Shown here: positions 1-49,654 of the stretch, in pieces
Layout of the letters: every line of letters starts with the position of its first letter
Numbering within the stretch: position 1 is the first letter of the stretch
Assembly: GCA_015066575.1 (NCBI GenBank)
Contig: SVOD01000002.1
Coordinates: 1 to 49,654 of the forward strand
Reading direction: 5' to 3'
DNA length: 49,654 bases
Source of the DNA: Oscillospiraceae bacterium
Lineage (GTDB): Bacteria; Bacillota; Clostridia; Oscillospirales; Acutalibacteraceae
Notes under the pieces: model-generated
The model's input: the letters and a program-made list of their open reading frames with translations, nothing else
What the model was told of the DNA's origin: nothing
Database searches by the model: none
Program-made: the position numbers and the translations under genes

Positions 1-55
1 TTCCCCGCCTCAGCGCAGAGACTGACAAATTTCATCTCACTTTTTCAACATCTGC

Positions 56-116
56 CAGCGTGTCGAAAACAAGTTTTCGACACGCTGAAAAGACGGTGGC
101 ACCGTCTTTTTTTCTT
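56..116 (+). terminator. Tandem hairpins ending an off-window upstream + strand gene; the second is a Rho-independent terminator
   Basis: There is a perfect 15-nt inverted repeat cagcgtgtcgaaaac/gttttcgacacgctg at 56-87. It is followed by agacgg-tggca-ccgtct (91-107) and a T-run (107-115). Confidence 0.6.
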
Positions 117-195
117 TTTTCTGTTGCCTGTTCTTTGTGCTTTTTGCCGAATTAAAGCCCTCTTATATCGTGCTATTTGCACAAAAGACCGATTT

Positions 196-256
196 TTGAC
201 AAAATATGAGGTTTTTCTATAAAATATTTGATTTATTTGTATATATATAGTATAAT
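196..256 (+). promoter_or_regulatory. Two candidate sigma-70-type promoters for the Dlt-like operon
   Basis: TTGACA (196-201), 16 nt, TATAAA (218-223). TTGATT (228-233), 17 nt, TATAAT (251-256). Both lie 60-120 nt upstream of the first gene in an AT-rich spacer. Confidence 0.4.
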
Positions 257-319
257 TATTTTGATTGTGAGTAAAAATAATCTAATAGCATCAATAGACA
301 TAATGTGGAGAATAATAAC

Positions 320-1831
320 ATGAAAAATGTTTTGGAATTTTTAGAAAACAGCACCGCCGCTTTCAGCGAAAAAACGGCGGTCAAAGATGATGTGCAGTCG
401 TATTCTTACCAAGAATTGTCGGCAAAGAGCCGCCAAATCGGCTCCGCGCTGTGCACCAAGACACCGACACGCAAGCCGATTGCCGTGCTCATGGAAAAGA
501 GTTGCGAAACCCTCGCCGCCTTTTTCGGCATTGCCTATGCGGGCTGCTGCTACACCCTGCTCAACCCCTCGCTGCCCGCTTCGCGCCTGCAACAAATTAA
601 AGAAGTACTCGGTGCGCACATCATCATTACCGATGCCGACCACCGCGAGTTTGCCGCAGAGATTGCCGCGGCAGGCGATGAACTTTTAGATATTGCCGCC
701 CTTTTGGAAACAGAAGAAGATGCCGCCGCACTCGCAGCCGTGCGCCGCGATGCCGTCGACACCGACCCGCTTTACATCAACTTTACTTCCGGCTCTACCG
801 GCGTGCCTAAGGGTGTTATTATCAACCACCGCAGTGTGCTGGATTTCATTCCCGTTTTCACCAAGACCTTCGGTATCGGCTCCGGCGATATTTTAGCCAA
901 CCAGGCTCCTTTTGATTTTGATGTATCGGTCAAAGATATTTATTCCGCCATGAGTACCGGCGCTACCCTCGTGATTGTACCCACGCGCCTGTTCTCCAGC
1001 CCCACCGATTTACTCGACTATTTGTGCGAGAATGAAGCCACGGTCATGGTGTGGGCGGTTTCGGCGCTGTGCCTGATTTCCACCTTCCACGGGCTGGATT
1101 ACAAAGTGCCTTCCACTGTCAAAAAGATTTTATTCAGCGGCGAGGTAATGCCCGCCAAACACCTTTCACAGTGGATGGAGAAACTCCCCGAAACAACCTT
1201 TGTCAACCTCTATGGTCCGACAGAGATTACCTGCAACTGTACCTACCACATTGTTGACAGAGAAGCCGACAACGACATTCTCCCGATTGGCAAACCCTTT
1301 GATAACGAGCGCGTATTCCTGCTTGATGATAACAACCACCTTGTCAGCGAATGCAATCAAACCGGTGAAATCTGTGTAGCAGGCACCGCCCTGTCCCCCG
1401 GCTACTTCAATGCGCCGGAGCAGACAGCCAAAGCCTTTGTGCAAAACCCGCTCAATCCCTACTATCCCGAAATCATTTACCGCACCGGCGACTTAGGGCG
1501 CTATGATGAAAACGGCAACCTGTTCTTCAGCGGCAGAAAGGATTTCCAGATTAAGCACATGGGGCACCGCATTGAGCTTGAAGAAATTGAGCGCGCGATT
1601 CACAGTGTAGAAGGCATCCGCCGCTGCTGCTGTATTTTCGATGAAAGAAAGAGCAAACTCTACGGCTTCTATATCGGCAACTACGAGCGGCGCGAGCTGT
1701 TCCAGCTTTTAAAGGACATGCTCCCCGAATTTATGATACCGGGTGCACTGCGCAAGGTGGATGAACTGCCGCTGACCAAAAACGGCAAGATAGACAGAAA
1801 AGCATTAAGGGAAAGGGTGATAAAAAAATGA
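320..1831 (+). CDS. DltA-like carrier-protein ligase (ANL adenylate-forming enzyme; D-alanine--D-alanyl carrier protein ligase homolog)
   Basis: The ORF runs 305-1831. I prefer the ATG at 320 because GGAG at 307-310 sits 9 nt upstream, while 305 is a GTG inside that RBS. Adenylation core motifs are present: YINFTSGSTGVPKG, NLYGPTE, YRTGDLGR, GRKDFQIKHMGHRIELEEIE, LTKNGKIDRKAL. The DltA-specific signature NQAPFDFDVSV is also present (Bacillus DltA has NQAPFSFDLSV). Confidence 0.9.
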   Translation: MKNVLEFLENSTAAFSEKTAVKDDVQSYSYQELSAKSRQIGSALCTKTPTRKPIAVLMEKSCETLAAFFGIAYAGCCYTLLNPSLPASRLQQIKEVLGAHIIITDADHREFAAEIAAAGDELLDIAALLETEEDAAALAAVRRDAVDTDPLYINFTSGSTGVPKGVIINHRSVLDFIPVFTKTFGIGSGDILANQAPFDFDVSVKDIYSAMSTGATLVIVPTRLFSSPTDLLDYLCENEATVMVWAVSALCLISTFHGLDYKVPSTVKKILFSGEVMPAKHLSQWMEKLPETTFVNLYGPTEITCNCTYHIVDREADNDILPIGKPFDNERVFLLDDNNHLVSECNQTGEICVAGTALSPGYFNAPEQTAKAFVQNPLNPYYPEIIYRTGDLGRYDENGNLFFSGRKDFQIKHMGHRIELEEIERAIHSVEGIRRCCCIFDERKSKLYGFYIGNYERRELFQLLKDMLPEFMIPGALRKVDELPLTKNGKIDRKALRERVIKK

Positions 1832-2997
1832 CAGAACAATGCAAGTTAGAACTTTTAGAGCGCTACCCCACTCCCTTTTATGTGTTTGACAGTGAGGTGC
1901 TGCGCGCGCGGGTGCAATTTTTAAAAGAACATTTACCCGCAGGAATTGAGCTGTGCTACGCTGTTAAAGCCAACACATTTATTTCTCCGTATATTGCGGA
2001 TTTAATCGACCGCTATGAAGTCTGCTCCCCCGGCGAACTTGCCATTTGCACCGAGCAGGCAATCGCGCCCGAAAAGCTGGTGATTTCCGGTGTTTACAAA
2101 ACGCCCGAATTAATCGAGGGGCACATTTGTTCCGACAACTGTGCCGGTCACTACACCGCCGAAAGTTTAGAGCAATTCACACTCTTAAAACAGGCGACGG
2201 TCACCTCCGGTAAAAAAATTAACATTTTATTGCGCTTAACTTCAGGCAACCAATTCGGTATGAACGAAGAGGATATTAAAGAAATTATCCGCACCGAAAA
2301 AGACAATGAGGCTTTTGAACTGTGCGGCATTCAATTCTTCTCGGGCACTCAAAAAACTTCCATGAAGAAGTATAAGCGCGAAATTACCCACTTGGGTGAA
2401 TTCTTAAACGAGCTGGAAAACGAACTCGGCTTTGTAAGCAAAGAACTCGAATACGGCACCGGCTTCCCGGTATATTATTTTGCCGATAGTAAGCCGTTTG
2501 ATGAAGCTGCATTTTTGGCGGAATTTAATGAGATTTTAGCTACTCTCGGCTACGATTGCCACATCAGCTTGGAGTTAGGCAGAAGTATCGCCGCTTCCTG
2601 CGGCTCCTACTTTACCAAAGCCGTTGACAGCAAGATGAATCACGGTGAGCGCTATGCGATTATGGACGGCGGCATTCACCACATTGCTTACTTCGGGCAA
2701 TTTATGGCGATGAAGCGCCCCTACTTTGACCTGCTTCCGCACCGCGAGGGTGAGCCGGAAGAGTGGAACCTCTGCGGTTCGCTGTGCACGGTCAACGACC
2801 TGCTGGTAAAAGGGTTGCCGCTTGCCGATTTCAAAATCGGCGATGTCATTGAATTTCAAAACGCAGGCGCCTACTGCCCGACCGAAGGCATTTCCCTTTT
2901 CTTAAGCCGCGCGCTGCCCGGTGTTCTTATCCTGGAAGAGGGCGGCAAGGTTACAAAGCTCAGGGGCGCTGCCGAAACCTATAAGTTTAATTACTAA
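1828..2997 (+). CDS. Fold-type III PLP-dependent decarboxylase (Orn/DAP/Arg decarboxylase family 2, LysA-like)
   Basis: The start overlaps the upstream stop (ATGA at 1828-1831). The N-terminus reads YPTPFYVFD...ELCYAVKANTF, which includes the PLP-lysine motif YAxKAN. The C-terminus has LCGSLCTVNDLL, matching the GxxCxxxD active-site Cys motif of DAP/ornithine decarboxylases. Confidence 0.85.
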   Translation: MTEQCKLELLERYPTPFYVFDSEVLRARVQFLKEHLPAGIELCYAVKANTFISPYIADLIDRYEVCSPGELAICTEQAIAPEKLVISGVYKTPELIEGHICSDNCAGHYTAESLEQFTLLKQATVTSGKKINILLRLTSGNQFGMNEEDIKEIIRTEKDNEAFELCGIQFFSGTQKTSMKKYKREITHLGEFLNELENELGFVSKELEYGTGFPVYYFADSKPFDEAAFLAEFNEILATLGYDCHISLELGRSIAASCGSYFTKAVDSKMNHGERYAIMDGGIHHIAYFGQFMAMKRPYFDLLPHREGEPEEWNLCGSLCTVNDLLVKGLPLADFKIGDVIEFQNAGAYCPTEGISLFLSRALPGVLILEEGGKVTKLRGAAETYKFNY

Positions 2998-3070
2998 AAC
3001 AGCACTTTTCCATTCGATATTATACATCAAGTATGTTCCGAAAAATATATAAACAACTAAGCGAGGAAAC

Positions 3071-4672
3071 ATGAGTTCTTATATATCAATAACATATTTA
3101 CTTATCTTCCTGCCCATCGTGGCACTGGTCTTCACAGTGGTGCCGCGAAAGGCAAAACCGTTTGTTCTGCTGGCAGCAAGCCTGGTGTTTATGTACCTGT
3201 GCAGCCATTTTTGGATTGTGTATTGGGTCTTTACCACCGTGAGCATCTTTGTCTCGGCTCTCTTGGTCGAAAAATCCAAGAAAAAATGCAAAGAGGCGTT
3301 GCCTGCCGCAGAAAACAGAGAACAAAAGAAAGCCATCAAAAAAAGCTTTGCGCGCAAGCAACTGCTGTTGGTGACGCTCATTATCGTTGCCAATATCGGT
3401 CTTTTGGCTGTGCTGCGCTATTCACAGTTTTTCGTTGCCAACTTCAATAAGGTACTGCAACTGTGCGGCAGTGATTTCCAATTTGCACTGCCGAAGTTTG
3501 CCGCTTGTATCGGTATTTCCTTCTACACCCTGCAGGCGGTTTCCTATATTCACGATGTCTATAAAGACAAGATTCAAGCCGACCATAATTTCGGCAGGCT
3601 GGCTCTGTATATGAGTTTCTTCCCGATTATTATGGAAGGCCCCATCTGCCGATACAGTGACACTGCCGAAAAATTATGGAGCGGCGAGAGAATTACTTAT
3701 AAAAATTTCACCTTCGGTATGCAGCGCATGGCGTTCGGTATTTTAAAGAAAGTGGTGGTTGCCGACCGCTTAAATGTTATTGTCACTTCCATTTTCAGAG
3801 AGTACCAATACTGCGATTATGACGGCGGCATTATTTTCCTCGGCGCCGTACTGTATACGATTGAATTGTATATGGAATTTTCCGGTACGATTGATGTGGT
3901 CATCGGCAGCGGCGAAATCTTCGGCGTAACCATTCCCGAAAACTTCCGTCAGCCTTTCTTCTCCAAGAGCATTACCGAATTTTGGCAACGCTGGCACATT
4001 ACGCTGGGTACCTGGTTCAGAGATTATATCTTCTACCCCGTGACCATGAGCAAGCCCATGAAAAAGCTGACCAAGAGCGCCCGCAAAAAACTCGGCAGAA
4101 ACTACGGACCGATGCCGGCAAGCATTTTTGCCTTCGGTTGCGTGTGGCTGTGCAACGGCTTGTGGCACGGTGCCGGTTGGGAGTTCATCTTCTTTGGCTT
4201 CTACCACTTTGTGCTCATTTCTCTGGGCAGTTTGATTTTACCCGTTTCCACCAGACTGTTTGAAAAGTGGCATTTTGACCGCAACAAATTGCCCTACCGC
4301 ATCTTCACCATAGTGCGCACGGCGATTTTGGTCTGCATCGGCGAAATGTTCTTTAACTCCAGAGGCTTAAGCGAAGGAATGAAAATGTTTAAGGTGCTTG
4401 TCACCAAATTCACCTTCAAATCCTTCTTTAACGGCGCGATTTTCACCATGGGTATCGACCGCTTCGATTACATCATTGTGCTCGTGGTGATTCTCTTGGT
4501 ATTCGCTGTCGGTTTGATGAAAGAAAAGGGCATTTCCCCGCGCGAGTGGATTGCGCAAAGAAATGTGGTTATTCGCTGGAGCATTTTCTTTGCAATGATT
4601 CTTTTCATTGTCATATTCGGCGCTTACGGCACGGGTTATATTCCGATTGACCCGATTTATGCGAATTTCTAA
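3071..4672 (+). CDS. MBOAT-family membrane O-acyltransferase (DltB/AlgI-like), paralog 1
   Basis: The 533-aa product is polytopic and hydrophobic. It carries the MBOAT catalytic-His block FWQRWHITLGTWFRDYIFYPV. RBS GAGG lies upstream of the ATG. Confidence 0.9.
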   Translation: MSSYISITYLLIFLPIVALVFTVVPRKAKPFVLLAASLVFMYLCSHFWIVYWVFTTVSIFVSALLVEKSKKKCKEALPAAENREQKKAIKKSFARKQLLLVTLIIVANIGLLAVLRYSQFFVANFNKVLQLCGSDFQFALPKFAACIGISFYTLQAVSYIHDVYKDKIQADHNFGRLALYMSFFPIIMEGPICRYSDTAEKLWSGERITYKNFTFGMQRMAFGILKKVVVADRLNVIVTSIFREYQYCDYDGGIIFLGAVLYTIELYMEFSGTIDVVIGSGEIFGVTIPENFRQPFFSKSITEFWQRWHITLGTWFRDYIFYPVTMSKPMKKLTKSARKKLGRNYGPMPASIFAFGCVWLCNGLWHGAGWEFIFFGFYHFVLISLGSLILPVSTRLFEKWHFDRNKLPYRIFTIVRTAILVCIGEMFFNSRGLSEGMKMFKVLVTKFTFKSFFNGAIFTMGIDRFDYIIVLVVILLVFAVGLMKEKGISPREWIAQRNVVIRWSIFFAMILFIVIFGAYGTGYIPIDPIYANF

Positions 4673-4684
4673 GGGGGTGCCGCA

Positions 4685-5662
4685 ATGAAAAAGATTTTTA
4701 GTAAAGACAATATCAAAAAGTTCCTTGCCTGTGTGCTCTTTATCGCCATCGGCGTCGGTTTATTAGGCGGTGCTTCCTACCTCTTTACACCGGAACGCTT
4801 TCACACCGATACGGTCAAGGATGTAAAACCTTACGGTCTGCTCGCCGAACCCGAGAATACGATGGATGCCATCATCTACGGCGACAGTGAAGCGTTTTCC
4901 GCCTTTTCCCCCGTGCAGATGTGGGAAGAGCACGGCTTTACCTGCTATGTGTGCTCCAGTGCCTCGCAGTACATCTCGTTAACCGAGAGCTTTGTGCGCC
5001 AAACTTTGGAACACCAACAGCCGCAAGTCGTCTTTTTGGAAACGAATGCCATTTACAGAAAGATGAATTCGGATGACCCGGGGCTCAACCAAATCGAAAA
5101 AACCTTGCCTGTCTTTAAATACCACAATCTGTGGAAAAACATTGACCCCGCCGGCATCAACGAAAATGAAAACGATTACTGCTGGCAGGATGATTTAAAA
5201 GGCTTTAAGTATATTGACATCATCAACAAGTCCTCCCATCCGGACTATATGAAGAAAACCAAACAATATAAAAAAGTGCCCGGTTCCAACCTGCAGCATG
5301 TACAAAACATTTACGACATCTGCCGGCAAAAAGGCGTGGAGCTGGTGCTGGTGAGTGCGCCGAGTACGGTCAACTGGAACTATGCCAAGCACAATATGAT
5401 GGTCAAACTCTCCAAACAGTTAGGTGTTAAGTACATCGACCTAAACCTGGAAAAGAGCATCGGCTTGGATTGGAACCACGATACCTGTGACCGCGGCGAC
5501 CATGTCAATTACTACGGCGCGACCAAGGTCACTAAATTCTTCGGTAACTACGCCGCCGAAACCTTCTCGCTGCCCGACCACCGCGGCGACCCCGCCTACA
5601 AAGACTGGGCACAGTTGAAGGTGAAGTATGAAGAAGTTATCGCCAGAAGCAAAACCAAGTAA
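4685..5662 (+). CDS. Membrane-anchored SGNH/DltD-like extracytoplasmic protein, paralog 1
   Basis: It has a single N-terminal TM helix (FLACVLFIAIGVGLLGG). IIYGDSEAFSAFSP resembles GDS block I, and the C-terminal DRGDHVNYYG resembles the D-x-x-H block V. The RBS is AGGGGG. It follows an MBOAT gene, as DltD and AlgJ/X partners do. Confidence 0.7.
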   Translation: MKKIFSKDNIKKFLACVLFIAIGVGLLGGASYLFTPERFHTDTVKDVKPYGLLAEPENTMDAIIYGDSEAFSAFSPVQMWEEHGFTCYVCSSASQYISLTESFVRQTLEHQQPQVVFLETNAIYRKMNSDDPGLNQIEKTLPVFKYHNLWKNIDPAGINENENDYCWQDDLKGFKYIDIINKSSHPDYMKKTKQYKKVPGSNLQHVQNIYDICRQKGVELVLVSAPSTVNWNYAKHNMMVKLSKQLGVKYIDLNLEKSIGLDWNHDTCDRGDHVNYYGATKVTKFFGNYAAETFSLPDHRGDPAYKDWAQLKVKYEEVIARSKTK

Positions 5663-5711
5663 ACAAAGCGGGTTCCCCGCTGACAAATAAATGATTTAAG
5701 GAGAAAACATT

Positions 5712-5939
5712 ATGGACAGATTAATTGAAATTTTGGAAGACATTCAGCCCGATGCGGATTATGAAACCTGCACCACTTTGATTGACGACCACATTTTAGG
5801 TTCACTTCAAATCATCTCGCTCGTTGCGGAAATCGAAGATGAATTTGACATCACCATCCCCACCGTGGAAATCAAGCCCGAAAACTTTAACTCTGCCAAA
5901 AGCCTGATGGCAATGATTGAAAGATTAGAAGACGAATAA
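5712..5939 (+). CDS. Small acyl/aminoacyl carrier protein (DltC-like)
   Basis: The product is 75 aa and acidic, with a helical carrier-protein pattern ...DDHILGSLQIISLVAEIEDEFDI... Ser31 is the candidate phosphopantetheine site. RBS AAGGAG sits 8 nt upstream. The gene lies between dlt-type genes. Confidence 0.75.
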   Translation: MDRLIEILEDIQPDADYETCTTLIDDHILGSLQIISLVAEIEDEFDITIPTVEIKPENFNSAKSLMAMIERLEDE

Positions 5940-5955
5940 GAATTAACCCCTGCCT

Positions 5956-7563
5956 ATGCAAATTACATCTTATATATCTGTAGCCTATCTCGCAGTCTTT
6001 TTGCCTGCGGCATTACTCTTATATACGATTGTGCCAAAAAAGGTAAGACCCTTTGTATTATTAGCTGCCGGTTTTACCTTTTTTTGGTTTATCAGCGAGT
6101 TCCTCATCGCCTACCTTTTGGTATCCATCCTCAGCATTTATCTGATTGGTCTGTGGCTGGAGCAGCTCAAAGGTAAGCGCGCCGCCGCACTGTCTGCGGC
6201 AAGCGATAAAGAAGAAAAAAAGCGCATCAAAAAGCAAAGCCAAACGCGGCAACTGCTGGTGGTGCTGTTGGGCGTACTTATCAACATCGGCATTCTTGCC
6301 GTGCTCAAGTATTCCCCCTTCTTCTTTACCAATGTCAATTTGATTTTACGCCTGACGCATGCCAAGGTCGGCGTGGAAGTGCCGCAGTTTTTAACACCCA
6401 TCGGCATTTCATTCTACTCGTTGCAAGCCGTTTCCTACCTGCACGATGTATATAAAGACAAAATAAAAGCCGACCGCAATCTCGCGCGCGTCGCACTGTT
6501 TATGTCGTTCTTCCCTGTTATAATGGAAGGGCCTATTTGCCGCTATAGCGATACTGCCGATGCACTCTATTCCGGCGAAAGACTGCATTACAAAAACCTT
6601 ACCTTCGGCGCGCAGCGCATCGCTTTCGGCATCTTTAAAAAGATTGTCATTGCCGACAGGCTTAACATCTTTGTGACTACCATTTTTAAAGACTACGAAG
6701 CCTTTGATTATGACGGCGGGTTAATTTTGCTCGGCGCTATCTTTTATACGATTGAGTTGTATATGGAATTTTCCGGCACGATTGATGTGGTTATCGGTAG
6801 CGGCGAAATGTTCGGTGTGCGCGTGCCCGAAAACTTCCGCCAGCCGTTTTTCTCCAAAAGCATTACCGAATTTTGGCAACGCTGGCACATCACGCTGGGC
6901 ACCTGGTTTAGAGATTATATCTTCTACCCCGTGACCATGAGCAAGCCCATGAAAAAGTTGACCAAAAGCGCCCGCAAAACGCTTGGTCGGCACTACGGAC
7001 CGATGCCGGCAAGTATTATTGCGTTTTTCTGCGTTTGGTTCTGTAACGGTTTGTGGCACGGCGCCGGTTGGCAGTTCATCCTGTTCGGGATGTATCACTT
7101 TGTGCTCATTTCCCTGGGCAGTTTAATTCTGCCGCTCTCCAATCTCGTGTTGGGCAAACTCAAAATTGACCGCAATAAATTCCCGTATAAACTCTTTACG
7201 ATTCTGCGCACCGCTTTGCTGGTGAGCATCGGCGAAATGTTTTTCAACTCGCGCGGTTTTCACGACAGCATCCATATGCTCAAGCGCATCCTGACAACCT
7301 TCACCTTTAAATCATGGTTTGACGGCTCTGTTTTCAGTTTGGGATTAGACCCCTATGATGTGCTGATTTTAGTCATCGCCATCGCTGTGGTCTTTACTAT
7401 CGGCATCATCAAAGAAAAAGGCAAGTCGCCGCGCGAATGTATTGGCGCAAAACCGATTTTCGTGCGCTGGCCGATTTATATTGCACTGGTCGTAAGTATC
7501 ATTGTGTTCGGTGCCTACGGCGCGGGTTACATTCCGATTGACCCGATTTATGCCAATTTCTAA
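5956..7563 (+). CDS. MBOAT-family membrane O-acyltransferase (DltB/AlgI-like), paralog 2
   Basis: The 535-aa product is colinear with 3071-4672, at roughly two-thirds identity by eye, and has the identical FWQRWHITLGTWFRDYIFYPVTMSKPMKKLTKSARK block. Confidence 0.9.
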   Translation: MQITSYISVAYLAVFLPAALLLYTIVPKKVRPFVLLAAGFTFFWFISEFLIAYLLVSILSIYLIGLWLEQLKGKRAAALSAASDKEEKKRIKKQSQTRQLLVVLLGVLINIGILAVLKYSPFFFTNVNLILRLTHAKVGVEVPQFLTPIGISFYSLQAVSYLHDVYKDKIKADRNLARVALFMSFFPVIMEGPICRYSDTADALYSGERLHYKNLTFGAQRIAFGIFKKIVIADRLNIFVTTIFKDYEAFDYDGGLILLGAIFYTIELYMEFSGTIDVVIGSGEMFGVRVPENFRQPFFSKSITEFWQRWHITLGTWFRDYIFYPVTMSKPMKKLTKSARKTLGRHYGPMPASIIAFFCVWFCNGLWHGAGWQFILFGMYHFVLISLGSLILPLSNLVLGKLKIDRNKFPYKLFTILRTALLVSIGEMFFNSRGFHDSIHMLKRILTTFTFKSWFDGSVFSLGLDPYDVLILVIAIAVVFTIGIIKEKGKSPRECIGAKPIFVRWPIYIALVVSIIVFGAYGAGYIPIDPIYANF

Positions 7564-7575
7564 GGAGGTGAAGAA

Positions 7576-8544
7576 ATGGATAAAATAGATAAAAAACTCG
7601 CGATTAAAAAAATCATCGGCGCTGTTATTTTTATTCTTCTGTTAGCGCTGGTTCTGCTTATCATTTCCTATTTCTTTGCCCCGCAAAAGGACAAAAGCAT
7701 TACAATGCAGGATGTCAAGCCCAACGGTATTTTGGCAGAAAAAGACCAAACCATTGATGTGATTTTATTCGGCGACAGTGAAGCCTACACCGCATTCTCC
7801 CCCATCCAAATGTGGCGGGATAACGGGTTTCCTTCCTTTGTGTGCGCAAGTTCCTCACAGTATGTTTCCCTTACGGAGAGTTTTGTGCACCAGGCACTTG
7901 AGCACCAAACGCCCAAAGTCGTGATTCTTGAAACCAACGCTTTTTACAGAAAAATGCGTTCGGATAATGCGTTCATAACACGCGTCGAGAATATGTTTTC
8001 CGTTTTGCAGTACCATAACCGCTGGAAAACGCTTTGCCCGCTGAAGTTGGATAAAAATGTCAACTATAATTGGAAAGACGATATGAAAGGCTATAAATAT
8101 GCCAAGCTTTCCACCAAGGGCAATAATAAAGAATATATGATTAAGACCGACGAGATTGAGCCCATCCCCGAAACAAACGCACGCTATGTGGGGCAAATTG
8201 CGGACTACTGCCGCAAAAAAGGGGTGAAGGTACTTTTGGTGAGCACACCCAGCTCCAAAAACTGGAACTACAAGCGGCATAACGCGGTTGCTGCCCTTGC
8301 CCAAAAAATCGGCACCGAGTATTTGGATTTAAACCTGCAAAAAGAAATCCAAATTGATTGGCATACCGACACGGCGGATGCCGGCGACCACTTGAATTTC
8401 CGCGGCACCAAAAAGGTCTGCGCCTTCTTGGGTGATTATTTGGCAAAAACATACCACCTCGCGGATAAGCGGAACGACCCCGCCTACCAAGAGTGGAATG
8501 ACTTAATCACAAAATATGAATATTTAACAGCAGAAAACAAATAA
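7576..8544 (+). CDS. Membrane-anchored SGNH/DltD-like extracytoplasmic protein, paralog 2
   Basis: The 322-aa product is colinear with 4685-5662 (ILFGDSEAYTAFSP; DAGDHLNFRG). The RBS is AGGAGG. The TAA stop lies inside the first hairpin of the downstream repeat element. Confidence 0.7.
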   Translation: MDKIDKKLAIKKIIGAVIFILLLALVLLIISYFFAPQKDKSITMQDVKPNGILAEKDQTIDVILFGDSEAYTAFSPIQMWRDNGFPSFVCASSSQYVSLTESFVHQALEHQTPKVVILETNAFYRKMRSDNAFITRVENMFSVLQYHNRWKTLCPLKLDKNVNYNWKDDMKGYKYAKLSTKGNNKEYMIKTDEIEPIPETNARYVGQIADYCRKKGVKVLLVSTPSSKNWNYKRHNAVAALAQKIGTEYLDLNLQKEIQIDWHTDTADAGDHLNFRGTKKVCAFLGDYLAKTYHLADKRNDPAYQEWNDLITKYEYLTAENK

Positions 8545-8838
8545 GGATTTGCGGAGCCCCTTGCGGGCTCCCAAATCCTTATTTGAATTCGGAATGCGGA
8601 ATGCGGAATGCGGAATTAGTGGTGGCAAGGCTACGCCTTGCATTTTAAAGATTTCTCGCAATCTCGAAATAATAAATCATTAGCTGTTACAAGGTTTTTT
8701 TACTTGTGAGTAAAGACTACATTTTCACAATAGAGCGAAGCGGAACAAGTGCGAATGTGTCGCCCTTTAATTCCGAATTCCGAACTCCGAATTCCGCATT
8801 GCTGTTCGCAAAACAGCGCGATAAATCCTTATTTGTCG
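8539..8838. repeat. Composite palindromic intergenic element, copy A
   Basis: Outer hairpin: aaataaggattt-gcggagccc-cttgc-gggctcc-c-aaatccttattt (8539-8584). Left arm: (AATKCGG)n at 8585-8618. Inner hairpin: gcaaggctacgccttgc (8625-8641). Conserved core: atagagcgaagcggaacaagtgcgaatgtgtcgccct (8730-8766). Right arm: the complementary (CCGMATT)n at 8767-8800. Terminal half-box: ataaatccttatttgtcg (8821-8838). Confidence 0.85.
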
Positions 8839-8851
8839 AAGGGAGAAACCT

Positions 8852-10420
8852 ATGAAAATTTTTCACGGTAACATATTAACTTTAGATGATAAGAATACCA
8901 CCGCTGCTTACCTGGTGGAAGAGGGCGGCAAAATTGCCTTTGTCGGCGATACCCTGCCTGAGAAGTACACCGCCGGTGAAATTGTGGAATTAGGCGAAAG
9001 AGCACTCATTCCCTCTTTTGCGGATACACACATTCACTTTGCTTCCTTTGCCACCTTCCATGCAGGGCTCAATGTGATGGAAGCGACAAGTAATAAGCAG
9101 ATTTTGCAAATGCTCAAATCTTATGCCGCCACGGCAAAAGAAAAACTGCTCATCACCTTCGGCGCTTCCCCCTACTCGGTGGAAGAAGGCAGGCTGGTCA
9201 ACCGCGAAGAATTGGACAGCGTTTGCCTCGATAAACCGGTCTTTATGGTCAAGTATGACGGGCACGCCTGCGTGGTCAACACAGCGCTGCTTAAAAAAAT
9301 TGAGAAGAAAGTGTGCAACCTGCGCGGCTACCACCCCGATTCGGGCGAAATGAACCAGGAAGCCTTCTTTGCCGTCAGCGACTATGTCACCAACTCTATT
9401 CCGATTTTGAGTTTGGTCAAGAATATGCAAAAAGCCGCCGACTTTATGGCAGGCAAGGGCATCGGTATGATTCACACGGTCAGCGGTGTCGGCTTTACGG
9501 CGGATATGGATGTAGATATGGAGCGCTGGTGCGGCAGAGGCTTTGAAAACGGTATGCAGCTGCGCGTATTTATGCAAACGATGACGGTTAAAAACGCGCT
9601 CAAGCGCAAGTTACCGCGCATCGGCGGTTGCTTTGCCTGCGCGCTTGACGGTTGCTTCGGCTCCGAGGATGCCGCGATGAACGAGCCCTATGAAGGCGGC
9701 GATAACAGCGGCGTACTGTATTACAGCGATGAACAGGTCATTGCCTTTTGTAAAGAAGCCAACCGCGCCGGCTTACAGATTGAAATGCACGCCATCGGCG
9801 ACAAAGCCTTTGACCAGGCAACCCGCGCGCTCAAAGCGGCGCTTGACGATTATCCGCGCGAGGACCACCGCCACGCCATTATTCACGATTGCCTGCCGAC
9901 AGAGGAAGGCATCAAAATCTGCGCCGACTACCATATTGCCATGCCGGTGCAAACCGCCTTTATTGACTGGCGCCAGGAGCCGGATGCCTATCTGGAAAAA
10001 ATTCTCGGCAAAGAGCGTTGCCGAAAACTCAACCCGATTAAAACATTTTTAGACAGCGGCATTGTTATGGGTGCAGGCTCGGATGGTCCCTGTACTTCCC
10101 CCGACCCGGTTGTGTGGCTGCACAAGGCGTGTAACCACGCTGTGCCGGAGCAGTCCATCAGTGTGTATGAGGCGCTGAGAATGTGCACCTACAACGGCTA
10201 TTGGCTGACATTTGATGAAAAAGAGCGCGGCAGTTTGGAGGTCGGCAAAATTGCCGATATGGTCATTCTCTCCGAAAACCCTTATGCTATCCCGGTCAGC
10301 GAACTAAAGCGCCTGAAAGTCGAGCAGCTCTACCTGCAAGGCAAAGAATACCGCCCCTGCCAAAAAGGCGCCGTGGGGCAGATTCTCTCCGGCATAAGAA
10401 ACAAAACGGCGAAAATTTAG
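8852..10420 (+). CDS. Amidohydrolase-family metal-dependent hydrolase (Amidohydro_3 / YtcJ-like)
   Basis: The product is 522 aa. It has an H-x-H metal motif (FADTHIHF), plus HAIGD and GSDGP blocks. RBS GGGAG lies upstream. Confidence 0.8.
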   Translation: MKIFHGNILTLDDKNTTAAYLVEEGGKIAFVGDTLPEKYTAGEIVELGERALIPSFADTHIHFASFATFHAGLNVMEATSNKQILQMLKSYAATAKEKLLITFGASPYSVEEGRLVNREELDSVCLDKPVFMVKYDGHACVVNTALLKKIEKKVCNLRGYHPDSGEMNQEAFFAVSDYVTNSIPILSLVKNMQKAADFMAGKGIGMIHTVSGVGFTADMDVDMERWCGRGFENGMQLRVFMQTMTVKNALKRKLPRIGGCFACALDGCFGSEDAAMNEPYEGGDNSGVLYYSDEQVIAFCKEANRAGLQIEMHAIGDKAFDQATRALKAALDDYPREDHRHAIIHDCLPTEEGIKICADYHIAMPVQTAFIDWRQEPDAYLEKILGKERCRKLNPIKTFLDSGIVMGAGSDGPCTSPDPVVWLHKACNHAVPEQSISVYEALRMCTYNGYWLTFDEKERGSLEVGKIADMVILSENPYAIPVSELKRLKVEQLYLQGKEYRPCQKGAVGQILSGIRNKTAKI

Positions 10421-10465
10421 CCGCTTTGTTTCGATAACAGATAACGGAATACAGGCAACAGAAAA

Positions 10466-10501
10466 GCGCGAATATATTGACAGATATCAATATATTCGCG
10501 C
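10466..10501. terminator. Bidirectional hairpin between convergent genes
   Basis: A perfect 15-bp stem gcgcgaatatattga / tcaatatattcgcgc with a 6-nt loop is followed by TTATTTATT. It sits between the + strand amidohydrolase stop (10420) and the - strand gene stop (10529). Confidence 0.6.
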
Positions 10502-10528
10502 TTATTTATTATTTGTGCCTGCGTATCA

Positions 10529-10921
10529 TTAAATCTTTTTTATCATTACTACGATGCAAATGAGTGCTGCTACACCGCCTATTCCCATTGTTACGAATCC
10601 GCCGAGCGTATCACCGGCGGTCAAAATTTCTTTAGGATTCTCCGGGTTATAGCGAATTTTCACCTCTTTGCCGACATGGTCAGTCGAGGAATATTCTTCC
10701 ACCCTGACAGTATATTTTGTGCCTTCCGCTTCAAAGCGGTAAGTCGTATACCCTCCTTGCGAGGGCTCCGCCAAGCGCACAATTTCAGCGGTTGTTTCCT
10801 CATAATTTTTCGGCAAACTTACATATTCTTTGATGCCGAAGCCGATAACCACCAGGCTTATCGCCAGTCCTATTCCCGCGATAATCCTTTGCAGTAGAGG
10901 GTTTGTGATTTCAAATTGCAT
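10529..10921 (-). CDS. Small membrane protein, DUF3592-like (two TM helices flanking a beta-rich domain)
   Basis: The 130-aa product has N- and C-terminal hydrophobic helices (IIAGIGLAISLVVIGFGI; GGFVTMGIGGVAALICIVVMI) around a soluble core. Confidence 0.6.
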   Translation of the reverse strand: MQFEITNPLLQRIIAGIGLAISLVVIGFGIKEYVSLPKNYEETTAEIVRLAEPSQGGYTTYRFEAEGTKYTVRVEEYSSTDHVGKEVKIRYNPENPKEILTAGDTLGGFVTMGIGGVAALICIVVMIKKI

Positions 10922-10981
10922 TGGTTTTCCTTTATTGATATAGTCTTTTTGTCCGCTTGCGCAACAAATATCAAACTCGTT

Positions 10982-11041
10982 ATGATATATCGAAAATCTC
11001 TGTAATAGATTGATATCGATGTGCGCCCTGCATTGTAAAAA
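10982..11041. repeat. Left copy of ~60-bp direct repeat bracketing the four-helix-bundle gene
   Basis: The sequence atgatatatcgaaaatctctgtaaTagattGatatcgatgtgcgc-cctGcaTtGTaaaaa matches 11592-11653 at about 90% by eye. Confidence 0.85.
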
Positions 11042-11047
11042 GTATAT

Positions 11048-11416
11048 TTACTGTTTCGAACTTTTATTGTCGTTATTCTTTGCGGTAGTTATAGAGGCAA
11101 TTAACATTCTTTGAATCGTTCCCCGCACGTTATTTAACTGCTTATACTCTTTTTCACAAATGAGGCTTTGCCTAAACAACACTTCCAGCCAATACTCTGT
11201 TTCCGAACATTCTTTAAGCGATATTTCAAGTTTATTAATAAAATCCGCTCTGCTCTGAGCATACTTAGCCTCAAAAAGATTTGCTCCAATTGAGGAAGAA
11301 GATTTAATGATTTGTTGTTTGTAAACTTGATTTCCTTTAATATCTTTACACACTTCGGCAACCGAAATTGCAAATGTAATCGACATCTCTCTTAAATCAT
11401 TTTTATTATGTTTCAT
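11048..11416 (-). CDS. Four-helix-bundle protein (23S rRNA intervening-sequence protein / Avd-like family)
   Basis: The product is 122 aa. The pattern ...IIKSSSSIGANLFEAKYAQSRADFINKLEISLKECSETEYWLEVL... is typical of this family. RBS AGAGGA lies 5 nt upstream of the ATG at 11416. Confidence 0.8.
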   Translation of the reverse strand: MKHNKNDLREMSITFAISVAEVCKDIKGNQVYKQQIIKSSSSIGANLFEAKYAQSRADFINKLEISLKECSETEYWLEVLFRQSLICEKEYKQLNNVRGTIQRMLIASITTAKNNDNKSSKQ

Positions 11417-11432
11417 ATCTTTCCTCTTTTTA

Positions 11433-11629
11433 TCGATATATTGCTAACTCAATTCGATATGTTGATAAATCAACTCGATATAATCAAATTGTCATTTGAT
11501 TTCGATATGTTTGTTTCACAAACAAGTTTCGACATAAATCTCTCTTGTTACGCAGGAACATATCGAGTGCGCAGCACATATCGAATCATATATGATATAT
11601 CGAAAATCTCTGTAAGAGATTTATATCGA
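11433..11629. repeat. Array of nine TCGATAT / ATATCGA heptamers immediately upstream of the four-helix-bundle gene
   Basis: Direct-orientation copies start at 11433, 11454, 11475, 11502 and 11529 (the last is TCGACAT), with spacing 21, 21, 27, 27. Inverted copies (ATATCGA) start at 11560, 11578, 11597 and 11623. Confidence 0.7.
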
Positions 11630-11653
11630 TGTGCGCGCCCTACACTTCAAAAA
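11592..11653. repeat. Right copy of the ~60-bp direct repeat; overlaps the last codons and stop of the AlaX gene
   Basis: See 10982-11041. The AlaX stop (cta = TAG at 11640-11642) and its last 4 codons lie inside this copy. Confidence 0.85.
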
Positions 11654-12782
11654 ATCTTTTTATTTTTTCCAACCGCGCACAAAAACTGCCTCTTGCCATA
11701 TTGTCGCGCCCGCCGCCCTTGCCGCCGAGTGCGGCATTGGCTTCTTTAACCAAAGAGCCGATATCCGTTTCTTTGGCGGTTATCACATAGCGGTAGCCGT
11801 TGTTGTCATCGCCTTCGAGCACCACGATGATGCCGCCGACCTTATCTTTCAAGCCATCGGCAAACAGGCGCAAATCATCGCCCCGAAAATCACATACGGC
11901 AAGGTAGTTGCCGGCGGTCGGCACGACTGCCGCCACCGCTTCTGCCACCGCTTTGCGCTTGAGACCGACCAACTCATATTCCGCCGCTTCCTTCGCCGCC
12001 TTGAGTTTTTCTACGGCTGTGGCGGTTTTTTCTATTTTGGCACATAACAGGTGCGATATTTCCTGCGCCTGCCCCAACAGCATTGTGTAGTGCTCCAGCG
12101 CGCGCTCACCGCACTGTATCCACAGCTTGGTGCCGCCTTTGTAAGATTCGCTGCCGGTAATTTTAATGAGCCCTACCTGCCCCGTGCGCACGCAGTGCGG
12201 CGCACAACAGGCGCACACATCGGTGCCCTCAATTTCGACTAAGCGCACATTTTGTGTCAAATCCAATTTGGAGCGATAGTCTGTTTTTGCCAAGCTCTCG
12301 GCATCGGGGTAATAAGCACGCACGCCGACATTGCTGAAAACCACCGCATTGGCTTCTTTTTCCACCTGCGCGAGCAGCTCGTTACTTAGCGGCACATTAA
12401 AAGCGAGCGTAGTTTCACTGTCGGTAAGCGAAAACGAAATATTATCCGCCCCCGTGTGCATATGAATAATGCCGGAAACAATATGCTCCCCCGTGTGGTT
12501 TTGCATTCTGGAAAAGCGCTGTTCCCAATGGAGTCTGCCGCATACTGTGCCGGATATTTCTTCTTTTAAGTAGTGATAAATCACACCATCCTTTTCCTGC
12601 ACATCCAGGACCTCTTTGCCGCAAAGCGTGCCGCCGTCTGCCGCCTGCCCGCCGCCTTCGGGGAAAAACGCGGTTTTATCTAAAACCACCGCATAGCGCT
12701 TTCCCTGTTTTTCGCAGGAAAGCACCTGCGCTTCAAATTCTTTTATAAACGCATCTTCATCAAATAAACGAATTGTCTTCAT
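11640..12782 (-). CDS. alaX: Alanyl-tRNA editing protein, AlaX-L type (tRNA_SAD editing domain + C-terminal DHHA1-like domain)
   Basis: The 380-aa product has the zinc/editing motifs HTGEHIVSG (HxxxH) and CACCAPHC (CxxxH). Confidence 0.8.
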   Translation of the reverse strand: MKTIRLFDEDAFIKEFEAQVLSCEKQGKRYAVVLDKTAFFPEGGGQAADGGTLCGKEVLDVQEKDGVIYHYLKEEISGTVCGRLHWEQRFSRMQNHTGEHIVSGIIHMHTGADNISFSLTDSETTLAFNVPLSNELLAQVEKEANAVVFSNVGVRAYYPDAESLAKTDYRSKLDLTQNVRLVEIEGTDVCACCAPHCVRTGQVGLIKITGSESYKGGTKLWIQCGERALEHYTMLLGQAQEISHLLCAKIEKTATAVEKLKAAKEAAEYELVGLKRKAVAEAVAAVVPTAGNYLAVCDFRGDDLRLFADGLKDKVGGIIVVLEGDDNNGYRYVITAKETDIGSLVKEANAALGGKGGGRDNMARGSFCARLEKIKRFFEV

Positions 12783-12793
12783 CCTTCGCTCCT

Positions 12794-12949
12794 ACTGAAC
12801 CTTGAAAACCGAACACTTTTTTGCAAGGTTTCTGTCGCTTCAATTTCATTTTTCATACTTTTAATCGGGTAAGGGCAGAGCCCTTCCGCAACTCCACTCT
12901 CCACTCTTCACTCTCCAAACTGAATAAAGAGCCTCACGGCTCTTTATTC
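12794..12949. repeat. Partial member of the intergenic element family (copy F), including the glnN terminator hairpin
   Basis: It contains actgaaccttgaaaaccgaacac (compare the copy B right arm), hairpin aagggc-aga-gccctt (12871-12885; compare 47586-47600), and tandem (CCACTCT)n at 12891-12916. The terminal hairpin gaataaagagcc-tcac-ggctctttattc (12922-12949) contains the glnN stop codon. Confidence 0.6.
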
Positions 12950-15040
12950 TTTGACACTTAAGAGTAAATCTCCGTAAGTCGGGAAAGGCCACTTGTAGCG
13001 CGGCGATGCAAATTCAATCACATCGGCAGGCTTACGCAGTGCCTTCATCAGCGGCAAAACCTTATCGCAGTAGAACCTTGCCTGTGCGTGAATATCTTCA
13101 ATTTTTTCCGCCTCGTGCACAGCGCTTTCCAGCGCCTCCGTGGCGCGGTACACAAGCTCGGACTGCTCGGAAAGCCTAACCGCCAAGTCATCCTCGGCAA
13201 AGGTGGAAATGTGCGCATTTGCCGCGCGCTTGGCAACGGACGCTTCGCACAACTCCCTGGTGTATTCAATCGACATCGGGATGATTTCCTTTTGACTCAT
13301 CTTCACCATAGAGGATGCCTCGATATGAATAATCTTGGAGTAGTTTTCAAGATAGATTTCGTAGTTCGCTTCTAATTCTTCACGGGTATAAACCCCATAC
13401 TTTTCATAGAGCGCCACATTCTTTTCATCGAGCAAATGCTCGACCGCATCCACCGTGCTCTTGAGGTTGAGAAGCCCTCTACGCTCGGCTTCCGCCTCCC
13501 ACGCCTCATCATAACCGTTGCCGTTAAAGATAATACGCTTGTGGGCTTTGATGGTGCGCTTAAGTAAATTGTGCACCGCTTTGTCAAAATCTTCCGCCTG
13601 CTCGAGTTCGGTGGCAAATTCATCTAACTCTTTGGCAACTGCCGTGTTAATAACGACATTGGCATCCGCTATCGACTGGTTGGAGCCGACCATGCGAAAT
13701 TCAAATTTATTGCCGGTAAAGGCAAAGGGAGAAGTACGGTTTCTGTCGGTATTATCTTTGGGCAAATCCGGCAATACAACAGCGCCGATATCCATCTTTT
13801 CACCGGCTTTGTCAGTGTGGTGCTCATCGTGTTCAATCGCTTCGAGCACGGCATCCAAATCATCGCCCAAAAACATGGAAATGACAGCGGGCGGGGCTTC
13901 ATCCGCACCCAGCCTGTGGTCGTTGCCGGCGCTTGCCGCGGAAATCCTGAGCAAATCCTGGTACTCATCTACCGCTTTAATGACTGCGCACAGAAAGACC
14001 AAAAATTCGGCATTTTCACTCGGCGTTTTGCCGGGATTTAAGAGATTAAAGCCCGTATCGGTTGACAGGGACCAGTTATTGTGCTTGCCCGAACCGTTGA
14101 CACCCGCAAAGGGTTTTTCGTGCAGCAGGCAAACCATGCCGTGCTTGAGCGCCACGCGCTTCATTATTTCCATTGTCAGCTGATTCTGGTCGGTCGCGAG
14201 GTTGGTGGAGACAAAAATCGGTGCGAGCTCATGCTGGGCGGGCGCTACCTCATTGTGCTTGGTTTTTGCCATAATACCGAGCTTCCACAGTTCCTCATTA
14301 ACTTCATCCATAAAATCGGAAACGCGCCCTTTGAGCGAACCGAAATAGTGGTCATCAAGTTCCTGGCCTTTGGGCGGGTTTGAACCAAACAATGTTCTGC
14401 CGGTGTAGGTAATATCTTTTCTCTTATACGCCGCCTCTTTGTCGATAAGGAAATACTCCTGCTCGGCGCCGACGGTGGATTCGATTTTCTTGATATCCGT
14501 GAACCCGAAAAGCCTGACAATGCGCAGCGCCTGTTTGCTGACCGCTTCCATGGAGCGCAACAGCGGCGTTTTTTTATCTAACGCGTGCCCGCCGAAAGAG
14601 CAAAATGCAGTCGGAATGCACAACACGCCGTTTTTAATAAACGCATAAGACGTCGGGTCCCAGGCAGTGTAGCCGCGCGCTTCACAAGTGGTGCGTAAGC
14701 CACCGCTCGGGAAAGAAGAAGCATCCGGTTCACCTTTGATAAGCTCTTTGCCGGAAAACTCCATGATGACCTGCCCGTTTGGCGCCGGCGCAATAAAAGC
14801 ATCGTGCTTCTCCGCCGTGGCACCGGTCAAAGGCTGGAACCAGTGGGTATAATACACTGCACCGTTTTCAATCGCCCACTCCTTCATGGCAGTGGCAACC
14901 TCCGTAGCAATATCTTCACTGAGCGGTGCGTTTTCATCAATTGTTTTCTTGAGTGCTTTATAGGTCGCTTCAGGCAGTCTTTGCCGCATGACTGTTTCAT
15001 TAAAGCACATAGAGCCAAACAATTCGGGTATGTTTTTCAT
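12944..15040 (-). CDS. glnN: Glutamine synthetase, type III
   Basis: The product is ~698 aa from the ATG at 15040, with RBS AAAGGGG upstream. The ORF extends to a TTG at 15055. The GS core is visible (GVNGSGKHNNWSL), and the length and architecture are typical of GSIII. Confidence 0.9.
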   Translation of the reverse strand: MKNIPELFGSMCFNETVMRQRLPEATYKALKKTIDENAPLSEDIATEVATAMKEWAIENGAVYYTHWFQPLTGATAEKHDAFIAPAPNGQVIMEFSGKELIKGEPDASSFPSGGLRTTCEARGYTAWDPTSYAFIKNGVLCIPTAFCSFGGHALDKKTPLLRSMEAVSKQALRIVRLFGFTDIKKIESTVGAEQEYFLIDKEAAYKRKDITYTGRTLFGSNPPKGQELDDHYFGSLKGRVSDFMDEVNEELWKLGIMAKTKHNEVAPAQHELAPIFVSTNLATDQNQLTMEIMKRVALKHGMVCLLHEKPFAGVNGSGKHNNWSLSTDTGFNLLNPGKTPSENAEFLVFLCAVIKAVDEYQDLLRISAASAGNDHRLGADEAPPAVISMFLGDDLDAVLEAIEHDEHHTDKAGEKMDIGAVVLPDLPKDNTDRNRTSPFAFTGNKFEFRMVGSNQSIADANVVINTAVAKELDEFATELEQAEDFDKAVHNLLKRTIKAHKRIIFNGNGYDEAWEAEAERRGLLNLKSTVDAVEHLLDEKNVALYEKYGVYTREELEANYEIYLENYSKIIHIEASSMVKMSQKEIIPMSIEYTRELCEASVAKRAANAHISTFAEDDLAVRLSEQSELVYRATEALESAVHEAEKIEDIHAQARFYCDKVLPLMKALRKPADVIEFASPRYKWPFPTYGDLLLSVKE

Positions 15041-15144
15041 AAGAACCCCTTTCAAAACTCGAAAAATTAAATCTTAAATTTCTCCATTATATATAATATT
15101 ATATTATTGTTTTTTATGCAAGAAAAATCTTTTTTATGCTTAGT

Positions 15145-15164
15145 ATATTGATAATTATCAATAT
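15145..15164. promoter_or_regulatory. Perfect 20-bp palindrome upstream of glnN (candidate operator)
   Basis: atattgataa/ttatcaatat is perfectly self-complementary and lies ~105 nt upstream of the glnN start. Confidence 0.35.
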
Positions 15165-15169
15165 GTTGA

Positions 15170-15202
15170 AAATAAAAGCAAGCCGCCTGTTGCGACTTGC
15201 TT
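15170..15202 (-). terminator. Rho-independent terminator after the riboswitch-controlled two-gene operon
   Basis: The minus-strand RNA reads aagcaag-(12 nt)-cttgctt followed by UUUUAUUUU. It lies 50 nt downstream of the stop at 15254. Confidence 0.55.
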
Positions 15203-15253
15203 TTTTAAAGGGGGCGTAAAGAAGACTTACTTCCTTACAATAAGGTAATTTCT

Positions 15254-16288
15254 TTATTTTGTTTTCTTGCGAGTAGCCACCACTACACCCAGTGCAAGTA
15301 CCGCCACAGCGGCAATGCCGCAAGCGGCAAAGCTGTCGCCGGTAGCGGGGGTAGACTGCTGCGCGCTGCTGTCGGCAGCAGTGGTCGCCTGTGTGGTAGC
15401 ATCCTCGGAAGAGGTGGTCGTTTCGGGTTGCGGCTCATCTTGAGAAATTATGTTGTAATAAATCAGCGCTTTCAAAGCGTCTCTGGTCGCATAATTGTCT
15501 GCCGTACCGCCGAGGGCATAGGCAAAACCGCCGTTTTCGGCTGTAAAATTATCCACCAACAAAGCGTAAACCTCATCGGCTTTATCCTGATTTTCCAAAA
15601 TCGAATACATAAACAAAGCGGAAGCGGTGGAGTTACCGTTAGCATCGGTGCCGTATTCTGCCAAATAATAATAACCCTTATCGGTCTTGGCTTTTTCCAC
15701 CACATTGACCGCATCTGCCACCAATTCGTCGTCCGTGCTCATTGCGGCAAAATTAGCAGAGTTATCACTGCCGAAGCCCCAATAATCGTAGCCTGAACCT
15801 TGCGTGTAGTTCGCTTTGAGTTCCTCTTGAATTTGCTCCAAATAAGTACTGTCCTCCGCAAAAGCAATCACAAAGAAGTAATTATAGGGTGAATCCGCCG
15901 TTAAACCCGCATCGACTATTTTTTGCTCTAAGTCAATTTTGCTGTGGTCGTTGAGTTCAAATGCATTCACATCAACGTCCAGCTCTTTCAGACATAAACC
16001 TGCCAAAGCAATTCTGTCTGCCGTGTTCATACTTCCGGCTTCAAAAGCATCTTTGACACTTTGGATATAGGCGTCTTTAAAATCGGCGCCGTCACCACCT
16101 GCTAAAAGGTAGAGCAGGAAATCTAAACTTTCTGCGGCGGTAAACTCTGTTTTTTCGCCGTAGAGATAGTCTCTCGCTGCTTCCATTTTTGCTTTGACTT
16201 CATCGCTCTTCTCGCCTGCGAATGCCGCCATGGGCAGCAGGCTGATAATCAGAAGCACGCTGATGATAATCGCAACTGTTTTTTTCAT
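15254..16288 (-). CDS. Secreted, cell-wall-anchored all-helical repeat protein (prenyltransferase/terpene-cyclase-like alpha-toroid; candidate transcobalamin alpha-domain analog)
   Basis: The product is 344 aa with signal peptide MKKTVAIIISVLLIISLLPMAAFA. It has helical repeats with ..NGNSTASALFMY.. and ..GGFAYALGGTADNYATRDALKAL.. patterns. The C-terminus has TPATGD, a hydrophobic helix and RKKTK, which looks like a sortase-type sorting signal. Confidence 0.55.
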   Translation of the reverse strand: MKKTVAIIISVLLIISLLPMAAFAGEKSDEVKAKMEAARDYLYGEKTEFTAAESLDFLLYLLAGGDGADFKDAYIQSVKDAFEAGSMNTADRIALAGLCLKELDVDVNAFELNDHSKIDLEQKIVDAGLTADSPYNYFFVIAFAEDSTYLEQIQEELKANYTQGSGYDYWGFGSDNSANFAAMSTDDELVADAVNVVEKAKTDKGYYYLAEYGTDANGNSTASALFMYSILENQDKADEVYALLVDNFTAENGGFAYALGGTADNYATRDALKALIYYNIISQDEPQPETTTSSEDATTQATTAADSSAQQSTPATGDSFAACGIAAVAVLALGVVVATRKKTK

Positions 16289-16305
16289 GTTTGTTCCTCC
16301 TTAAG

Positions 16306-16983
16306 TTATGCTTTATAAATGAATTCTATATAATCCCCATCCGAAAGCGCATATTTATCGCACGCTTTCGGCGGATATTTCCCGTTTACGGTGTAGGTCC
16401 AACCGCTTGTCTTGCCGGTTTCTTTTTCGGCAAGACCGCCGATAGAGCTGACATACATGCCGTACATTGTTTGGCTTGCCACCATGTCAACACCGTTGGC
16501 ATCACAACATTTAACCAGCGCCTCATAGGCATTCGCCCCGTTACGGACACTCACTCCCGCCCCTTTCAGGAAATAGCCGGATTTGGGGAGCCCTTCCACC
16601 TTACCGACTGCCTGCGAGCAATCAATCGTAAAACTGACTGCCAGCGTTTGTTTTTTGCTTGTGGGCTGTTTGGTTTTCGGCTGCTTGGTGGTTGCCGGTG
16701 CCTTGGTGGTGGCTTTTTTGCCGGCAGCAGTGGTTTTTTGCTTTGCCGCAGCAGTGGTTTTTCCTGCGGCTGTGGTTTTCTTTTTCGCGGCAGCGGTTTT
16801 TTTATCACCCTTTTTTGCAGTGGTATCTTCTTTGCTCTTTCCCGCGGCAGCGGTGCTGCTCTGCACCTGACTTTGCGCGGCAGTGGTGCCGGCATCGCTT
16901 TGATTGCCCGCCTGTTTGGAACAGGCGCAAATGCTGCCCGCAATCAGCAAAGCCAAAAAGATACTAAAGCCTTTTTTGAACAT
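16306..16983 (-). CDS. DUF4430-domain lipoprotein-like protein with K/T/A-rich linker
   Basis: The 225-aa product starts MFKKGFSIFLALLIAGSICAC (signal peptide with Cys). It has a long (TTAAGK)-like low-complexity linker. The C-terminal domain reads ...GMYVSSIGGLAEKETGKTSGWTYTVNGKYPPKACDKYALSDGDYIEFIY, matching the DUF4430 signature SGW.Y.VNG...Y.L.DGD.I.F.Y. Confidence 0.75.
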   Translation of the reverse strand: MFKKGFSIFLALLIAGSICACSKQAGNQSDAGTTAAQSQVQSSTAAAGKSKEDTTAKKGDKKTAAAKKKTTAAGKTTAAAKQKTTAAGKKATTKAPATTKQPKTKQPTSKKQTLAVSFTIDCSQAVGKVEGLPKSGYFLKGAGVSVRNGANAYEALVKCCDANGVDMVASQTMYGMYVSSIGGLAEKETGKTSGWTYTVNGKYPPKACDKYALSDGDYIEFIYKA

Positions 16984-17009
16984 AAAAAAACCTCGCTCTC
17001 AGAGCAAGG
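16984..17009 (-). promoter_or_regulatory. Riboswitch expression platform: terminator / SD-sequestering hairpin
   Basis: The minus-strand RNA is CCUUGCU-CUGAG-AGCGAGG followed by U7 and then AUG directly. The GAGG Shine-Dalgarno sequence is inside the 3' half of the stem. Confidence 0.6.
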
Positions 17010-17089
17010 ATACACAAAGAAGGCGAACCGAATCGCCGTTGTTACTCTTTATCATTGCCCTAAAGAATATACAGTACCACCCAACAATA

Positions 17090-17262
17090 GTCGGGCAAAA
17101 CTACGGCTCGTCTCCTGACTTATGAAGGGAAAACATTCAAACTTTTCCCCGAGGTGCCTTCTTTTGCAATGGCAAACCCTCTTTACTCAAATACAGTAAT
17201 GGCGATTGTGCGAGATTCTCACTCGCTTCCGATTTACACTTTTGTTACAAAGCCACCATAGT
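17090..17262 (-). promoter_or_regulatory. Cobalamin (B12) riboswitch aptamer
   Basis: The minus-strand RNA reads UAUGGUGGC...AAAUCGGAAGCGAGUGAGAAUCUCGCACAAUCGCCAUUACUGUA...AAGUCAGGAGACGAGCCGUAG. It matches the conserved GGAAGC / GUGAGAAUC / CGCCA-UACUGUA core and the B12 box AGYCMGGAGACCKGCC, which here reads AGUCAGGAGACGAGCC. Confidence 0.75.
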
Positions 17263-17284
17263 TCATTCAATTTTTAACAAAAAC

Positions 17285-17313
17285 ATTATAGCACTAACTT
17301 TTGAACTTGTCAA
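17285..17313 (-). promoter_or_regulatory. Consensus sigma-70 promoter for the riboswitch operon
   Basis: On the minus strand, TTGACA (17313-17308), a 17-nt spacer and TATAAT (17290-17285) lie ~20 nt upstream of the aptamer 5' end. Confidence 0.7.
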
Positions 17314-17374
17314 CAGATAAGAACCTGCCGCAAGCGGCAGAACCTTGGCGTTCGCAATCTGCGATTGCTCGGCT

Positions 17375-17562
17375 AAAGGATTTGTTGCGCTAATGTTCAG
17401 CAGTCGGCAGCCGGCAGTCGGCAGCCAGTCAAGGGCGGGACACCCGCACCCGATTTATATGCGTTGCGTAGCAACGCCACCATTCGCTAACTGCTAACCG
17501 CTAACCGCTGACTGCATAAATAAGGAATTGCGCGCTCTCCGAGAGCGCAATTCCTTATTTAT
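17375..17562. repeat. Composite palindromic intergenic element, copy C
   Basis: Left arm: cagcagtcggcagccggcagtcggcagccagtc (17398-17430). Core hairpin: gggcgggacacccgcacccgat (17433-17454). Inner hairpin: gcgttgc-gta-gcaacgc. Right arm: cattcgctaactgctaaccgctaaccgctgactgc (17481-17515). The ~22-bp outer hairpin ataaataaggaattgcgcgctct...agagcgcaattccttatttat (17516-17562) contains the cysK stop. Confidence 0.85.
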
Positions 17563-18461
17563 ATCAGCGATGTACTGAAATACCGCTCGGCGCGGTCCGG
17601 CAAAACGGTTGCAATCACTTTGTCTTTGCCGTACTTTTTCGCCATCTGTTTAGCGGTCCAGACATTGGCGCCGGAAGAGGTGCCTACGAGCAGCCCTTGA
17701 ATTTTCGCCAACTCGCGCGCGGTTTGAATAGCGTCCTCATCCGAAACCTCAACAATGTCGGTAATAATAGAAGTATCTAAAATATCCGGAATAAAGCCGT
17801 CGCCAATTCCCTGGATTTGGTGCAACCCCGGTTCGTGCCCTAAAAGAGCGGAAACATTCTGCGGCTCGGCAGCCACAATTTTGCAATCCGGATTTTGCTC
17901 TAACAGGTATTGCGAAACGCCCTGCAGCGTACCGCCGCTGCCGATACCGGAAACATAGATGTCGATTTTCTTGCCCAACTGCTCCACCAATTCCACGGCG
18001 GTAGTGCGGTAATGAATTTGCGGGTTTGCCGGGTTTTGAAATTGCTGCGGCACAAAGTACTCCGCAGAGCCGGCGGCAATTTCCATTGCCTTTTCCACAG
18101 AACCGGCTATGCTTTTTTGCGCATCCGTCAGCACCAACTCCGCGCCCAAAGCGCTGATGATTTTTTTGCGCTCTTCACTCATATTTTCCGGCATCACAAT
18201 GATAACGCGATAGCCTTTGCGCACGCCGCACAGCGCCAGCCCTATGCCGGTATTGCCCGAGGTCGGCTCGATAATGGTCATACCGGGGCGCAGTTTCCCG
18301 TCTTTTTCCGCCTGCTCAATCATATTGAGCGCAATGCGGTCTTTAATGCTGCCGCCGGGGTTTAAAAATTCCGCCTTGGCATAAATCTGCAAACCGGTTG
18401 TCTGCTCCAAGCTGATTAACGGCGTATTGCCGATTAAATCCACTACATTGGTATAATACAT
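17559..18461 (-). CDS. cysK: Cysteine synthase A (O-acetylserine sulfhydrylase)
   Basis: The 300-aa product has the PLP-lysine motif NPGGSIKDRIA, the substrate loop TSGNTG, and the GIGSGGT glycine loop. Confidence 0.92.
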   Translation of the reverse strand: MYYTNVVDLIGNTPLISLEQTTGLQIYAKAEFLNPGGSIKDRIALNMIEQAEKDGKLRPGMTIIEPTSGNTGIGLALCGVRKGYRVIIVMPENMSEERKKIISALGAELVLTDAQKSIAGSVEKAMEIAAGSAEYFVPQQFQNPANPQIHYRTTAVELVEQLGKKIDIYVSGIGSGGTLQGVSQYLLEQNPDCKIVAAEPQNVSALLGHEPGLHQIQGIGDGFIPDILDTSIITDIVEVSDEDAIQTARELAKIQGLLVGTSSGANVWTAKQMAKKYGKDKVIATVLPDRAERYFSTSLI

Positions 18462-18523
18462 ACTGTTTCCTTTCCTATGCTCTATTCGCTTTGTTTTTCA
18501 ATTCTAATATATTAGGTGCAAAA

Positions 18524-18647
18524 GTGAAGTTGCGCGTTACCTTGCAGTGAAGTTTTGCAAAGCAAAGTGAAGTTAAGTTTGCCTACTCTTTAGCGTAGCT
18601 AAAACTTCACTCATCTTGTGAACTTCACTGTTTTTTTACAACTTCAC
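18524..18647. repeat. Three GTGAAGTT boxes followed by three inverted AACTTCAC boxes in the cysK upstream region (copy G-like)
   Basis: GTGAAGTT is at 18524, 18547 and 18567. AACTTCAC is at 18603, 18621 and 18640. The layout is roughly mirror-symmetric around ~18588. Confidence 0.7.
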
Positions 18648-18662
18648 TTGCCGCAGGCAAAC

Positions 18663-20012
18663 TTAGTTGCGAATCAGTTTCACAACTGATTCGCAATGCG
18701 CCGTGCGCGGGAATAAATCCGCCGCACAGGCGCGCACCGCCTTGTAGCCTTTGCTCTCCAAGCGCTTTAAATCCCTTGCCAGCGTAGCCGGGTTGCAGGA
18801 AATGTAAACAATCCTCTGCGCGCCGAACGCGACAATATTTTCAATCGTTTTTTCATCGCAGCCCTTGCGCGGCGGGTCAATGACCACACAGTCGGCATGC
18901 AACCCCTTTTCTTTTAAAATACCGGTTGCCGCGGCGGCATCCGCACAGAGAAATTGCGTGTTTTTCAAATGATTGAGCGCTGCGTTTTCTTTGGCGTTTT
19001 CCACCGCTTCGGGCACAATGTCTACCCCGATTAAGCGGCAGTCGGCAGGGGCTAAACAAATGCCCACCGTGCCCGCACCGCAGTATAAATCGAGCAGGGT
19101 TTCGCCCGGTTGCAGCGCGGCATATTCCGCCGCTTTGCTGTAGAGCTTCTCGCACATATCGTGATTGACCTGATAAAAGGCAGCCGCACCGATGCGAAAG
19201 CGCTTGCCGAGCAGGCTGTCTTCTATATACGCATTGCCGAAAATGCAGCGATAGGTTTTGCCCAAAATCACATTGGTTTTTTCGGTATTTACATTGAGCA
19301 CTATGCTCTTAAGCGCCGGAAAATTCCCGCTCATAAATGCCGCAAATTCGCGCTCATACGGCAAGCCCGTGCCGTTGAGAACCAAACACAGCGCGATTTG
19401 CGCGGCACCGCTGCTACAGCGCAAAAACAGGTGGCGCACCAATCCCGTGTGCCGGTGCTCATCATAGGCGCTGATATGTTTTTGCTGCATAAACCACTGC
19501 ACTGCCCGCACTATCTCGCTAAAAATTTTCGGTTCCAGCAGGCAATCTTCGCAATGGATAACGCGGTGCGAATGCTTGGCAAAAAAACCCGCTTTGAGTA
19601 TGCCGTCTTCTGCGCGCAGCGGGTACTGCGCTTTATTGCGGTAGCGCAGGGGGGATGCACTGAGAATCTGCTCGGTTGTTAAGTTCAGCCCGCCGATGCG
19701 CCGCAGCGCATCATCCACCGCCTGCCGCTTCTCGCGCAGCTCGGCTTCGTAGCGCATATGGCGAAAATCACAGCCACCGCATTGCCGGTAAATGGCGCAA
19801 TCCGGCTCCACCCGGTCGGCAGAGGGGGTAAGAATGCAATCCACCTTGGCAAAGGCATAGTTTTTTTTGACCTTTAAAATGTGCGCCTGTATGCGGTCGC
19901 CCGCACAGGTCATCGGGGTAAAAATCACAAAGTCATCGGCTCTGCCCACACCGCTGCCGTCGGAACTTAAGGATTCGATTGTCAGTGGTATTTTTTCGTT
20001 TTTCTTCAACAT
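18663..20012 (-). CDS. rlmD: 23S rRNA (uracil-C5)-methyltransferase, RlmD/RumA family
   Basis: It has a TRAM-like N-terminus, an Fe-S cysteine cluster (CAIYRQCGGCDFRHM), the SAM motif LDLYCGAGT and the catalytic YISCNP. The ORF extends to the ATG at 20021. The ATG at 20012 has better RBS spacing (AGGA, 9 nt), so the start is uncertain by 3 codons. Confidence 0.85.
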   Translation of the reverse strand: MLKKNEKIPLTIESLSSDGSGVGRADDFVIFTPMTCAGDRIQAHILKVKKNYAFAKVDCILTPSADRVEPDCAIYRQCGGCDFRHMRYEAELREKRQAVDDALRRIGGLNLTTEQILSASPLRYRNKAQYPLRAEDGILKAGFFAKHSHRVIHCEDCLLEPKIFSEIVRAVQWFMQQKHISAYDEHRHTGLVRHLFLRCSSGAAQIALCLVLNGTGLPYEREFAAFMSGNFPALKSIVLNVNTEKTNVILGKTYRCIFGNAYIEDSLLGKRFRIGAAAFYQVNHDMCEKLYSKAAEYAALQPGETLLDLYCGAGTVGICLAPADCRLIGVDIVPEAVENAKENAALNHLKNTQFLCADAAAATGILKEKGLHADCVVIDPPRKGCDEKTIENIVAFGAQRIVYISCNPATLARDLKRLESKGYKAVRACAADLFPRTAHCESVVKLIRN

Positions 20013-20027
20013 AAATTGCATTCCTGC

Positions 20028-20064
20028 GAAAAATTAGCAGAAAGGGCAATACCCTTTCCGCTAA
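20028..20064 (-). terminator. Rho-independent terminator after the zinc-ribbon/DUF4190 gene
   Basis: The minus-strand RNA is UUAGCGGAAAGGG-UAUUG-CCCUUUCUGCUAA followed by UUUUU, directly upstream of the rlmD start. Confidence 0.6.
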
Positions 20065-20082
20065 TGACAAATATGGTTTTCG

Positions 20083-21000
20083 TTATTTAAAGAGCATAAA
20101 GCGCATCAGCATCTCTAATTGAGAGATGACCGATTTTACCGTATGCATCACCACGCGAATGCCGCTCATCAAAACGAGTGCCACGAAGGAACTGTATTGG
20201 TCATAGAACTCTTTCCATTCGGGCATTTGAGTGAGCGTACTCAAGGAAATAATGAGCAGAACAATGCCCAATATTGAAACAAGTGTTCCCACAATGCCCA
20301 GCACCAAGCCGGCAATTGCTTTTGGCCTGTGCTCTCGGCTGACTTTGTTCATGCTTATGCCGCCCAAAATAATGGCAATAATGCCGGCAATCACACTCAG
20401 CGGTGTTAAAAATGCACAGGTAAGCAGCGGCACCGCCAACGAAACAATACCCAGCGCCAGTGACCAAACCGCTTTGGTTTTTTGCGTATCCTTCATCAGC
20501 GGAGAATAGGCGCCGTAGGGGTACATTCCCTGTTGCATATAGGGTGGCGGCATCATCGGCATCGGCTGGTAAGCGACCGATTCCGGCTGTGTTTGCGCAG
20601 GTGCTTCTATCGGCTGTTGCGCCGTTTCCTGCCCAACGGCAGGCGGTGGTGCCGACTCTTGTGCCGGCGCTGCCGCGGCGGGTTGCACCGCAGGCTCCGG
20701 CATAACCGGTGCACTTATCGGTGCCGCGGGATACGGCGATACCGGCTGCGCAAAGCGCATATCATAAACAGGGGCGGTGAACGCAGGCGCCGCAAGCGGC
20801 GCGTACCAACCGTATGCCGGCGGTGTGACAACCGATACCGGTGTCACGGTATAGCCCTGTGCCAACGGCTGCACCGCAGCCCCTTGGGGAATTTGCGATT
20901 CTGATTTCACGGCAGGCTTCGGCGCATGCAACACACTGCCGCATTCGCTGCACACCTGTGCCGTATCGGAATTTGCCATTCCGCAATTTTTACATACCAT
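20083..21000 (-). CDS. Zinc-ribbon + Pro/Ala-rich linker + DUF4190-like multi-TM protein
   Basis: The N-terminus is MVCKNCGMANSDTAQVCSECG (CxxC...CxxC). A P/A/Q-rich low-complexity region follows. The C-terminus has four hydrophobic helices (WSLALGIVSLAVPLL..., IAGIIAIILGGI...). Confidence 0.6.
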   Translation of the reverse strand: MVCKNCGMANSDTAQVCSECGSVLHAPKPAVKSESQIPQGAAVQPLAQGYTVTPVSVVTPPAYGWYAPLAAPAFTAPVYDMRFAQPVSPYPAAPISAPVMPEPAVQPAAAAPAQESAPPPAVGQETAQQPIEAPAQTQPESVAYQPMPMMPPPYMQQGMYPYGAYSPLMKDTQKTKAVWSLALGIVSLAVPLLTCAFLTPLSVIAGIIAIILGGISMNKVSREHRPKAIAGLVLGIVGTLVSILGIVLLIISLSTLTQMPEWKEFYDQYSSFVALVLMSGIRVVMHTVKSVISQLEMLMRFMLFK

Positions 21001-21086
21001 AATGATTTCGTCTCCCGGGCAATTCCTTCCGTGCTCAAATCTTTTGTCGAGACGGCTTTACCCTCTTCGTAATATACTGCTCATGC

Positions 21087-22916
21087 CTATTCAACGGTAA
21101 CGCTTTTGGCAAGGTTTCTGGGTTTATCAATATCACAGCGCCTGGCAAGCGCAATGTAATACCCTAATAACTGCATGGGAATCACTTCGAGGCTGGGCAT
21201 TACCAACTCGTGGGTAGAGGGAATGACCAGTTTAAAGTCGCACTCTTCGCCGGGGTCGGCGGAGTTTTCGGTGATAACCGCCAAGGTCTCCGCTCCGCGC
21301 GCCGATACTTCCTTAATGGAATTCATTGTCTTGTCATACAGACGCTCGCAGCAGCACAGCGCGCAAACAAAGGTATCGTCTTCAATCAGTGAAATGGTGC
21401 CGTGTTTGAGTTCGCCCGCCGCATAGGCTTCGGAATGAATATAGCTGATTTCCTTAAGCTTCAGGCTCGCTTCAAGCGCTACGGCGTAATCCAAATTCCT
21501 GCCGATAAAGTAGGCGTGCTCCAAAAACGCATAGCGGGAAGCAAGTTCCTTAATTTCATCCTTCATTTCAAGAATTTTTGCCACCTGGTCGGGCAGTTTG
21601 CGAATCGCTTCAATGATTGCCCGATACTCGCTGTCCTCTATTTTACCCATCAGTTTTGCGGCATAGAGCGCAAAGAGGTAGATAATGGTCAGTTGCGTGC
21701 TGTATGCTTTGGTCGTTGCCACCGCAATTTCGGGACCCGCCCACGTGTAAATAACATCGTCGGACTCATTGGCAATCGTGCTGCCGACCACATTGACAAT
21801 CGATAGCACTCTGGCGCCTCGCTTTTTGGCTTCGCGCAGCGCTGCGAGGGTATCAGCGGTTTCGCCGCTTTGGCTGATGACAATCGCCAGCGTATTTTCA
21901 TCCACCACCGGGTTTCTGTAGCGGAATTCGCTCGCAAGGTCACACTCTACCGGTATGCGGGTCAACTCTTCAATCACGTACTTGCCGACCATGCCCACAT
22001 GCCAAGCCGAACCGCAGGCTAAAATATAAATTTTCTTAAAGCCCTCGAGTTTTTCTTTGGTTAATGTAAAACCGTCAAGCACAATTTCGTTATCATCCGT
22101 TAAGCGCGGAGAAATTGTTTTGCGAATTGCTTCCGGCTCTTCCATTATTTCTTTGAGCATAAAGTGCCGGTAACCGCCTTTTTCCGCCGCTTCCACGGTC
22201 CAGGTGATTTTGACAACTTCTTTTTCAATCGCTTCGCCCTGCGGGTTAAAGACCTGCACGCTGTTTTTCTTTAAGCAGGCAAACTCGCCGTCGTTAAGTT
22301 GATAAATCTCTTTGGTATATTTTAAAACCGCCGTAATGTCGGAGGCTAAGAAGTTTTCATCCTTTCCCAAGCCGATAATCAGCGGGCTTGCGTTGCGCAC
22401 CGCCCAAATTTCATCGGGATAATCGGCACAGAGAATGCCCAACGAATAGGCACCCTCAATTTTGGAAAGCACTTTGAGGATGGTCTGCTTCATATCGCCG
22501 TTGTAGTATTTGGCGAGCAACTGTGCCACAACCTCCGTATCGGTCTCCGAAGCAAAGCGAATGCCCTCATTTTTTAAATCCTGCTTGAGGGCGACAAAGT
22601 TTTCGATGATGCCGTTGTGCACCACACTGAACTTGCCGTCGTAACTCATATGAGGATGGGAGTTGACATCACTGGGTTTGCCGTGGGTTGCCCAGCGGGT
22701 GTGCCCGATGCCGATAGTCGCATTTCCCTTGTATTCAAGTTTTACTTTTTTTCTTAAATCCGAGATTTTTCCCTTGGATTTAATGGTCGTAATCTGCGCA
22801 TTTTCCAGTGCGGAAATGCCTGCCGAGTCATAACCTCTGTACTCGAGTTTTTCCAATCCGTCTAACAGAACGGGTGCCACATCTTGCGAACCGATATATC
22901 CTACAATACCACACAT
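21087..22916 (-). CDS. glmS: Glutamine--fructose-6-phosphate aminotransferase (isomerizing)
   Basis: The 609-aa product has the N-terminal nucleophile MCGIVGY, two SIS domains and a C-terminal ...AKSVTVE. Confidence 0.95.
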   Translation of the reverse strand: MCGIVGYIGSQDVAPVLLDGLEKLEYRGYDSAGISALENAQITTIKSKGKISDLRKKVKLEYKGNATIGIGHTRWATHGKPSDVNSHPHMSYDGKFSVVHNGIIENFVALKQDLKNEGIRFASETDTEVVAQLLAKYYNGDMKQTILKVLSKIEGAYSLGILCADYPDEIWAVRNASPLIIGLGKDENFLASDITAVLKYTKEIYQLNDGEFACLKKNSVQVFNPQGEAIEKEVVKITWTVEAAEKGGYRHFMLKEIMEEPEAIRKTISPRLTDDNEIVLDGFTLTKEKLEGFKKIYILACGSAWHVGMVGKYVIEELTRIPVECDLASEFRYRNPVVDENTLAIVISQSGETADTLAALREAKKRGARVLSIVNVVGSTIANESDDVIYTWAGPEIAVATTKAYSTQLTIIYLFALYAAKLMGKIEDSEYRAIIEAIRKLPDQVAKILEMKDEIKELASRYAFLEHAYFIGRNLDYAVALEASLKLKEISYIHSEAYAAGELKHGTISLIEDDTFVCALCCCERLYDKTMNSIKEVSARGAETLAVITENSADPGEECDFKLVIPSTHELVMPSLEVIPMQLLGYYIALARRCDIDKPRNLAKSVTVE

Positions 22917-22956
22917 AGTATCAATACTCCAATGCTTAAAAATCTTTAACTAATAA

Positions 22957-22985
22957 ATTATATCATAATTTCGCACAAATAGCAA
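22957..22985 (-). promoter_or_regulatory. Candidate glmS promoter with extended -10
   Basis: On the minus strand, TTGCTA (22985-22980), 17 nt, then TGaTATAAT (-10 hexamer at 22962-22957). This leaves only a ~35-nt leader. Confidence 0.45.
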
Positions 22986-22995
22986 TCATTTGCGC

Positions 22996-24021
22996 CTATA
23001 AAACAGAAAATTCATAAACCGTTTCGGAAACGAAGTGTTCACCCGCCGCAAAGATGCACTGCTCAAACTGCGGGTGGTTCGGAGAATCGGGGTAATACTG
23101 CGTTTCCAGGCACACTGCCCCGTGCTTAACCATGCGCACGCCGCCCTTGCCGATATCCGGCTGCAGGAAATTGCCAGAGTAAACCTGTATGCCGGGCAGG
23201 TCGGTGTAAACTTTGAGCACCCTGCCGCTTTCTTTTTCGCTGAGCACCGCCGCTTCACGCAGGCTGCCGTTTGCGCCGCGCAGGCAGAAATTGTGGTCAA
23301 CCCCGCCGGGAGCCGCAAGCATCGGGTCTGCCAAGACCGCTTCGCTCAAGCGCTTCTCGGTTCTGAAGTCCAGCGCCGTTCCCGCCACGGGCAAAATGTT
23401 GCCTGTGGGAATCAGCGCATCATCCGCCTCGGTAAAGCTGTCCGCCGCGACCTGCAAATAGTGGTTGTAAATGGTCTTGGACGGGTCGGCATTCAAGTTA
23501 AAATACAGATGATTGGTTAAGCAAATGGGTGTTTTTTTATCGCTGACAGCATCGTAGTCAATCACCAAAGAGTGGTTTTGGATGCTGTATTTGACGCGTG
23601 TTTTCAAGGTGCCGGGAAAGCCGTTACTGCCATCGGGCGAAGTATAGCTAAAGCACAAAAAGTTTTCACCCGCCTCGCACAGTTCCCATTTTGCATTGCG
23701 AAACTCATTGTTGCCGTGGAGCATATTTTCACCGTCGTTACAGGGAATTTGGTACTGCACGCCGTCTATTTCAAACCTGCCGTGTTTAATGCGGTTGGCG
23801 TATCTGCCAATCGTAGCGCCCTGGTTGTCGCCGTATTTCTCATAGTCCTGTGCCGTTGCAAAGCCGACGGCAATATCGCCCGCTTTGCCGTTTTTATCGG
23901 GCACCGACAGCGCAGTTACCGTAGCGCCCAAATCCATTACGCTCAGCGTAATGGAGTCACTTTCAATCGTATATTCATACACATCTTTACCGAATGCCGT
24001 GCCGAAAAATCTCTTTTGCAT
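22996..24021 (-). CDS. galM: Aldose 1-epimerase (galactose mutarotase family)
   Basis: The product is ~341 aa from the ATG at 24021, with RBS GGAGAC upstream. The ORF extends to 24039. Motifs GATIGRYANRI, MLHG and CLETQYYPDSPN are present. Confidence 0.85.
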   Translation of the reverse strand: MQKRFFGTAFGKDVYEYTIESDSITLSVMDLGATVTALSVPDKNGKAGDIAVGFATAQDYEKYGDNQGATIGRYANRIKHGRFEIDGVQYQIPCNDGENMLHGNNEFRNAKWELCEAGENFLCFSYTSPDGSNGFPGTLKTRVKYSIQNHSLVIDYDAVSDKKTPICLTNHLYFNLNADPSKTIYNHYLQVAADSFTEADDALIPTGNILPVAGTALDFRTEKRLSEAVLADPMLAAPGGVDHNFCLRGANGSLREAAVLSEKESGRVLKVYTDLPGIQVYSGNFLQPDIGKGGVRMVKHGAVCLETQYYPDSPNHPQFEQCIFAAGEHFVSETVYEFSVL

Positions 24022-24095
24022 ATTCCTGTCTCCAATCACAGATATAGTTTATTCTAATTATATATTATACTATATATTGCGACCAATAGCAACGA

Positions 24096-24311
24096 CAAAT
24101 AAGGATTTGGCGATGCCAAATCCTTATTTGAGTGTTCAGTGTTCAGTGTTTAGTGTTCAGTAGCAAGGCTACGCCTTGCTTTTTTTGAAACCGCCCTATC
24201 AAGGGCGGTGCGTGCATAGCACGCGGTGGGTGAAACTGAAAACTGAACCCTGAAAACTGAAAACTGACAAATAAGGTTTGTCGAGCTGTCAGCTCGACAA
24301 ATCCTTATTTG
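24096..24311. repeat. Composite palindromic intergenic element, copy B
   Basis: Outer hairpin: caaataaggatttgg-cgat-gccaaatccttatttg (24096-24130). Left arm: (GTGTTCA)n at 24131-24162. Inner hairpins: agcaaggctacgccttgct + T6 (24162-24186), ccgccct-atca-agggcgg and cgtgc-ata-gcacg. Right arm: (TGAAAAC)n at 24232-24267. The second outer hairpin caaataaggtttgtcgagc-tgtc-agctcgacaaatccttatttg (24268-24311) contains the S1-gene stop codon. Confidence 0.9.
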
Positions 24312-25222
24312 AACAGTGTTTCAATCACCTTTTCGCAGCCGGGCGGGCTGTAGCGCCATACATCCATATGCGTACCTGTAAAGTAATATTCCGGCGGTGC
24401 CGGCTCCGCCGCTTCAAAACTGTCGATAATACTGAGTTTAATTTTCATTTTTTCGGGAATAATGGATTTTATGTAGACTGCTACCGCCTGCCCCGCGACA
24501 ACGCTGTCGCTATATTCGGCAAGCCCTGCCAAATTCGGCGCCAGTTCAATGAAAACGCCGTAGTTTTCCACGCTTCTGACAATGCCCTGCACCGTTTGCC
24601 CCGCCTCAAAACGCGCGGCATTTTCTTCCCAGGTGCCGAGCAGTTCGCGCAGCGAAAGGGTCAGTTTTCCTTCCGCCTTGCTTTTAAGCACACAGCGCAG
24701 CACCTGCCCTTCACAGACCCTCTGGCGCGGGTGCGCGATGCGCGAAACCGAAAGCATATCTATCGGAATAAGTGCATTGAGCCCTGCGCCGACATCCACA
24801 AAAGCGCCGAAGCGGTCTAAATGGGTTACTTTTACCTCTAACACATCGCCCGGCTGCAAAAACCGAATATACTGCTGCTTGCACTGCGCCTGTACCGCAG
24901 CGCGCGAGCAAATCGCCATCACATCCGCTCCGTCCCTGACAAACTCGCGAATGACAAACTGCACGGGTTTTCCCACTTTGGAAATAAAAGCAATATCCTT
25001 CATCTGCCCCGCTTCGGCGCCGAGTGCTCCCTCACTTTTGGGAATCATACCGTCCACAGCGCCGAGCTTGACATACAAATTCTGTTCACTGTCGCACAGA
25101 TAGCAAACACTCTCGAGCACGGTTTGATTGATGCGCGCCTCTTCCAAAGCAGCCAAAGAGCGCATTGCCTGTACATTTGCCTTTGTCTTGCATAATTTAC
25201 CCTCAAAACAAAACTCTTTCAT
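24305..25222 (-). CDS. S1 RNA-binding domain protein (multiple S1/OB repeats)
   Basis: The product is ~305 aa from the ATG at 25222, with RBS GGAGG 8 nt upstream. S1-like repeats include GDVLEVKVTHLDRFGAFVDV and GQTVQGIVRSVENYGVFIEL. Confidence 0.75.
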   Translation of the reverse strand: MKEFCFEGKLCKTKANVQAMRSLAALEEARINQTVLESVCYLCDSEQNLYVKLGAVDGMIPKSEGALGAEAGQMKDIAFISKVGKPVQFVIREFVRDGADVMAICSRAAVQAQCKQQYIRFLQPGDVLEVKVTHLDRFGAFVDVGAGLNALIPIDMLSVSRIAHPRQRVCEGQVLRCVLKSKAEGKLTLSLRELLGTWEENAARFEAGQTVQGIVRSVENYGVFIELAPNLAGLAEYSDSVVAGQAVAVYIKSIIPEKMKIKLSIIDSFEAAEPAPPEYYFTGTHMDVWRYSPPGCEKVIETLFK

Positions 25223-25287
25223 TTTTCTTTCCTCCAAAAATAATACATCCCTAAATTTTATGCCGACAGCCCCAAAATTATTAATAG

Positions 25288-25316
25288 TTTACAATCCGCG
25301 AATTATGTGTTAATAT
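25288..25316 (+). promoter_or_regulatory. Candidate promoter of the DUF951-prfA operon
   Basis: TTTACA (25288-25293), 17 nt, TAATAT (25311-25316), with TGT immediately upstream (extended -10). Confidence 0.45.
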
Positions 25317-25369
25317 ATACTGTGATTATGTAATAATAATTAATAATATATAATTATTTAAGGGTTCAG

Positions 25370-25546
25370 ATGGATATTCAAGTCGGTCAAATTATCAAAA
25401 CCAGGAAGCCGCACCCCTGTTCGGGCGATGAATGGGAAGTGCTGCGCGTCGGGATGGATTTCAAACTCAAGTGCCTCACCTGCGGCAGAGAAGTCATGGT
25501 CCCGCGCAAAAAGGCGGAAAAATCCATCAAACAAATCATAAAGTAG
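25370..25546 (+). CDS. DUF951-family small protein (58 aa; not in the supplied ORF track)
   Basis: My own translation is [58 protein letters not shown]. It matches the HPCG..W...R.G.D...KC..CG..VM.PR pattern I recall for DUF951, a family that commonly precedes translation genes in Firmicutes. Confidence 0.7.
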
Positions 25547-25557
25547 GTACAGCACAG

Positions 25558-26637
25558 ATGTTAGATAAATTAGAAGGCATTTACAGCCGCTTCCAAACCG
25601 TAACCGAGCAGCTTTGCTCTCCCGAAGTGGTTTCCGATATGGAAAAATACACTTCGCTGATGAAAGAGCAAAAGAAGCTCGAACCGATTGTTGAAAAATA
25701 CAAGGAATTAAAAACCGCCACCGCGAATGCCGCCGAAGCGGAACAGCTGCTTGAAGAAGGCGGTTCGGATAAAGAGCTCAAAGAGCTCGCCGTGGAGGAA
25801 CTCAAGCAGGCAAAGGAACAAATTGAAACCTGCACGGAGGAGTTGAAAATTCTCCTGCTCCCCCGCGACCCGAATGATGATAAAAACGTCATTGTCGAAA
25901 TCCGCGGTGGTGCCGGCGGTGAAGAAAGCGCGCTTTTTGCAGGCACGCTTTACAGAATGTATACCATGTACGCCGAGTCCAAAGGATTTAAGCACGAAGT
26001 GCTTTCGGCGCAGGAAACCGGGCTTGGCGGCTTTAAAGAAATCTCCTTTTCCATTTCGGGCGACGGCGCCTATTCCCGCTTCAAGTTTGAAAGCGGCGTA
26101 CACCGCGTACAGCGCGTGCCGGAAACCGAAAGCCAGGGGCGCATCCACACCTCGACCTCTACCGTAGCGGTTCTTCCCGAAGCGGAGGAAGTCGATATTG
26201 ATATCAACCCGACCGATTTGCAGATTGATACCTTCCGCTCCAGCGGTGCCGGCGGGCAACACATCAACAAAACCGAAAGTGCGATTCGTATCACCCACAT
26301 CCCGACCGGTACGGTCGTAGAATGTCAGGACGAACGCAGCCAACATAAAAACAAAGATAAGGCGATGAAAATTCTGCGCTCGCGCATTTTGGAAAAAGAG
26401 CGCGAAAAGCAAAACGCGGAAATCGCCGGCGACCGCAAAGCGCAGGTCGGCACCGGCAACCGCAATGAGCGTATCCGAACCTATAACTACCCGCAGGGCA
26501 GAGTCAGTGACCACCGCATCGGCTTAACGCTCTATAAATTAGAGCAGATTTTAAACGGTGATTTGGATGAACTCATTGACGCTTTGATTACCGCGGATAC
26601 CGCAGAAAAACTTCGCGCCAGCGAATCAGAAACATAA
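25558..26637 (+). CDS. prfA: Peptide chain release factor 1
   Basis: The start MLDKLEGIY... is at 25558. The supplied ORF start at 25432 overlaps DUF951 in another frame. The GGQ motif [14 protein letters not shown] and the RF1 tripeptide region [14 protein letters not shown] are present. Confidence 0.93.
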
Positions 26638-26653
26638 AGGAATTCTCATATCC

Positions 26654-28948
26654 ATGAACACAAAGGTTTTTACCAAAAATGAATTACGGGAAGCCGCTGC
26701 CATCATCAGAGAAGGCGGCGTGGTCGCGATGCCTACCGAAACGGTCTACGGTCTTGCCGCAAACGCGTTAGATACCGAAGCGGTCAAGAAGATTTACGAA
26801 GCAAAGGGCAGGCAGAGCGACAATCCGCTGATTGTGCATATTGCCAATATCTCCGACTGGGGCAAGCTGGTCGAGCAGATTCCGCAAAACGCCAAGCTCT
26901 TAGCTGAGCGTTTTTGGCCGGGTCCGCTGACCATTGTGCTCAAAAAGAGCCCTCTGGTGCCCGACATTGTCAGCGGCGGGTTAGATACCGTGGCAGTCAG
27001 AATGCCAAAAAACAAGATTGCTTTCCGATTCATTAAAGAGTGCGGGGTGCCGCTCGCCGCGCCGAGTGCCAATATTTCCGGTGCACCCAGCCCCACCAGG
27101 TTTTCCCATGTTTTTCAGGATATGAACGGTAAAATTGATGGGATTATAGACGGCGGCGACTGCATGGTCGGTTTGGAATCGACTGTCATTTCCCTGGTCG
27201 AAGATATCCCGACCATTTTGCGGCCGGGCAGAATTACTGCCGAGCAAATCCGCAAAGTCATCGGTGAGGTCACCATTCACCACACGGCGACCGGTGAACT
27301 GGCAGCGGGTGAAAAGCCCCTGTCACCGGGCATGAAATATAAGCACTACGCACCGCGCGCCGCGCTGCAATTGGTTAAAGGCAGCGACACCGATTATATT
27401 ACTTATATCAAAGAGCACGCAGCAGAGAATACCGCCGTGATTTGTTTCAACGAAGACTTGAATGCGCTTACCGACTACAACACCTTCTCTTTGGGTGCCA
27501 AGCTCGATAGTGTTACCCACGCAAAGCGCCTGTTTGATATTCTCAGAGCCATCGATGATAAGGGGCTGACAGAAGCCTTTGCCCCGCTGGCACAAAACAA
27601 CGGTGTGGGGTTGGCGGTCAATAACCGCCTGCTGCGCGCTGCCGGCTTCAATATCATTGACTTAACACTTGTTTCTTCCACCGATACCGCGCAAGACTCA
27701 CAACAGGGTGCACAGGACACGGCAGACAATATAAACCCGGTTGATTTAAAGGAACTCGGCGACAACAAAATTGAAACCGCCGCTTCTGCCGACACGCAGG
27801 AGGATACAGGGGTGCAAAAAGCACCGCAGCCTGCGCAACAAAGTGAAACCGCCGCCGCGAAAGCACCGGAAGAGGCTCCTGAACAGGCACAGAACACGAC
27901 TCCCGCGCCTCAAAGCGAAAGCAGCGAAAACGACACACCGGATGACCCGCTCGCCGTAACACTCGGCACAATGGAAGAGGACTCGGCGATTTTGGCGCTT
28001 AACGATATCCGTTTCGGTGAAGATTTCAACGAAGATTTCAGCAAAGCCATTAGCGATAATATCACCGTAGTCGAAAAGACCGAAGAAGACGACCCCACAA
28101 AAATCTTCTATGAAGCCCTCATTGATGAGGACGGTATTAAACCTGCCGCTTACCCGGTTGATACCATCGATGAAGACTTCCAATTCGATGTCTACGACGA
28201 TGATATCCCGAAAAGAAAAGGCTTGTTTTCTCGCATTTTCGGCAAAAAAGAAGAGGAAGAAGACATCGAACCCGAACCCTTCCTGCCGCTGCCGAATGCC
28301 CGATGGAATTCCCAAGCCGCTCTTCAAGAAGACGGTGGCGCACACGAACCTGCAACCCCCGCCGAAAAGGCAGATAGAATCGGGGGCGAGAAGTATGAGA
28401 AAATTCCCGGCATTCGTGTTGTCGGTATCACCGGTAAAAGCGGTTGCGGCAAAACCTATATTGCTAACCGCTTGGCCACCAAGACACCCAACAGCATTGT
28501 AATCAACGCCGATGATGTCTACCACTCTATGTTGAACAGCGACAGCTTGGTGCTGAGCATCGTCGTCGCATTCGGCGACGAGGTTTTGGACGGAAAAACC
28601 ATCAACCGCAAAAAATTAGCTTCGCTTGCCTTTAGCAGCGAAGAGAATTTAAATAAGCTGAACCGCACAGTATTGCCGGCGGTAGCGCAAAAAATCATTT
28701 CTTTGATTGAGCACGCCAAGGCAAGCGGTGTCAAAACTGTCTTTTTGGATGCGCCCACACTCATTGAAAGCGGGCTTAATCAAGTGTGTAATGAAGTAAT
28801 TTTCATTATCGCCGACCCGGCAATCCGCCAGGAGCGCATTGTGGAAAGAGATAATATTACGCTCGATGAAATCGGTCAAAGAATGCGCTTTGAGAAGGAT
28901 GATACCTTCTATGTGCGCTATGCCGACAGAATTATTCGCAACAATTAA
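26654..28948 (+). CDS. Fusion protein: L-threonylcarbamoyladenylate synthase (Sua5/TsaC, YrdC + Sua5 domains), ~220-aa acidic linker, dephospho-CoA kinase (CoaE)
   Basis: The N-terminus has AMPTETVYGLAANAL and KGRQSDNPLIVHI (YrdC), then ESTVISL...ILRPGRIT...PGMKYKHYAPRA (Sua5 C-domain). Residues ~345-570 are D/E/Q/T/P-rich low complexity. The C-terminus has VVGITGKSGCGKTYIANRL (P-loop) and ...INADDVYHSML..., which are CoaE-like. It is a single uninterrupted 764-codon ORF. Confidence 0.8.
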   Translation: MNTKVFTKNELREAAAIIREGGVVAMPTETVYGLAANALDTEAVKKIYEAKGRQSDNPLIVHIANISDWGKLVEQIPQNAKLLAERFWPGPLTIVLKKSPLVPDIVSGGLDTVAVRMPKNKIAFRFIKECGVPLAAPSANISGAPSPTRFSHVFQDMNGKIDGIIDGGDCMVGLESTVISLVEDIPTILRPGRITAEQIRKVIGEVTIHHTATGELAAGEKPLSPGMKYKHYAPRAALQLVKGSDTDYITYIKEHAAENTAVICFNEDLNALTDYNTFSLGAKLDSVTHAKRLFDILRAIDDKGLTEAFAPLAQNNGVGLAVNNRLLRAAGFNIIDLTLVSSTDTAQDSQQGAQDTADNINPVDLKELGDNKIETAASADTQEDTGVQKAPQPAQQSETAAAKAPEEAPEQAQNTTPAPQSESSENDTPDDPLAVTLGTMEEDSAILALNDIRFGEDFNEDFSKAISDNITVVEKTEEDDPTKIFYEALIDEDGIKPAAYPVDTIDEDFQFDVYDDDIPKRKGLFSRIFGKKEEEEDIEPEPFLPLPNARWNSQAALQEDGGAHEPATPAEKADRIGGEKYEKIPGIRVVGITGKSGCGKTYIANRLATKTPNSIVINADDVYHSMLNSDSLVLSIVVAFGDEVLDGKTINRKKLASLAFSSEENLNKLNRTVLPAVAQKIISLIEHAKASGVKTVFLDAPTLIESGLNQVCNEVIFIIADPAIRQERIVERDNITLDEIGQRMRFEKDDTFYVRYADRIIRNN

Positions 28949-28963
28949 CAGGAGTTGATTTTT

Positions 28964-30361
28964 ATGTCACAAGCAAAAGACCTCAAGCAAAAGCTCTTCA
29001 ACAAGTTTGAAAACGGCTACAAGGCAATGAGCGAACAGGCGTTGGAAACATGTAATACCTATGCCAAGGGCTATATTGACTTTTTAGACAAAAACCGCAC
29101 CGAAAGAGAGTGCGCCGTTTTTGCCGAAAAGGTGTTGCGCGCAAACGGCTTTGAGCCTGTTGATGAGCAGCGCACCGAGCCTTATAAAGCCGGCGATAAA
29201 ATTTACAAAATCCAGCGCAACAAAGCGGTGATTGCTGCCGTTATCGGCAAGAAAGACCTCGCCCGGGGTGTCAAAATTGCCGCTGCGCATATAGACTCTC
29301 CGCGCCTGGATTTAAAACCGAACCCGCTGTATGAAAGCGAAAATATGGCGTTCTTTAAAACCCATTACTACGGCGGCATTAAAAAGTACCAGTGGACCGC
29401 CATTCCGCTGGCACTTCACGGTGTAGTGTGTAAAGCAGATGGCGAGAAACTCACCGTCAATATCGGCGACGACTCGGCTGACCCGCAGTTTGTGGTCACC
29501 GACCTGTTGCCCCACCTGGCAACCGAGCAAATGAAGCGCGAAGCAAGGCAGATTGTAAAAGCCGAAGAGCTTAACCTGCTGATCGGCTCCGTTCCGTTTA
29601 AAGATGATGAAGAAAGCGAACTGGTAAAACTCAACATCTTAAACCTGCTCTTTGAAAAATACGGCATTTGCGAAAGAGATTTCCTCTCGGCAGAACTGTG
29701 CGCCATTCCTGCCTTCCCGGTTAGAGAAATCGGCTTCGACCGCTCCTTTATCGGCGGCTACGGGCATGATGATAAGGTCTGCGCTTACCCGGCGCTGACT
29801 GCACTGCTCGAGTGTGGTGTGCCCGAAAATACCTGCCTTGCCGTTTGGGTGGATAAAGAAGAAATCGGTTCCGAAGGCAATACCGGTATGAAGTGCGACT
29901 TTTTGCGCTACTTTATTGCAGACTTGGCAAGAACTGTCGGCTTGCAGGGCAGAGATGTCATTCGTCACTCCTCCTGCATTTCTGCGGATGTGAATGCCGG
30001 CTTTGACCCGACCTTCGCGGATGTGGTCGATAAATATAACTGCGCTTATGTCAATAAGGGCGTGTGCCTGACCAAATACACCGGTGCCGGCGGCAAGAGC
30101 GGCTCGAACGATGCGAGCGCCGAGTTCATTGCCTACCTGCGCGGCATCTACGATAAAGCCGGTGTGCTGTGGCAAATCGGTGAGCTCGGCAAAACCGACC
30201 TGGGCGGCGGCGGCACGGTCGCCAAGTATGTGGCAAATTTAGATATTGAAACGGTTGATTTAGGCGTGCCGGTATTAAGTATGCACGCACCGTTTGAAAT
30301 CATCGGCAAAATCGACCTCTACAACGCCCATTTAGCCTTTAAAGAATATTTCAAAGCATAA
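28964..30361 (+). CDS. M18-family aminopeptidase
   Basis: The ATG at 28964 has GGAG 9 nt upstream. The supplied start at 28955 is a TTG. Motifs AAHIDSPRLDLKPNP, GGYGHDDKVC, DKEEIGSEG and SMHAPFE are typical of M18 aspartyl/ApeA-type aminopeptidases. Confidence 0.85.
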   Translation: MSQAKDLKQKLFNKFENGYKAMSEQALETCNTYAKGYIDFLDKNRTERECAVFAEKVLRANGFEPVDEQRTEPYKAGDKIYKIQRNKAVIAAVIGKKDLARGVKIAAAHIDSPRLDLKPNPLYESENMAFFKTHYYGGIKKYQWTAIPLALHGVVCKADGEKLTVNIGDDSADPQFVVTDLLPHLATEQMKREARQIVKAEELNLLIGSVPFKDDEESELVKLNILNLLFEKYGICERDFLSAELCAIPAFPVREIGFDRSFIGGYGHDDKVCAYPALTALLECGVPENTCLAVWVDKEEIGSEGNTGMKCDFLRYFIADLARTVGLQGRDVIRHSSCISADVNAGFDPTFADVVDKYNCAYVNKGVCLTKYTGAGGKSGSNDASAEFIAYLRGIYDKAGVLWQIGELGKTDLGGGGTVAKYVANLDIETVDLGVPVLSMHAPFEIIGKIDLYNAHLAFKEYFKA

Positions 30362-30419
30362 CAAAAAAAAACTCCTACCATTAAGGGTAGGATACGTGGT
30401 TTTGAGTGAAGCTAAAAGC

Positions 30420-30454
30420 GGCGGCTTGGAATGCATTCCAAGCCGCCTTTTTTA
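30420..30454. terminator. Strong bidirectional terminator between convergent genes
   Basis: A 28-nt perfect palindrome ggcggcttggaatg/cattccaagccgcc is followed by T6 on the + strand and flanked by A4 on the other side. It lies between stops at 30361 (+) and 30461 (-). Confidence 0.8.
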
Positions 30455-30460
30455 TCGATA

Positions 30461-32302
30461 TTAATAGACAAATTCCCAGTCCCAGACTTTTCCGTTACTG
30501 TCGAAATATACCCAACCGTAGTCATAATCTCCCCACTCGTAGTACCATGTTTCACCATAAGAACTCTCGTAAATACGCGTTGGATAGCGATAGTCCGGCA
30601 CCAGCTTTACCATAGATTGTGAATATCCCACCTTAATATAGTCGGTATAGTACACAATATCGGTATACTTAATCATGCCCTGCCCAAACTCATTGGCATA
30701 TTTTAAGGTGATTTTTGTTCCGGCACTATGATAACCGACTTTCAAAGAATAGTAAAACTTCTTACTGTCTTTTGTGACTTTTGCGGTATAGGTCTTGCCG
30801 CCTATCGTCACCAGAATTTTCGTGCCTTTGAGCGCATTGGTGACATAGCCCTTTATCACATTTTGGCTTTTATAAATATAGTTATTGGATAATGTTTTAT
30901 CAACAGGAAATACGCGGTGCTTTGCCGCCCAATTACCGTAAACAACCGTACCGTCTGCCCACTGTTTATACGCTCTGACCGTAACGGTGTAAATCTTACC
31001 TTCAACTAATTTTAATGTATATTTGACATTCTTTGTTTTATAATACTTCCAGTTGCCGCCCTTTACCTGTACGGCAATCTGGTAGCCGGTGACACCGCCG
31101 CCGCATTTATTATATTGCAATGCTGCCCGGTTGAATTCCCAATCATCCTCATTAAATTTCTCAATCAATCCGGTAATTTTAGTCGTTTGCGGAATGATGT
31201 AGTAGTATTTCTTGACACTGTCCACAAAATCGCCTGTTCCGGTAATGGTGACATAGCGGTAGCCGATGTTTTTATTGTCGCTGTATTTGACTTTAACCTT
31301 GATGGCTTTGCCTTTATAGGTTACCTTGATATTGAGCGGCTGCGCCTTGCCGTTATAGATTTTGTTTTTGATGCCGCTGATTTTGCAATCTGCCAGACTT
31401 AAGCCTGCTGTGCGCGTTTGCACCTTGCTCCAGGTGCCGAATTGATAATCACCATCAATCAAGGCATAGGTGCGCACGCGAAAATCATACTTTGCTTTGT
31501 TCTTTAAGCCTGAAAAGGTCTTTGTCGTTGCACTCTTCAAGTCATAATTTTGCCAAGTGCCGCCGGATTTTCTAAACTGCAGTTGGTAATACACCTCGCC
31601 GGAAAATTGCTTAATATCCGCGCGAATAGCGGTCTTTGCCAGCTTAAAGTTAGAAAACGCTGCTTGCGGCAAGCGAATGGAAAAATACAGGCGCTTACTG
31701 CCAGTAAAATTGCCTGTACCGGTAATATCCACATATGCTTCATCCTCACATGGATTTATGTTGTTAAAGTATTCCGCGCTGAAGGTCGCCTTATGACCAT
31801 TGTAAGAGATATTCATTTTTTGCTGCACAGGTGCCCCCGTGTAAAGCAAATCCTTAAAGCCGGTGATGCTGCAGTCATTCATGTCAACCGGTAGCACATT
31901 GATTTTGATAGTGGGATCCTCTCTTTCCCAATAACCTTCTTCTTCCTCATACCAACCATAGTAATCATCCACTTTAATATAATATGTTCCGGTTTTTTGC
32001 GCAGTTAATAAATAGTAGGGCTCTTCTATTAAATCGTACTCATCATCACTAATACATTTTTCAACTAAAAAACCTTGATTTAGTCCGCTTAAATCAACAT
32101 CGCAATAATATTCATTTGTCAAATAAAACGAATCATAGACATGTATGGTGATTTCGCGCTCACAATCATACACATCATACATATCATACTCATCATCAAA
32201 CCACTCATCTTCCTCTGCCGCGGCATTGACTGCACAGGCAGAAAAAACAGCTGTCAAAAGCACCGCGAGAATCAGTGTAGCCCATAATACTCTTTTCTTC
32301 AT
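30461..32302 (-). CDS. Secreted Tyr/Lys/Trp-rich repeat protein (Ig-like + FN3-like module pairs, C-terminal cell-wall-binding-like repeat)
   Basis: The start is the ATG at 32302 (RBS AAGGAG; signal peptide MKKRVLWATLILAVLLTAVFSACAVNAAA). The supplied ORF extends to 32368. Two homologous modules end ...ITGTGNFTGSKRLYFSI and ...ITGTGDFVDSVKKYYYI, each followed by an FN3-like segment. The C-terminus GWVYFDSNGKVWDW resembles a CW_binding_1 (choline-binding-type) repeat. Confidence 0.6.
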   Translation of the reverse strand: MKKRVLWATLILAVLLTAVFSACAVNAAAEEDEWFDDEYDMYDVYDCEREITIHVYDSFYLTNEYYCDVDLSGLNQGFLVEKCISDDEYDLIEEPYYLLTAQKTGTYYIKVDDYYGWYEEEEGYWEREDPTIKINVLPVDMNDCSITGFKDLLYTGAPVQQKMNISYNGHKATFSAEYFNNINPCEDEAYVDITGTGNFTGSKRLYFSIRLPQAAFSNFKLAKTAIRADIKQFSGEVYYQLQFRKSGGTWQNYDLKSATTKTFSGLKNKAKYDFRVRTYALIDGDYQFGTWSKVQTRTAGLSLADCKISGIKNKIYNGKAQPLNIKVTYKGKAIKVKVKYSDNKNIGYRYVTITGTGDFVDSVKKYYYIIPQTTKITGLIEKFNEDDWEFNRAALQYNKCGGGVTGYQIAVQVKGGNWKYYKTKNVKYTLKLVEGKIYTVTVRAYKQWADGTVVYGNWAAKHRVFPVDKTLSNNYIYKSQNVIKGYVTNALKGTKILVTIGGKTYTAKVTKDSKKFYYSLKVGYHSAGTKITLKYANEFGQGMIKYTDIVYYTDYIKVGYSQSMVKLVPDYRYPTRIYESSYGETWYYEWGDYDYGWVYFDSNGKVWDWEFVY

Positions 32303-32384
32303 ACATTCATCTCCTTTGTGATATACTCTAACACTATCATAATACATATCTGCTTTTTGCGCAAACATTTTTTTGAGTTTATAG

Positions 32385-32446
32385 ATAAAAAATAGGTAAA
32401 AACCGAAATTTCAAAATTACTTTTGGAACTTGGGTTTTTACCTATT
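32385..32446 (-). terminator. Terminator-like long hairpin between the 1696-aa gene and the 635-aa gene
   Basis: The minus-strand RNA has a perfect 14-bp stem AAUAGGUAAAAACC...(28 nt)...GGUUUUUACCUAUU followed by UUUU. Confidence 0.5.
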
Positions 32447-32709
32447 TCTTTTGCTTATGGGCAATGCTTTGCACAATTCAAAAGTGCACTTTTCAGCTTT
32501 CTCGTTTTCCCGGCAGGCGTCATGGTAGCTGTTTGCCTGTTGGCGGAAAACTTAAAGCACTGCCTGTATTGTTGCACCGCCGCCTGTTGCGGGCGGTGCC
32601 CCCGCAAACGAACTCTCGGTGCGGGAGCGGTCAACTCCCGCACCTATAATGGAGTTCATTTAAGGTCTGTTACCGCTTTTTAAAAACGGTAAAAGTTTTA
32701 CTTGAAGAG

Positions 32710-35700
32710 TTAGAAGTTTTCCTTTCTTCTCTTCTTGAGGGTTACAACTGCAAGACCGATGGAGGAAACAAGGATGATGGACATCACAACTAATGTCGCA
32801 TTATCGCCTGTGCGAGCAGTTCTGCTGTAGGAGCTTCTTCTGCTGCTGTCTTTCTTATCGGTATTGCCGCCTTCTTCCTTAATCTTTCTTGCATTGTCTT
32901 CGAGATACTTGAGATAAGAAGCCATTTCGTCTACTTCAGCCTGATTGGTAAACTCATTGTTGTCATACTTGTCATAAATATCATCGATGTAAGCTTTGAT
33001 TGCATCAAGATCTTCTTGGACATACTTACCGGTCTTCACCATTTGCTTATATCTCTCAACAAGCTTTTCAATGTCGGTCATATCCGGAACAAACTTGGTG
33101 TCAACCTGGTAAATTGCGGTGTAGACTGCATCGCCTGTTGCAGCAACCACTTCCTTATCCCAACCAACGAAGGTGTAGGTGGTGTTACCATCTACATAAT
33201 CATCCGGGGACGGAACGGTCGGCATAGCGCCATCTTCTACAGTCTGGAAGTGGTCAGTCAAGTGACCATCTTCTACTTCTGCTGCACTCTCGGCATATAT
33301 GAAGTTAATGGTGTAGGTAGTGGTAAGCGGGATTTCATCATACACAGCCGTGTAGGTGGTGTCGGCTTCTGCCACGCCTACTTCCTTATCCCACTGCTTG
33401 AACTTATACTGCATGGTAGCGGTAGTAAAGTCGTCCGGAGTCGGGATGCTCGGCATAGCGCCCTGTGCATACACAGCGCTGTGATCAGCATAGGAGCCGC
33501 TTTCAGCCTGGGTAGCATCGTCAGCATACTTGAAGTTGATGGTGTAGGTCGGGGTAACAACCGGAGTCTCGGTGTACTGAGCGGTGTAGGTAGCATCGCC
33601 GTCTACCGGTGCGATTGCCGGATCCCAACCGGTGAAGTCATACTGTGTACCAGCCACAACAAAGCCTGTTGCCGGGTCTGCGATAGTCGGCGTGTCACCA
33701 AAGGCAACATCCATCGTATCGGTCACGGTCGAAGCATCTGTCGGGTCTTTCGTCACAACAGTAATGGTATACATTCTCGGGCTTTCGTTGAATACAGCAG
33801 TGTATTCAGCATCACCCTGGCAAGTGGTAACCACTTCCGGAGTCCAACCTGTAAAGCTGTAAACCGTGGAAACGGAGGGAGCCTTGGTCGGATTATCCGG
33901 CAGGACAACCGTATCGCCATAGTGGAGAGTCTGAACATCGTAATCTGCACCGTCTACAGTAAACTTAACAGTGTAGTCAATGTAAGTCGGGGTGTAGGTT
34001 GCCTTGTAGGTTTCATCGCCCTGGCAAGTAGCCACTACAGCCGGATTCCATCCTGCAAAGCTGTAGGTGTAGGTTTCGTCATCCGGTCTGGTCGGATCAT
34101 CCGGAACCGTAATGGTATCGCCCCAGTGATAGGTACCACTGCTGATGGGTTCATCATTGTAATCTACGAATGCAATGTCATACTCAATGTAGGTCGGGGT
34201 GTAAGTTGCCTTGTAGGTCACATTGCCTTGGCAAGTAGCCTCAACTGCCGGATCCCAACCTGCAAAGTCGTAGTGGTAGGTTTCGTCATTCGGTCTGGTC
34301 GGATCTACCGGAACCTGAATCGTATCGCCCCAGTGATAGGTTTCACTGCTGATGGGTGTAGAGTCATAATCTACAAATGCCACCGTGTACTCTTTATAAG
34401 TCGGGGTGAAGCTGCCGTTATAGGTTGCATTGGCAGTTACCTTTTCGGAAACCTGCGGTTCCCAACCTGCAAAGGCATAGGTGTAGGTATTGTCTTCCTG
34501 CTTCACCGGGTCTACCGGAACAACGAGGTCAACATTGTAGTTGTAGGTGCCTGTTGCATATTCCTGACCGTCTACATTAAAGGTTACGGTGTAAACAATC
34601 TTCTCCAAGCCGGTGATAGCATCATTAATTGCTGCAGTTGCATCATCCACCTGTTGCTGCTGGGATTCACCCAAGCCGGGTTGTACATTATTGTCAACCG
34701 CATTCTGCAAAGCTCCAAGAGTTTCCTCTGTGTAAATCTTATCGGCATCCGGTGTGGTCAAAATGCGCTCTGCATTGCCGACGGCAGTCTCGTTTGCACT
34801 GTAGTCTGCCGGCAGGAACTGACTGCTGTAGTCAGCAACATAAGTGACATTCGCAGTAGCCGGAGCGATTTCGGCAGGCACGTTGTCAACCTTCCACTCA
34901 AGGAAGGAATACTCGTAGTCATTCTCCGTGTAGTTCGGAGTTGCCGGAGCTTGCGGAGTCTCACCGTAATCCAAGATTCTCTCGGTGGTGCCTTCGTGAG
35001 TGATAAAGGTGATGGTGAACTGGTTCGGCACTAACTCGAAGTTGTTGAGTTCGCCTGCCTTCGCGTCCACATCGCCCTGTTGGCTCTTGAGCGGTTCGCT
35101 CTGTGCAAGTGCATTTGCCTCGCTGACTAAGCGGTTAAAGTCTTCTGCATTTGCATACTTCTCATCGAAGTTTGCTTCTTGCTGCTTCTGCTCTGCTGCA
35201 GAAATAGCATCATTGAGAGTAGTAAGGTCAGCATAGTTCGTGGTTTCGCTATACTGAGCGGTATAGGTAGCATCCTGGGTCGGGGTGGTTTCAACCTCTG
35301 CGCCCCAACCGGTAAAGGTGTAGGAAGTATTACCGTCTTGAGAATCCGGTCTGGTCGGATCCTGAGGAACAGTGATGGAGTTGCCGGCGTTCACGGTCTG
35401 CGTGGAAATCTCGCTACCATCCCAATCCTGGAATACGATAGTATAAGTGGTCACAGGTTGACCCTTCGGCACCAAAGTGCTGTTTTTGATTGCGTTGGTC
35501 AACGCATCAATAGCGCCCTGTTGGCTCTGACCAATCTGTGCGGGAGGATTCAGATATTGCTCTGCTTCGCCCAGCTTCTGATTAAGAGCTGCAACAGATT
35601 CATCTGTCCATTCGGTACCGCTGTCTCTCTCGGCAATCTTATTGTTGACTGCAGTCTGGAGCGCAGTAGTATCTGCCGGTACAAAACTACCCTCGTACTG

Positions 35701-37800
35701 AGCATCGTAAGTAGCATTGCCATCTACCGCTGCAAAGTCGGGTGACCAACCGGTAAGGGTGTAGTGATAATCGCCATCATCATAGCTTTCGGGAACTACG
35801 GGTGCCTTTGCGGCAACAGCCTGCGCGGTAGCACCGTATTGGAAGGTTTCCGTAGTCGGGTCACTGTTGGGAACCACATAGGTGATGGTGTAATCCTGCA
35901 AAGTCAAAGCAGTGATGGCATCTGTGATAGCCGTTGCCATTGCGTCTACATCGCCTTGCCGGCTGACAGGCAGGTCGCGCACAACGCGATTAATGGCATC
36001 TGTCAAAACTTGCCTTGAATCCCCTGTGTACTTCTTCGCATAATCGGTTTGACCGGTCATTTCATTAGCTGCTGAAATAGCATTGTCAACAGCGGTGTAA
36101 TCTGCCTTGTTGGCAACCTCGTTGTACTGAGCGGTGTATTCGGTAACACCTGCCGAAACCGTACCGAGAGCGGGATCCCAACCGGTAAACTCATAAGTGG
36201 TGTTGCCATCTGCAGTGGTAACGGTCTGTGCATTCGGTGCATAGTTCGCTACACTGGTGCCCAGTTCCGCTGCCGGAACATCGAGCGTTGTTAACTCTGC
36301 ATTAGCATCTCTGTAATTGAAAGAAATAGCAATGGTCTTAGCAACCGGATCAGCATATTTTGCAGTGAAGGTGGCTTCGCCGGAGCAAGTGGGAAGATCT
36401 ACTACTTCGCCGGTGCTGTCCTTCCAACCCTGGAATGCCTGGGTATAGGTGTCAGCATCAATATCTGCTTGGGAACCTTCGGGAGCAACGATTTGCGCAC
36501 CTTCGGTGAACGGAACTGTGGTGCTCTGTTCGCCTTCAGCGGTCTGCCATACAAAGGTGATATTATAGGTCGCTGCAACCGGTACTAAGGCTCTTCTGGC
36601 ATCTACCAAATCATTCAAAGCGGTTTCAATCTCGCCAGCGGTCGGCCAATCTGCGGGATTCTCGCTTGCGTTGTTAGTCAAAACAGTTTGTGCTGCCGCT
36701 AACTTTTGAGCAAAGGTATCCCAACCGGACTGATAATCTTCTTCCTTAAGAGCTTCGTCGCTTGTCACTTCGGTTTGAAGTGAAGAAGCGTCGTTCTTCG
36801 TCTTTGTGTACTGTGCAGTGTAGGTAGCATCTGCAGTAGCAGGATTGACAACTTCTTTATCCCAACCGTTTGCGGTATAAGTAAAGTTGCCATCGGTATA
36901 ATTGACTAATGTGGGAACTTCAAATTCATCCACACCATCATTGGTGATTTCGACATCGTCTGCCGCGGTACCGTCTGCCTTCTTAATGCCGGTGAATGTA
37001 ACGGTATAAGAAGAAACCGGATCAAAATCGGAAGAGAAGCCGATATCCACGCTGTTCGGGTAACCTGCAGCCTCTTTTGCGCTGGATACATAGGAAAGTG
37101 CATCGACAACGCTGGGGGTGCCGGAACCGGGGCCGATATCGGAATCGGTGCCCAAATTGATTGCTGCTTTACAATCGGCAAGAGTTTTGCCTTCCTGCGG
37201 TTTCAGGTAAAGGTGAGAGAGCGTAACGGTAACCGGGCCGGTTGCGGGTGCTTCCTGTTCCCAGTACTCATAACCATCTTCACTGTTACCTGCCATCTGG
37301 ATAATCACTTTACCCGCCGTGTTCTTAGAAAGCGTAGACATGCTGTTCATAGCAAATGTCGCGGTTTCTTCTCCGGTGTCATCCAGCGGAATTTCAGCGG
37401 GGATTAAAGCCCAATCCTTAGACGCGTTAATGAACTTGAGGCTTGCTTCATCCACTAAGGCAAGCATTGCAGCCATATTCGGATTGCCTCTGGTGCGGCT
37501 CGCTTTACTGACTGTGCTCACAACGTCAGGGTCGATTGTGATAACCTGATTAAAGGTTTTTAAGACTCTTTCATCGCCTTCTTCAAGCTTAGAATAGTCG
37601 ATAGTGGCTTGTAAAGCAACATCGATTAAGCCTGCATACTTACCGGTCGATTCATCGGCGATAGAAACGTCTACATACAAGTCAGTAGCGTCACCAATCT
37701 TGTTTTTTTCGACCCCTGCACTCGTAATCAGTTGGATCGGAATCATGGAAAAGACCATGACCAATGCAAGTGCAAGGCTCAAAACTTTTTTGACCTTCAT
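32710..37800 (-). CDS. Giant cell-wall-anchored surface protein with 13 Listeria-Bacteroides (Flg_new-type) repeats and FIVAR-like helical modules
   Basis: The product is 1696 aa, with RBS GGAGG 7 nt upstream and signal peptide MKVKKVLSLALALVMVFSMIP. I counted 13 repeats by eye with the signature Y.(V/I).F....G......Y..G.....P..P.....Y.F.GW(D/N/T)P......D.TY.A.Y. The C-terminus has TARTGD, a hydrophobic helix and KKRRKENF. Confidence 0.8.
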   Translation of the reverse strand: MKVKKVLSLALALVMVFSMIPIQLITSAGVEKNKIGDATDLYVDVSIADESTGKYAGLIDVALQATIDYSKLEEGDERVLKTFNQVITIDPDVVSTVSKASRTRGNPNMAAMLALVDEASLKFINASKDWALIPAEIPLDDTGEETATFAMNSMSTLSKNTAGKVIIQMAGNSEDGYEYWEQEAPATGPVTVTLSHLYLKPQEGKTLADCKAAINLGTDSDIGPGSGTPSVVDALSYVSSAKEAAGYPNSVDIGFSSDFDPVSSYTVTFTGIKKADGTAADDVEITNDGVDEFEVPTLVNYTDGNFTYTANGWDKEVVNPATADATYTAQYTKTKNDASSLQTEVTSDEALKEEDYQSGWDTFAQKLAAAQTVLTNNASENPADWPTAGEIETALNDLVDARRALVPVAATYNITFVWQTAEGEQSTTVPFTEGAQIVAPEGSQADIDADTYTQAFQGWKDSTGEVVDLPTCSGEATFTAKYADPVAKTIAISFNYRDANAELTTLDVPAAELGTSVANYAPNAQTVTTADGNTTYEFTGWDPALGTVSAGVTEYTAQYNEVANKADYTAVDNAISAANEMTGQTDYAKKYTGDSRQVLTDAINRVVRDLPVSRQGDVDAMATAITDAITALTLQDYTITYVVPNSDPTTETFQYGATAQAVAAKAPVVPESYDDGDYHYTLTGWSPDFAAVDGNATYDAQYEGSFVPADTTALQTAVNNKIAERDSGTEWTDESVAALNQKLGEAEQYLNPPAQIGQSQQGAIDALTNAIKNSTLVPKGQPVTTYTIVFQDWDGSEISTQTVNAGNSITVPQDPTRPDSQDGNTSYTFTGWGAEVETTPTQDATYTAQYSETTNYADLTTLNDAISAAEQKQQEANFDEKYANAEDFNRLVSEANALAQSEPLKSQQGDVDAKAGELNNFELVPNQFTITFITHEGTTERILDYGETPQAPATPNYTENDYEYSFLEWKVDNVPAEIAPATANVTYVADYSSQFLPADYSANETAVGNAERILTTPDADKIYTEETLGALQNAVDNNVQPGLGESQQQQVDDATAAINDAITGLEKIVYTVTFNVDGQEYATGTYNYNVDLVVPVDPVKQEDNTYTYAFAGWEPQVSEKVTANATYNGSFTPTYKEYTVAFVDYDSTPISSETYHWGDTIQVPVDPTRPNDETYHYDFAGWDPAVEATCQGNVTYKATYTPTYIEYDIAFVDYNDEPISSGTYHWGDTITVPDDPTRPDDETYTYSFAGWNPAVVATCQGDETYKATYTPTYIDYTVKFTVDGADYDVQTLHYGDTVVLPDNPTKAPSVSTVYSFTGWTPEVVTTCQGDAEYTAVFNESPRMYTITVVTKDPTDASTVTDTMDVAFGDTPTIADPATGFVVAGTQYDFTGWDPAIAPVDGDATYTAQYTETPVVTPTYTINFKYADDATQAESGSYADHSAVYAQGAMPSIPTPDDFTTATMQYKFKQWDKEVGVAEADTTYTAVYDEIPLTTTYTINFIYAESAAEVEDGHLTDHFQTVEDGAMPTVPSPDDYVDGNTTYTFVGWDKEVVAATGDAVYTAIYQVDTKFVPDMTDIEKLVERYKQMVKTGKYVQEDLDAIKAYIDDIYDKYDNNEFTNQAEVDEMASYLKYLEDNARKIKEEGGNTDKKDSSRRSSYSRTARTGDNATLVVMSIILVSSIGLAVVTLKKRRKENF

Positions 37801-37904
37801 AAATTTACCTCCATGAAATATTTTATATACATAATCTTCAAGATTTGCATTTTTTGATCATCTGCTACCAATATTGACTCAAAAAGTGCATGCTTTCGGA
37901 TTAG

Positions 37905-39050
37905 TTATAACGATTTTTTCTTTTTATTTTTAAGTAAGATAACAACAATGACTGCTGCCAGAGCCGCAACGGCTGCACAGATACCGATAATCAGCCACTT
38001 GGATTCGCCGGTCTTTGCCGGTGCCTCCAACTTTTCGGCAACTTCGGGGAACTCTTTTTCGAGTGCCTCCTGTGCCTTGCGCAGATTCTCGAGCGCCTGT
38101 TGCTTTTGCTCAGGTGTGGCATTTTTATCTGCCAACACCGCTTCTGCTTCCTCTACCGCCTTTTCATAGGCTTTGTAGGATGCACTTTGCTTTTGCTCGG
38201 GTGTAAAATCAACTGCTTTTGCCGCAGCCACGCGCTGTTGTAACTCACTTTCCACTTGAGCTTCGCTCATCTCGCTGACCGGTTTGGTCGCCGGCGCCGC
38301 GGTAGTGGTTTTTGTTTCTTTCGTAGTTTTCTCGGTTTCCTTCTGCTTGGTAGCAGGCTCGGTTTCGGTAGGCACCTCGCCGCCATCCATCAGCGCTTCA
38401 TCCACTGAAAGCTGAATGGGACTGACCCCTTTACCGATTTCGGTTTTGGAACTGATTTCGGTCACAAAGACAGCTTTTGCGGGGCAATCTTTACCGATTT
38501 CCGCCTGCTTGCAAAGCCTGATAGCGCCTGCCGGCAGTTTGCCTTCGGCTTTGGTTTTGAGGTAGAGGGTTGCCACTTTGGTTTTTTGCGCCAAATTGAC
38601 ACCGTTGTTGGCATCGTTTGCCATACCGCACAAGAAGATGTACATCTGCTTGCTGCTTTCGTTGTAGGAAGCGATGCTCAACCCTCGAAAGCCCGAAAAC
38701 TCCGGGTCTTCGCTGCCGGAGGAAGCCGCCGCCACGGTGGAGGACTTCCCGAGAGTACTCATATCTTTTTTGTAAGTATCGGTGGTAGCGTCACCCTTTT
38801 TGTTGACAATATCGATGTAATCGGTATTGAAAACAATCGTCGCGCCGAGTGTCGTAATCGCGGCATTCGGGTCGGATTTGCAGTACATTTCCACAAGCAT
38901 ATTGCCGGGAGCGGAAGTATCTTCCACTTTTTTGACTGCAAACTCAAAGGATGAGGCTTCGGAGAGGGTGGCTGCAACTGCGTGAAATCCCGCGCACTGC
39001 AGCACCATCACCAAGAGCAGTGCAATACTGCACCATTTAATCTTTTTCAA
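37905..39050 (-). CDS. Sortase-anchored protein carrying a cohesin-like module (candidate anchoring scaffoldin)
   Basis: The likely start is the TTG at 39050, with AGGTGA 7 nt upstream, giving signal peptide (M)KKIKWCSIALLLVMVLQCAGFHAVAA. The supplied ATG at 39107 lies inside the upstream gene and has no RBS. The N-terminal ~190-aa beta-rich module is homologous to the N-terminal module of 39070-40215. A T/E/K linker and a helical region follow, then the C-terminal PAKTGE + hydrophobic helix + KNKKKKSL. Confidence 0.65.
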   Translation of the reverse strand: MKKIKWCSIALLLVMVLQCAGFHAVAATLSEASSFEFAVKKVEDTSAPGNMLVEMYCKSDPNAAITTLGATIVFNTDYIDIVNKKGDATTDTYKKDMSTLGKSSTVAAASSGSEDPEFSGFRGLSIASYNESSKQMYIFLCGMANDANNGVNLAQKTKVATLYLKTKAEGKLPAGAIRLCKQAEIGKDCPAKAVFVTEISSKTEIGKGVSPIQLSVDEALMDGGEVPTETEPATKQKETEKTTKETKTTTAAPATKPVSEMSEAQVESELQQRVAAAKAVDFTPEQKQSASYKAYEKAVEEAEAVLADKNATPEQKQQALENLRKAQEALEKEFPEVAEKLEAPAKTGESKWLIIGICAAVAALAAVIVVILLKNKKKKSL

Positions 39051-39069
39051 ACTGTATTCACCTGAAAAA

Positions 39070-40215
39070 TTATAAGTTAATGACTTGATGCTCTGCATCC
39101 ATACCATAGTGGCTGGCGAGCAGGATAATACCGAGGTCCTGACCGGTTACGGTACCGCTACCATCGACATCACAAGCATCGTCCGGACCAACTTCCTGAC
39201 CGTATTCGGTAAAGAGTTGGGCAATATCCTGACCGGCAATCGCACCGTTTTGGTCACAATCACCGAAGAGCAGGTAGATGCTTGGCGGCACAGCGGTTTC
39301 GCCTGCCTCAACGACCAAGTTATTGATGGTGAAGCCTACGGAACCCGGTGCGGAAATCTGAATGCTGTAAATGCCTTCTTCCACATCGTCAAAGCTGTAA
39401 CCTGCGGTACCTTGGGTAGTAGTGGTGTACTCGTTGTCGTCATTATACAGTCTGACCGTAATGGTCGCAACGGCATTGTCGACCTGGCTGATGCCCGCGG
39501 AACCGTCCACAGCGCCATTAAGGGTGGGAAGGGTAACGGTGATATCGGTTACAAAGTTTTCCGGAACCGGCTCAAAAATGACATCTTTGGAAGACACCGC
39601 ACCCGGATAAATCGCGGGAGACGGGCAACCGCCGGTTTCTCTCCACTCGCTAACCTCCATCTTTCTGATGTTGGTTTCACTGAACTTCTGACCCTCTTTA
39701 AGCTGCAGGTAGAAATCTGCAATTTGGCACTTACCGTCTACTGTCAAGCCGTCGTAAGAACAGCCGCTGACAAAGAGGTAGAAGGTGTCGGTATCGCTGT
39801 TGTAGGAAATCATGCTGAATTCACCCAAACGAATGAATTTTTCGCCTTCATCCACAGCAGTGGCTTCGAGTGCAAAGTCGCTGCCGACCTGCTTGCTGTT
39901 GGTTTTGTAATCATCGGTAATAATCTCGCCGGTCTTGCTGACAAAATCATACACACTGCCATCGAGCGCCAAAGCAGCGCCGAAGCCGTCGATTAACTCG
40001 GTATTGTCTGTAGTGAGGTATAAACCTACCTCAAGGTTTCCTGCGGAACCCGCAGCCGCTTTGCTGACAACAAAGTCATAAGCGGATGATTCCGATAAAG
40101 CACTTGCACTTGCACTAAAAGCAAACGGAACCTGTAACAACATAGCAAGCACTAAAACGGGCACTAAAACTTTCAAAATTTTTCTTTTCATAGCTCTTCT
40201 CGATTCTTCATTCAT
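39070..40215 (-). CDS. Secreted protein: cohesin-like module + prealbumin/Cna-B-like domain + dockerin (candidate adaptor)
   Basis: The product is 381 aa, or 373 aa from the ATG at 40191. The signal peptide is ...KRKILKVLVPVLVLAMLLQVPFAFSASA. The C-terminal 69 aa carry two EF-hand-like dockerin loops, GDCDQNGAIAGQD and CDVDGSGTVTGQD. Confidence 0.7.
   Translation of the reverse strand: MNEESRRAMKRKILKVLVPVLVLAMLLQVPFAFSASASALSESSAYDFVVSKAAAGSAGNLEVGLYLTTDNTELIDGFGAALALDGSVYDFVSKTGEIITDDYKTNSKQVGSDFALEATAVDEGEKFIRLGEFSMISYNSDTDTFYLFVSGCSYDGLTVDGKCQIADFYLQLKEGQKFSETNIRKMEVSEWRETGGCPSPAIYPGAVSSKDVIFEPVPENFVTDITVTLPTLNGAVDGSAGISQVDNAVATITVRLYNDDNEYTTTTQGTAGYSFDDVEEGIYSIQISAPGSVGFTINNLVVEAGETAVPPSIYLLFGDCDQNGAIAGQDIAQLFTEYGQEVGPDDACDVDGSGTVTGQDLGIILLASHYGMDAEHQVINL
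39073..39279 (-). other. Dockerin module of the 381-aa protein
   Basis: The sequence is IYLLFGDCDQNGAIAGQDIAQLFTEYGQEVGPDDACDVDGSGTVTGQDLGIILLASHYG. It has two D-x-D-x-(N/S)-G-x-(I/V)-x-x-x-D calcium-binding loops, each followed by a helix. Confidence 0.75.
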
Positions 40216-40272
40216 TAATATTTGTTTCTTATTAATTACTGACCTTATTAATATTTAATAACATTAATAACC

Positions 40273-43200
40273 TTAATCAAGTGTCATGACCTGTGTGCTG
40301 CTATCCATACCGTAGTGGCTGGAAAGTAAGATAATACCGAGGTCCTGACCGGTTACGGTGCCGTTACCGTCTACATCACAGTAGTTATTCGGTGCAACTT
40401 CCTGACCGTATTCAGTGAAGAGAGCGGCAATGTCCTGACCGGAAATAACGCCGTTGTTATCGCAATCACCATAAAGCAGGTTGATGCTCGGGATTTCTTT
40501 GACTGCGCCTGCTTCAACCACCACATTGTAAACGGTGTAGCCGAGGGAACCGGCGGAAGCAATGGTCATGGTGTAAGTGCCCGGAAGCACATTTTCAAAG
40601 CTATAATCGCAAGCCTTGCCTTTTGCGGAAGCGGTGTATTCGTTCGTGCCGTCGGAAAGGGTGAGCAGAATATCCGCGCTCATATTGTCGCCGGTCAAAG
40701 CGCCGGTGACAGTACCGGTTTGAACTTCTGCAAGAAGCAAATCTGCCGGATCGCTATGCATAAAGGCTTCGGTAGTATCGTTAATAATTGCCGAGTAAAC
40801 GGAGTGCCCTGCTTCGGTGTTGGCGGCAAGCGGTGCATTCTTGATGTAAGAAGTGCTTGCTGCGCCGGTCGCCGTAAAGGTAAGGGTGGCAACCAAATCT
40901 CTGGAAGCTTCGGTCGGTGCAAGGGCTGCATCGAAGTCCGCTGCAATTTTCAGAATGCCGGCTTTACCCATCGCATCCAAACCGTAGTCGGCAGGATTGA
41001 AGGCAGCATCCATCGTTTCGGTGTAAATGGCTGTGCCGTTATTGATCTCGGCGGACTTAAAGGTCATTGCCTGAGCATCATACAGGGTAGCGAGCATGAT
41101 ACCGTCTACCGTATCGACCGGGTGGTTGAGATAAACCTTGACAACGATGTTGGTCGGGTCTTGTTCATCTACCTCTTGCACATACTCAAGGTTGGAGTAG
41201 AAGTATTCGTGGTCCACACCTTCCCAATCGGTTTCGCCTGCCCAGCTGGTGGTTAATTCAAGCGCATTTATCGCTGCTTGAAGGTCAGAGGTCAAGGCGT
41301 CGAGAGTGGGTTGATAGTCAATATCCTGCCCTCTTTGTACCATGTCGAGCACTGCCTGTACGGCTGCCACGGAATCGGAGGTGTAATACTGCTTGGGCAG
41401 GTTGTTGAACTGTGCTTCAAGAGCATCCCAAGCGGTGTAGTCCGCATCCTTCTTAACAAGTGCATTGAGTGCGCTTCTTAAGGTGGTGATGGCGGAAGCA
41501 ACTTCTTCATTGGTTGCGTTGTCATCATTATACACGGTGTTGGCTGTTGCCAATGCCGCTGTGACATCACTGAAGTCGGTGTACTTGTCGGGATCTAAAG
41601 CCTGAGCTTCATCGATAAGCTGTTTCAATGTGGTCTTATCTGCTTTGACAACAAGGTGATCCCACAGACCCTCTACGGCTGTTTTTGCATTATCAACCGT
41701 TGCCTGGTCAATAATCTTAAGCTCTTTGTCCAACGCATTGTCGATATCTGCAAGTTCCTGGGTAACCAAAGCGATGGAGTCGGGAGTGTAATCATCTTTT
41801 TGCAACTCTGCCTGTAAGGCTTCCACAGCTGCATTGTATGCCGAATAGTCGGCGGGCTTGTATTCGAGAGCGGAAATCGCTGCTTCAATGTCGGCAGCCA
41901 TGGTATCCACTTCGACCTGATGGGTTCTGCCTAAGCCTTCGACAACTGCATTGAGCGCTCCATCGAGCACTGCCAGGGAAGCATCGGTATAGAGATCCCT
42001 GTTAATTTCAGCCGCAGCAGCCTGTGCGATTGTCACTGCGCTGTAATCGGCTGCTACAAAGTCTCTGGTGTAGAGAGCGGTGTAGGTGGTGCTTTCCGTT
42101 GCGACAGCCGGTGCCTTATCCCAACCGGTGAAGGTGATTTGGTAGTCACCGTCTGTCGGGTCGGCGTGGTCTACAAGTTCCGGAACATCAGGCATGGTGT
42201 TTGCCTTCACGCTCTGCGTTTGGCTGACGCCTTCAATAATAAAGGTAATATCATAATAGATATCCTCGGAGGAATACTGCGCTGTGTAGGTGGTGTTGCC
42301 CGCGCAAGGTACCACAGCGGGATTCCAACCGATGAAGGAGTAGGTCTTGCCGCCTTCTTCATAACTCGGAACGGTGATGGAAGAGGTGTCCGGCATATCG
42401 CCCCAGTGTGTGGAAACATCCTGAGAGCCGCCTACCCATTCAAATGTAATGGTATAGTTTTTATATTCATTAGAATATTGTGCTGTATATGTTGTATCGC
42501 CCTGTACTGTTGTAACTTCCTTATCCCAATTCGAGAAGGTGTAGGTATAGGTATCATCTTCATAACCGGGAACGGTAGGAACGCTTACATTGTCACCATA
42601 ATGATAGGTGTCGGTAGAAATGACGCCGTCGTGACCGACAAAGGTAATGGTGTAGTTAATGTAATCCTGTCTGTATTGTGCCGTGTAGGTCGCACTTGCG
42701 GTGACCGTTGCGGGAACAGAAGGAGTCCAACCGGTAAAGGTATAGGTGTAAGTGTTGTCTGCCGGTTTGGTGGGATTGTCGGGTTGAATAAGAGTGTCAC
42801 CGTAGTGGTAGTCTCTGGTGTCGTAGACTTGGTTTTCATTGATAAAGGTAACGGTGTAAGTCTTAAACTCTTGACTATAAACCGCATCGTAGGTCGCATT
42901 GCCTGCGCAAGGCGCTAACGCGGGATTCCAACCGGTGAAGGTATAGGTATAAATATCATCCTCATAATCGGATACGGTCGGTGCCTGCGGTGTATCGCCC
43001 CAGTGCGCGTGAACCACTTCACTGCCGCCTGCCCAATTAAAGGTGATGTCGTAATTCTTCCAAGTTTCATCAAACTTCGCGGTATAGGTGGTATCGCCCG
43101 CAGCCGGACCAACTGCCGGGCTCCAACCGGAGAAGGTGTAAATCTTCGCATCATCTTCATAACCGCTCACAGTAGGAATGGCGGGCATCTCACCGGCAGT

Positions 43201-44370
43201 TACGGTTTGGGTGGAGATGGTTTCGCCTCTGGAAACAAAAGTGATGGTATATTCGGCTGCCTGCACTTGCAGTGCCTCTGCTGCCGCGATGATAGCATCT
43301 TTCTGAGCATCTACAACTGCCTGTTCGGTTCTGCCCTTACCCTGCACATCTTTATTGAGCTCGGTATTCAGAGCAGCCACGGAATCCGCTGTCCAATTTG
43401 TGCCGTTGTCTCTCTTGTTGATTGCCGCTGTTCTGGCAGCATCATACGCTGTATAGTCGGCAGAAACAAAGGTTTCGGTGAACTGGGCAATATAGGTAGT
43501 TGCCGCATAGACCGGACCAAGCGCGGGAGACCATGTGCCGGAGAAGTCGTAATCATAGTTACCGTCTTCATAATGGGACGGGATGGTCGGCGCAGTCGGT
43601 GTGCTGCCTTCGTCAACTTCGATGGTGGTGCTGTCGGTCGTGGTGGGGCTTGTGTTCCAAATAAAGGTCACCTGATGCTTCACAACGGGACCGGGACCGC
43701 CGGTAATTTTAAAGGAAGAGGACGGAGCCGTCGCGGAAAATGCAGTTTCATAGACACCTTCGGTAGAAGCGGAAGCCGTGCAGTTCAAATAACCCAATGC
43801 CGGGCTGAACACGATAGAGGGAACCAGAGAAATCTTACTGGACTCTACCGAAGCTTTTGCTTCAAAACTAACGGTTGCCACCGCTTCGGAGCCTGCCTCT
43901 AAACCATTGAGGTTGAGCACTGCCAAGTTAATGACTGCCGGAGTGGTGAGGTTGCAATAGCCGATGATGTCATCAAATGAACTGGCTGTGAAAGGATCGC
44001 CGCCAATGCCCATGGTTAAGGTGGTGGGGTCAATCTGTGTTGCGGAAGTCGGCTCTAACTGTGAGCTGTAATACTCGTAGCCGTTTTGCAATGTTACGGA
44101 TTTAAAATCAAGAACACTGCTGTCAAACACAATAAAGCCCTGATAACCGATAACGGAATCATTGGGGTGATTGAGATTGATTGTTGCTGTCACGGTGTCG
44201 CCAACAGCAAAGGTGTTGCCGCTCACGCTGACAGTGGACTGGACTCTCAGTGCATTGTTGGGACCGTTGCGGTCGTAGCCGGTGTAAGCAAAAGCGCTTA
44301 CAGCAAAACAGCTCAACGCCAACAGGACGCTCAACAAAATGCAAAGAGCTTTCTTCATTTGTTTCGCCAT
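40273..44370 (-). CDS. Large secreted modular protein: 2 cohesin-like modules, 7 Flg_new-type repeats, ~5 FIVAR-like helical modules, Cna-B-like domain, C-terminal dockerin
   Basis: The product is 1365 aa, with RBS AAGGAGAG and signal peptide MAKQMKKALCILLSVLLALSCFAVSAFA. Two homologous beta-rich modules share the signatures INLNHPNDSVIGYQGFIVFDSSVLDFKSV and VYLNHPVDTVDGIMLATLYDAQAMTFKSA. There are seven Y.(I/V)TF...GW.P...TY.A.Y repeats. Helical modules include ADKTTLKQLIDEAQALDPDKYTDFSDVTAALATANTVYNDDNATNEEVASAITTLRSALNAL. The C-terminus is a dockerin. Confidence 0.8.
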   Translation of the reverse strand: MAKQMKKALCILLSVLLALSCFAVSAFAYTGYDRNGPNNALRVQSTVSVSGNTFAVGDTVTATINLNHPNDSVIGYQGFIVFDSSVLDFKSVTLQNGYEYYSSQLEPTSATQIDPTTLTMGIGGDPFTASSFDDIIGYCNLTTPAVINLAVLNLNGLEAGSEAVATVSFEAKASVESSKISLVPSIVFSPALGYLNCTASASTEGVYETAFSATAPSSSFKITGGPGPVVKHQVTFIWNTSPTTTDSTTIEVDEGSTPTAPTIPSHYEDGNYDYDFSGTWSPALGPVYAATTYIAQFTETFVSADYTAYDAARTAAINKRDNGTNWTADSVAALNTELNKDVQGKGRTEQAVVDAQKDAIIAAAEALQVQAAEYTITFVSRGETISTQTVTAGEMPAIPTVSGYEDDAKIYTFSGWSPAVGPAAGDTTYTAKFDETWKNYDITFNWAGGSEVVHAHWGDTPQAPTVSDYEDDIYTYTFTGWNPALAPCAGNATYDAVYSQEFKTYTVTFINENQVYDTRDYHYGDTLIQPDNPTKPADNTYTYTFTGWTPSVPATVTASATYTAQYRQDYINYTITFVGHDGVISTDTYHYGDNVSVPTVPGYEDDTYTYTFSNWDKEVTTVQGDTTYTAQYSNEYKNYTITFEWVGGSQDVSTHWGDMPDTSSITVPSYEEGGKTYSFIGWNPAVVPCAGNTTYTAQYSSEDIYYDITFIIEGVSQTQSVKANTMPDVPELVDHADPTDGDYQITFTGWDKAPAVATESTTYTALYTRDFVAADYSAVTIAQAAAAEINRDLYTDASLAVLDGALNAVVEGLGRTHQVEVDTMAADIEAAISALEYKPADYSAYNAAVEALQAELQKDDYTPDSIALVTQELADIDNALDKELKIIDQATVDNAKTAVEGLWDHLVVKADKTTLKQLIDEAQALDPDKYTDFSDVTAALATANTVYNDDNATNEEVASAITTLRSALNALVKKDADYTAWDALEAQFNNLPKQYYTSDSVAAVQAVLDMVQRGQDIDYQPTLDALTSDLQAAINALELTTSWAGETDWEGVDHEYFYSNLEYVQEVDEQDPTNIVVKVYLNHPVDTVDGIMLATLYDAQAMTFKSAEINNGTAIYTETMDAAFNPADYGLDAMGKAGILKIAADFDAALAPTEASRDLVATLTFTATGAASTSYIKNAPLAANTEAGHSVYSAIINDTTEAFMHSDPADLLLAEVQTGTVTGALTGDNMSADILLTLSDGTNEYTASAKGKACDYSFENVLPGTYTMTIASAGSLGYTVYNVVVEAGAVKEIPSINLLYGDCDNNGVISGQDIAALFTEYGQEVAPNNYCDVDGNGTVTGQDLGIILLSSHYGMDSSTQVMTLD
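40276..40485 (-). other. Dockerin module of the 1365-aa protein
   Basis: The sequence is INLLYGDCDNNGVISGQDIAALFTEYGQEVAPNNYCDVDGNGTVTGQDLGIILLSSHYG. It is about three-quarters identical by eye to the dockerin at 39073-39279. Confidence 0.75.
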
Positions 44371-44488
44371 AAAAATCTCTCCTTTTCAACAATATGGGCG
44401 CATATAATTTCGGTCTTTTGAGTATTTGCGCGCAATATATAATACAAAAGAGCGCAAAATGCCCATAGACTACCTGTTATACAAAAAT

Positions 44489-44517
44489 ATTTTAGCAGAC
44501 CGACCGCCCAAAGTCAA
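44489..44517 (-). promoter_or_regulatory. Candidate promoter of the surface-protein locus
   Basis: On the minus strand, TTGACT (44517-44512), 17 nt, TAAAAT (44494-44489). This gives a ~110-nt leader before the ATG at 44370. Confidence 0.5.
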
Positions 44518-44699
44518 TTACTTTATATAAAAAGAACCCGTAAAATTTCACGAATTTTACACACAAATTTAGACAATGTGTACAAGCGCCTTTTTTTGGC
44601 ATTTTTTTCTTGTGCAAAAGGTAGAATTTTTTACAACTTTTATGTGCTGGTTGCACAAATAATTAATTAACTTTTTTAAGTTTTTCCGCGCTTTGAAAG

Positions 44700-44945
44700 C
44701 CTGTTTTTTGCATGATTTGAGCCCGCCTGCGTTAAGGGTTCTCACCGTGGCAAATGCTGCGGATACCTCGAAACCGATGCGTAAATGCCGCCGTTTTTCG
44801 TTTGCGTTGGCAAACAGCGCAGCGAAGCTGTCTCGCGGCAAAACCATATCGCATTTGCTTTTGCAAATATACCGCGCAGTGCGCAGCACTGCCTTCTCAT
44901 CGGGTGCGGTGTTCCCGCCCTATCATTGCCTTGCCAAACTGCGCG
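44700..44945. repeat. GC-rich hairpin cluster related to the intergenic element family (copy I, no tandem-repeat arms)
   Basis: It contains atcgggtgcggtgttcccgccct (44899-44921), the reverse complement of the gggcggga-cacc-gcacccgat core seen at 17433 and 47527. It also has several 5-7 bp GC hairpins with 3-4 nt loops (tgcgc-aac-gcgca, gcagtgc-tgc-gcactgc, tttgc-aaaa-gcaaa). The overlapping ORFs on both strands are non-coding in appearance. Confidence 0.5.
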
Positions 44946-44951
44946 TTGCGC

Positions 44952-44985
44952 AAAAAAAAATCCGCCGAGGCTTTGCTCGGCGGAG
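44952..44985 (-). terminator. Rho-independent terminator of the rpsF-ssb-rpsR operon
   Basis: The minus-strand RNA is UCCGCCGAG-CAAAGC-CUCGGCGGA followed by U9, 9 nt after the rpsR stop. Confidence 0.85.
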
Positions 44986-44993
44986 ATTCTTTA

Positions 44994-45236
44994 TTAGTCA
45001 TTAATATACGGCATTAAAGACATATATCTTGCTCTTTTAACAGCAGTAGTCACCATTCTCTGGTGCTTTGCACAGGTGCCGGTTACGCGGCGAGGCAAAA
45101 TCTTTGCTCTCTCGGAAACGTATCTGCGCAGTTTTGCTGTATCTTTATAATCGATATAGTCAACCTTATCGACACAGAAAGCGCAGACTTTTCTTCTGCC
45201 CTTTCCGCCCGGTCTGCGGTTCTTATCGTAAGCCAT
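44994..45236 (-). CDS. rpsR: 30S ribosomal protein S18
   Basis: The 80-aa product contains [17 protein letters not shown]...[25 protein letters not shown]..., a canonical S18 sequence. Confidence 0.95.
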
Positions 45237-45263
45237 GGTTATTCTCCTTCCAAATGTAGTCGC

Positions 45264-45713
45264 TTAGAACGGTAAATCGTCCTCCGCATCACCCGTTACG
45301 GTAAAATCGGAAGCATCGGCACTCGCATAGGAAACGGGGGCTGCCTGTGCAGCCGGCTGTGCGGGCGTATATGTGCCGCCGTGGTTTTCTTCGGCAGCGC
45401 GCTTGCTCTCGGCAAAATACTGCTGCGAAACAACCACTTCCGTCGCCTTTCGGTTGTTGCCGTTTTTATCCTGATACTGGCGGGTTTGCAATGAACCTGT
45501 CACCACAATGAGCGAGCCCTTCTTGAAATACTTACCGATAAAATCGGCATTATTTCTCCACGCTACGCAATCAATCCAGTTAGGTGCATCGCCGTCTCTT
45601 TTAAAATCTTTGTCGTTGGCAATGGTGAATGAGCAAACGGAAACACCGTTGGGTGTTTGTCTGACTTCCGGGTCAGCGGTCAATCTGCCCATAACGGAGA
45701 TATTATTTAACAT
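45264..45713 (-). CDS. ssb: Single-stranded DNA-binding protein
   Basis: The 149-aa product has an OB-fold N-terminus (MGRLTADPEVRQTPNGVSVCSFTIA), a Gly/Ala/Pro-rich tail and the C-terminal acidic tip DDLPF. Its ATG overlaps the rpsF stop (TAATG). Confidence 0.93.
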   Translation of the reverse strand: MLNNISVMGRLTADPEVRQTPNGVSVCSFTIANDKDFKRDGDAPNWIDCVAWRNNADFIGKYFKKGSLIVVTGSLQTRQYQDKNGNNRKATEVVVSQQYFAESKRAAEENHGGTYTPAQPAAQAAPVSYASADASDFTVTGDAEDDLPF

Positions 45714-46000
45714 TATTTTTCCTCCTTGTTCACAATCATTGCACGCAATGCGCCGTCGGTAATACCGAATACACGGTGGAATTCGGTCGGGAATGACGGT
45801 TCTGCTTCGAAGTTTGCAAGCACATAGTAGCCGTCCGGCTCATCGTTGACAGGATAAGCGAGTTTGCGCTTCCCCCATACATCGACTTCGCCAAGAGTGC
45901 CATTGCTTGAGATAAGCTCTAAAAACTTATCTTTCAAAGCTTCGCTTGCCTCCTCACCGTCTTTGACGGAGAAAAGCATGAGAACTTCATAATTTGACAT
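45713..46000 (-). CDS. rpsF: 30S ribosomal protein S6
   Basis: The start MSNYEVLMLF is at 46000, with RBS GGAGG upstream. The supplied ORF extends to 46024. The product is 95 aa and S6-like (...WGKRKLAYPV...GYYVL.NFE). Confidence 0.92.
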   Translation of the reverse strand: MSNYEVLMLFSVKDGEEASEALKDKFLELISSNGTLGEVDVWGKRKLAYPVNDEPDGYYVLANFEAEPSFPTEFHRVFGITDGALRAMIVNKEEK

Positions 46001-46089
46001 TCTTTGACACCTCCTTTTGGTCATTTGGGCGTGGCTTTTTCACGCCAAGGAGAACTTTCCATTTGAAAGTTCAAAAATTAAGCTTTTTT

Positions 46090-46118
46090 ATTTTAACAGC
46101 CGACAGCCTGTTTGTCAA
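46090..46118 (-). promoter_or_regulatory. rpsF operon promoter
   Basis: On the minus strand, TTGACA (46118-46113), 17 nt, TAAAAT (46095-46090). This gives a ~85-nt leader containing two hairpins. Confidence 0.6.
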
Positions 46119-46204
46119 CTGTTAATTTATATTAAAGTTATCAGTTTTAGCTTTTCTGCTCCTGAGTTGTGCCAACCGAAAAGCGGAAAAGTAACCAAAC
46201 CCGA

Positions 46205-46276
46205 ATAGAGCAAAGCGCAACAAGTGCGAATGTATTGCCCTCACTGATTCACTCTTACCTCTTACGTATCACTTAC
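46205..46276. repeat. Partial member of the intergenic element family (copy H)
   Basis: The core atagagcaaagcgcaacaagtgcgaatgtattgccct (46205-46241) is ~85% identical by eye to 8730-8766. As in copy A, a short-unit repeat arm follows it (cactgattcactcttacctcttacgtatcacttac). Confidence 0.65.
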
Positions 46277-46315
46277 AGCACTACGCGCTGCTGTTGCGCA
46301 TTTTGCATTCATTTG

Positions 46316-47371
46316 TCAGCCGCCGAATGTCGACATAATCATTGCCACAAACTGTTCAATTGCCATTTTCGCAAAATAGCCGATAAAAATGCCGAAAATG
46401 CTGACGCCTCCGCGCGCAAGCAGGTTGAGCCGATATTCGCTTTTGCTCATGCCGCCTAAAATTTCGGCGCTGTTTTTCATACGCTTTATCGTATCGCCGC
46501 AGTGTTTGAGGTACAGCCACTCAAAGAGCAGTGCACAGGCAAGATGCGCCGTTAACACACTGCCGAAAAGCATCATATAAATCTGTTTGGTAACACCGCT
46601 TGTATTCATTTCCAGCGCGGTCGCTTCAAGCACCTTCATATACTCTTCCTGCGTGGGGTTGTCGGACTCAATAGTCGCGTTGTATTGCTGCGATAAAATT
46701 TGGTTGGTCTTGGTCACCGGGTCACCCAGCGCAAAGTTTAAGACATTGAGCAGCAGCACCTGCGCCATAATCACAATAATGCCGTATTTATACATCTTGC
46801 GAAAAAAGAAATACAGGTAACCGAAAAAGAGTGCCGGCCAGTTCCAGCCGAGCTTGAGCTTTCTGTCGGCGGTTTTCTTTAATTTCGGCAGCACTTTTGC
46901 GGAATTGTTTCTGACAACAAGTGCCATATCCGCCACCGTTTCACCGGCGATGGTTTCTTCCGGCGCCATGCCCGCAAGCGGGTCTACCTGCGCATATTTC
47001 GGGTTGTGCTTCGTCACGGGGTCACCCTGTTTGTGGGCGCAGTAAACGCAGTATTCATTGCCATCGACCAATTTCGCACCGCAGTTTTCGCAGTACCCTG
47101 CTTCGGCGGTAGGGGCGGGCGGCACCTGCTCTTGCTTTTGTTGTGCCATTTCCGCCCGAATTTCGCCCACAAAATCTTCATCCGCTACCGGCGCGGTTGC
47201 CTCGTCTTTCGCGTAAAGGTACCCGCCGGCGTGCTCGGCTTTGTGGGCGCACTCTCCGTGCTTGTCCCAACACGCGCGATGATACGGCGCGCCGCAATCG
47301 GGGCACACGACAACATCATCATTTTTCGCAAACGGCTCGCCGCAATAATCACAGGTTTTATTTTCAAACAT
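46316..47371 (-). CDS. Double zinc-ribbon + DUF2628-like multi-TM membrane protein
   Basis: The start MFENKTCDYCGEPF... is at 47371, with RBS AGAGG upstream. The supplied ORF extends into the repeat element at 47476. The motifs CDYC...CPDCG and CENCG...CVYC are followed by four hydrophobic helices. Confidence 0.6.
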   Translation of the reverse strand: MFENKTCDYCGEPFAKNDDVVVCPDCGAPYHRACWDKHGECAHKAEHAGGYLYAKDEATAPVADEDFVGEIRAEMAQQKQEQVPPAPTAEAGYCENCGAKLVDGNEYCVYCAHKQGDPVTKHNPKYAQVDPLAGMAPEETIAGETVADMALVVRNNSAKVLPKLKKTADRKLKLGWNWPALFFGYLYFFFRKMYKYGIIVIMAQVLLLNVLNFALGDPVTKTNQILSQQYNATIESDNPTQEEYMKVLEATALEMNTSGVTKQIYMMLFGSVLTAHLACALLFEWLYLKHCGDTIKRMKNSAEILGGMSKSEYRLNLLARGGVSIFGIFIGYFAKMAIEQFVAMIMSTFGG

Positions 47372-47442
47372 ACAAATTACCTCTGTAATAGAATAAGTAA
47401 ACAACATTATACACTGCCGCGCAGAAAAAATCAACACCTCGA

Positions 47443-47687
47443 CAAATAAGGTTTGTCGAGGTCTGCGACCTCGCAAATTCTTATTTGAAGCCTATTAGCA
47501 GTTAGCATATTGGCATATTAGCGAATGGGCGGGACACCCGCACCCGATTATATTGTTCCTACGCCGCTTGCGGCTTATAATGGGTAAGGGCGGAGCCCTT
47601 CCTTTCGCTAACGGCTAATTTGCTAATTTGCTAACCGCTGACAAATAAGGGTTTGTCGAGCGAACAGCTCGCCAAATCCTTATTTGT
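47443..47687. repeat. Composite palindromic intergenic element, copy D
   Basis: Outer hairpin: caaataaggtttgtcgaggtc-tgc-gacctcgcaaattcttatttg (47443-47487). Left arm: 47488-47526. Core: gggcgggacacccgcacccgat (47527-47548). Inner hairpins: gccgc-ttg-cggc and aagggc-gga-gccctt. Right arm: tcgctaacggctaatttgctaatttgctaaccgctg (47605-47640). Second outer hairpin: acaaataagggtttgtcgagc-gaac-agctcgccaaatccttatttgt (47641-47687). Confidence 0.9.
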
Positions 47688-47688
47688 A

Positions 47689-47717
47689 TTGCTTTTTTTC
47701 CCGCTTTAGTATATAAT
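47689..47717 (+). promoter_or_regulatory. Candidate prfB promoter
   Basis: TTGCTT (47689-47694), 17 nt, TATAAT (47712-47717). Confidence 0.5.
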
Positions 47718-47747
47718 CTCATTCGAAATATATTCCGAGGTATGGTT

Positions 47748-48863
47748 ATGTTACAATATGAAGAATTAAAATTTGAGCTCAAGCAGCAGCTGCCGGCTTT
47801 GGAAGAGTTGGCGGATGCTTTAAATCTCGACGGCTTGCGGCAAGAGGAAAACACATTGCAGGCGCAGTCTGCCGAACCCGGGTTTTGGGATGATATCGAA
47901 AACAGCCAAAAGGTGCAAAAGCGCCTGAGCGAAATTCAATCCAAACTCAAAAAATACGCGGCATTGCAGGCAAAATATGACGATGCGATGGCAATGATTG
48001 AGTTGGCGGATGAAGCAGAGGATTTAAGCTTTGAGGAAGAATGTAAAGAGAGCATAGAAGACTTTAAAACCGCTCTGGAGGACATGACCCTGCTGACTCT
48101 TTTGACCGGCGAATATGACTCCAAAAACGCCATTATCAAATTTTCTCCCGGTTCGGGCGGCACCGAGGCGCAGGATTGGGCGCAAATGCTCTTAAGGCTT
48201 TACACACGCTGGGGCGAACGCCACGGCTACAAGGTCACCACACTCGATTACCTCGACGGGGATGAGGCTGGCATCAAAAGCGCCACCATTCTTATTGAGG
48301 GCGAAAATGCCTACGGCTACCTCAAAGGTGAACACGGTGTTCACCGCTTGGTCAGAGTTTCTCCCTTTGACGCGGCGGGCAGGCGCCACACCTCTTTTGC
48401 GGCGCTGGAAGTGATGCCGGAAATTGACGATTCGGTCGAAATCGACATCAGCCCCGACGATATCAAACTCGATTACTACCGCGCTTCGGGCGCGGGCGGA
48501 CAGAAGGTCAACAAGACTTCTTCCGCCGTACGCATGACGCATATCCCCACCGGCATTGTGGTTTCCTGCCAGGTCGAGCGCAGCCAGCACCAAAACCGCG
48601 AGGTGTGCATGAAAATGCTCAAGGCGGAACTGGTGCGGCTCAAGGAAGAGCAACAGGCGGAAAAGATTAGCGACATCAAGGGCGACCAGCGCGAAATCAC
48701 GTGGGGAAGCCAAATTCGCTCCTATGTTTTTATGCCCTACACCCTCGCAAAAGACCACCGCACGGGCTATGAATACGGCAATATTAACGCGGTGATGGAT
48801 GGGGATATTGACGGCTTTATTAACGCCTATCTCAAGCAAAATTCGCAAAAAGAAAACGCATGA
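47748..48863 (+). CDS. prfB: Peptide chain release factor 2 (single in-frame ORF, no programmed frameshift)
   Basis: The ATG at 47748 has GAGG 7 nt upstream. The supplied start is 47742. The SPF motif (RVSPFDAAGRRHTSFA) and the GGQ motif (SGAGGQKVNKTSSA) are present. The region where many bacteria have CUU UGA C reads AAT CTC GAC GGC in frame. Confidence 0.93.
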   Translation: MLQYEELKFELKQQLPALEELADALNLDGLRQEENTLQAQSAEPGFWDDIENSQKVQKRLSEIQSKLKKYAALQAKYDDAMAMIELADEAEDLSFEEECKESIEDFKTALEDMTLLTLLTGEYDSKNAIIKFSPGSGGTEAQDWAQMLLRLYTRWGERHGYKVTTLDYLDGDEAGIKSATILIEGENAYGYLKGEHGVHRLVRVSPFDAAGRRHTSFAALEVMPEIDDSVEIDISPDDIKLDYYRASGAGGQKVNKTSSAVRMTHIPTGIVVSCQVERSQHQNREVCMKMLKAELVRLKEEQQAEKISDIKGDQREITWGSQIRSYVFMPYTLAKDHRTGYEYGNINAVMDGDIDGFINAYLKQNSQKENA

Positions 48864-48875
48864 CACGCACCTTAC

Positions 48876-48913
48876 AACCGCGGCTTTCTCCTATGGAAAG
48901 CCGCGGTTTTTTT
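48876..48913 (+). terminator. Rho-independent terminator of prfB
   Basis: aaccgcggctttc-tcctatg-gaaagccgcggtt is followed by T-rich ttttttt. Confidence 0.85.
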
Positions 48914-49031
48914 GCGCTTTGGTTATGAAGTATTTTCAAATATAGTTGAGATTTTCTCATATAAATTTCTAACAAAATAACCAATATTTTTTTGAAACTT
49001 TAGCGCACCCGCCAAAGTTTTCCCGGTGTAA

Positions 49032-49060
49032 TTGACTTTAACTCAATGTGTACATATAAT
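49032..49060 (+). promoter_or_regulatory. Near-consensus promoter of the small helical-protein gene
   Basis: TTGACT (49032-49037), 17 nt, TATAAT (49055-49060). Confidence 0.6.
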
Positions 49061-49112
49061 ATAGACGTAAAAAAGTATCTTATGAAATTTTATGAAAGGA
49101 GTAATTGCCCTT

Positions 49113-49355
49113 ATGAAAGCTGCAAAATTAATCGCTAACTGGATTGCTAAGGAGTATGAGAAATACGGCGACAACAAGACTGTTGCTCTTATTTCCAAGT
49201 ACTTAACTCCTTCCGTTGCAGAAGCTATCCTTAAGTTCCTTATCCAAAAGGGTCTTCAGGCTCTCTGCACTTACCTTGCTGCTCAGTTCCCGGTACTTGC
49301 TGTATTGGCAGGCCCCGTTGGCACTATCATCTCCAAGGTTCTCGCTGCTCTTTAA
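49113..49355 (+). CDS. Small (80 aa) Lys-rich, amphipathic/hydrophobic helical protein of unknown function (bacteriocin-like is speculative)
   Basis: The ATG at 49113 has AAGGAG 11 nt upstream. The supplied start at 49092 has no RBS. The translation is MKAAKLIANWIAKEYEKYGDNKTVALISKYLTPSVAEAILKFLIQKGLQALCTYLAAQFPVLAVLAGPVGTIISKVLAAL. Codon choice (GCT, CTT, AAG, TCC) matches the ribosomal-protein and surface-protein genes in this window. The gene has its own promoter and terminator. Confidence 0.6.
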   Translation: MKAAKLIANWIAKEYEKYGDNKTVALISKYLTPSVAEAILKFLIQKGLQALCTYLAAQFPVLAVLAGPVGTIISKVLAAL

Positions 49356-49545
49356 TCTTCAACGATTAGAAAAGCGCAAACTGCAATACTAAAATTTTAG
49401 TATGAGCCGAAGTCCCTATAACATTCGGCTGATTTGCGAATAAAACCCCGGTCGGGAACATTCGCACCCGACCACCCTATTATCGCTTATATATTACAGT
49501 AATGAAAAATAAATAAGCACAATTACCCAACTCATAAGATACCTT

Positions 49546-49575
49546 CTCCCGCTGCTTCGGCAGCGGGAGTTTTTT
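49546..49575 (+). terminator. Rho-independent terminator
   Basis: ctcccgctgc-ttcg-gcagcgggag (UUCG loop) is followed by T6. Confidence 0.8.
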
Positions 49576-49578
49576 CGA

Positions 49579-49654
49579 CAAATAAGGATTTGTCGAGGTC
49601 TACGACCTCGCAAATTCTTATTTGAAGCCTATTAGCAGTTAGCATATTGGCATA
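49579..49654. repeat. Composite palindromic intergenic element, copy E (truncated by window end)
   Basis: The 76 nt differ from 47443-47517 by one 1-nt indel (aaggAtttg vs aaggtttg) and one substitution (gtctAcgac vs gtctGcgac). Confidence 0.9.

Follow-up and report, generated by a model that had tools for sequence, protein, structure and literature searches.

The window, the whole 49,654-nucleotide stretch analysed here, carries near its start seven closely packed genes, all on the plus strand, that run from about 305/320 to 8544. The first-pass annotation had described seven tight, co-directional genes, and all seven open reading frames were recovered on the plus strand with the same coordinates, as was every motif it had quoted (YAVKAN, CGSLCTVND, WHITL and GDS...DH). 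The features of the locus are as follows.

87–111, plus strand: terminator-like hairpin, an 11-pair stem followed by a T-run
196–256, plus strand: two overlapping sigma-70-like promoter candidates (196–225 and 228–256), by consensus match
320–1831, plus strand: A, stand-alone amino-acid adenylation enzyme, 503 aa (TIGR01733, AMP-binding; the frame opens at GTG 305)
1828–2997, plus strand: P, fold-type III PLP decarboxylase-family enzyme, BtrK-like, 389 aa (PF02784, PF00278)
3071–4672, plus strand: M1, MBOAT with a fused Tyr acyl-shuttle motif, lineage-specific duplicate, 533 aa (PF03062)
4685–5662, plus strand: S1, anchored SGNH-fold protein, lineage-specific duplicate, 325 aa (AlphaFold model, Foldseek)
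5712–5939, plus strand: C, carrier protein, 75 aa (PF00550)
5956–7563, plus strand: M2, MBOAT with a fused shuttle motif, orthologue of the cassette's single MBOAT, 535 aa (PF03062)
7576–8544, plus strand: S2, anchored SGNH-fold protein, orthologue of the cassette's single SGNH gene, 322 aa

The stop codon of A and the start codon of P share an ATGA at 1828–1831, and the open reading frame coordinates leave gaps of 73, 12, 49, 16 and 12 nt after P. For A, ATG 320 is the likelier start, nine bases past a GGAG, and metagenome gene callers also choose it. Upstream, the hairpin probably closes the preceding transcription unit, and the promoter candidates, picked out purely as consensus matches, read TTGACA-18-TAAAAT (11/12 to consensus) and TTGATT-17-TATAAT (10/12). 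The next gene after S2 lies some 300 nt further on.

We compared this arrangement across 80 loci from different species, fetched around homologues of P. A conserved core of five genes emerged in the order A-P-C-M-S (adenylase, PLP enzyme, carrier, MBOAT and SGNH protein), complete and co-directional in 72 of the 80, with every gap falling at a contig end or at broken open reading frames. Because this order recurs across the 80 loci, the arrangement is not chance, and relatives of P are encoded in at least 560 species. The cassette is a real operon, kept across hundreds of gut and rumen Clostridia. Two tandem MBOAT/SGNH pairs had been put forward as its hallmark, but the double pair occurs only in the window and three close relatives, and the cassette elsewhere carries a single pair. 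M1 and M2 share 64% identity, and S1 and S2 share 49%. In one single-pair locus, the MBOAT is 69% identical to M2 and 62% to M1, and the SGNH protein is 58% identical to S2 and 42% to S1. Since M1 lies farther than M2 from the single-pair relatives, M1 is the lineage-specific duplicate and M2 the cassette orthologue. Judged by these identities, the second MBOAT/SGNH pair arose by a duplication confined to the window's lineage.

The neighborhood of the operon suggests an envelope-stress role. A histidine kinase and an OmpR-type regulator lie upstream in 28 of the 65 loci with enough upstream sequence, immediately adjoining the operon in 16 of those 28, and a Bce-type ABC/FtsX permease is additionally present in 3 loci with upstream two-component genes. 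The conserved neighborhood holds no readable pointer to the acceptor polymer. Upstream of the operon in L001, the closest related locus, are genes resembling those for VanX, VanY and DD-carboxypeptidase. We found no published description of such an operon in the literature.

Computation established which genes are present, their order and conservation, the families they belong to and their active-site residues. Profile searches placed A (AMP-binding), P (decarboxylase), both MBOATs and C (PP-binding) above curated cut-offs. These families and the conserved order agree with the first-pass reading of a non-canonical Dlt-like, carrier-dependent MBOAT/SGNH system that includes a PLP decarboxylase-family enzyme as an integral part.

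A scores 348 bits against the amino-acid adenylation model TIGR01733 (cut-off 317). It had been called a clear DltA homologue, which overstates the case: A reaches 297–307 bits with the DltA models, below both cut-offs (560 and 476), and is about equally near NRPS A domains (LgrA module 2, 219 bits) and DltA (217 bits). We based the substrate call for A on ten pocket positions, with EntF as a control for the column mapping. EntF returned its known Ser code, DVWHFSLVDK, so the mapping is sound. The code of A is DVKVLSLCNK, and residues D235, V236, K239, S301, C330 and K517 are invariant among 76 orthologues. In Bacillus cereus DltA, Leu197, Met200 and Cys268 form the methyl cavity for D-Ala (PMC8972799). 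The corresponding positions in A are invariant Val, Lys and Ser. A D-Ala-specific DltA was rejected on both the model scores and this cavity.

The invariant Lys239 implies that the substrate of A likely still bears a second carboxylate, and decarboxylation would therefore follow loading, on the carrier, rather than act on the free amino acid. Sitting on the floor of an otherwise Ser-like small pocket, Lys239 suits a short substrate that bears an extra carboxylate, and the likeness to the small Ser pocket would favor Asp over Glu. Lys and DAP look unlikely as substrates. In microcystin A domains that activate a side-chain carboxyl, position 239 is Arg.

P contains both PF02784 (Orn_Arg_deC_N) and PF00278 (Orn_DAP_Arg_deC) above cut-offs. 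Its conserved features comprise K47, C320 and the motifs FSGTQK, ELGRS, DGGIHH, LCTxND and GAYC. Two other identities were rejected for P. A housekeeping LysA fails because the LysA model (TIGR01048) gives only 143.7 bits (cut-off 297.9), the LysA motifs HIGSQ, DAGMNDLIRPSIY and CE[ST]GD are all replaced, and those that bind DAP are absent. An alanine racemase fails because decarboxylases match at 1e-44, and the alanine racemase match, at about 6e-6, is confined to the barrel. P is thus no ordinary LysA, in line with the first-pass hypothesis, and the proposed analogy to BtrK also held: among solved structures, BtrK ranks first both by profile (154 bits; SbnH 151, LysA 144 or less) and by single sequence (95 bits; LysA 77, SbnH 74). 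Since BtrK leads LysA and SbnH only narrowly, this kinship suggests a carrier-tethered substrate but is not diagnostic of one. A further point against the on-carrier reading is that P has Phe, and BtrK Tyr, in place of the PLP-stacking His of HIGSQ. BtrK, SbnH, AcsE, FigC and MccE all decarboxylate side-chain-conjugated amino acids (PMC7857480).

The remaining genes would supply a carrier and an export relay. C matches PF00550 at 21.6 bits (cut-off 20.8), and its Ser31, invariant in 79 orthologues, is the putative phosphopantetheine attachment site. M1 and M2 match PF03062 at 47.8 and 55.2 bits (cut-off 27). The large size of these MBOATs had been treated as an unexplained oddity, but the DltB-like core of M1 stops near residue 429, followed by two extra C-terminal transmembrane helices, and both proteins end in PIYANF (...IDPIYANF in M2), a fused Tyr acyl-shuttle motif of the FXYXXF type. 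This PatA/AlgI-type fusion of the Tyr shuttle, which DltX provides in Dlt, explains both the MBOAT size and the absence of DltX. H309, Y530 and F533 (M1 numbering) are invariant, the shuttle Tyr and Phe across 80 sequences. S1 and S2 had no Pfam match. An AlphaFold (AF2) model of S1 (pLDDT 84.7) comprises an N-terminal transmembrane helix (residues 7–33) and an SGNH fold, and its Foldseek matches are TesA/GDSL esterases (E about 5e-6), PatB (1.9e-4) and DltD (7.6e-4). GDS68 and D269/G271/D272/H273 of S1 are invariant, and S2 has the same residues. Together, these features point to S1 as a putative extracytoplasmic O-acyltransferase acting through Ser68 and His273.

From these data we infer substrate identity, step order, acceptor and physiological role. 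We give roughly an even chance to the reading that the operon encodes a carrier-dependent MBOAT-SGNH system that aminoacylates an envelope polymer, with built-in on-carrier decarboxylation of an acidic amino acid. A would adenylate a side-chain carboxyl, most likely the β-carboxyl of L-Asp, with the γ-carboxyl of Glu as the alternative, and thioesterify the amino acid to the phosphopantetheine arm of C. In the pocket, Asp235 would grip the amino group and Lys239 the free α-carboxylate. P would then strip the α-carboxylate on the carrier, yielding β-alanyl-S-C (or GABA-S-C). The MBOAT, through His309, would shift the acyl group across the membrane to its own shuttle Tyr, in the C-terminal P-[I/M]-Y-A-x-F motif, from which the SGNH protein would accept it on Ser68 and esterify an extracytoplasmic polymer, for example teichoic acid or wall polysaccharide. 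The esterified product would add a cationic amine to the polymer. The duplicated M1-S1 pair would use the same donor and probably serve a second acceptor or position. To our knowledge, no β-alanyl or GABA ester has been described on a bacterial wall polymer.

A different reading, unlikely in our view but to be taken seriously, starts from the α-carboxyl. Because Asp235 is kept as in A domains for α-amino acids, as is Lys517, A could activate the α-carboxyl of L- or D-Asp, Ser or another small polar amino acid held by Lys239, and P would then perform no on-carrier α-decarboxylation. P might instead apply other PLP chemistry to the tethered residue, such as epimerization or β-decarboxylation of α-aspartyl-S-carrier to alanyl-S-carrier, or work off the carrier, making or removing a free precursor, so that the polymer receives an α-aminoacyl ester. 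The code of A matches the EntF code at 5 of 10 positions, the Ser-loading ZmaJ is among its best annotated relatives on plasmids (33% identity), and P retains the Lys and Cys that flank C-alpha in the fold. Against this reading, Ile, Val or Thr stands where EntF has the Ser-hydroxyl ligand His278, and Lys stands in place of Trp239. If P decarboxylated the free substrate, A would also lose the second carboxylate to which Lys239 points. We know of no racemase or β-decarboxylase in the decarboxylase branch of P's fold. P also lies between A and C in 76 loci, all those with C present, as expected if it handles the loaded carrier.

There is a slim chance that the locus is a divergent ordinary dlt operon, with A, C, M and S as DltA, DltC, DltB and DltD and with P as an alanine racemase supplying D-Ala. 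Among named NCBIfam models, those for DltA, DltB and DltC rank first or nearly so for A, M and C, P weakly matches Ala_racemase_N (32 bits, cut-off 24.1), NCBI names its homologues "alanine racemase", and the Van-type genes upstream in L001 would fit. Against this, the Dlt equivalog models fall far below their cut-offs (297 against 560 for A, 147–159 against 375 for the MBOATs and 34 against 68 for C, whose best NCBIfam match is DltC), the D-Ala cavity is changed with loss of the enantioselectivity Cys, P carries a C-terminal decarboxylase domain above cut-off in addition to its far stronger decarboxylase matches, and the MBOATs are of the PatA/AlgI type with a fused shuttle, not DltB plus DltX. 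Lysylation from meso-DAP, in which A loads DAP on C and P decarboxylates the distal D-center to L-lysyl-S-carrier, or P makes free Lys for A, so that the envelope gains a doubly cationic lysyl ester, is barely credible: P is related to LysA (TIGR01048, 144 bits; PDB LysA, 144 by profile) and Lys239 could hold the distal carboxylate, but P lacks the residues for distal DAP (the CE[ST]GD Glu and, from LIRPxxY, both Arg and Tyr), bulky Ile/Val278, Leu299 and Leu322 line the pocket of A as in the short Ser pocket, no acidic residue awaits the distal amine, direct Lys activation contradicts the invariant Lys239, and there is no evident gain over loading Lys directly.

The preferred reading, side-chain loading followed by on-carrier decarboxylation, has counterparts in several known systems. 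Like the operon, butirosin biosynthesis (BtrI/BtrJ/BtrK) sets a fold-type III PLP decarboxylase, BtrK, beside a small carrier protein. BtrK converts γ-Glu-S-BtrI to GABA-S-BtrI and shares the motifs DGG[MI]HH, LCT and [YF][ST]GTQ with P. The butirosin carrier, however, is loaded by an ATP-grasp ligase and not by an adenylation enzyme, and the Btr product enters an aminoglycoside side chain rather than an MBOAT. In VinN/VinL/VinO and their Flv equivalents, a separate ACP is charged with 3-methyl-Asp or Asp by a stand-alone A enzyme, and a PLP enzyme then decarboxylates the amino acid in place. With Asp, for which the adenylase is FlvN, the outcome is β-alanyl-ACP (PMC11284099). Vin, with VinN and VinO compared by description, and Flv are the direct precedent for the operon's adenylase/ACP/PLP-decarboxylase trio, but they belong to actinobacterial secondary metabolism, where they make β-amino acid starter units of macrolactams that pass to a PKS. 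The best NCBIfam match of P is TIGR03099 (171 bits, cut-off 478), whose companion is TIGR03098 (196 against 592). These describe an exosortase-A-associated pair of AMP-forming ligase and PLP decarboxylase in exopolysaccharide loci of Gram-negatives, from which the operon differs in phylum and neighboring genes.

On the membrane side, PatA/PatB and AlgI/AlgJ share with the operon an MBOAT core with two extra C-terminal transmembrane helices and a terminal x-I-Y-A-N-F, and here too the SGNH partner is a protein of its own with Ser and His in the active site. Neisseria gonorrhoeae PatA ends in FIYANF and the window's MBOATs in PIYANF, with Pro rather than Phe as the first motif residue. O-acetylation of this type draws on acetyl-CoA and is stated to use no carrier protein (PMC12148441), whereas the operon encodes its own adenylase, carrier protein and PLP enzyme. 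Dlt (DltA, DltC, DltB, DltX and DltD) resembles the operon in its adenylase-loaded small carrier, MBOAT, Tyr shuttle hexapeptide and anchored SGNH protein, and likewise often adjoins envelope-stress two-component systems. The operon departs from Dlt in its adenylase pocket (Val/Lys/Ser for Leu/Met/Cys), in equivalog scores that are all below cut-off, in its integral PLP decarboxylase-family gene, in a shuttle that is part of the MBOAT, on its two extra helices, where Dlt has it on the DltX microprotein, and in an SGNH protein of about 320 aa that is not recognizable as DltD. If the proposed mechanism is right, the D-alanylation system would gain a new relative in this operon.

The first-pass annotation had described seven co-directional plus-strand genes as a non-canonical Dlt-like operon, and all seven are present in our ORF list.

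Operon genes and features of the 5' flank
87-111, 5' of the operon: terminator-like hairpin
196-256, 5' of the operon: strong promoter-like hexamers
305-1831 (+): A, adenylation enzyme, 508 aa from GTG 305
1828-2997 (+): P, fold-type III PLP decarboxylase-family enzyme, 389 aa
3071-4672 (+): M1, first MBOAT, 533 aa
4685-5662 (+): S1, first SGNH protein, 325 aa
5712-5939 (+): C, carrier protein, 75 aa
5956-7563 (+): M2, second MBOAT, 535 aa
7576-8544 (+): S2, second SGNH protein, 322 aa

The stop codon of A and the start codon of P overlap in an ATGA, the remaining intergenic gaps measure 73, 12, 49, 16 and 12 nt, and about 300 nt are free 3' of S2. For A, ATG 320, nine bases past a GGAG (307-310), is a more probable start codon than GTG 305; independent gene calls on four metagenome contigs yield a 503-aa product that matches the ATG 320 start. 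Family assignment ORF by ORF, a check proposed with the first-pass annotation, placed five of the products above curated cut-offs: A in AMP-binding/TIGR01733 (Pfam, NCBIfam), P in Orn_Arg_deC_N and Orn_DAP_Arg_deC, M1 and M2 in MBOAT, and C in PP-binding (all Pfam). S1 and S2 had zero Pfam matches.

Using a P-homologue profile, we found relatives of P in the genomes of at least 560 species. Oscillospiraceae, Lachnospiraceae, Agathobaculum and Acetobacterium make up most of them, and Traorella is an outlier. Gut or rumen Clostridia that have been little studied predominate, and outliers fall in Erysipelotrichales and Coriobacteriia; culturable carriers include Catenibacillus scindens, Acetobacterium carbinolicum, A. 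wieringae, Agathobaculum, Coprococcus intestinihominis and Traorella massiliensis. Throughout the 80 loci examined, P sits in a cassette whose recurrent order is A-P-C-M-S, all co-directional. All five genes are present in 72 of the 80 loci; the incomplete cassettes lie at contig ends (L005, L014, L052, L071, L075) or have broken A or M ORFs (L066, L017), and one, L039, lacks the M-S pair for no reason we could identify.

The two tandem MBOAT/SGNH pairs noted in the first-pass annotation are present in the window, but they do not typify the system. The order A-P-M-S-C-M-S is restricted to the window and three relatives among the 80 loci (L001-L003, 78-85% identical), which come from ruminant-gut genomes; the conserved cassette has a single pair. 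Compared with the single-pair locus L004, M2 and S2 are 69% and 58% identical, against 62% for M1 and 42% for S1, and M2 and S2 are the orthologues of the ancestral pair. Together with the 64% identity of M1 to M2 and the mere 49% of S1 to S2, these values mark the extra M1-S1 pair as a lineage-specific duplication whose SGNH partner diverged faster. Elsewhere S alone has multiplied: four tandem SGNH genes stand behind a single MBOAT in Clostridiales bacterium NK3B98 (L074, 13025-17035), and two in a Candidatus Onthomonas genome (L019, 7740-9706). Such tandem arrays suggest that a single MBOAT can feed several transferases, and the multiplication fits S as the acceptor-choosing component.

Elsewhere the window carries chromosomal housekeeping genes (type III glutamine synthetase, GlmS, RF1/RF2, Sua5) and large surface proteins, and it has no lysA. 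An Amidohydro_3 family hydrolase (522 aa, 8852-10420, +) begins about 300 nt past the operon and ends at a strong bidirectional terminator-like hairpin (10464-10503). The same gene follows the cassette in L001 and is absent from the other 79 loci, which places it outside the conserved cassette. Between the operon region and an AlaX-like tRNA-editing gene (11640-12782) is a small gene (11048-11416, −) that belongs to the 23S rRNA intervening-sequence protein family (PF05635, according to a precomputed match on the metagenome contig L081). An unusual fusion at 26654-28948 (+, 764 aa) joins Sua5/YrdC and Sua5_C (threonylcarbamoyl-AMP synthase) to a C-terminal CoaE (dephospho-CoA kinase). Two PCRF/RF-1 family release-factor genes, at 25432-26637 (+) and 47742-48863 (+), are presumably prfA and prfB, and the latter is one uninterrupted 373-aa ORF. 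Very large ORFs at 30461-44370 (−; 635, 1696, 400, 381 and 1365 aa) probably encode cell-surface proteins; they are almost without Pfam matches, apart from one cohesin domain (1365-aa protein) and some weak matches to CarboxypepD_reg/SdrD_B.

Both Pfam domains of P score above their cut-offs (PF02784, 55.3 against 23.4; PF00278, 41.7 against 23), and the PLP lysine K47, the ExGR motif, C320 and GAY are retained and invariant in the P family, in agreement with the earlier placement of P among fold-type III PLP decarboxylases. An ordinary LysA, which the first reading had named as fatal to its proposal, does not describe this enzyme. The LysA equivalog TIGR01048 reaches 143.7 against a cut-off of 297.9, and a residue-level alignment with Aquifex LysA and BtrK at the LysA DAP-binding motifs (HIGSQ, DAGMNDLIRPxxY and CE[ST]GD) gave the following correspondence.

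DAP-binding motifs of LysA and the aligned segments of P and BtrK
LysA HIGSQ; P FFSGTQ; BtrK VYTGTQ
LysA DAGMNDLIRPSIY; P DGGIHHIAYFGQ; BtrK DGGMHHHAAS
LysA CETGD; P CTVND; BtrK CTPED

With the score below cut-off and the DAP-binding motifs lost, we rejected a housekeeping LysA. BtrK, the L-glutamyl-[BtrI carrier protein] decarboxylase with which P had earlier been compared, is the top PDB match and best solved relative of P; it leads by profile (154 bits, against 151 for SbnH and at most 144 for LysA) and by single sequence (95 bits, against 74 and 77). BtrK, SbnH, AcsE, FigC and MccE belong to a branch of the fold that acts on side-chain-conjugated amino acids (PMC7857480). NCBI labels P homologues 'alanine racemase', a name that rests on a partial match confined to the N-barrel (32 bits, residues 21-199). 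The C-terminal domain is of the decarboxylase type, and a PDB search with P ranked racemases at about 6e-6 against 4e-44 for decarboxylases. On domain content and ranking we rejected the racemase name. Both models of the exosortase-A-associated pair also fell short (TIGR03098, 195.6 against 592.35; TIGR03099, 171.4 against 478.45).

The initial description of A as a DltA homolog survives only in its broader sense. The generic amino-acid adenylation model TIGR01733 is the only one that A passes (348 against 317), whereas both DltA models are missed (TIGR01734, 297.5 bits against 559.85; NF003417, 306.9 against 476), and A is equally near NRPS A domains (LgrA module 2, 219 bits) and B. cereus DltA (217 bits). 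Leu197, Met200 and Cys268 line the cavity that takes the D-Ala methyl group in the B. cereus enzyme, where the Cys enforces D-selectivity (PMC8972799; PMC4176424). Comparing the pocket of A with this published residue list, we found Val at 236, Lys at 239 and Ser at 301, invariant in 76 orthologues. With the D-Ala cavity replaced by Val, Lys and Ser and the cut-offs missed, A is not a canonical D-Ala enzyme.

We read the ten specificity-code positions of A from an alignment to a GrsA segment, with E. coli EntF (from NC_000913.3) aligned in the same way as a mapping control. EntF gave its known Ser code, DVWHFSLVDK, and on this control we regard the column mapping as sound. The code of A in the window is DVKVLSLCNK, and D235, V236, K239, S301, C330 and K517 are invariant in the 76 orthologues. 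The pocket is otherwise like a small Ser pocket (V236, S301, L322), except that the floor residue Trp239 has become Lys and the hydroxyl ligand His278 is Ile, Val or Thr. Serine activation has in its favour five to six of ten code positions shared with Ser codes and a ZmaJ plasmid match; with His278 and Trp239 replaced, it is unlikely. The plasmid tblastn for a bona fide DltA or VinN matched NRPS and ZmaJ only.

The simplest explanation for an invariant cationic residue on the floor of so short a pocket is a substrate bearing a further carboxylate, Asp or Glu. The codes of microcystin McyE/McyB may carry Arg239; a literature search on them found nothing. Lys, beta-Ala or GABA as the adenylated species is hard to reconcile with the invariant Lys239, and a substrate with a second carboxylate would place A before decarboxylation. 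The rival that survives best has A activate the alpha-carboxyl, with P in a different role; we consider it unlikely, without dismissing it.

The carrier protein likewise departs from its Dlt counterpart, missing both DltC equivalogs (NF003464, 34.2 against 68; TIGR01688, 19.9 against 52) and passing the generic PP-binding model (21.6 against 20.8). The missed DltA and DltC models and the replaced cavity count against a divergent ordinary dlt operon, which has a slim chance of being correct.

Both MBOATs exceed the PF03062 cut-off of 27 (M1, 47.8 bits; M2, 55.2 bits), and all 80 sequences share the catalytic His309 of WHITL. They reach only 147-159 bits on the DltB model TIGR04091, against a cut-off of 375. 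In each, a DltB-like core ends near residue 430 and is followed by about 100 residues with two hydrophobic helices and the terminus ...IDPIYANF. Across 80 family members this C-terminus reads P-[I/M]-Y-A-x-F, with the Tyr and Phe invariant; it matches the acyl-shuttle motif FXYXXF, but with Pro rather than Phe as the first residue. The microprotein DltX carries FXYXXF in Dlt systems; PatA, AlgI and MBOATs like them have it fused past two extra helices (PMC12148441). N. gonorrhoeae PatA terminates in FIYANF, where the Tyr becomes auto-acetylated and serves as donor to PatB, an SGNH protein (PMC12148441). No DltX-like microprotein gene was found among operon ORFs of at least 60 aa or called genes. 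A shuttle motif fused to M explains both the 'oversized DltB' and the absent dltX.

An AlphaFold model of S1 (alignment of 44 sequences, pLDDT 84.7) comprises an N-terminal TM helix (7-33) and an SGNH fold. Foldseek matched this model to TesA/GDSL esterases (E ~5e-6) and PatB (1.9e-4); DltD ranked 43rd (E 7.6e-4), behind generic esterases, and had no HMM match. GDS68 and D269/G271/D272/H273 are invariant in S. By its modelled fold S is an anchored SGNH protein, for which DltD orthology is not demonstrable, and the N-terminal anchor would place its Ser/His active site outside the membrane.

Upstream sequence reaches 3 kb or more in 65 loci, and in these we surveyed the context. A histidine kinase and an OmpR-type regulator lie upstream in 28 of them, directly adjacent in 16 of those 28, and in three loci a Bce-type ABC ATPase and a double-FtsX permease stand between regulator and cassette. 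In L065 (3161-8017), and likewise in L054, L073 and L069/L080, the module directly upstream of the cassette is of this Bce type: the OmpR-type regulator is accompanied by a short histidine kinase, an ABC ATPase and a double-FtsX permease of about 720 aa. Modules of this kind usually act in Bacillota as sensors of peptide antibiotics, and dlt is under the control of one in S. aureus. The upstream modules lend circumstantial support to a possible function in envelope charge or stress. In L001, the closest relative (P 85% identical), a peptidoglycan-remodelling set directly precedes the cassette (2336-8216): a YkuD L,D-transpeptidase, VanY, an S11 DD-carboxypeptidase, a VanX-like M15 D-Ala-D-Ala dipeptidase and a DUF218 protein. 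We also considered 'Wzt-like' ABC neighbours as a clue to the acceptor polymer and set them aside, as they are heterogeneous ABC ATPases with no clean teichoic acid or polysaccharide link. Four independent assemblies (L081-L084, metagenome contigs with an identical P), the four examined of nine contigs with the gene, all end 370-440 nt 5' of A, near the window start, which suggests a repeat or other assembly-breaking sequence there.

As the best-supported model, we propose that A would load Asp (or Glu) onto C via the side-chain carboxyl, and that P would strip the free alpha-carboxylate on the carrier to give beta-alanyl (or GABA)-S-C. M would then pass the acyl group to its own Tyr530, and S would receive it on Ser68 before esterifying an extracytoplasmic polymer. 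We regard this general scheme as evenly poised between right and wrong. The acyl group itself is tentative: beta-Ala is possible, GABA doubtful, and another decarboxylated product more doubtful still. Chemistry should favour beta-Ala, whose ester ought to be stable, over GABA, whose ester can cyclise to the lactam, and over alpha-aminoacyl groups, whose esters are labile. A route from DAP to a lysyl group would draw on the kinship of P with LysA; the DAP-binding motifs are replaced and Lys fits the pocket poorly, and we think it very improbable. Equally remote is a more exotic variant that keeps on-carrier chemistry and converts an alpha-aspartyl-S-carrier to an alanyl-S-carrier by beta-decarboxylation.

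Extended to its full reach, the proposal is that many gut and rumen Clostridia may carry beta-alanyl (or GABA) esters on a glycopolymer of their wall or membrane, the acyl group being derived from Asp (or Glu) decarboxylated on a carrier and exported by a carrier-fed PatA-type MBOAT. We hold this reading plausible, if somewhat short of an even chance. If true, it would add a cationic envelope modification not recognised before and be the first use of the on-carrier decarboxylation logic of antibiotic biosynthesis in cell-envelope chemistry. Teichoic-acid D-alanylation is a major determinant of cationic antimicrobial peptide resistance, autolysis and host interaction, and the cassette would be a second, chemically distinct system for acylating the envelope with amino acids. 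A beta-alanyl ester should outlast a D-alanyl ester, on chemical grounds, and would alter the lifetime of the charge modification. The analysis also corrects a systematic misnaming in databases, 'alanine racemase' for P homologues and 'hypothetical protein' for most S homologues. We found no prior description of the cassette in the literature searched. Its parts are all of known families and each step has precedent; the novelty would lie in the combination of a carrier-fed PatA-type MBOAT, an on-carrier decarboxylase and the predicted product.

In the biosynthesis of vicenistatin, the stand-alone ACP VinL receives 3-methyl-Asp from VinN, and the PLP enzyme VinO decarboxylates it only once the thioester has formed; in the fluvirucin pathway FlvN takes Asp, and decarboxylation on the carrier gives a beta-alanyl starter unit (PMC11284099). 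The A-P-C trio, recurrent across loci, is made up in the same way, of one stand-alone adenylation enzyme, one stand-alone carrier and one enzyme of the PLP decarboxylase family. In the DltB/DltX system the MBOAT measures about 400 aa and the shuttle motif is on a separate DltX, whereas the 533- and 535-aa MBOATs here bear the motif themselves. With the PatAB/AlgIJ type, the cassette shares an MBOAT with the catalytic His, a C-terminal shuttle motif behind two additional TM helices, and an SGNH partner with a Ser/His active site, the last indicated by the AF2 model, Foldseek and the invariant residues. Fused-motif MBOAT/SGNH pathways are stated to be without a carrier protein (PMC12148441), and to this the cassette appears, from its gene content, to be an exception. 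With a predicted carrier donor, it would break the rule that fused-shuttle MBOATs use acyl-CoA and that a carrier protein serves DltB only: the PatAB/AlgIJ type has an acyl-CoA donor and no carrier, whereas the cassette, in the 80 loci, has an adenylase and a carrier within the operon.

Follow-up and report, generated by a model that had tools for sequence, protein, structure and literature searches.

The 49,654-nucleotide contig sequence analysed here as a whole (the window), which comes from an uncultured gut member of the Clostridia, carries palindromic elements between its genes, raising the question of whether these form a single family and what kind of DNA that family represents. Searching with the box of their outer hairpins, AAATAAGGATTTG, gave 15 matches in the window at up to two mismatches (2.6 expected) and 262 in the 2.2 Mb draft genome at up to one mismatch, 201 of them exact. 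Complete outer hairpins of 31-47 nt numbered 106 in the same draft; a looser definition (up to four mismatches per half) drew in generic terminators and was dropped. Family sequence occurred in 391 of 1,271 intergenic regions (31%), dispersed around the genome, and totalled 44 kb, corresponding to about 2% of the genome and about 17% of its intergenic DNA. The family that the initial annotation had proposed from the window exists and is far above chance expectation. A scan of the window against Rfam returned a cobalamin riboswitch as the sole match, copies A and D found no credible Rfam match at E<=1, and plasmid and phage collections contained no match to the family. A known RNA family and a plasmid or phage origin were rejected on this basis, leaving a genuine, structured and uncatalogued repeat, as had been suspected.

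A full element consists of five parts: an outer hairpin, a tandem heptamer array, between one and three small GC hairpins or cores, a second array of such heptamers in inverted orientation, and an outer hairpin that is likewise inverted. This shared architecture, already described in the initial annotation, was borne out in copies A, B, C, D and E, the last being cut by the end of the window (Table 1). The count of nine copies needed revision. Five are solid, and F and H are only fragments: F lacks the canonical outer box and has 22 matches elsewhere in the genome, while each of the 12 matches to H elsewhere is to the M1 core. The remaining two are not members, since the G-like structure (18524-18647) has no second copy in the genome and is a separate GTGAAGTT repeat structure, and I (44700-44945) contains at most one degenerate core.

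Table 1. Members and fragments of the repeat family located in the window, with the coordinates of their parts.
Copy	Position	Strand	Class	Parts	Fold z-score and genome copies
A	8536..8840	.	full, subfamily M1	outer hairpin 8539-8584; AATGCGG/AATTCGG arm 8585-8616; GC hairpin gcaaggctacgccttgc 8625-8641; central region; core atagagcgaagcggaac..gtcgccc 8730-8765; inverted arm 8769-8800; terminal hairpin and half-box 8801-8838	RNA fold z -8.1; eleven full M1 copies in genome
F	12865..12922	.	partial	core aatcgggtaagggcagagccctt; one CTCCACT-type heptamer arm; period-7 array 12892-12917	
C	17338..17560	.	subfamily M8	degenerate left end; GCAGYCG arm 17400-17426; core gggcgggacacccgcacccgat 17433-17454; hairpin gcgttgcgtagcaacgc 17461-17477; inverted arm 17485-17517; outer hairpin 17518-17560	
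B	24093..24313	.	full, subfamily M2	short outer hairpin 24097-24129; GTGTTCA arm 24131-24161; GC hairpins 24163-24179, 24191-24208, 24210-24224; inverted arm 24233-24267; second outer hairpin 24268-24311	DNA fold z -16.9; 16 full copies, median identity 99.2%
H	46204..46233	.	M1-type core remnant, 30 nt	atagagcaaagcgcaacaagtgcgaatgt; decayed arm after core	
D	47440..47689	.	full, subfamilies M3/M4	outer hairpin 47443-47487; TTAGC-type arm; core gggcgggacacccgcacccgat 47527-47548; hairpin aagggcggagccctt 47586-47600; inverted arm; outer hairpin 47643-47685	RNA fold z -9.7; 6 full copies
E	49576..49654	.	left end of M3 element	CGAC; outer hairpin 49580-49623; arm start; element cut by contig end	

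The outer hairpin is itself composite. Two palindromic half-boxes of the form AAAT-N4-ATTT (here CGACAAAT-AAGG-ATTTGTCG) flank a GC-rich apical hairpin belonging to one of a few types, and the element is bordered by (C)GAC and, at its opposite side, by GTC(G), which pair with each other. Among outer hairpins, 17 compensated double changes were observed where 2.6 were expected, and non-complementary double changes were absent. A second outer-hairpin family with the same structure and another sequence (box-B) takes the place of the first (box-A) in two sister species, while the inner cores are common to both. Across the two families pairing stands at 99.1%, with 11 of 19 pairs changed on both sides; the AAAT-N4-ATTT frame is kept, whereas the N4 and apical sequences are wholly different. 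These results are a formal demonstration of constraint on pairing for the outer hairpin alone. The loops are rich in DNA-type triloops and almost devoid of RNA-type tetraloops: C-GNA-G triloops make up 34% of triloops in the family compared with 14% in other intergenic hairpins, and GNRA/UNCG tetraloops make up 2% compared with 20%, in a census that tallies copies rather than independent events. Loops of the d(GCGNAGC) and d(GNA) types are exceptionally stable as DNA (PMC13037366, PMC3201870).

The arms behave differently from the outer hairpins. Tandem arrays of period 7 number 352 in the genome, compared with 37 or fewer for any other period; 276 of them are intergenic and at least 63 distinct units are represented. 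The arm units define about nine subfamilies, each comprising many near-identical full copies (up to 16 or more per unit type), so the units are not specific to single copies as first described. Complementarity between the two arms of an element is real and subfamily-specific: when left arms were scored against reverse-complemented right arms, the mean was 17.8 within elements and 7.8 between subfamilies. About 6 of ~40 complete elements are chimeras, in which the arms do not complement each other. Because the two arms of an element differ by one fixed base per unit (a G.A mismatch in two subfamilies), mismatches recur periodically along the arm stem. Units are gained and lost on each side independently and their number varies among copies. 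The full M2 copies are nearly identical (Table 1), and a copy in a sister species shows 100% identity, compared with 85-90% for the genes of the two species. The arm pattern reflects a few subfamilies and not copy-by-copy compensatory evolution, so the initial annotation's reading of the arms as compensatory covariation is not supported as it was put.

The elements favour the 3′ ends of genes, occupying 36% of convergent, 26% of tandem and 12% of divergent intergenic regions. At 25 hairpin-gene junctions, involving 24 distinct genes, the TAA inside the box serves as the stop codon; in the window this is seen at copy A (TAA 8542-8544, ending gene 7576-8544), and the boxes of copies C and B likewise contain the stop codons of genes 17559-18461 (-) and 24305-25237 (-). 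Comparison with element-free orthologues showed that the element either appends DK-stop to the protein or shortens it, and does so at microhomologies. A role as transcription terminator, one of those proposed initially, is poorly supported because the outer hairpin lacks a U-tract and canonical terminators often directly adjoin the elements (copy E lies directly after an intrinsic terminator). The T-rich segment of the outer hairpin sits inside the stem, and a consensus terminator scan at copy A called no terminator, so the element does not qualify as an intrinsic (Rho-independent) terminator, for which a GC-rich stem followed directly by a U-tract is required. A 13-mer of the element is also found in unrelated taxa, where it forms the stems of ordinary terminators.

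Of the eight species of one uncultured gut Clostridia genus, six carry the family, which is confined to them. Box-A occurs in 66, 41, 31 and 15 copies in four species and box-B in 110 and 22 copies in two others, and core AGAGCGWAGCGGAAC was found in all six; none of the three was present in the remaining two species or in 33 other genera, save for a single core match in one genus. Matches beyond the genus proved to be isolated stems of ordinary terminators, or an unrelated family of short hairpins that lacks arms. At orthologous sites occupancy varies from species to species, a comparison that the initial annotation had proposed to make between strains. A full element in one species corresponded to a solo hairpin in the other at two sites (L032/C104 and L049/C56), to a half-box footprint at a third (C73/L052) and to a clean empty site without duplication at a fourth (L043/C143), and some sites held different subfamilies in different species. 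Target-site duplications were found neither at the flanks of complete elements nor at empty/filled pairs. Among strains, copy C was identical in sequence across six independent metagenome contigs or assemblies. Copy A was present in two independent metagenome assemblies, and contigs broke inside it in a strain comparison made through exact-protein look-ups, two of which gave no match. At the site of copy E a second assembly broke at the identical base, and a third sample (L132) had a different module arrangement.

A search of the genome for the Y1 transposase domain (PF01797) identified only two IS200-like copies, which have no box at their flanks and whose ends are unrelated to the elements, and across the eight species the distribution of Y1 genes does not follow element presence. 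One sister species (G007) has a RAYT-like gene that is flanked by other inverted repeats (GTAGGGGACGGTTCTTT); it has no homologue in the present assembly (G000, 83% complete). Self-BLAST of the genome revealed no large multi-copy repeat with the element's ends, and the IS200-like element, in two copies, was the only repeat of at least 450 bp with transposon features. Neither RAYT nor IS200 was therefore accepted as mobiliser, given unrelated ends, other flanking repeats and the lack of a phyletic match. Element orientation relative to genes was random, without strand bias, which does not fit insertion of the IS200/IS605 style, where the lagging strand is preferred. Because metagenome-assembled genomes (MAGs) frequently lack insertion sequences, the absence of an autonomous partner is weak evidence.

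Among known systems, the family most resembles the REP/BIME/REPIN class of selfish repeats, as an undescribed variant. In Proteobacteria those repeats are mobilised by RAYT Y1 transposases; a REP is an imperfect palindrome of 20-45 nt, a size that the outer hairpins here approximate. They share with the present family a short, high-copy extragenic palindrome in mosaic with other conserved motifs, inverted doublets that form a larger hairpin (here the end hairpins are inverted and the arms pair) and a preference for convergent and tandem intergenic regions. REP termini supply stop codons to flanking genes (PMC3733652), as the termini do here, and REPs comprise several families with lineage-specific expansion (PMC3116915), which is likewise the case here. 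Unlike them, the present elements have no unpaired GTAG or CGTC tag and no RAYT flanked by the repeats (in an assembly that is 83% complete), reside in Firmicutes (Clostridia), have an outer hairpin that is a palindrome of two smaller palindromes, and contain long inverted arms of tandem heptamers.

Other resemblances are more partial. Cyanobacterial STRR sequences are intergenic period-7 repeats with units that change in number and sequence from one close relative to another. The GGGAATC heptamer arrays of Xanthomonas share these properties, and a few are arranged as inverted pairs with the potential to fold into stem-loops (PMC4692102). The present family has the same period-7 excess, intergenic location, variation of units between close relatives and inverted pairs; it differs in having at least 63 different units, and in placing the arrays, which are not G-quadruplex-forming, within bounded elements with conserved terminal hairpins and GC cores. 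Eukaryotic foldback elements have long terminal inverted repeats made of tandem subrepeats, and with these and with MITEs the family shares non-coding elements of 150-300 bp, long terminal inverted repeats, near-identical copies, presence/absence polymorphism between species and nesting of one element within another. As in MITEs, hairpin, arm and core are inverted at both ends with a consistent polarity of the apical module. Unlike MITEs, the family shows no target-site duplication and no autonomous partner with matching ends in the genome, and its ends are covarying hairpins, not transposase binding sites with a conserved sequence. Pneumococcal BOX elements (boxA-boxB(n)-boxC) are modular, with a variably repeated internal module and complementary ends that form a stem-loop; these features recur here, but the BOX internal repeat is 45 bp rather than 7 bp, there are no two inverted arms and the sequences are unrelated. 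The comparison with non-autonomous elements derived from IS200/IS605 (PATE-like) is mixed: hairpin ends and the lack of target duplication agree, a GAC flank is common here but is part of the palindrome, strand bias is absent, and the ends are unlike those of the resident IS200.

On balance, we consider that the elements are probably a genus-restricted superfamily of modular foldback repeats, selfish and non-autonomous DNA of the REP/BIME/REPIN kind, and of the roles named in the initial annotation MITE-like mobile DNA is the best fit. We infer that the family acts as hairpin DNA. In the folded hairpin state, elements would be copied into new sites or undergo conversion from one site to another, and the terminal hairpin would be recognised by structure and not by sequence. 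Insertion may favour A-rich gene ends resembling the element's own terminus, (G)ACAAATAA; recombination at hairpins would exchange modules and replication slippage would lengthen or shorten the heptamer arms. Any influence on the host, through 3′ UTR structure, new stop codons or displaced promoters, would be incidental. Counted in favour of this selfish-repeat reading were abundance, recent spread, gain and loss at sites, lineage pattern, a structure kept as its sequence changes, REP-like context, DNA-type loops and random orientation. Counted against it were the failure of searches in genome and genus to find a mobilising enzyme, Y1 genes that do not track the elements, a RAYT-like gene that does not fit, the invariance of copy C within the species, and gene conversion, which could account for both near-identity and module swapping.

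An unlikely alternative dispenses with transposition: slippage would make the heptamers, repair within hairpins would keep the palindromes perfect, and modules would spread solely by homologous recombination or gene conversion between pre-existing landing-pad hairpins. Bacteria are known to contain an excess of heptamer repeats, for which slippage has been put forward as an explanation (PMC4692102). Varying unit numbers, module chimeras, sites where a solo hairpin and a full element share hairpin halves, and the lack of both target duplication and transposase all accord with this proposal; it leaves unexplained how hairpins reached previously empty sites (L043 versus C143) and how 24 genes were fused in frame to one terminus, and recombination would have to make do with homology arms of just 13-45 nt.

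It is likewise doubtful that the elements are cis-acting at the RNA level, with 3′-end hairpins and arm stem serving as mRNA stabilisers, attenuators or insulators kept by selection on the RNA fold. Their enrichment after gene 3′ ends, the very stable predicted folds of A and D and the covariation of the outer hairpin would suit such a role. Moreover, copy A takes up all of the DNA between a stop codon and the ribosome-binding site of the gene that follows, and must therefore be transcribed if that gene is expressed. The proposal is weakened by random orientation and by loops that favour DNA-type GNA triloops and avoid GNRA/UNCG. Against it also stand the absence of elements from two of the eight species and from all other genera sampled, the variation of occupancy and subfamily at orthologous sites, the adjacent canonical terminators and missing U-tract or terminator call, the position of some copies (such as D) between divergent promoters, and the loss of arm units on a single side.

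Integron attC sites and REP hairpins are used as folded single-stranded DNA, and it is conceivable, although we think it improbable, that the outer hairpins are structure-specific recombination sites of this sort. Here, a putative enzyme would insert, exchange and delete non-coding, heptamer-armed cassettes, aimed at stop-codon-proximal (G)ACAAATAA-like sequences, and box-A and box-B would represent two co-evolving site/enzyme specificities; if true, Firmicutes would possess a type of mobile system, guided by hairpins, that is new. Least probable is that the half-box palindromes bind a host DNA-binding protein and are kept for nucleoid organisation or supercoiling control, as BIMEs bind gyrase and IHF, for although ATTTGTCG/CGACAAAT occurs up to four times per outer hairpin (in full where the apical module begins GTCG), the AAAT-N4-ATTT frame is common to both hairpin families and the elements are dispersed, a sequence-specific duplex binder would not tolerate compensated changes that alter sequence while pairing stays, box-A and box-B have entirely different N4 and apical sequences, and close relatives lack the elements entirely.

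To our knowledge, work on REP-like repeats has been extensive in Proteobacteria but has scarcely touched Clostridia, and the family described here extends the question that they pose to a new phylum. It ties the unexplained excess of heptamers in bacteria to bounded, hairpin-ended elements, and since sister species carry structurally equivalent but sequence-distinct versions, it provides a test of recognition by structure against recognition by sequence. The repeats break metagenome assemblies, with 69% of the contig edges of this MAG terminating in them, and they could be used to tell apart strains and species of this gut lineage. For its hosts, the family replaces native terminator and promoter regions and rewrites the ends of genes, where it provides stop codons and extends or trims the C-terminus of the protein.

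Inspection of copy A confirmed the layout given in the initial annotation (see table), and the same plan of outer hairpins, inverted heptamer arms and GC-rich cores was read in copies B, C, D and E. Membership was judged from a map of the intergenic sequence of the window that recurs elsewhere in the genome. Of the nine copies originally listed, A, B, C, D and E stood, F and H shrank to fragments, and two were lost: G-like has no other copy anywhere in the genome and copy I retains one degenerate core at most. The 13-nt box of the outer hairpin occurs 15 times in the window versus 2.6 expected. The G-like region (18490-18650, between genes 17559-18461 and 18663-20021) is unique in structure, with three or four GTGAAGTT units in direct orientation and, after them, AACTTCAC units inverted; it might serve as an operator or as an array of regulator sites. 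At this spot the closest species carries a 2.1 kb gene-bearing insertion.

Element copies, parts of copy A and arm subfamilies
Feature	Position	Description
Copy A	8536-8840	Complete element
A, outer hairpin	within 8536-8840	AAATAAGGATTTG-CGGAGCCCCTTGCGGGCTCC-CAAATCCTTATTT
A, left arm	within 8536-8840	Tandem AATGCGG/AATTCGG units
A, GC hairpin	within 8536-8840	gcaaggctacgccttgc
A, centre	within 8536-8840	AT-rich
A, core	within 8536-8840	atagagcgaagcggaac...gtcgccc
A, right arm	within 8536-8840	CCGAATT-type units
A, end	within 8536-8840	Terminal hairpin and half-box
Copy F	12865-12922	Fragment (recurrence map)
Copy H	46204-46233	Fragment (recurrence map)
M1		Arm unit AATGCGG
M2		Arm unit GTGTTCA
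M3/M4		Arm TTAGC-type
M5		Arm unit GGAGTGT
M6		Arm unit GAATAGT
M7		Arm unit GAATTTT
M8		Arm unit GCAGYCG
M9

The window corresponds to contig C5 in a draft of 2.21 Mb (181 contigs, 46.8% G+C), and the box recurs across this genome, with 262 occurrences at ≤1 mismatch and 106 complete outer hairpins. Family sequence, meaning sequence that recurs in four or more further intergenic regions, was found in 391 of 1,271 intergenic regions, 44 kb in all; it accounts for 17% of intergenic DNA and for ~2% of the genome as a whole. Family repeats lie at the end of 69% of contig edges, so these counts understate the true copy numbers. Period-7 tandem arrays number 352, with 63 distinct units, and no other period between 1 and 20 exceeds 37; heptamer repeats of cyanobacteria and Xanthomonas show a parallel excess (PMC4692102). 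Separately, C99:1-17985 and C139:11-17995 of the draft have 18 kb in common at 100% identity, implying redundant assembly in the MAG or a very recent large duplication.

The arms had been described as copy-specific in unit sequence yet self-complementary, as if by compensatory covariation. Complementarity was borne out: across ten subfamily representatives, the left arm scored 17.8 against the reverse complement of the right arm of the same element versus 7.8 between elements. Copy specificity was not, since a listing of all hairpins with their flanks gave few arm and core combinations, each in many copies, so that arm types mark subfamilies (M1-M9). In predicted folds the arms pair into a single long stem capped by small GC hairpins, and the two outer hairpins stand beside it (z-scores -8.1, -16.9 and -9.7). 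Most of the ~40 complete elements carry inverted arms of the same type, and about six are chimeras. The arm stem contains periodic mismatches, left and right arms differing by a fixed base per unit, and changes in unit number are confined to one arm. Given the subfamilies, these mismatches and the one-sided changes, our reading is that each subfamily's master copy underwent an inverted duplication and passed the complementarity on; together with the chimeras, the data do not look like ongoing compensatory evolution. One spacer between two genes (C107:6787-6982) is packed with several distinct heptamer arrays, one after another: ~13 AATGCGG/AATTCGG units, then units of the types TTCTACT, TTTAGCA and CTCCACT placed around a single GC hairpin. 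It lacks an outer hairpin, and its G005 orthologue measures 28 nt.

The outer hairpin, by contrast with the arms, does covary. Among 182 hairpins of the original type (box-A) from four species, one-sided changes comprised 30 mismatches and 20 G.T pairs, and 17 double changes, falling into 11 kinds, restored Watson-Crick pairing; non-complementary doubles did not occur. By pair count, the 17 compensated cells compare with 2.6 ± 1.4 after shuffling (0 of 500 shuffles as high). In one orthologous copy the variant stem ACATAAGAAATCG/CGATTTCTTATGT differs at four positions, all compensated. Two sister species carry a different outer hairpin, box-B (AAATTCTAATTT...AAATTAGAATTT), on unchanged inner cores and heptamer arms; three or four degenerate copies occur in the source genome (G000). 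Box-A, box-B and the core are absent from 33 other genera of the family or order, save one core match in a single same-order genome.

Hairpin and core counts in the source genome (G000) and seven other species of the genus
Feature	G000	G007	G005	G003	G001	G006	G002	G004
Box-A hairpin	66	41	31	15	0	0	0	0
Box-B hairpin	0 (exact)	2	0	1	110	22	0	0
Core AGAGCGWAGCGGAAC	34	23	28	8	88	36	0	0

Common to both boxes are an AAAT-N4-ATTT half-box, itself a small palindrome, an unpaired position 14, usually a pyrimidine, and homologous apical loops (CTTGC, TCC, GTA/TAC). When 24 hairpins of 44 nt each were aligned across the two types, 99.1% of cells paired and both sides had changed in 11 of 19 pairs; the covariation score was 0.54 versus 0.19 in shuffles, and the signal collapsed when the partner strand was slid. 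The apical stems alone escape ascertainment here, the search patterns having demanded both half-boxes.

A census of perfect intergenic hairpins compared the loops of the family with all others. Triloops made up 65% of family hairpins versus 41% of others, C-GNA-G accounted for 34% versus 14% of triloops, and GNRA/UNCG for 2% versus 20% of tetraloops. The conserved core includes GCGAAGC or GCGTAGC, and such mini-hairpins, like C-G-closed d(GNA) loops, are exceptionally stable in DNA (PMC13037366, PMC3201870). Element orientation is random relative to flanking genes. Loop types and orientation thus favour hairpin or cruciform DNA over RNA, suggestively only, as the loop counts are of copies rather than independent events.

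The share of intergenic regions occupied by elements falls from 36% (convergent) through 26% (tandem) to 12% (divergent). Canonical terminators lie directly before many copies, or on both sides, and the outer hairpin itself has no U-tract. The TAA inside AAATAAGG is the stop codon at 25 hairpin-gene junctions involving 24 distinct genes, or 52% of the 48 pairs in which a hairpin lies within 150 nt of a gene's 3' end; 13 of the 24 genes end GAC AAA TAA. Box-B likewise gives a stop codon (AAA TTC TAA), and stop codons provided by REP termini are known (PMC3733652). Read against orthologues in element-free species, one protein gained DK before its stop (...SCF-stop to ...SCFDK-stop), another was shortened by seven residues at a CACAAA microhomology, and in two the native gene end was already similar to that of the element (GATAAATAA, GAAAAGTAA). 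Copy A takes the place of the entire native spacer, including an apparent conserved promoter and, relative to G006, a terminator. In G003 and G006, which are without this copy (loci L090, L091), a conserved promoter-like atatgcTACAAT precedes the downstream amidohydrolase-like gene; in G000, G007 and G005 the element extends to the ribosome-binding site (window 8840-8852) and atatgcTACAAT is gone, so that transcription of the gene must come through the element or start at a promoter within it.

Presence/absence polymorphism was evident at orthologous sites between species: a full element in one corresponded in the other to a solo hairpin, a half-box read into the gene, or a clean empty site with no target-site duplication. 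Elsewhere interiors were inverted, or different subfamilies or apical modules held the same position. Sites were occupied in both species, in the relative only or in G000 only, in a sample biased to sites occupied in relatives. Full M2 copies (n=16) have a median identity of 99.2%, and one is 100% identical in the closest species, whose genes are 85-90% identical. Six independent assemblies agree exactly on copy C and two confirm copy A, which shows stability within the species and excludes assembly artefacts; at the E site one sample deviates. An M2-like element contains a ~230-bp insertion (C118:14112-14342) that is missing from the orthologous G007 copy and has TTGCCC as a direct repeat at its borders, possibly a target duplication made by some other small mobile element.

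Two candidate movers were rejected. The two IS200-like Y1 transposase copies have ends unrelated to the box, and a longer, RAYT-like gene, flanked by GTAGGGGACGGTTCTTT repeats in a sister species, is missing from this assembly; across eight species neither follows the distribution of the element. Among repeats of at least 450 bp, the IS200-like element alone had transposon features, and it differs from the box at its ends. In a separate hairpin family the loop, GGGGACGGTTC, is conserved between stems that vary (18 copies at ≤2 mismatches, including C21:3547, C21:3569, C21:7378, C75:15825, C4:5329 and C40:31430); this motif resembles the inverted GTAGGGGACGGTTCTTT repeats around the 267-aa RAYT-like gene of G007 (L102:1114-1917). 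CTACCCCTCTGTC, a hairpin and ...GAAGCGGTTAAGATG make up a further REP-like family, which has a CTAC (GTAG) end and is often nested in heptamer-armed elements (C48:2102, C48:10709, C2:1278, C1:9483, C65:3960-4150). The last 240 nt of an ORF at C67:1559-2920 hold a (CA)n tract of ~22 units that could be slippage-prone and phase-variable.

Outside the genus, the 13-mer of the box is confined to lone terminator stems of the ordinary kind, which makes a terminator origin of the box conceivable. Against a MITE, neither a target duplication nor an autonomous partner was found. The closest known kind is the REP/BIME/REPIN elements, likewise high-copy extragenic palindromes of mosaic build and inverted doublets, which favour gene 3' ends, donate stop codons and fall into lineage-specific families; of their defining features, neither the GTAG or CGTC tag nor a RAYT with the repeats on both sides was found here. 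The family, not recognised in the initial annotation as a described one, is real, abundant and previously uncatalogued. We class it as a variant of the REP/BIME/REPIN kind, with a mechanism that we infer, distinguished by its inverted heptamer arms, its palindrome-of-palindromes terminal hairpin and the two structure-equivalent hairpin families of sister species.

What the first reader, a model, noticed from the sequence alone, without database searches (positions are those of the whole stretch)
15254..17313. Cobalamin-riboswitch-controlled two-gene operon resembling a split, surface-displayed transcobalamin
Seen: a consensus promoter (TTGACA-17-TATAAT) precedes a cobalamin riboswitch core with a B12 box. 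An SD-sequestering terminator hairpin abuts the ATG at 16983. The first gene encodes a lipoprotein-like protein with a long K/T/A-rich (TTAAGK)n spacer and a C-terminal DUF4430 domain. The second encodes a 344-aa secreted all-helical repeat protein with a PATGD-type wall-sorting signal. No transporter gene belongs to the operon. Established: eukaryotic transcobalamin, intrinsic factor and haptocorrin bind B12 between an alpha6/alpha6 barrel and a small beta domain. To my recollection that beta domain is the homolog of bacterial DUF4430. Inference: the two products could form a heterodimeric cell-surface corrinoid-capture device, with one component lipid-anchored on a long tether and the other wall-anchored, repressed when B12 is replete. 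This would be a Gram-positive counterpart of Bacteroides surface B12 scavengers (BtuG-type) built from different folds.
Basis: partly seen in the sequence, partly recalled or inferred. Interest (0 to 1): 0.68.

Follow-up and report, generated by a model that had tools for sequence, protein, structure and literature searches.

The report
B12-switched two-part surface vitamin catcher
An uncultured gut Clostridium carries a vitamin-B12-sensing RNA switch that controls two cell-surface proteins resembling the two halves of the animal B12 carrier transcobalamin; this was predicted on paper for Gram-positive bacteria years ago but has never been tested.

Summary
That covers the perfect promoter, an RF00174 cobalamin riboswitch (64.8 bits) and a terminator that also buries the ribosome-binding site. 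It also covers a DUF4430 lipoprotein with a long K/T/A-rich tether and a 344-aa secreted helical protein ending in TPATGD, a hydrophobic stretch and RKK. The second protein has no Pfam family. AlphaFold models it confidently as a 12-helix alpha/alpha toroid.

Profile comparison links the DUF4430 domain to the transcobalamin beta domain (95%). It links the toroid more weakly to the alpha domain (71.5%, well above controls).

The toroid family has 276 clusters at 50% identity. In 15 of 19 assessable, distinct loci a cobalamin riboswitch precedes it. In 13 of 20 a DUF4430 gene lies beside it. None carries a transporter gene.

The best reading is a B12-repressed, cell-surface corrinoid-capture pair. 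Binding and heterodimer formation are untested, and some relatives are riboswitch-controlled without a DUF4430 partner.

The idea is not new. Burroughs et al. (2007) predicted it, and Verplaetse et al. (2019) proposed a split alpha/beta pair in Lactobacillus sakei. I rate it a new variant of a known, still uncharacterised kind.

The parts
17285..17313 (-). Sigma-70-type promoter TTGACA-17-TATAAT with an extended -10 TG
   Evidence: It matches 12 of 12 positions. It is conserved in the leaders of five relatives (alignment A8).
17088..17275 (-). Cobalamin riboswitch aptamer (RF00174) with B12 box
   Evidence: cmscan gives 64.8 bits against a gathering score of 31.5, E 7.4e-14, covering model positions 1-189.
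17040..17073 (-). Conserved hairpin of the expression platform. Its loop AGGGCAAUGA is the proposed anti-terminator strand and kissing-loop partner.
   Evidence: The hairpin appears in the minimum-free-energy fold. GGGCAA is invariant in six leaders. The loop is the best complement in the leader to the terminator 5' arm (-11.6 kcal/mol) and is also complementary to aptamer CAUUGC at about 17172. The switching model itself is inference.
16984..17009 (-). Intrinsic terminator (8-bp stem, U7) whose 3' arm contains the GAGG Shine-Dalgarno sequence of gene A
   Evidence: Found by the terminator scan and the fold. L008 and L004 carry compensatory stem changes.
16306..16983 (-). Gene A: a lipoprotein with a signal peptide and lipobox, a 90-aa K/A/T-rich tether and a C-terminal DUF4430/SLBB domain (the transcobalamin beta-domain homologue)
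   Evidence: PF14478 matches at E 1.2e-18. hhalign against the TC/HC/IF beta domains gives 95%, E 3.7e-8. The lipobox is conserved in all 10 partner genes examined.
15254..16288 (-). Gene B: a secreted 12-helix alpha/alpha toroid (residues about 30-282), an acidic T/S-rich stalk, and a TPATGD sorting signal followed by a hydrophobic stretch and RKKTK
   Evidence: The AF2 model has core pLDDT above 94. The Foldseek hits are toroids. The family has 276 clusters. The [ST]PxTG signal is conserved. hhalign against the TC alpha domain gives 71.5%.
15168..15204 (-). Intrinsic terminator that closes the two-gene operon
   Evidence: A 13-bp hairpin is followed by a U-rich run; the fold z-score is -6.3.

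Best explanation
This is a self-contained two-gene operon, switched off by B12, that puts a corrinoid-capture device on the surface of a Gram-positive cell.

Regulation. When a corrinoid binds the RF00174 aptamer, the conserved loop AGGGCAAUGA is held away from the terminator, probably by a kissing loop with the aptamer. The terminator then forms. It stops transcription and also buries the ribosome-binding site of gene A. When B12 is scarce, that loop pairs with the 5' arm of the terminator and both genes are expressed.

Products. Gene A makes a membrane-anchored lipoprotein. Its DUF4430/SLBB domain is the homologue of the transcobalamin beta domain, and it sits on a flexible tether of about 90 residues, long enough to cross the cell wall. 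Gene B makes an alpha/alpha toroid, the fold of the transcobalamin alpha domain. A sortase attaches it to peptidoglycan through its TPATGD signal.

Proposed action. The two proteins bind corrinoids from the gut fluid, most likely by sandwiching one molecule between them as transcobalamin does. They then pass it to a B12 importer encoded elsewhere in the genome.

Shown here: the riboswitch, the regulatory hairpins, both protein folds or domains, the anchoring signals, and the conserved linkage across relatives. Inferred: corrinoid binding, heterodimer formation, the hand-off to a transporter, and the details of the RNA switch.
For: 1. B12 control.
- The window has RF00174 at 64.8 bits.
- A riboswitch at or above the gathering score precedes the toroid gene, or the DUF4430-toroid pair, in 15 of 19 assessable distinct loci of the family. 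Two further loci score just below it: L017 at 29.0 bits and L035 at 35.9 bits for AdoCbl.
- These relatives go down to about 28% identity and sit among unrelated neighbours.

2. Linkage of the two genes.
- A DUF4430 gene lies next to the toroid gene in 13 of 20 distinct loci, in the order riboswitch, DUF4430, toroid in 11 of them.
- The outgroup toroid P0176 (Pfam Prenyltrans/SQHop type) is hit by the family profile at E 5e-18 and lies between two DUF4430 genes.

3. Resemblance to transcobalamin.
- DUF4430 against the TC/HC/IF beta domains: hhalign 95%, E 3.7e-8.
- The toroid family against the alpha domains: hhalign score 42.3, 71.5%, over 172 columns. A reversed control scored 16.5 and 30 column shuffles reached at most 20.2.
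- The family-invariant residues D175 and T221 and the near-invariant N217 and S220 align with TC D176, T228, N224 and S227, of which D176, S227 and T228 are invariant in TC/HC/IF.
- AF2 gives a 12-helix toroid, and rat transcobalamin 8ixu is among the top Foldseek hits.

4. Surface location.
- All 10 partner genes examined have a lipobox, and all 11 paired toroids have a PxTG motif followed by a hydrophobic stretch and a basic tail.
- 25 of 65 family members match Pfam Gram_pos_anchor.

5. RNA mechanism. The terminator shows compensatory stem changes, and the anti-terminator complementarity is the best in the leader.

6. Literature.
- SLBB-toroid fusions occur in animals and bacteria and were predicted to bind B12 jointly (PMC1796856).
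- A split alpha/beta pair was modelled in L. sakei (10.1101/864751).
Against: - There are no binding data and no complex model.
- The toroid is not detectably a member of PF01122. The window protein gave no hit, and only 1 of 65 family members hit it, at E 0.022.
- Foldseek scores for transcobalamin are no better than for GH105, farnesyltransferase or terpene cyclases.
- None of the 54 multidomain family members scanned carries a fused DUF4430.
- Four lineages have a riboswitch-controlled toroid with no DUF4430 gene in the same transcription unit. In L015/L016, L021 and L032 there is none nearby, and in L033 it is divergently transcribed.
- No transporter is linked in any locus, so the delivery step has no genomic support.
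Confidence: 0.6

Rival explanations
1. The two proteins each bind corrinoids on their own rather than forming a transcobalamin-like sandwich. They would act in sequence as a relay: the wall-anchored toroid at the outside and the tethered DUF4430 lipoprotein shuttling the ligand to the membrane. This would resemble the BtuG/BtuH/BtuJ relay of Bacteroides.
For: - Solo toroid genes sit directly behind RF00174 in L015/L016, L021 and L032, and in L033 the DUF4430 gene is divergent.
- Stand-alone DUF4430 proteins exist, for example 3u7z and the fish Tcn-like proteins (PMC4350170).
- The two proteins have different anchors, at different depths of the cell envelope.
- No DUF4430-toroid fusion was found within this toroid family.
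Against: - In transcobalamin, intrinsic factor and haptocorrin, neither domain alone forms the full binding site (established knowledge, cited in PMC1796856).
- The tight order of DUF4430 gene then toroid gene in 11 lineages suggests matched amounts and a joint function.
- Solo toroids carry a different C-terminal module, an fn3 domain with no sorting signal, so they may be a functionally distinct subfamily.
Confidence: 0.22
2. The pair binds a different ligand: another tetrapyrrole such as haem, as was proposed for the L. sakei Lsa1839/Lsa1840 pair, or a corrinoid precursor or degradation product. Alternatively it is a surface enzyme or adhesin whose expression merely follows B12 status.
For: - The L. 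sakei transcobalamin-like pair was linked experimentally to haem uptake at the operon level (10.1101/864751).
- The toroid fold is shared with glycoside hydrolases, prenyltransferases and thioester domains.
- Relatives carry fn3, Ig, choline-binding and SLH modules typical of adhesins and surface enzymes.
Against: - Cobalamin riboswitches control B12 synthesis, B12 uptake or B12-independent isozymes (established knowledge). Control of a haem binder would be unprecedented.
- The riboswitch link holds in at least 15 independent lineages.
- No DxDD or DDxxD catalytic motif is present in the window protein or conserved in the family.
- Neither the window protein nor the 65 family members scanned match any Pfam enzyme family.
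Confidence: 0.1
3. The association is incidental. The riboswitch controls only gene A, and gene B is an unrelated wall protein that happens to lie downstream.
For: Gene B has its own strong ribosome-binding site and a 17-nt gap after gene A.
Against: - No promoter or terminator lies between A and B, and a single terminator follows B.
- The pair is conserved across 28-100% identity in different genomic contexts.
- Toroid genes on their own sit directly behind riboswitches.
Confidence: 0.03

Closest known systems
Bacterial transcobalamin-like SLBB (DUF4430) surface proteins with alpha/alpha toroids, predicted by Burroughs, Balaji, Iyer and Aravind 2007 (PMC1796856)
   Same: Both have a secreted DUF4430/SLBB domain, an association with an alpha/alpha toroid, Gram-positive anchoring signals and a predicted role in scavenging external B12.
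   Different: - In that paper the toroid is usually fused to the SLBB domain and the genes usually sit in operons with CbiO/CbiQ-type transporter genes. Here the two domains are separate proteins and no transporter is linked in any locus.
- The toroid here belongs to a family without a Pfam model.
- The paper did not describe riboswitch control or the pairing of a lipoprotein with a sortase substrate.
- Neither case has been tested experimentally.
Lactobacillus sakei Lsa1839/Lsa1840 (Verplaetse et al. 2019, bioRxiv 10.1101/864751)
   Same: [quoted passage not shown]
   Different: - The L. sakei pair lies inside a five-gene ECF-type transporter operon and was assigned to haem uptake.
- Its alpha-like protein is detectable by HHpred against geranylgeranyltransferase and transcobalamin at E about 1e-21, whereas the window toroid is far more divergent.
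- No riboswitch, lipobox or sortase signal was reported there.
- I did not have the L. sakei sequences, so homology to the window proteins was not tested.
Animal transcobalamin, intrinsic factor and haptocorrin (PF01122 plus PF14478)
   Same: The same two folds are present, an alpha6/alpha6 toroid and a beta-grasp SLBB domain. The beta domain is homologous (hhalign 95%). The alpha domain aligns over 172 columns, including the invariant D and S-T motifs.
   Different: - The animal proteins are one soluble chain in the order alpha then beta. Here there are two anchored chains encoded in the order beta then alpha.
- The toroid does not reach the PF01122 threshold.
- There is no counterpart of the Co-coordinating His loop that I could verify.
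Bacteroides surface cobamide binders BtuG, BtuH and BtuJ (reviewed in PMC13616437)
   Same: Both are surface-exposed, lipid-anchored proteins, and the window pair is proposed to capture corrinoids outside the cell and feed an importer as the Bacteroides proteins do. The window pair is under a B12 riboswitch.
   Different: The folds are unrelated (a beta-propeller and others), the Bacteroides proteins work in an outer-membrane context with the TonB-dependent transporter BtuB, and their genes are linked to the transporter genes. The resemblance is functional only.

Membership tests
Cobalamin riboswitch (Rfam RF00174) | Covariance-model score at or above the gathering score over the full aptamer, including the B12 box | tested here: met
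   The score is 64.8 bits against 31.5, model positions 1-189 are covered, and the B12 box is AAGUCAGGAGACGAGCC.
Cobalamin riboswitch (Rfam RF00174) | An expression platform that turns genes off when ligand is bound | tested here: inconclusive
   A terminator that also sequesters the Shine-Dalgarno sequence is present and shows covariation. A plausible anti-terminator and kissing-loop element was found. Ligand-dependent switching was not tested.
DUF4430 / transcobalamin-like SLBB clade (PF14478) | A Pfam HMM match above the curated cut-off | tested here: met
   The score is 67.7 bits against 23.8, E 1.2e-18, over residues 149-224.
DUF4430 / transcobalamin-like SLBB clade (PF14478) | Homology to the beta domain of TC, IF and HC | tested here: met
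   hhalign gives 95%, E 3.7e-8 over 82 columns. The two top PDB profile hits are TC beta 5no0 and 3u7z, though weak at E about 0.2.
DUF4430 / transcobalamin-like SLBB clade (PF14478) | A beta-grasp fold with the clade-specific beta-hairpin insert | tested here: inconclusive
   The AF2 model of the domain was of low confidence, pLDDT 40.8 from a three-sequence alignment.
Eukaryotic cobalamin-binding protein, alpha domain (PF01122) | A Pfam HMM match | tested here: not met
   The window protein gave no hit at E up to 1. Only 1 of 65 family members hit it, at E 0.022.
Eukaryotic cobalamin-binding protein, alpha domain (PF01122) | An alpha6/alpha6 toroid fold | tested here: met
   AF2 gives 12 helices with core pLDDT above 94. 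The Foldseek hits are toroids, including 8ixu at E 4.3e-3.
Eukaryotic cobalamin-binding protein, alpha domain (PF01122) | Profile-level sequence relatedness | tested here: inconclusive
   hhalign gives 71.5%, score 42.3, against controls of 20.2 or less. Specificity against other toroid families was not calibrated.
Eukaryotic cobalamin-binding protein, alpha domain (PF01122) | Corrinoid bound between the alpha and beta domains | not testable with these tools
   This needs biochemistry or a multimer prediction.
Prenyltransferase / terpene cyclase toroids (PF00432, PF13243) | A Pfam match and the catalytic DxDD or DDxxD motifs | tested here: not met
   There is no Pfam hit. Neither motif occurs in the window protein, and they appear in only 9 and 11 of 65 family members. 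The family profile does reach one PF13243 protein, P0176, at E 5e-18, so the relationship is at superfamily level only.
Sortase-anchored wall proteins | A C-terminal xPxTG motif, a hydrophobic stretch and a basic tail | tested here: met
   The window protein ends TPATGD, a hydrophobic stretch of about 21 residues, RKKTK. QSTPATGDS is conserved in the subfamily and [ST]PxTG across the family. 25 of 65 members match PF00746. The window protein scores 18.3 bits on NCBIfam NPXTG, below the 23.5 cut-off. No sortase gene lies in the window.
Bacterial lipoproteins | A signal peptide ending in a lipobox cysteine | tested here: met
   The window protein has LLIAGSICAC|S. A lipobox is present in all 10 partner genes examined. 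This is pattern-based only.
Bacteroides BtuG/BtuH/BtuJ | Sequence or fold homology | tested here: not met
   Neither protein hit the corresponding families in Pfam or NCBIfam, and the folds differ.

The most novel reading that the evidence does not exclude
The Pfam-less toroid family, together with its DUF4430 lipoprotein, is a widespread two-chain bacterial transcobalamin of gut and rumen Clostridia. One corrinoid would be clamped between a wall-anchored alpha subunit and a membrane-tethered beta subunit. This would be the first extracellular cobamide-capture system defined for Gram-positive bacteria. It would also be a living relative of the unfused ancestor from which animal transcobalamin, intrinsic factor and haptocorrin arose.
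Probability: 0.35. Interest if true: 0.75.

Novelty: new variant of a known kind. Interest (0 to 1): 0.55.

Why it matters
Most gut bacteria need corrinoids but cannot make them, and competition for them shapes the community. Surface capture is well worked out in Bacteroides. A 2026 review calls it 'entirely uncharacterized' in Gram-positive Firmicutes (PMC13616437).

This operon, and the family of at least 276 clusters behind it, gives a compact and directly testable candidate. It has two small secreted proteins, a clear B12 switch and defined anchors. If binding is confirmed, it would put a 2007 prediction on an experimental footing. It would allow hundreds of 'hypothetical' surface proteins to be annotated. 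It would also bear on the proposed bacterial origin of the animal B12 carriers.

Tried and rejected
- Complex prediction. I built seven natural A/B pairs as toroid-linker-DUF4430 chimeras (A5).
- AF2 of the DUF4430 domain alone gave pLDDT 40.8 and could not be used for a fold search.
- A homologue search with the DUF4430 domain alone returned only 2 proteins. The search with the family alignment A3 added only P0170 and P0176.
- Sequence and profile searches of gene B against the PDB found nothing significant. The weak dockerin and Rab hits at E 0.5-1 were taken as chance.
- I looked for a Rosetta-stone fusion of this toroid family with DUF4430. None was found among the 54 multidomain members scanned, which instead carry fn3, Ig, choline-binding or SLH modules.
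- The genome scan with the diverse alignment A3 failed because it had no conserved stretch. A1 gave 7 loci and A10 gave 8 metagenome loci.
- I could not retrieve the transcobalamin structure paper. My recollection that TC Asp176 and Asn224 contact cobalamin is therefore unverified and is not used as evidence.
- The single sequence P0176 against the TC alpha domain was not significant, at 6.7%.
- No DNA tandem repeat underlies the K/T/A linker.
- The 558-aa gene upstream of the pair in L004 is unrelated to the 558-aa gene in L035.
Full report
**1. The observation**

All features below are on the minus strand.

- **Promoter.** A perfect TTGACA-17-TATAAT promoter with an upstream TG lies at 17313-17285.
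- **Riboswitch.** It is followed by a full-length RF00174 cobalamin aptamer at 17275-17088. The score is 64.8 bits against a gathering score of 31.5, E 7.4e-14, and the B12 box is intact.
- **Terminator.** An 8-bp G+C-rich hairpin at 17009-16991 is followed by U7 and the ATG at 16983. The 3' arm of the hairpin ends in GAGG, the only Shine-Dalgarno-like sequence before the start codon.
- **Gene A (16983-16306, 225 aa).** It has a signal peptide with a lipobox (LLIAGSICAC). A 90-residue linker follows, with 21 K, 21 A and 18 T. DUF4430 covers residues 149-224, E 1.2e-18.
- **Gene B (16288-15254, 344 aa).** It starts 17 nt after the stop codon of A and has its own AAGGAGG site. It has a cleavable signal peptide and ends QSTPATGDS, then a hydrophobic stretch, then RKKTK. 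It matches no Pfam or NCBIfam family and no PDB sequence.
- **End of the operon.** A strong terminator at 15204-15168 closes it.

The rest of the window is housekeeping and cell-surface genes. There is no transporter. The one correction is that '(TTAAGK)n' is an approximate compositional pattern, not a true repeat.

**2. What gene B is**

The 5.8-billion-protein search found only 24 relatives, all unnamed and mostly from rumen or gut metagenomes. With their alignment, AlphaFold2 gave a confident model. Residues 30-280 have pLDDT above 94 and form twelve helices.

The top Foldseek hits against the PDB are all alpha/alpha toroids. They include GH105, farnesyltransferase beta, terpene cyclases, complement thioester domains and rat transcobalamin 8ixu (rank 7, E 4.3e-3). 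The toroid fold is established, but Foldseek does not single out transcobalamin.

An exhaustive HMM search found 276 clusters at 50% identity. Two architectures dominate.
- In the first, the toroid is followed by a stalk and an [ST]PxTG sorting signal. There are 35 SPxTG, 29 TPxTG and 5 NPxTG cases, and 25 of 65 members match Pfam Gram_pos_anchor.
- In the second, the toroid is followed by a C-terminal fn3 domain, often with extra Ig, choline-binding or SLH modules.

All of these additions are cell-surface modules. None of the 54 multidomain members scanned carries DUF4430. No prenyltransferase or terpene cyclase motif is conserved.

**3. Relation to transcobalamin**

I took the TC, haptocorrin and intrinsic factor sequences from PDB search output and split them into alpha domains (A4) and beta domains (A9).

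- **Beta domain.** The DUF4430 domains of gene A and its orthologues match the beta domains at 95% probability, E 3.7e-8. This agrees with Burroughs et al. 2007 (PMC1796856) and PMC4350170.
- **Alpha domain.** The toroid family profile matches the alpha domains at 71.5%, score 42.3, over 172 columns. A reversed control scored 16.5 and 30 column shuffles scored at most 20.2.
- **Aligned residues.** The alignment pairs the family-invariant residues D175 and T221 and the near-invariant N217 and S220 with TC D176, T228, N224 and S227, of which D176, S227 and T228 are invariant in TC/HC/IF.

I recall that some of these TC residues contact cobalamin, but I could not retrieve the structure paper, so I do not count that.

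The family profile also reaches P0176 at E 5e-18. P0176 is a toroid of the Pfam SQHop_cyclase_C/Prenyltrans type with SLH repeats, and its gene lies between two DUF4430 genes. The B family is therefore a divergent branch of the bacterial toroids that travel with DUF4430. It is related to the TC alpha domain at superfamily level, but it is not a member of PF01122.

**4. Comparative context**

This is the strongest evidence. I collected 36 loci, which represent about 20 distinct lineages of the family.

| Arrangement | Loci |
|---|---|
| Riboswitch, DUF4430 lipoprotein gene, sortase-type toroid gene | window, L011, L001, L007, L008, L004, L025, L026, L029, L030, L031 (11 lineages) |
| Same pair, but the contig starts inside the DUF4430 gene | L023 |
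| Riboswitch directly before the toroid gene, DUF4430 gene divergent | L033 |
| Riboswitch directly before a lone toroid-fn3 gene | L015/L016, L021, L032 |
| Same lone toroid-fn3 gene, riboswitch just below threshold (29.0 bits against 31.5) | L017 |
| Two tandem toroid genes behind a sub-threshold AdoCbl match | L035 |
| No riboswitch found | L020, L024, and the outgroup L018 |

- The paired lineages go down to 28% identity to the window protein, and some have quite different neighbours.
- RF00174 reaches the gathering score in 15 of 19 assessable lineages.
- A DUF4430 gene lies next to the toroid gene in 13 of 20.
- In the five paired loci where I checked the gene after the toroid, it is on the opposite strand or unrelated, and no locus has a transporter.
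- All ten DUF4430 partners examined have lipoboxes. All eleven paired toroids have a PxTG signal, a hydrophobic stretch and a basic tail. The lone toroids have the fn3 tail instead.

**5. Regulation**

Six leaders align from the promoter to the start codon.
- The terminator stem shows compensatory changes in L008 and L004.
- Between the aptamer and the terminator lies a conserved hairpin with the invariant loop GGGCAA.
- The segment AGGGCAAUGAUA (17062-17049) is the best complement in the whole leader to the terminator 5' arm, at -11.6 kcal/mol.
- When the terminator 3' arm is left out, the minimum-free-energy fold pairs these two elements.
- The same loop is complementary to CAUUGC in an aptamer loop.

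This fits the known kissing-loop logic of cobalamin riboswitches, which I state from general knowledge. Bound ligand holds the loop, the terminator forms and hides the ribosome-binding site, and the genes are off. The model is inferred, not shown.

**6. Mechanism and rivals**

My best explanation, at confidence 0.6, is a B12-repressed surface corrinoid-capture pair. A membrane-tethered beta-like subunit and a wall-anchored alpha-like subunit would together bind external corrinoids for an importer encoded elsewhere.

The main rival, at 0.22, is that the two bind independently and act as a relay. The lone riboswitch-controlled toroids favour this.

A different ligand or function has confidence 0.1. 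The L. sakei precedent for haem supports it, and the pervasive B12 riboswitch argues against it.

Incidental adjacency is effectively excluded.

**7. Prior knowledge and novelty**

- Burroughs et al. 2007 described bacterial transcobalamin-like SLBB proteins with signal peptides and Gram-positive anchors. They reported fusion to toroids on either side and a predicted role in B12 scavenging, usually next to CbiO/CbiQ genes.
- Verplaetse et al. 2019 modelled separate beta-like and alpha-like proteins in an ECF operon of L. sakei as a heterodimer, and assigned it to haem.
- I found no experimental study of corrinoid binding by such proteins.
- A 2026 review states that extracellular cobamide capture in Gram-positive bacteria is entirely uncharacterised.

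Four things are new here.
- A large toroid family that has no Pfam model.
- Its systematic coupling to RF00174.
- The transporter-free two-gene module.
- The conserved pairing of a lipoprotein with a sortase substrate.

I therefore rate this a new variant of a known, predicted kind, with interest 0.55.

Noticed in passing
window 30461-44370 (-): This is a cluster of large surface proteins. A 1365-aa protein has a cohesin domain. It and the neighbouring 381-aa protein end in dockerin-like DVDGNGTVTGQDLGIILL segments. A 1696-aa protein with no Pfam hit ends TARTGD, a hydrophobic stretch, then KKRRK. A 400-aa protein ends PAKTGE, a hydrophobic stretch, then KNKKKK. These may be further substrates of the same TG[DE]-recognising sortase.
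   Followed up: partly
window 305-8544 (+): An AMP-binding enzyme and a PLP-decarboxylase-like gene are followed by two tandem copies of an MBOAT gene, each paired with a gene of about 325 aa that has no Pfam hit. This looks like a duplicated Dlt-like or O-acylation module for a wall polymer.
   Followed up: no
window 26654-28948 (+): A single 764-aa ORF combines Sua5/TsaC (residues 1-331), a middle part with no Pfam match, and dephospho-CoA kinase CoaE (589-764). In L004 these are separate genes. It is either a fusion or an assembly read-through.
   Followed up: no
window 17320-17560: The spacer between cysK and the operon promoter holds short direct repeats (GGCAGTCGGCAGCC twice; GCTAAC(C/T) three to four times) and two terminator-like hairpins at 17324-17341 and 17532-17548. 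Their purpose is unknown.
   Followed up: no
L015/L016 5935-7314, L021 6001-8268, L032 3881-5254, and proteins P0044-P0130: A second architecture of the toroid family ends in an fn3 domain with a strikingly conserved basic tail, KYYVRVRTYK..GKKYYS.WS..K.VKTK, and has no sorting signal. These genes are monocistronic behind a cobalamin riboswitch. The tail may be a wall-binding or sorting module of its own.
   Followed up: partly
L035 1258-4194: Two tandem toroid paralogues of 558 and 397 aa, the first ending SPKTGD and the second not checked, lie behind a sub-threshold AdoCbl riboswitch match (35.9 bits against a gathering score of 50).
   Followed up: partly
L024 6001-18081: A 4026-aa LRR surface protein carries the toroid domain at its C-terminus (residues 3703-3991). 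No riboswitch was found.
   Followed up: no
L018 1822-7689: The outgroup module consists of an 1175-aa protein with two DUF4430 domains and SLH repeats, a Prenyltrans/SQHop-type toroid with SLH repeats, and a 272-aa DUF4430 protein. An AraC-family regulator lies upstream and no riboswitch was detected.
   Followed up: partly
window 25432-26637 and 47742-48863 (+): There are two PCRF/RF-1 family release-factor genes in one 50-kb window, presumably prfA and prfB.
   Followed up: no
window linkers: A residues 23-112, B residues 283-312: The tether of A is strongly basic (21 K in 90 residues). The stalk of B is acidic and T/S-rich with no K or R. This charge pairing holds in the close subfamily but not in L004, where the linker of A is acidic and S-rich.
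   Followed up: partly

Follow-up and report, generated by a model that had tools for sequence, protein, structure and literature searches.

A four-gene operon of uncultured gut Clostridia predicted to build a surface assembly joined by cohesin-dockerin contacts

The window analysed here is the whole 49,654-nucleotide stretch of contig SVOD01000002.1 from an Oscillospiraceae bacterium (assembly GCA_015066575.1). It contains four open reading frames, encoding proteins (i) to (iv) of 1365, 381, 381 and 1696 amino acids, which lie one behind another on the minus strand, as do all features described below. They stand downstream of a promoter-like site of the sigma-70 type at 44489..44517 (TTGACT-17-TAAAAT, with TG upstream; 10 of 12 positions match), the top-scoring site of its kind in a region that shows no overall excess of promoter-like sites over shuffled sequence. 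The rpsR terminator (44961-44984) lies upstream of this site, and gene (i) has a ribosome-binding site, AAAGGAGAG, 5' of its ATG at 44370. The initial annotation of this DNA had described four consecutive minus-strand genes behind a good promoter, and this arrangement was recovered. The same four-gene order is found in 11 gut metagenome genomes from ruminants and humans, flanked, where the flanks could be read, by rpsF-ssb-rpsR on one side and an M18 peptidase gene on the other. The orthologues come from metagenome-assembled genomes labelled 'Clostridia bacterium', from uncultured Clostridia of the small intestine and rumen. Each of the four proteins starts with a signal peptide, which predicts their export, and each has a cohesin or cohesin-fold module at its N-terminal end.

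Gene (i) (40273..44370) encodes a signal peptide, a cohesin, seven Flg_new and five FIVAR-like modules, a second cohesin, an X module and a dockerin, and its product is 1360-1371 amino acids long in the nine other genomes with the complete gene. The N-terminal cohesin (aa 30-225, 43696..44283) matches the Pfam Cohesin profile with 33.9 bits (gathering threshold, GA, 24.1) and weakly matches the type II cohesins 4u3s and 5g5d in PDB sequence searches. It is followed by seven Flg_new (Listeria-Bacteroides) repeats at aa 233-771 (42058..43674), delimited with a custom repeat HMM; repeats 2-6 reach 45.5 bits with Flg_new (PF09479, GA 27), and a FIVAR-like module interrupts the array after repeat 1. 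Four further FIVAR-like three-helix modules occupy aa 773-1040 (41251..42054), so that five are readable in the sequence, at about aa 303, 773, 838, 907 and 975. Their starts recur periodically as ADY..A; the best FIVAR (PF07554) score is borderline (28.7 bits against a GA of 29.2, the others 23-24 bits), and the helical modules match the helical C-domain of the GH20 enzyme StrH in the PDB (E 7e-4). The second cohesin (aa 1040-1215, 40726..41253) had no Pfam match when scanned alone, but is homologous to the N-terminal module (hhalign 95.5%) and has the signature LNHP.D.V.G...FKS in common with it. The two homologous beta modules and seven repeats counted by the initial annotation were found again, and its roughly five FIVAR-like modules can be read with a borderline profile score. 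The X module (aa 1216-1296, 40483..40725) is a prealbumin/CarboxypepD_reg-like beta sandwich, with a sub-threshold CarboxypepD_reg match (25.4 bits) and a weak SdrD_B match. The dockerin (aa 1297-1365, 40276..40482; Dockerin_1 26.2 bits, GA 22.9) has two 12-residue calcium loops, DCDNNGVISGQD and DVDGNGTVTGQD.

Gene (ii) (39070..40215) encodes a small protein with a signal peptide, a cohesin-like module, an X module and a dockerin. Translation probably starts at Met9, as in its orthologues, which would give 373 amino acids. Its N-terminal module (aa 38-225, 39541..40104) has no Pfam match and is homologous to that of (iii), as had been proposed, with 32% identity (BLASTP, E 3e-22) and an hhalign probability of 99.9%. 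The X module (aa 232-312) and dockerin (aa 313-381), together at 39073..39522, correspond to those of (i). In an AlphaFold model of (ii) the cohesin-like and X modules have pLDDT values above 90, and the dockerin is modelled as two helices with pLDDT of only 40-55. Foldseek searches with the full-length model returned as top matches the Coh9-X-DocII chains of CipA, 4fl4_L and 3kcp_A (E 3e-9, 356-371 columns). The (ii) dockerin scores below GA with Dockerin_1 (14.9 bits), and precomputed PF00404 matches exist for three homologues of (ii).

In both (i) and (ii) the X module is directly N-terminal to the dockerin; the X-dockerin regions are 57% identical over 152 amino acids, and the two dockerins are 75-76% identical, in line with the figure of about 75% estimated earlier by eye. 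Both calcium loops, checked as 12-residue loops with D or N at positions 1, 3, 5 and 12, are canonical in (i) and (ii) in 10 of the 10 genomes read, with position 5 sometimes S or G. These data support a dockerin at the C-terminus of both proteins with a common X module in front of it, the X module being the domain first described as Cna-B/prealbumin-like.

Gene (iii) most likely starts at the TTG at 39050, which is preceded by an AGGTGA ribosome-binding site and gives a protein of 381 amino acids (37905..39050) that avoids overlap with the neighbouring gene; the full open reading frame (37905-39107) is the basis of the 400-residue numbering used here. The protein is composed of a signal peptide, a cohesin-like module, a linker rich in Thr, Glu and Lys, a FIVAR-like module, a membrane helix and a poly-Lys tail. 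AlphaFold modelled the cohesin-like module (aa 46-240, 38388..38972) with a pLDDT of 92.8 and a pTM of 0.90. The best 34 Foldseek matches of this model in the PDB are all cohesins, mostly of type II (probability 0.80-1.00, E 4e-5 to 1e-2). The cohesin-like modules 2jh2 and 2w1n of C. perfringens and the ScaC cohesin 5lxv are among the fold matches. The similarity to known cohesins is moderate, with TM-scores of 0.43-0.60 (normalised by target length, for matches with E<=0.001) and 9-15% identity, and the family is narrow, with 16 matches among 1.84 billion representative sequences. The C-terminal helix and KNKKKK tail (37908..38003) are preceded by PAKTGE, which had been taken as a wall-sorting signal. 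The motif is confined to the closest relatives, other orthologues having SAKGSS, SSSKKV, NKAGGG or EKSPVC in its place, and no sortase motif is conserved across the (iii) orthologues, in which the helix and poly-Lys tail are retained. Protein (iii) is therefore a membrane anchor and not wall-sorted.

Gene (iv) (32710..37800) encodes the longest protein, with a signal peptide, a cohesin-like module, 13 Flg_new repeats with FIVAR-like modules and a sorting-type signal. It had been read as repeats with a wall-sorting signal, which overlooked its N-terminal module (aa 28-265, 37006..37719), related by hhalign to the (ii)/(iii) module family with 94.5% probability (E 8e-8, 181 columns). The 13 repeats, confirmed with the custom HMM, extend with interleaved helical modules over aa 265-1568 (33097..37008), and repeats 7-10 reach 52.5 bits with Flg_new (GA 27). 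At the C-terminus (32713..32820) TARTGDNATL is followed by a hydrophobic helix and KKRRK. This arrangement, [ST][APV]xTGDNA[ST]L with a helix and a K/R tail, is kept in all 10 genomes in which this end of (iv) is present and is a candidate for the wall-sorting signal noted earlier; no LPXTG-anchor profile of Pfam or NCBIfam matches it. Protein (iv) is probably anchored to the wall by a sortase; no sortase gene occurs in the window.

The proposal that the beta modules of (i)-(iii) are cohesins or cohesin-fold modules is supported by Pfam for (i) and by AlphaFold and Foldseek for (ii) and (iii). Only the N-terminal module of (i) exceeds the threshold of the cohesin sequence profile; its second cohesin and the N-terminal modules of (ii), (iii) and (iv) have no match. 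The cohesin fold was assigned from models for (ii) and (iii), and by hhalign only for the (iv) module (94.5%) and the second (i) cohesin (95.5% to the first). Nothing in the cohesin sequence profiles reveals the (ii)/(iii) family, which is recognised by its predicted fold and enlarges the known range of cohesin folds by a family that escapes profile searches.

Cohesin-dockerin assembly is most familiar from the display of enzymes that attack plant fibre. The present operon is a compact, strictly conserved four-gene version whose only components are cohesins, X-dockerins and repeats of the stalk or adhesin type. At E<=1, profile searches of the four proteins found no family of glycoside hydrolases, carbohydrate-binding modules (CBMs) or proteases, and no catalytic domain in the repeat regions, as the initial annotation had judged by reading. 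Neither the operon nor the rest of the window encodes a dockerin-bearing catalytic subunit or a substrate-binding module, and no further cohesin or dockerin gene occurs elsewhere in the window. A metagenome scan, sensitive to this dockerin type only, returned just operon orthologues and unrelated loci. The four proteins are most likely joined to one another through cohesin-dockerin contacts, as in cellulosome scaffolds.

Dockerin divergence was compared with that of the other segments. Within one genome the (i) and (ii) dockerins are 69-93% identical, whereas for orthologous dockerins of different genomes the median identity is 45-50% (seven genomes) and the mean distance 0.53 (nine genomes). 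The modules that neighbour the dockerins, unlike the dockerins themselves, follow orthology. Loop positions 10-11 are alike in both loops of both proteins of a genome, and between genomes they vary among GQ, GL/AL, PK, AQ and AL. Paired dockerins use identical codons at just 51-82% of the positions with the same residue; in genome L002 they are 90% identical, yet 19 of 60 identical residues differ in codon (68% identical). Recent gene conversion alone is consequently an unlikely cause of their likeness.

In partial Mantel correlations with dockerin divergence over nine genomes, for which the distances, taken pairwise among 9-11 related genomes, are interdependent, the N-terminal module of (iv) gave the strongest signal of all segments (partial r 0.89, p 2e-4), followed by the X module of (i) (0.77), the N-terminal module of (iii) (0.70, p 4e-4) and the non-cohesin C-terminal part of (iii) (0.63). 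Both (i) cohesins (-0.06 and 0.02), the (ii) cohesin and the remainder of (iv) ranged from -0.25 to 0.05. Dockerin divergence is thus tracked only by the X-dockerin of (i), the dockerin of (ii), the whole of (iii) and the N-terminal module of (iv). In a sliding scan the boundaries of co-variation coincided with module edges, the signal in (iv) falling sharply after aa 265-280. Since these are the only receptor segments that track the dockerins, (iv) and/or (iii) are the probable docking sites for (i) and (ii). The earlier proposal that (iii) anchors (i) and (ii) is retained in part: its co-variation keeps it a plausible receptor, but (iv), with the module that best tracks the dockerins and a conserved sorting-type signal, is no passive repeat adhesin and no weaker a candidate for the anchor. 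Chains or branches formed through the (ii) cohesin or the two (i) cohesins, also suggested at first, find no counterpart in the co-variation of these modules (partial r -0.06 to 0.05).

Our preferred reading, to which we assign a probability of about 0.72, is that the operon builds a surface assembly in which (i) and (ii) are held by cohesin-dockerin contacts on (iv) and/or (iii). Once exported, the X-dockerins of (i) and (ii) would compete for common receptor cohesins, namely the N-terminal module of (iv), placed at the far end of its stalk, and/or the module of membrane protein (iii). If (i) docks on (iv), the two would form a fibril of Flg_new and three-helix modules, about 3000 residues in all, which would display three further cohesins, two on (i) and one on (ii). 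Because the dockerin recognition residues and the receptor modules appear to diversify together between species, the pairing may be private to each species. The fuller proposal, an enzyme-free adhesive fibril whose co-evolving cohesin-dockerin lock restricts (i) and (ii) to the (iv) and (iii) of their own species, is speculative and rather unlikely to hold as a whole.

In an alternative with the same assembly, the operon would be the core scaffoldin cluster of an enzyme-bearing system resembling a cellulosome or amylosome. It would serve to display enzymes with dockerins, encoded at other loci, on the two (i) cohesins and the (ii) cohesin, and the Flg_new and FIVAR-like modules would be spacers and not adhesins. 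The failure of these three cohesins to co-vary with the operon dockerins suggests that they have partners of another dockerin type, and the cargo of adhesins in place of enzymes proposed at first is accordingly a hypothesis. The sca cluster of Ruminococcus flavefaciens has a similar layout and also contains no enzymes, and there one anchored cohesin binds two X-dockerin proteins (PMC5301203); hidden ruminococcal scaffoldins likewise occur in genomes rich in dockerin enzymes (10.64898/2026.02.05.704116). Against this reading stand the lack of any CBM or catalytic module in the operon and of another cohesin or dockerin gene in the window, and the metagenome scan, which, sensitive to this dockerin type only, gave operon orthologues and unrelated loci. 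We consider enzyme display a serious possibility, somewhat short of an even chance.

The co-variation itself might reflect recombination and carry no information on partners, if a cassette of the (ii) dockerin, (iii) and the (iv) N-terminal module were swapped between species and the (i) dockerin homogenised by gene conversion. These three segments are contiguous on the DNA and exchangeable as one cassette, so part of the signal could arise without binding; the non-cohesin part of (iii) shares the signal, and its boundaries are sharp and breakpoint-like. The X-dockerin of (i), however, matches the cassette across about 1 kb of non-co-varying sequence (the cohesin and X module of (ii)), the codon differences in L002 argue for selection over recent conversion, and linked interacting partners would themselves yield such a cassette of dockerin and cohesin-like modules; we regard recombination as an unlikely full account. 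Still less probable is a head-to-tail polymer of (i), capped by (ii), in which the Pfam-type (i) cohesins are the sole partners of the dockerins and the modules of (ii), (iii) and (iv), though cohesin-like in fold, have another role, for example in binding a glycan or host ligand. Only the (i) modules belong to the group recognised by the cohesin sequence profile, the (ii)/(iii)/(iv) family is tiny and divergent, and cohesin-like folds occur in other contexts (C. perfringens 2jh2, 2w1n). Such a polymer would lack an anchor, its cohesins do not track the dockerins as the (iv) and (iii) modules do (-0.06 and 0.02 against 0.89 and 0.70), and the (iii) module best fits type II cohesins, to which X-dockerins bind.

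In C. thermocellum, type II cohesins are the X-dockerin-binding type. The Coh-X-Doc layout of (ii) resembles Coh9-X-DocII of CipA, which pairs with SdbA, OlpB and Orf2p (3kcp, 4fl4, 2b59), and the logic of an X-dockerin binding an anchor cohesin is the same, the (iii) module being structurally closest to type II cohesins. Unlike the operon, the CipA system is anchored by SLH domains and CipA bears nine enzyme-binding cohesins and a CBM3, and identity is only 10-15%. The non-cellulosomal complexes of C. perfringens, in which FIVAR-dockerin and cohesin (X82) modules join toxins and glycosidases, also combine cohesin-dockerin pairs with FIVAR modules; their partners are secreted glycoside hydrolases, whereas the operon has no catalytic domain.

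The comparison with ScaE and ScaC made in the initial annotation is apt. In the R. flavefaciens sca cluster (ScaC, ScaA, ScaB, CttA, ScaE), the X-dockerins of ScaB and of CttA, a non-catalytic adhesion protein attached in this way, bind the single cohesin of cell-anchored ScaE, and recognition residues are symmetrical in the dockerins of the anchoring type (PMC5301203). Both clusters hold structural proteins only, with two X-dockerin proteins and an anchored cohesin, and ScaC, a small adaptor with a cohesin and a dockerin, resembles (ii). The relationship does not extend to sequence: PDB sequence searches gave no significant cohesin match and none from R. flavefaciens, and the ScaC cohesin 5lxv was matched by fold only. 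The operon also differs in having no CBM-type cellulose-binding modules, in long proteins made of Flg_new and FIVAR-like modules instead of cohesin arrays, in two candidate anchors (membrane-helix protein (iii) and the sortase-type 1696-residue stalk (iv)), and in a prealbumin-like X module; the dockerin insertions of ScaB and CttA are not seen.

Many hidden scaffoldins are described in a Ruminococcus preprint, some of them carrying Flg, others LRR and mucin-binding domains, and some anchored in the membrane; Flg is drawn in the cartoons for R. bromii and R. sp. HUN007, and R. difficilis scaffoldins have Ig-like, LRR and mucin-binding domains (bioRxiv 10.64898/2026.02.05.704116). They resemble the present proteins in having cohesins that are invisible to profiles but clear by fold, and single cohesins on a C-terminal membrane helix. 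As to differences, their genomes contain dozens of dockerin enzymes, and the module family of the operon has only 16 representatives among 1.84 billion proteins.

The natural series of at least seven dockerin variants and matching receptor modules offers a testable map of cohesin-dockerin specificity and its switching, which would be useful in the design of orthogonal protein connectors. If the pairing is indeed private, the series would already supply a natural set of cohesin-dockerin pairs orthogonal to one another, with loop positions 10-11 as the main sites of difference, and in the crowded gut the lock could privatise secreted parts or allow self-recognition. If the assembly is adhesive, gut Firmicutes would have a new route to long surface fibres whose parts are secreted separately. 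With regard to codon usage, for which a bias to GCT, AAG, ACC and GGT had been noted at first, the operon is enriched in GCT and GGT and depleted in GCG and ACG relative to the housekeeping genes of the window, while enrichment in AAG is limited to (i) and (iv).

Four consecutive genes on the minus strand form an operon: (i) at 40273-44370, (ii) at 39070-40215, (iii) at 37905-39050 and (iv) at 32710-37800. All four were recognised in the initial annotation; the open reading frames code for 1365, 381, 400 and 1696 aa. The start of (iii) is most likely the TTG at 39050, which lies behind AGGTGA as in the orthologues and would give a protein of 381 aa; with this start the overlap with (ii) disappears. 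Upstream, behind rpsF-ssb-rpsR, is a strong terminator (44984-44961), and about 590 nt of intergenic DNA separate it from the operon. The promoter proposed earlier (TTGACT-17-TAAAAT with an upstream TG, 44517-44489) is the best promoter-like site of the region, and a ribosome-binding site, AAAGGAGAG, stands ahead of the ATG of (i). The approximately 440 nt between the rpsR terminator and the promoter (44518-44960) are non-coding, with only short spurious reading frames, and no Rfam family was matched in or around the operon, this stretch included. The suggested codon bias towards GCT, AAG, ACC and GGT was right in direction: relative to the housekeeping genes of the window, GCT and GGT are raised and GCG and ACG depleted, while AAG is enriched in (i) and (iv) only. 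About 70 nt past the stop of (iv) is a GC-rich 9-bp hairpin, GTGCGGGAG...CTCCCGCAC (32619-32643, minus strand), without a clear T tract and followed by a second GC-rich palindromic stretch. It was not called by the terminator scan; from its sequence it may be the operon terminator.

The first cohesin module of (i), iN, scores above threshold against Pfam Cohesin (33.9 bits; gathering cutoff, GA, 24.1), and the second, iC, is a diverged copy of iN (hhalign 95.5%) with the LNHP.D.V.G...FKS signature in common, so that the homology already noticed between these beta modules holds. A repeat HMM built from the clearest repeat units reproduced exactly the earlier counts, 7 for (i) and 13 for (iv), and a segment-wise scan bore out the assignment of the repeats to Flg_new (45.5 and 52.5 bits, respectively; GA 27). 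The three-helix modules are FIVAR-like, with a borderline Pfam score (28.7 vs 29.2). In its last 150 residues (i) has a prealbumin/CarboxypepD_reg-like beta sandwich and then the anticipated dockerin (Dockerin_1, 26.2 bits, GA 22.9). The dyads of X module and dockerin (X-Doc) of (i) and (ii) are 57% identical over 152 aa and their dockerins 75-76%, close to the previous estimate of about 75%. As first read, none of the four proteins matched a glycoside hydrolase, CBM or protease family at E<=1. The leader of (ii), LKVLVPVLVLAMLLQVPFAxSASAS (40104-40191), is near-invariant in homologues whose mature parts are 45-50% identical, and the leaders of (iv) (37720-37800) and (i) (44287-44370) are likewise unusually conserved; this could reflect specialised export or processing.

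The N-modules of (ii) and (iii), iiN and iiiN, are homologous, as had been proposed (32% identity, E 3e-22; hhalign 99.9%). Neither matched a Pfam family, searches of PDB sequences with both as queries (phmmer and hmmsearch) found nothing, and no Pfam cohesin match was obtained for any of the 15 homologues of (iii). The question of whether the modules are cohesins was answered by fold comparison only. The family is narrow: a search of 1.84 billion representatives with its profile yielded no more than 16 proteins, with lengths in the range 270-790 aa and mostly about 370 aa. The AlphaFold model of iiiN, based on a 22-sequence alignment, had a pLDDT of 92.8 and a pTM of 0.90, and its top 34 PDB matches were all cohesins, mostly type II, in support of the initial guess that the beta modules are cohesins. 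The matches (E 4e-5 to 1e-2, probability 0.80-1.00, 7-15% identity) include Clostridium thermocellum SdbA and other anchoring cohesins, A. cellulolyticus ScaA/ScaB and B. cellulosolvens, and Ruminococcus flavefaciens ScaC is also among the fold matches; those with E<=0.001 had TM scores of 0.43-0.60, normalised by target length. In the model of full-length (ii), the cohesin and X module are confident and the dockerin is too poorly modelled to reveal intramolecular docking; its best matches were the CipA Coh9-X-DocII chains 4fl4_L and 3kcp_A (E 3e-9, 356-371 columns). The N-module of (iv), ivN, had been overlooked. Only two homologues of it were found, too few for a structure model, and profile-profile comparison places it in the same family as iiN and iiiN (94.5% probability, E 8e-8, 181 columns). 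In all, the operon thus has five modules of cohesin type, which fall into two divergent kinds, and two X-Doc dyads.

Proteins (iii) and (iv) differ in their anchors. In the 10 genomes where the C-terminus of (iv) is present, the motif [ST][APV]xTGDNA[ST]L precedes a hydrophobic helix and then a tail of K/R residues. These three parts are those of a putative sortase signal, close to SPxTG-type motifs; LPXTG profiles did not match the tail, and no sortase gene is encoded within the window. Most orthologues have unrelated residues in place of the PAKTGE motif of (iii), previously taken for a wall-sorting signal. Since PAKTGE is not conserved and a membrane helix and poly-Lys tail are retained, (iii) is better read as a membrane-tethered single cohesin, of a kind recently described in Ruminococcus (bioRxiv 10.64898/2026.02.05.704116).

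Identical content, order and sizes of the four genes were found in 11 genomes that come from gut metagenomes (goat, sheep and others); where the flanks could be read, rpsR lies on one side and M18 peptidase-sua5/coaE-prfA genes on the other. A metagenome scan sensitive to the operon's own dockerin type only, and thus silent on enzyme cargo, added a single operon orthologue, L004; its other hits were unrelated loci. At 30461-32368 (minus strand), next to the operon on its downstream side, is a gene for a secreted 635-aa protein with fn3 and Ig-like repeats. It was considered as a fifth operon gene and rejected, because the orthologous loci that were checked either lack it or have something else in its place. 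Its slot is variable: genes for a Y1 transposase (IS200/IS605 type) and an AAA_14/DUF4143 protein stand there in loci L009 and L010, and locus L011 has nothing there ahead of the M18 peptidase gene.

The two dockerins of one genome, in (i) and (ii), share 69-93% identity, whereas orthologous dockerins from different genomes have a median identity of 45-50% (range 30-100%, 7-genome set) and a mean distance of 0.53 (9 genomes). Unlike the dockerins, the adjacent X modules and all other segments cluster by orthology. Positions 10-11 of the dockerin calcium loop are the classical recognition positions, and they are alike in both loops and both proteins of one genome and different between genomes: GQ in the window, L001 and L009, AQ in L011 and L017, GL/AL in L002, AL in L015, PK/PT in L003, PK in L013 and PK/PQ in L014. 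Recent gene conversion alone is an unlikely cause of this likeness, because only 51-82% of the codons for shared residues are identical between the (i) and (ii) dockerins (68% in L002, where the proteins are 90% identical).

The distance matrix of each module was compared with that of the dockerins by partial Mantel tests controlling for background divergence, using 9 complete operons. Correlation was strongest for ivN (r 0.89, p 2e-4), followed by the X module of (i) (r 0.77, p 2e-4), iiiN (r 0.70, p 4e-4) and the rest of (iii) (r 0.63, p 0.0036); values were low for the X module of (ii) (r 0.25, p 0.11), iiN (r 0.05, p 0.41), iC (r 0.02, p 0.46), iN (r -0.06, p 0.63) and the rest of (iv) (r -0.25, p 0.94). 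A sliding scan in 60-aa windows gave sharp edges. Correlation in (i) is <=0.4 up to aa 1200 and 0.78-0.93 thereafter, in (ii) it increases only from aa 281, in (iii) it is 0.53-0.83 along the entire length, and in (iv) it is 0.74-0.91 at aa 1-260 and <=0 from aa 281. The segments that co-vary are thus the X-Doc of (i), the dockerin of (ii), gene (iii) as a whole and, in (iv), the cohesin-like tip. As the dockerin of (ii), (iii) and ivN are contiguous on the DNA, a recombination cassette could cause part of this co-variation; the X-Doc of (i), however, lies about 1 kb off, beyond segments that do not co-vary, and yet matches, which is the outcome that selection for compatibility would produce.

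With the secretion signals, module identities, anchor architecture and co-variation taken as established, we propose that (i) and (ii) dock, through their X-Docs, on ivN of the wall-linked stalk (iv) and/or on membrane-tethered (iii). Docking of (i) on (iv) would produce a long fibre composed of Flg_new repeats and three-helix modules, and (ii) would be a short adaptor competing with (i) for the same sites; iN, iC and iiN probably serve other dockerins. The cargo may be adhesins, as first proposed, or dockerin-tagged enzymes encoded outside the window. We put the probability of the assembly as a whole, held by predicted cohesin-dockerin docking, at about 0.72, and there is about an even chance that (iv) is the main receptor. 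The logic matches that of the R. flavefaciens sca cluster. There, ScaE is anchored by sortase and has one cohesin, to which two proteins bind through their X-Docs: ScaB and CttA, an adhesion protein without catalytic function. The small adaptor of that cluster is ScaC (PMC5301203). The X-DocII of C. thermocellum CipA binds type II cohesins by the same logic. Divergent cohesins visible only by AlphaFold and membrane-helix anchors are newly reported from Ruminococcus, as are scaffoldin-like proteins that are depicted with Flg or carry Ig-like, LRR and mucin-binding domains (bioRxiv 10.64898/2026.02.05.704116). Distinctive here are the lineage, the new and very narrow cohesin-fold family, the long proteins that consist of Flg_new and FIVAR-like modules and have neither CBM nor enzyme, the single operon with two anchor kinds and, from sequence comparison, the dockerins and putative receptor modules that clearly co-diversify species by species.

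Another neighbouring cohesin-dockerin pair with no recognised catalytic domain occurs at a locus unrelated to the operon (metagenome contigs L005:3319-6249 and, from a human gut metagenome, L007:6264-9818). Its first gene encodes a 976-aa protein that combines four Big_3 domains and a GLUG motif with a strong dockerin (50 bits), and lies directly upstream of that for a 1184-aa protein, which has a Big_2 domain and a cohesin scoring near the threshold; a phage-type integrase is nearby. Elsewhere in the window, a plus-strand cluster (305-8544) encodes an AMP-binding enzyme and a PLP-dependent decarboxylase-like protein, then two tandem pairs, each of an MBOAT acyltransferase and an unannotated 322-325-aa protein; by analogy, this layout suggests a Dlt- or alginate-acetylation-like modification of a cell-envelope polymer. 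The window also has two PCRF/RF-1 release-factor genes, at 25432-26637 and 47742-48863 (both plus strand), presumably prfA and prfB.
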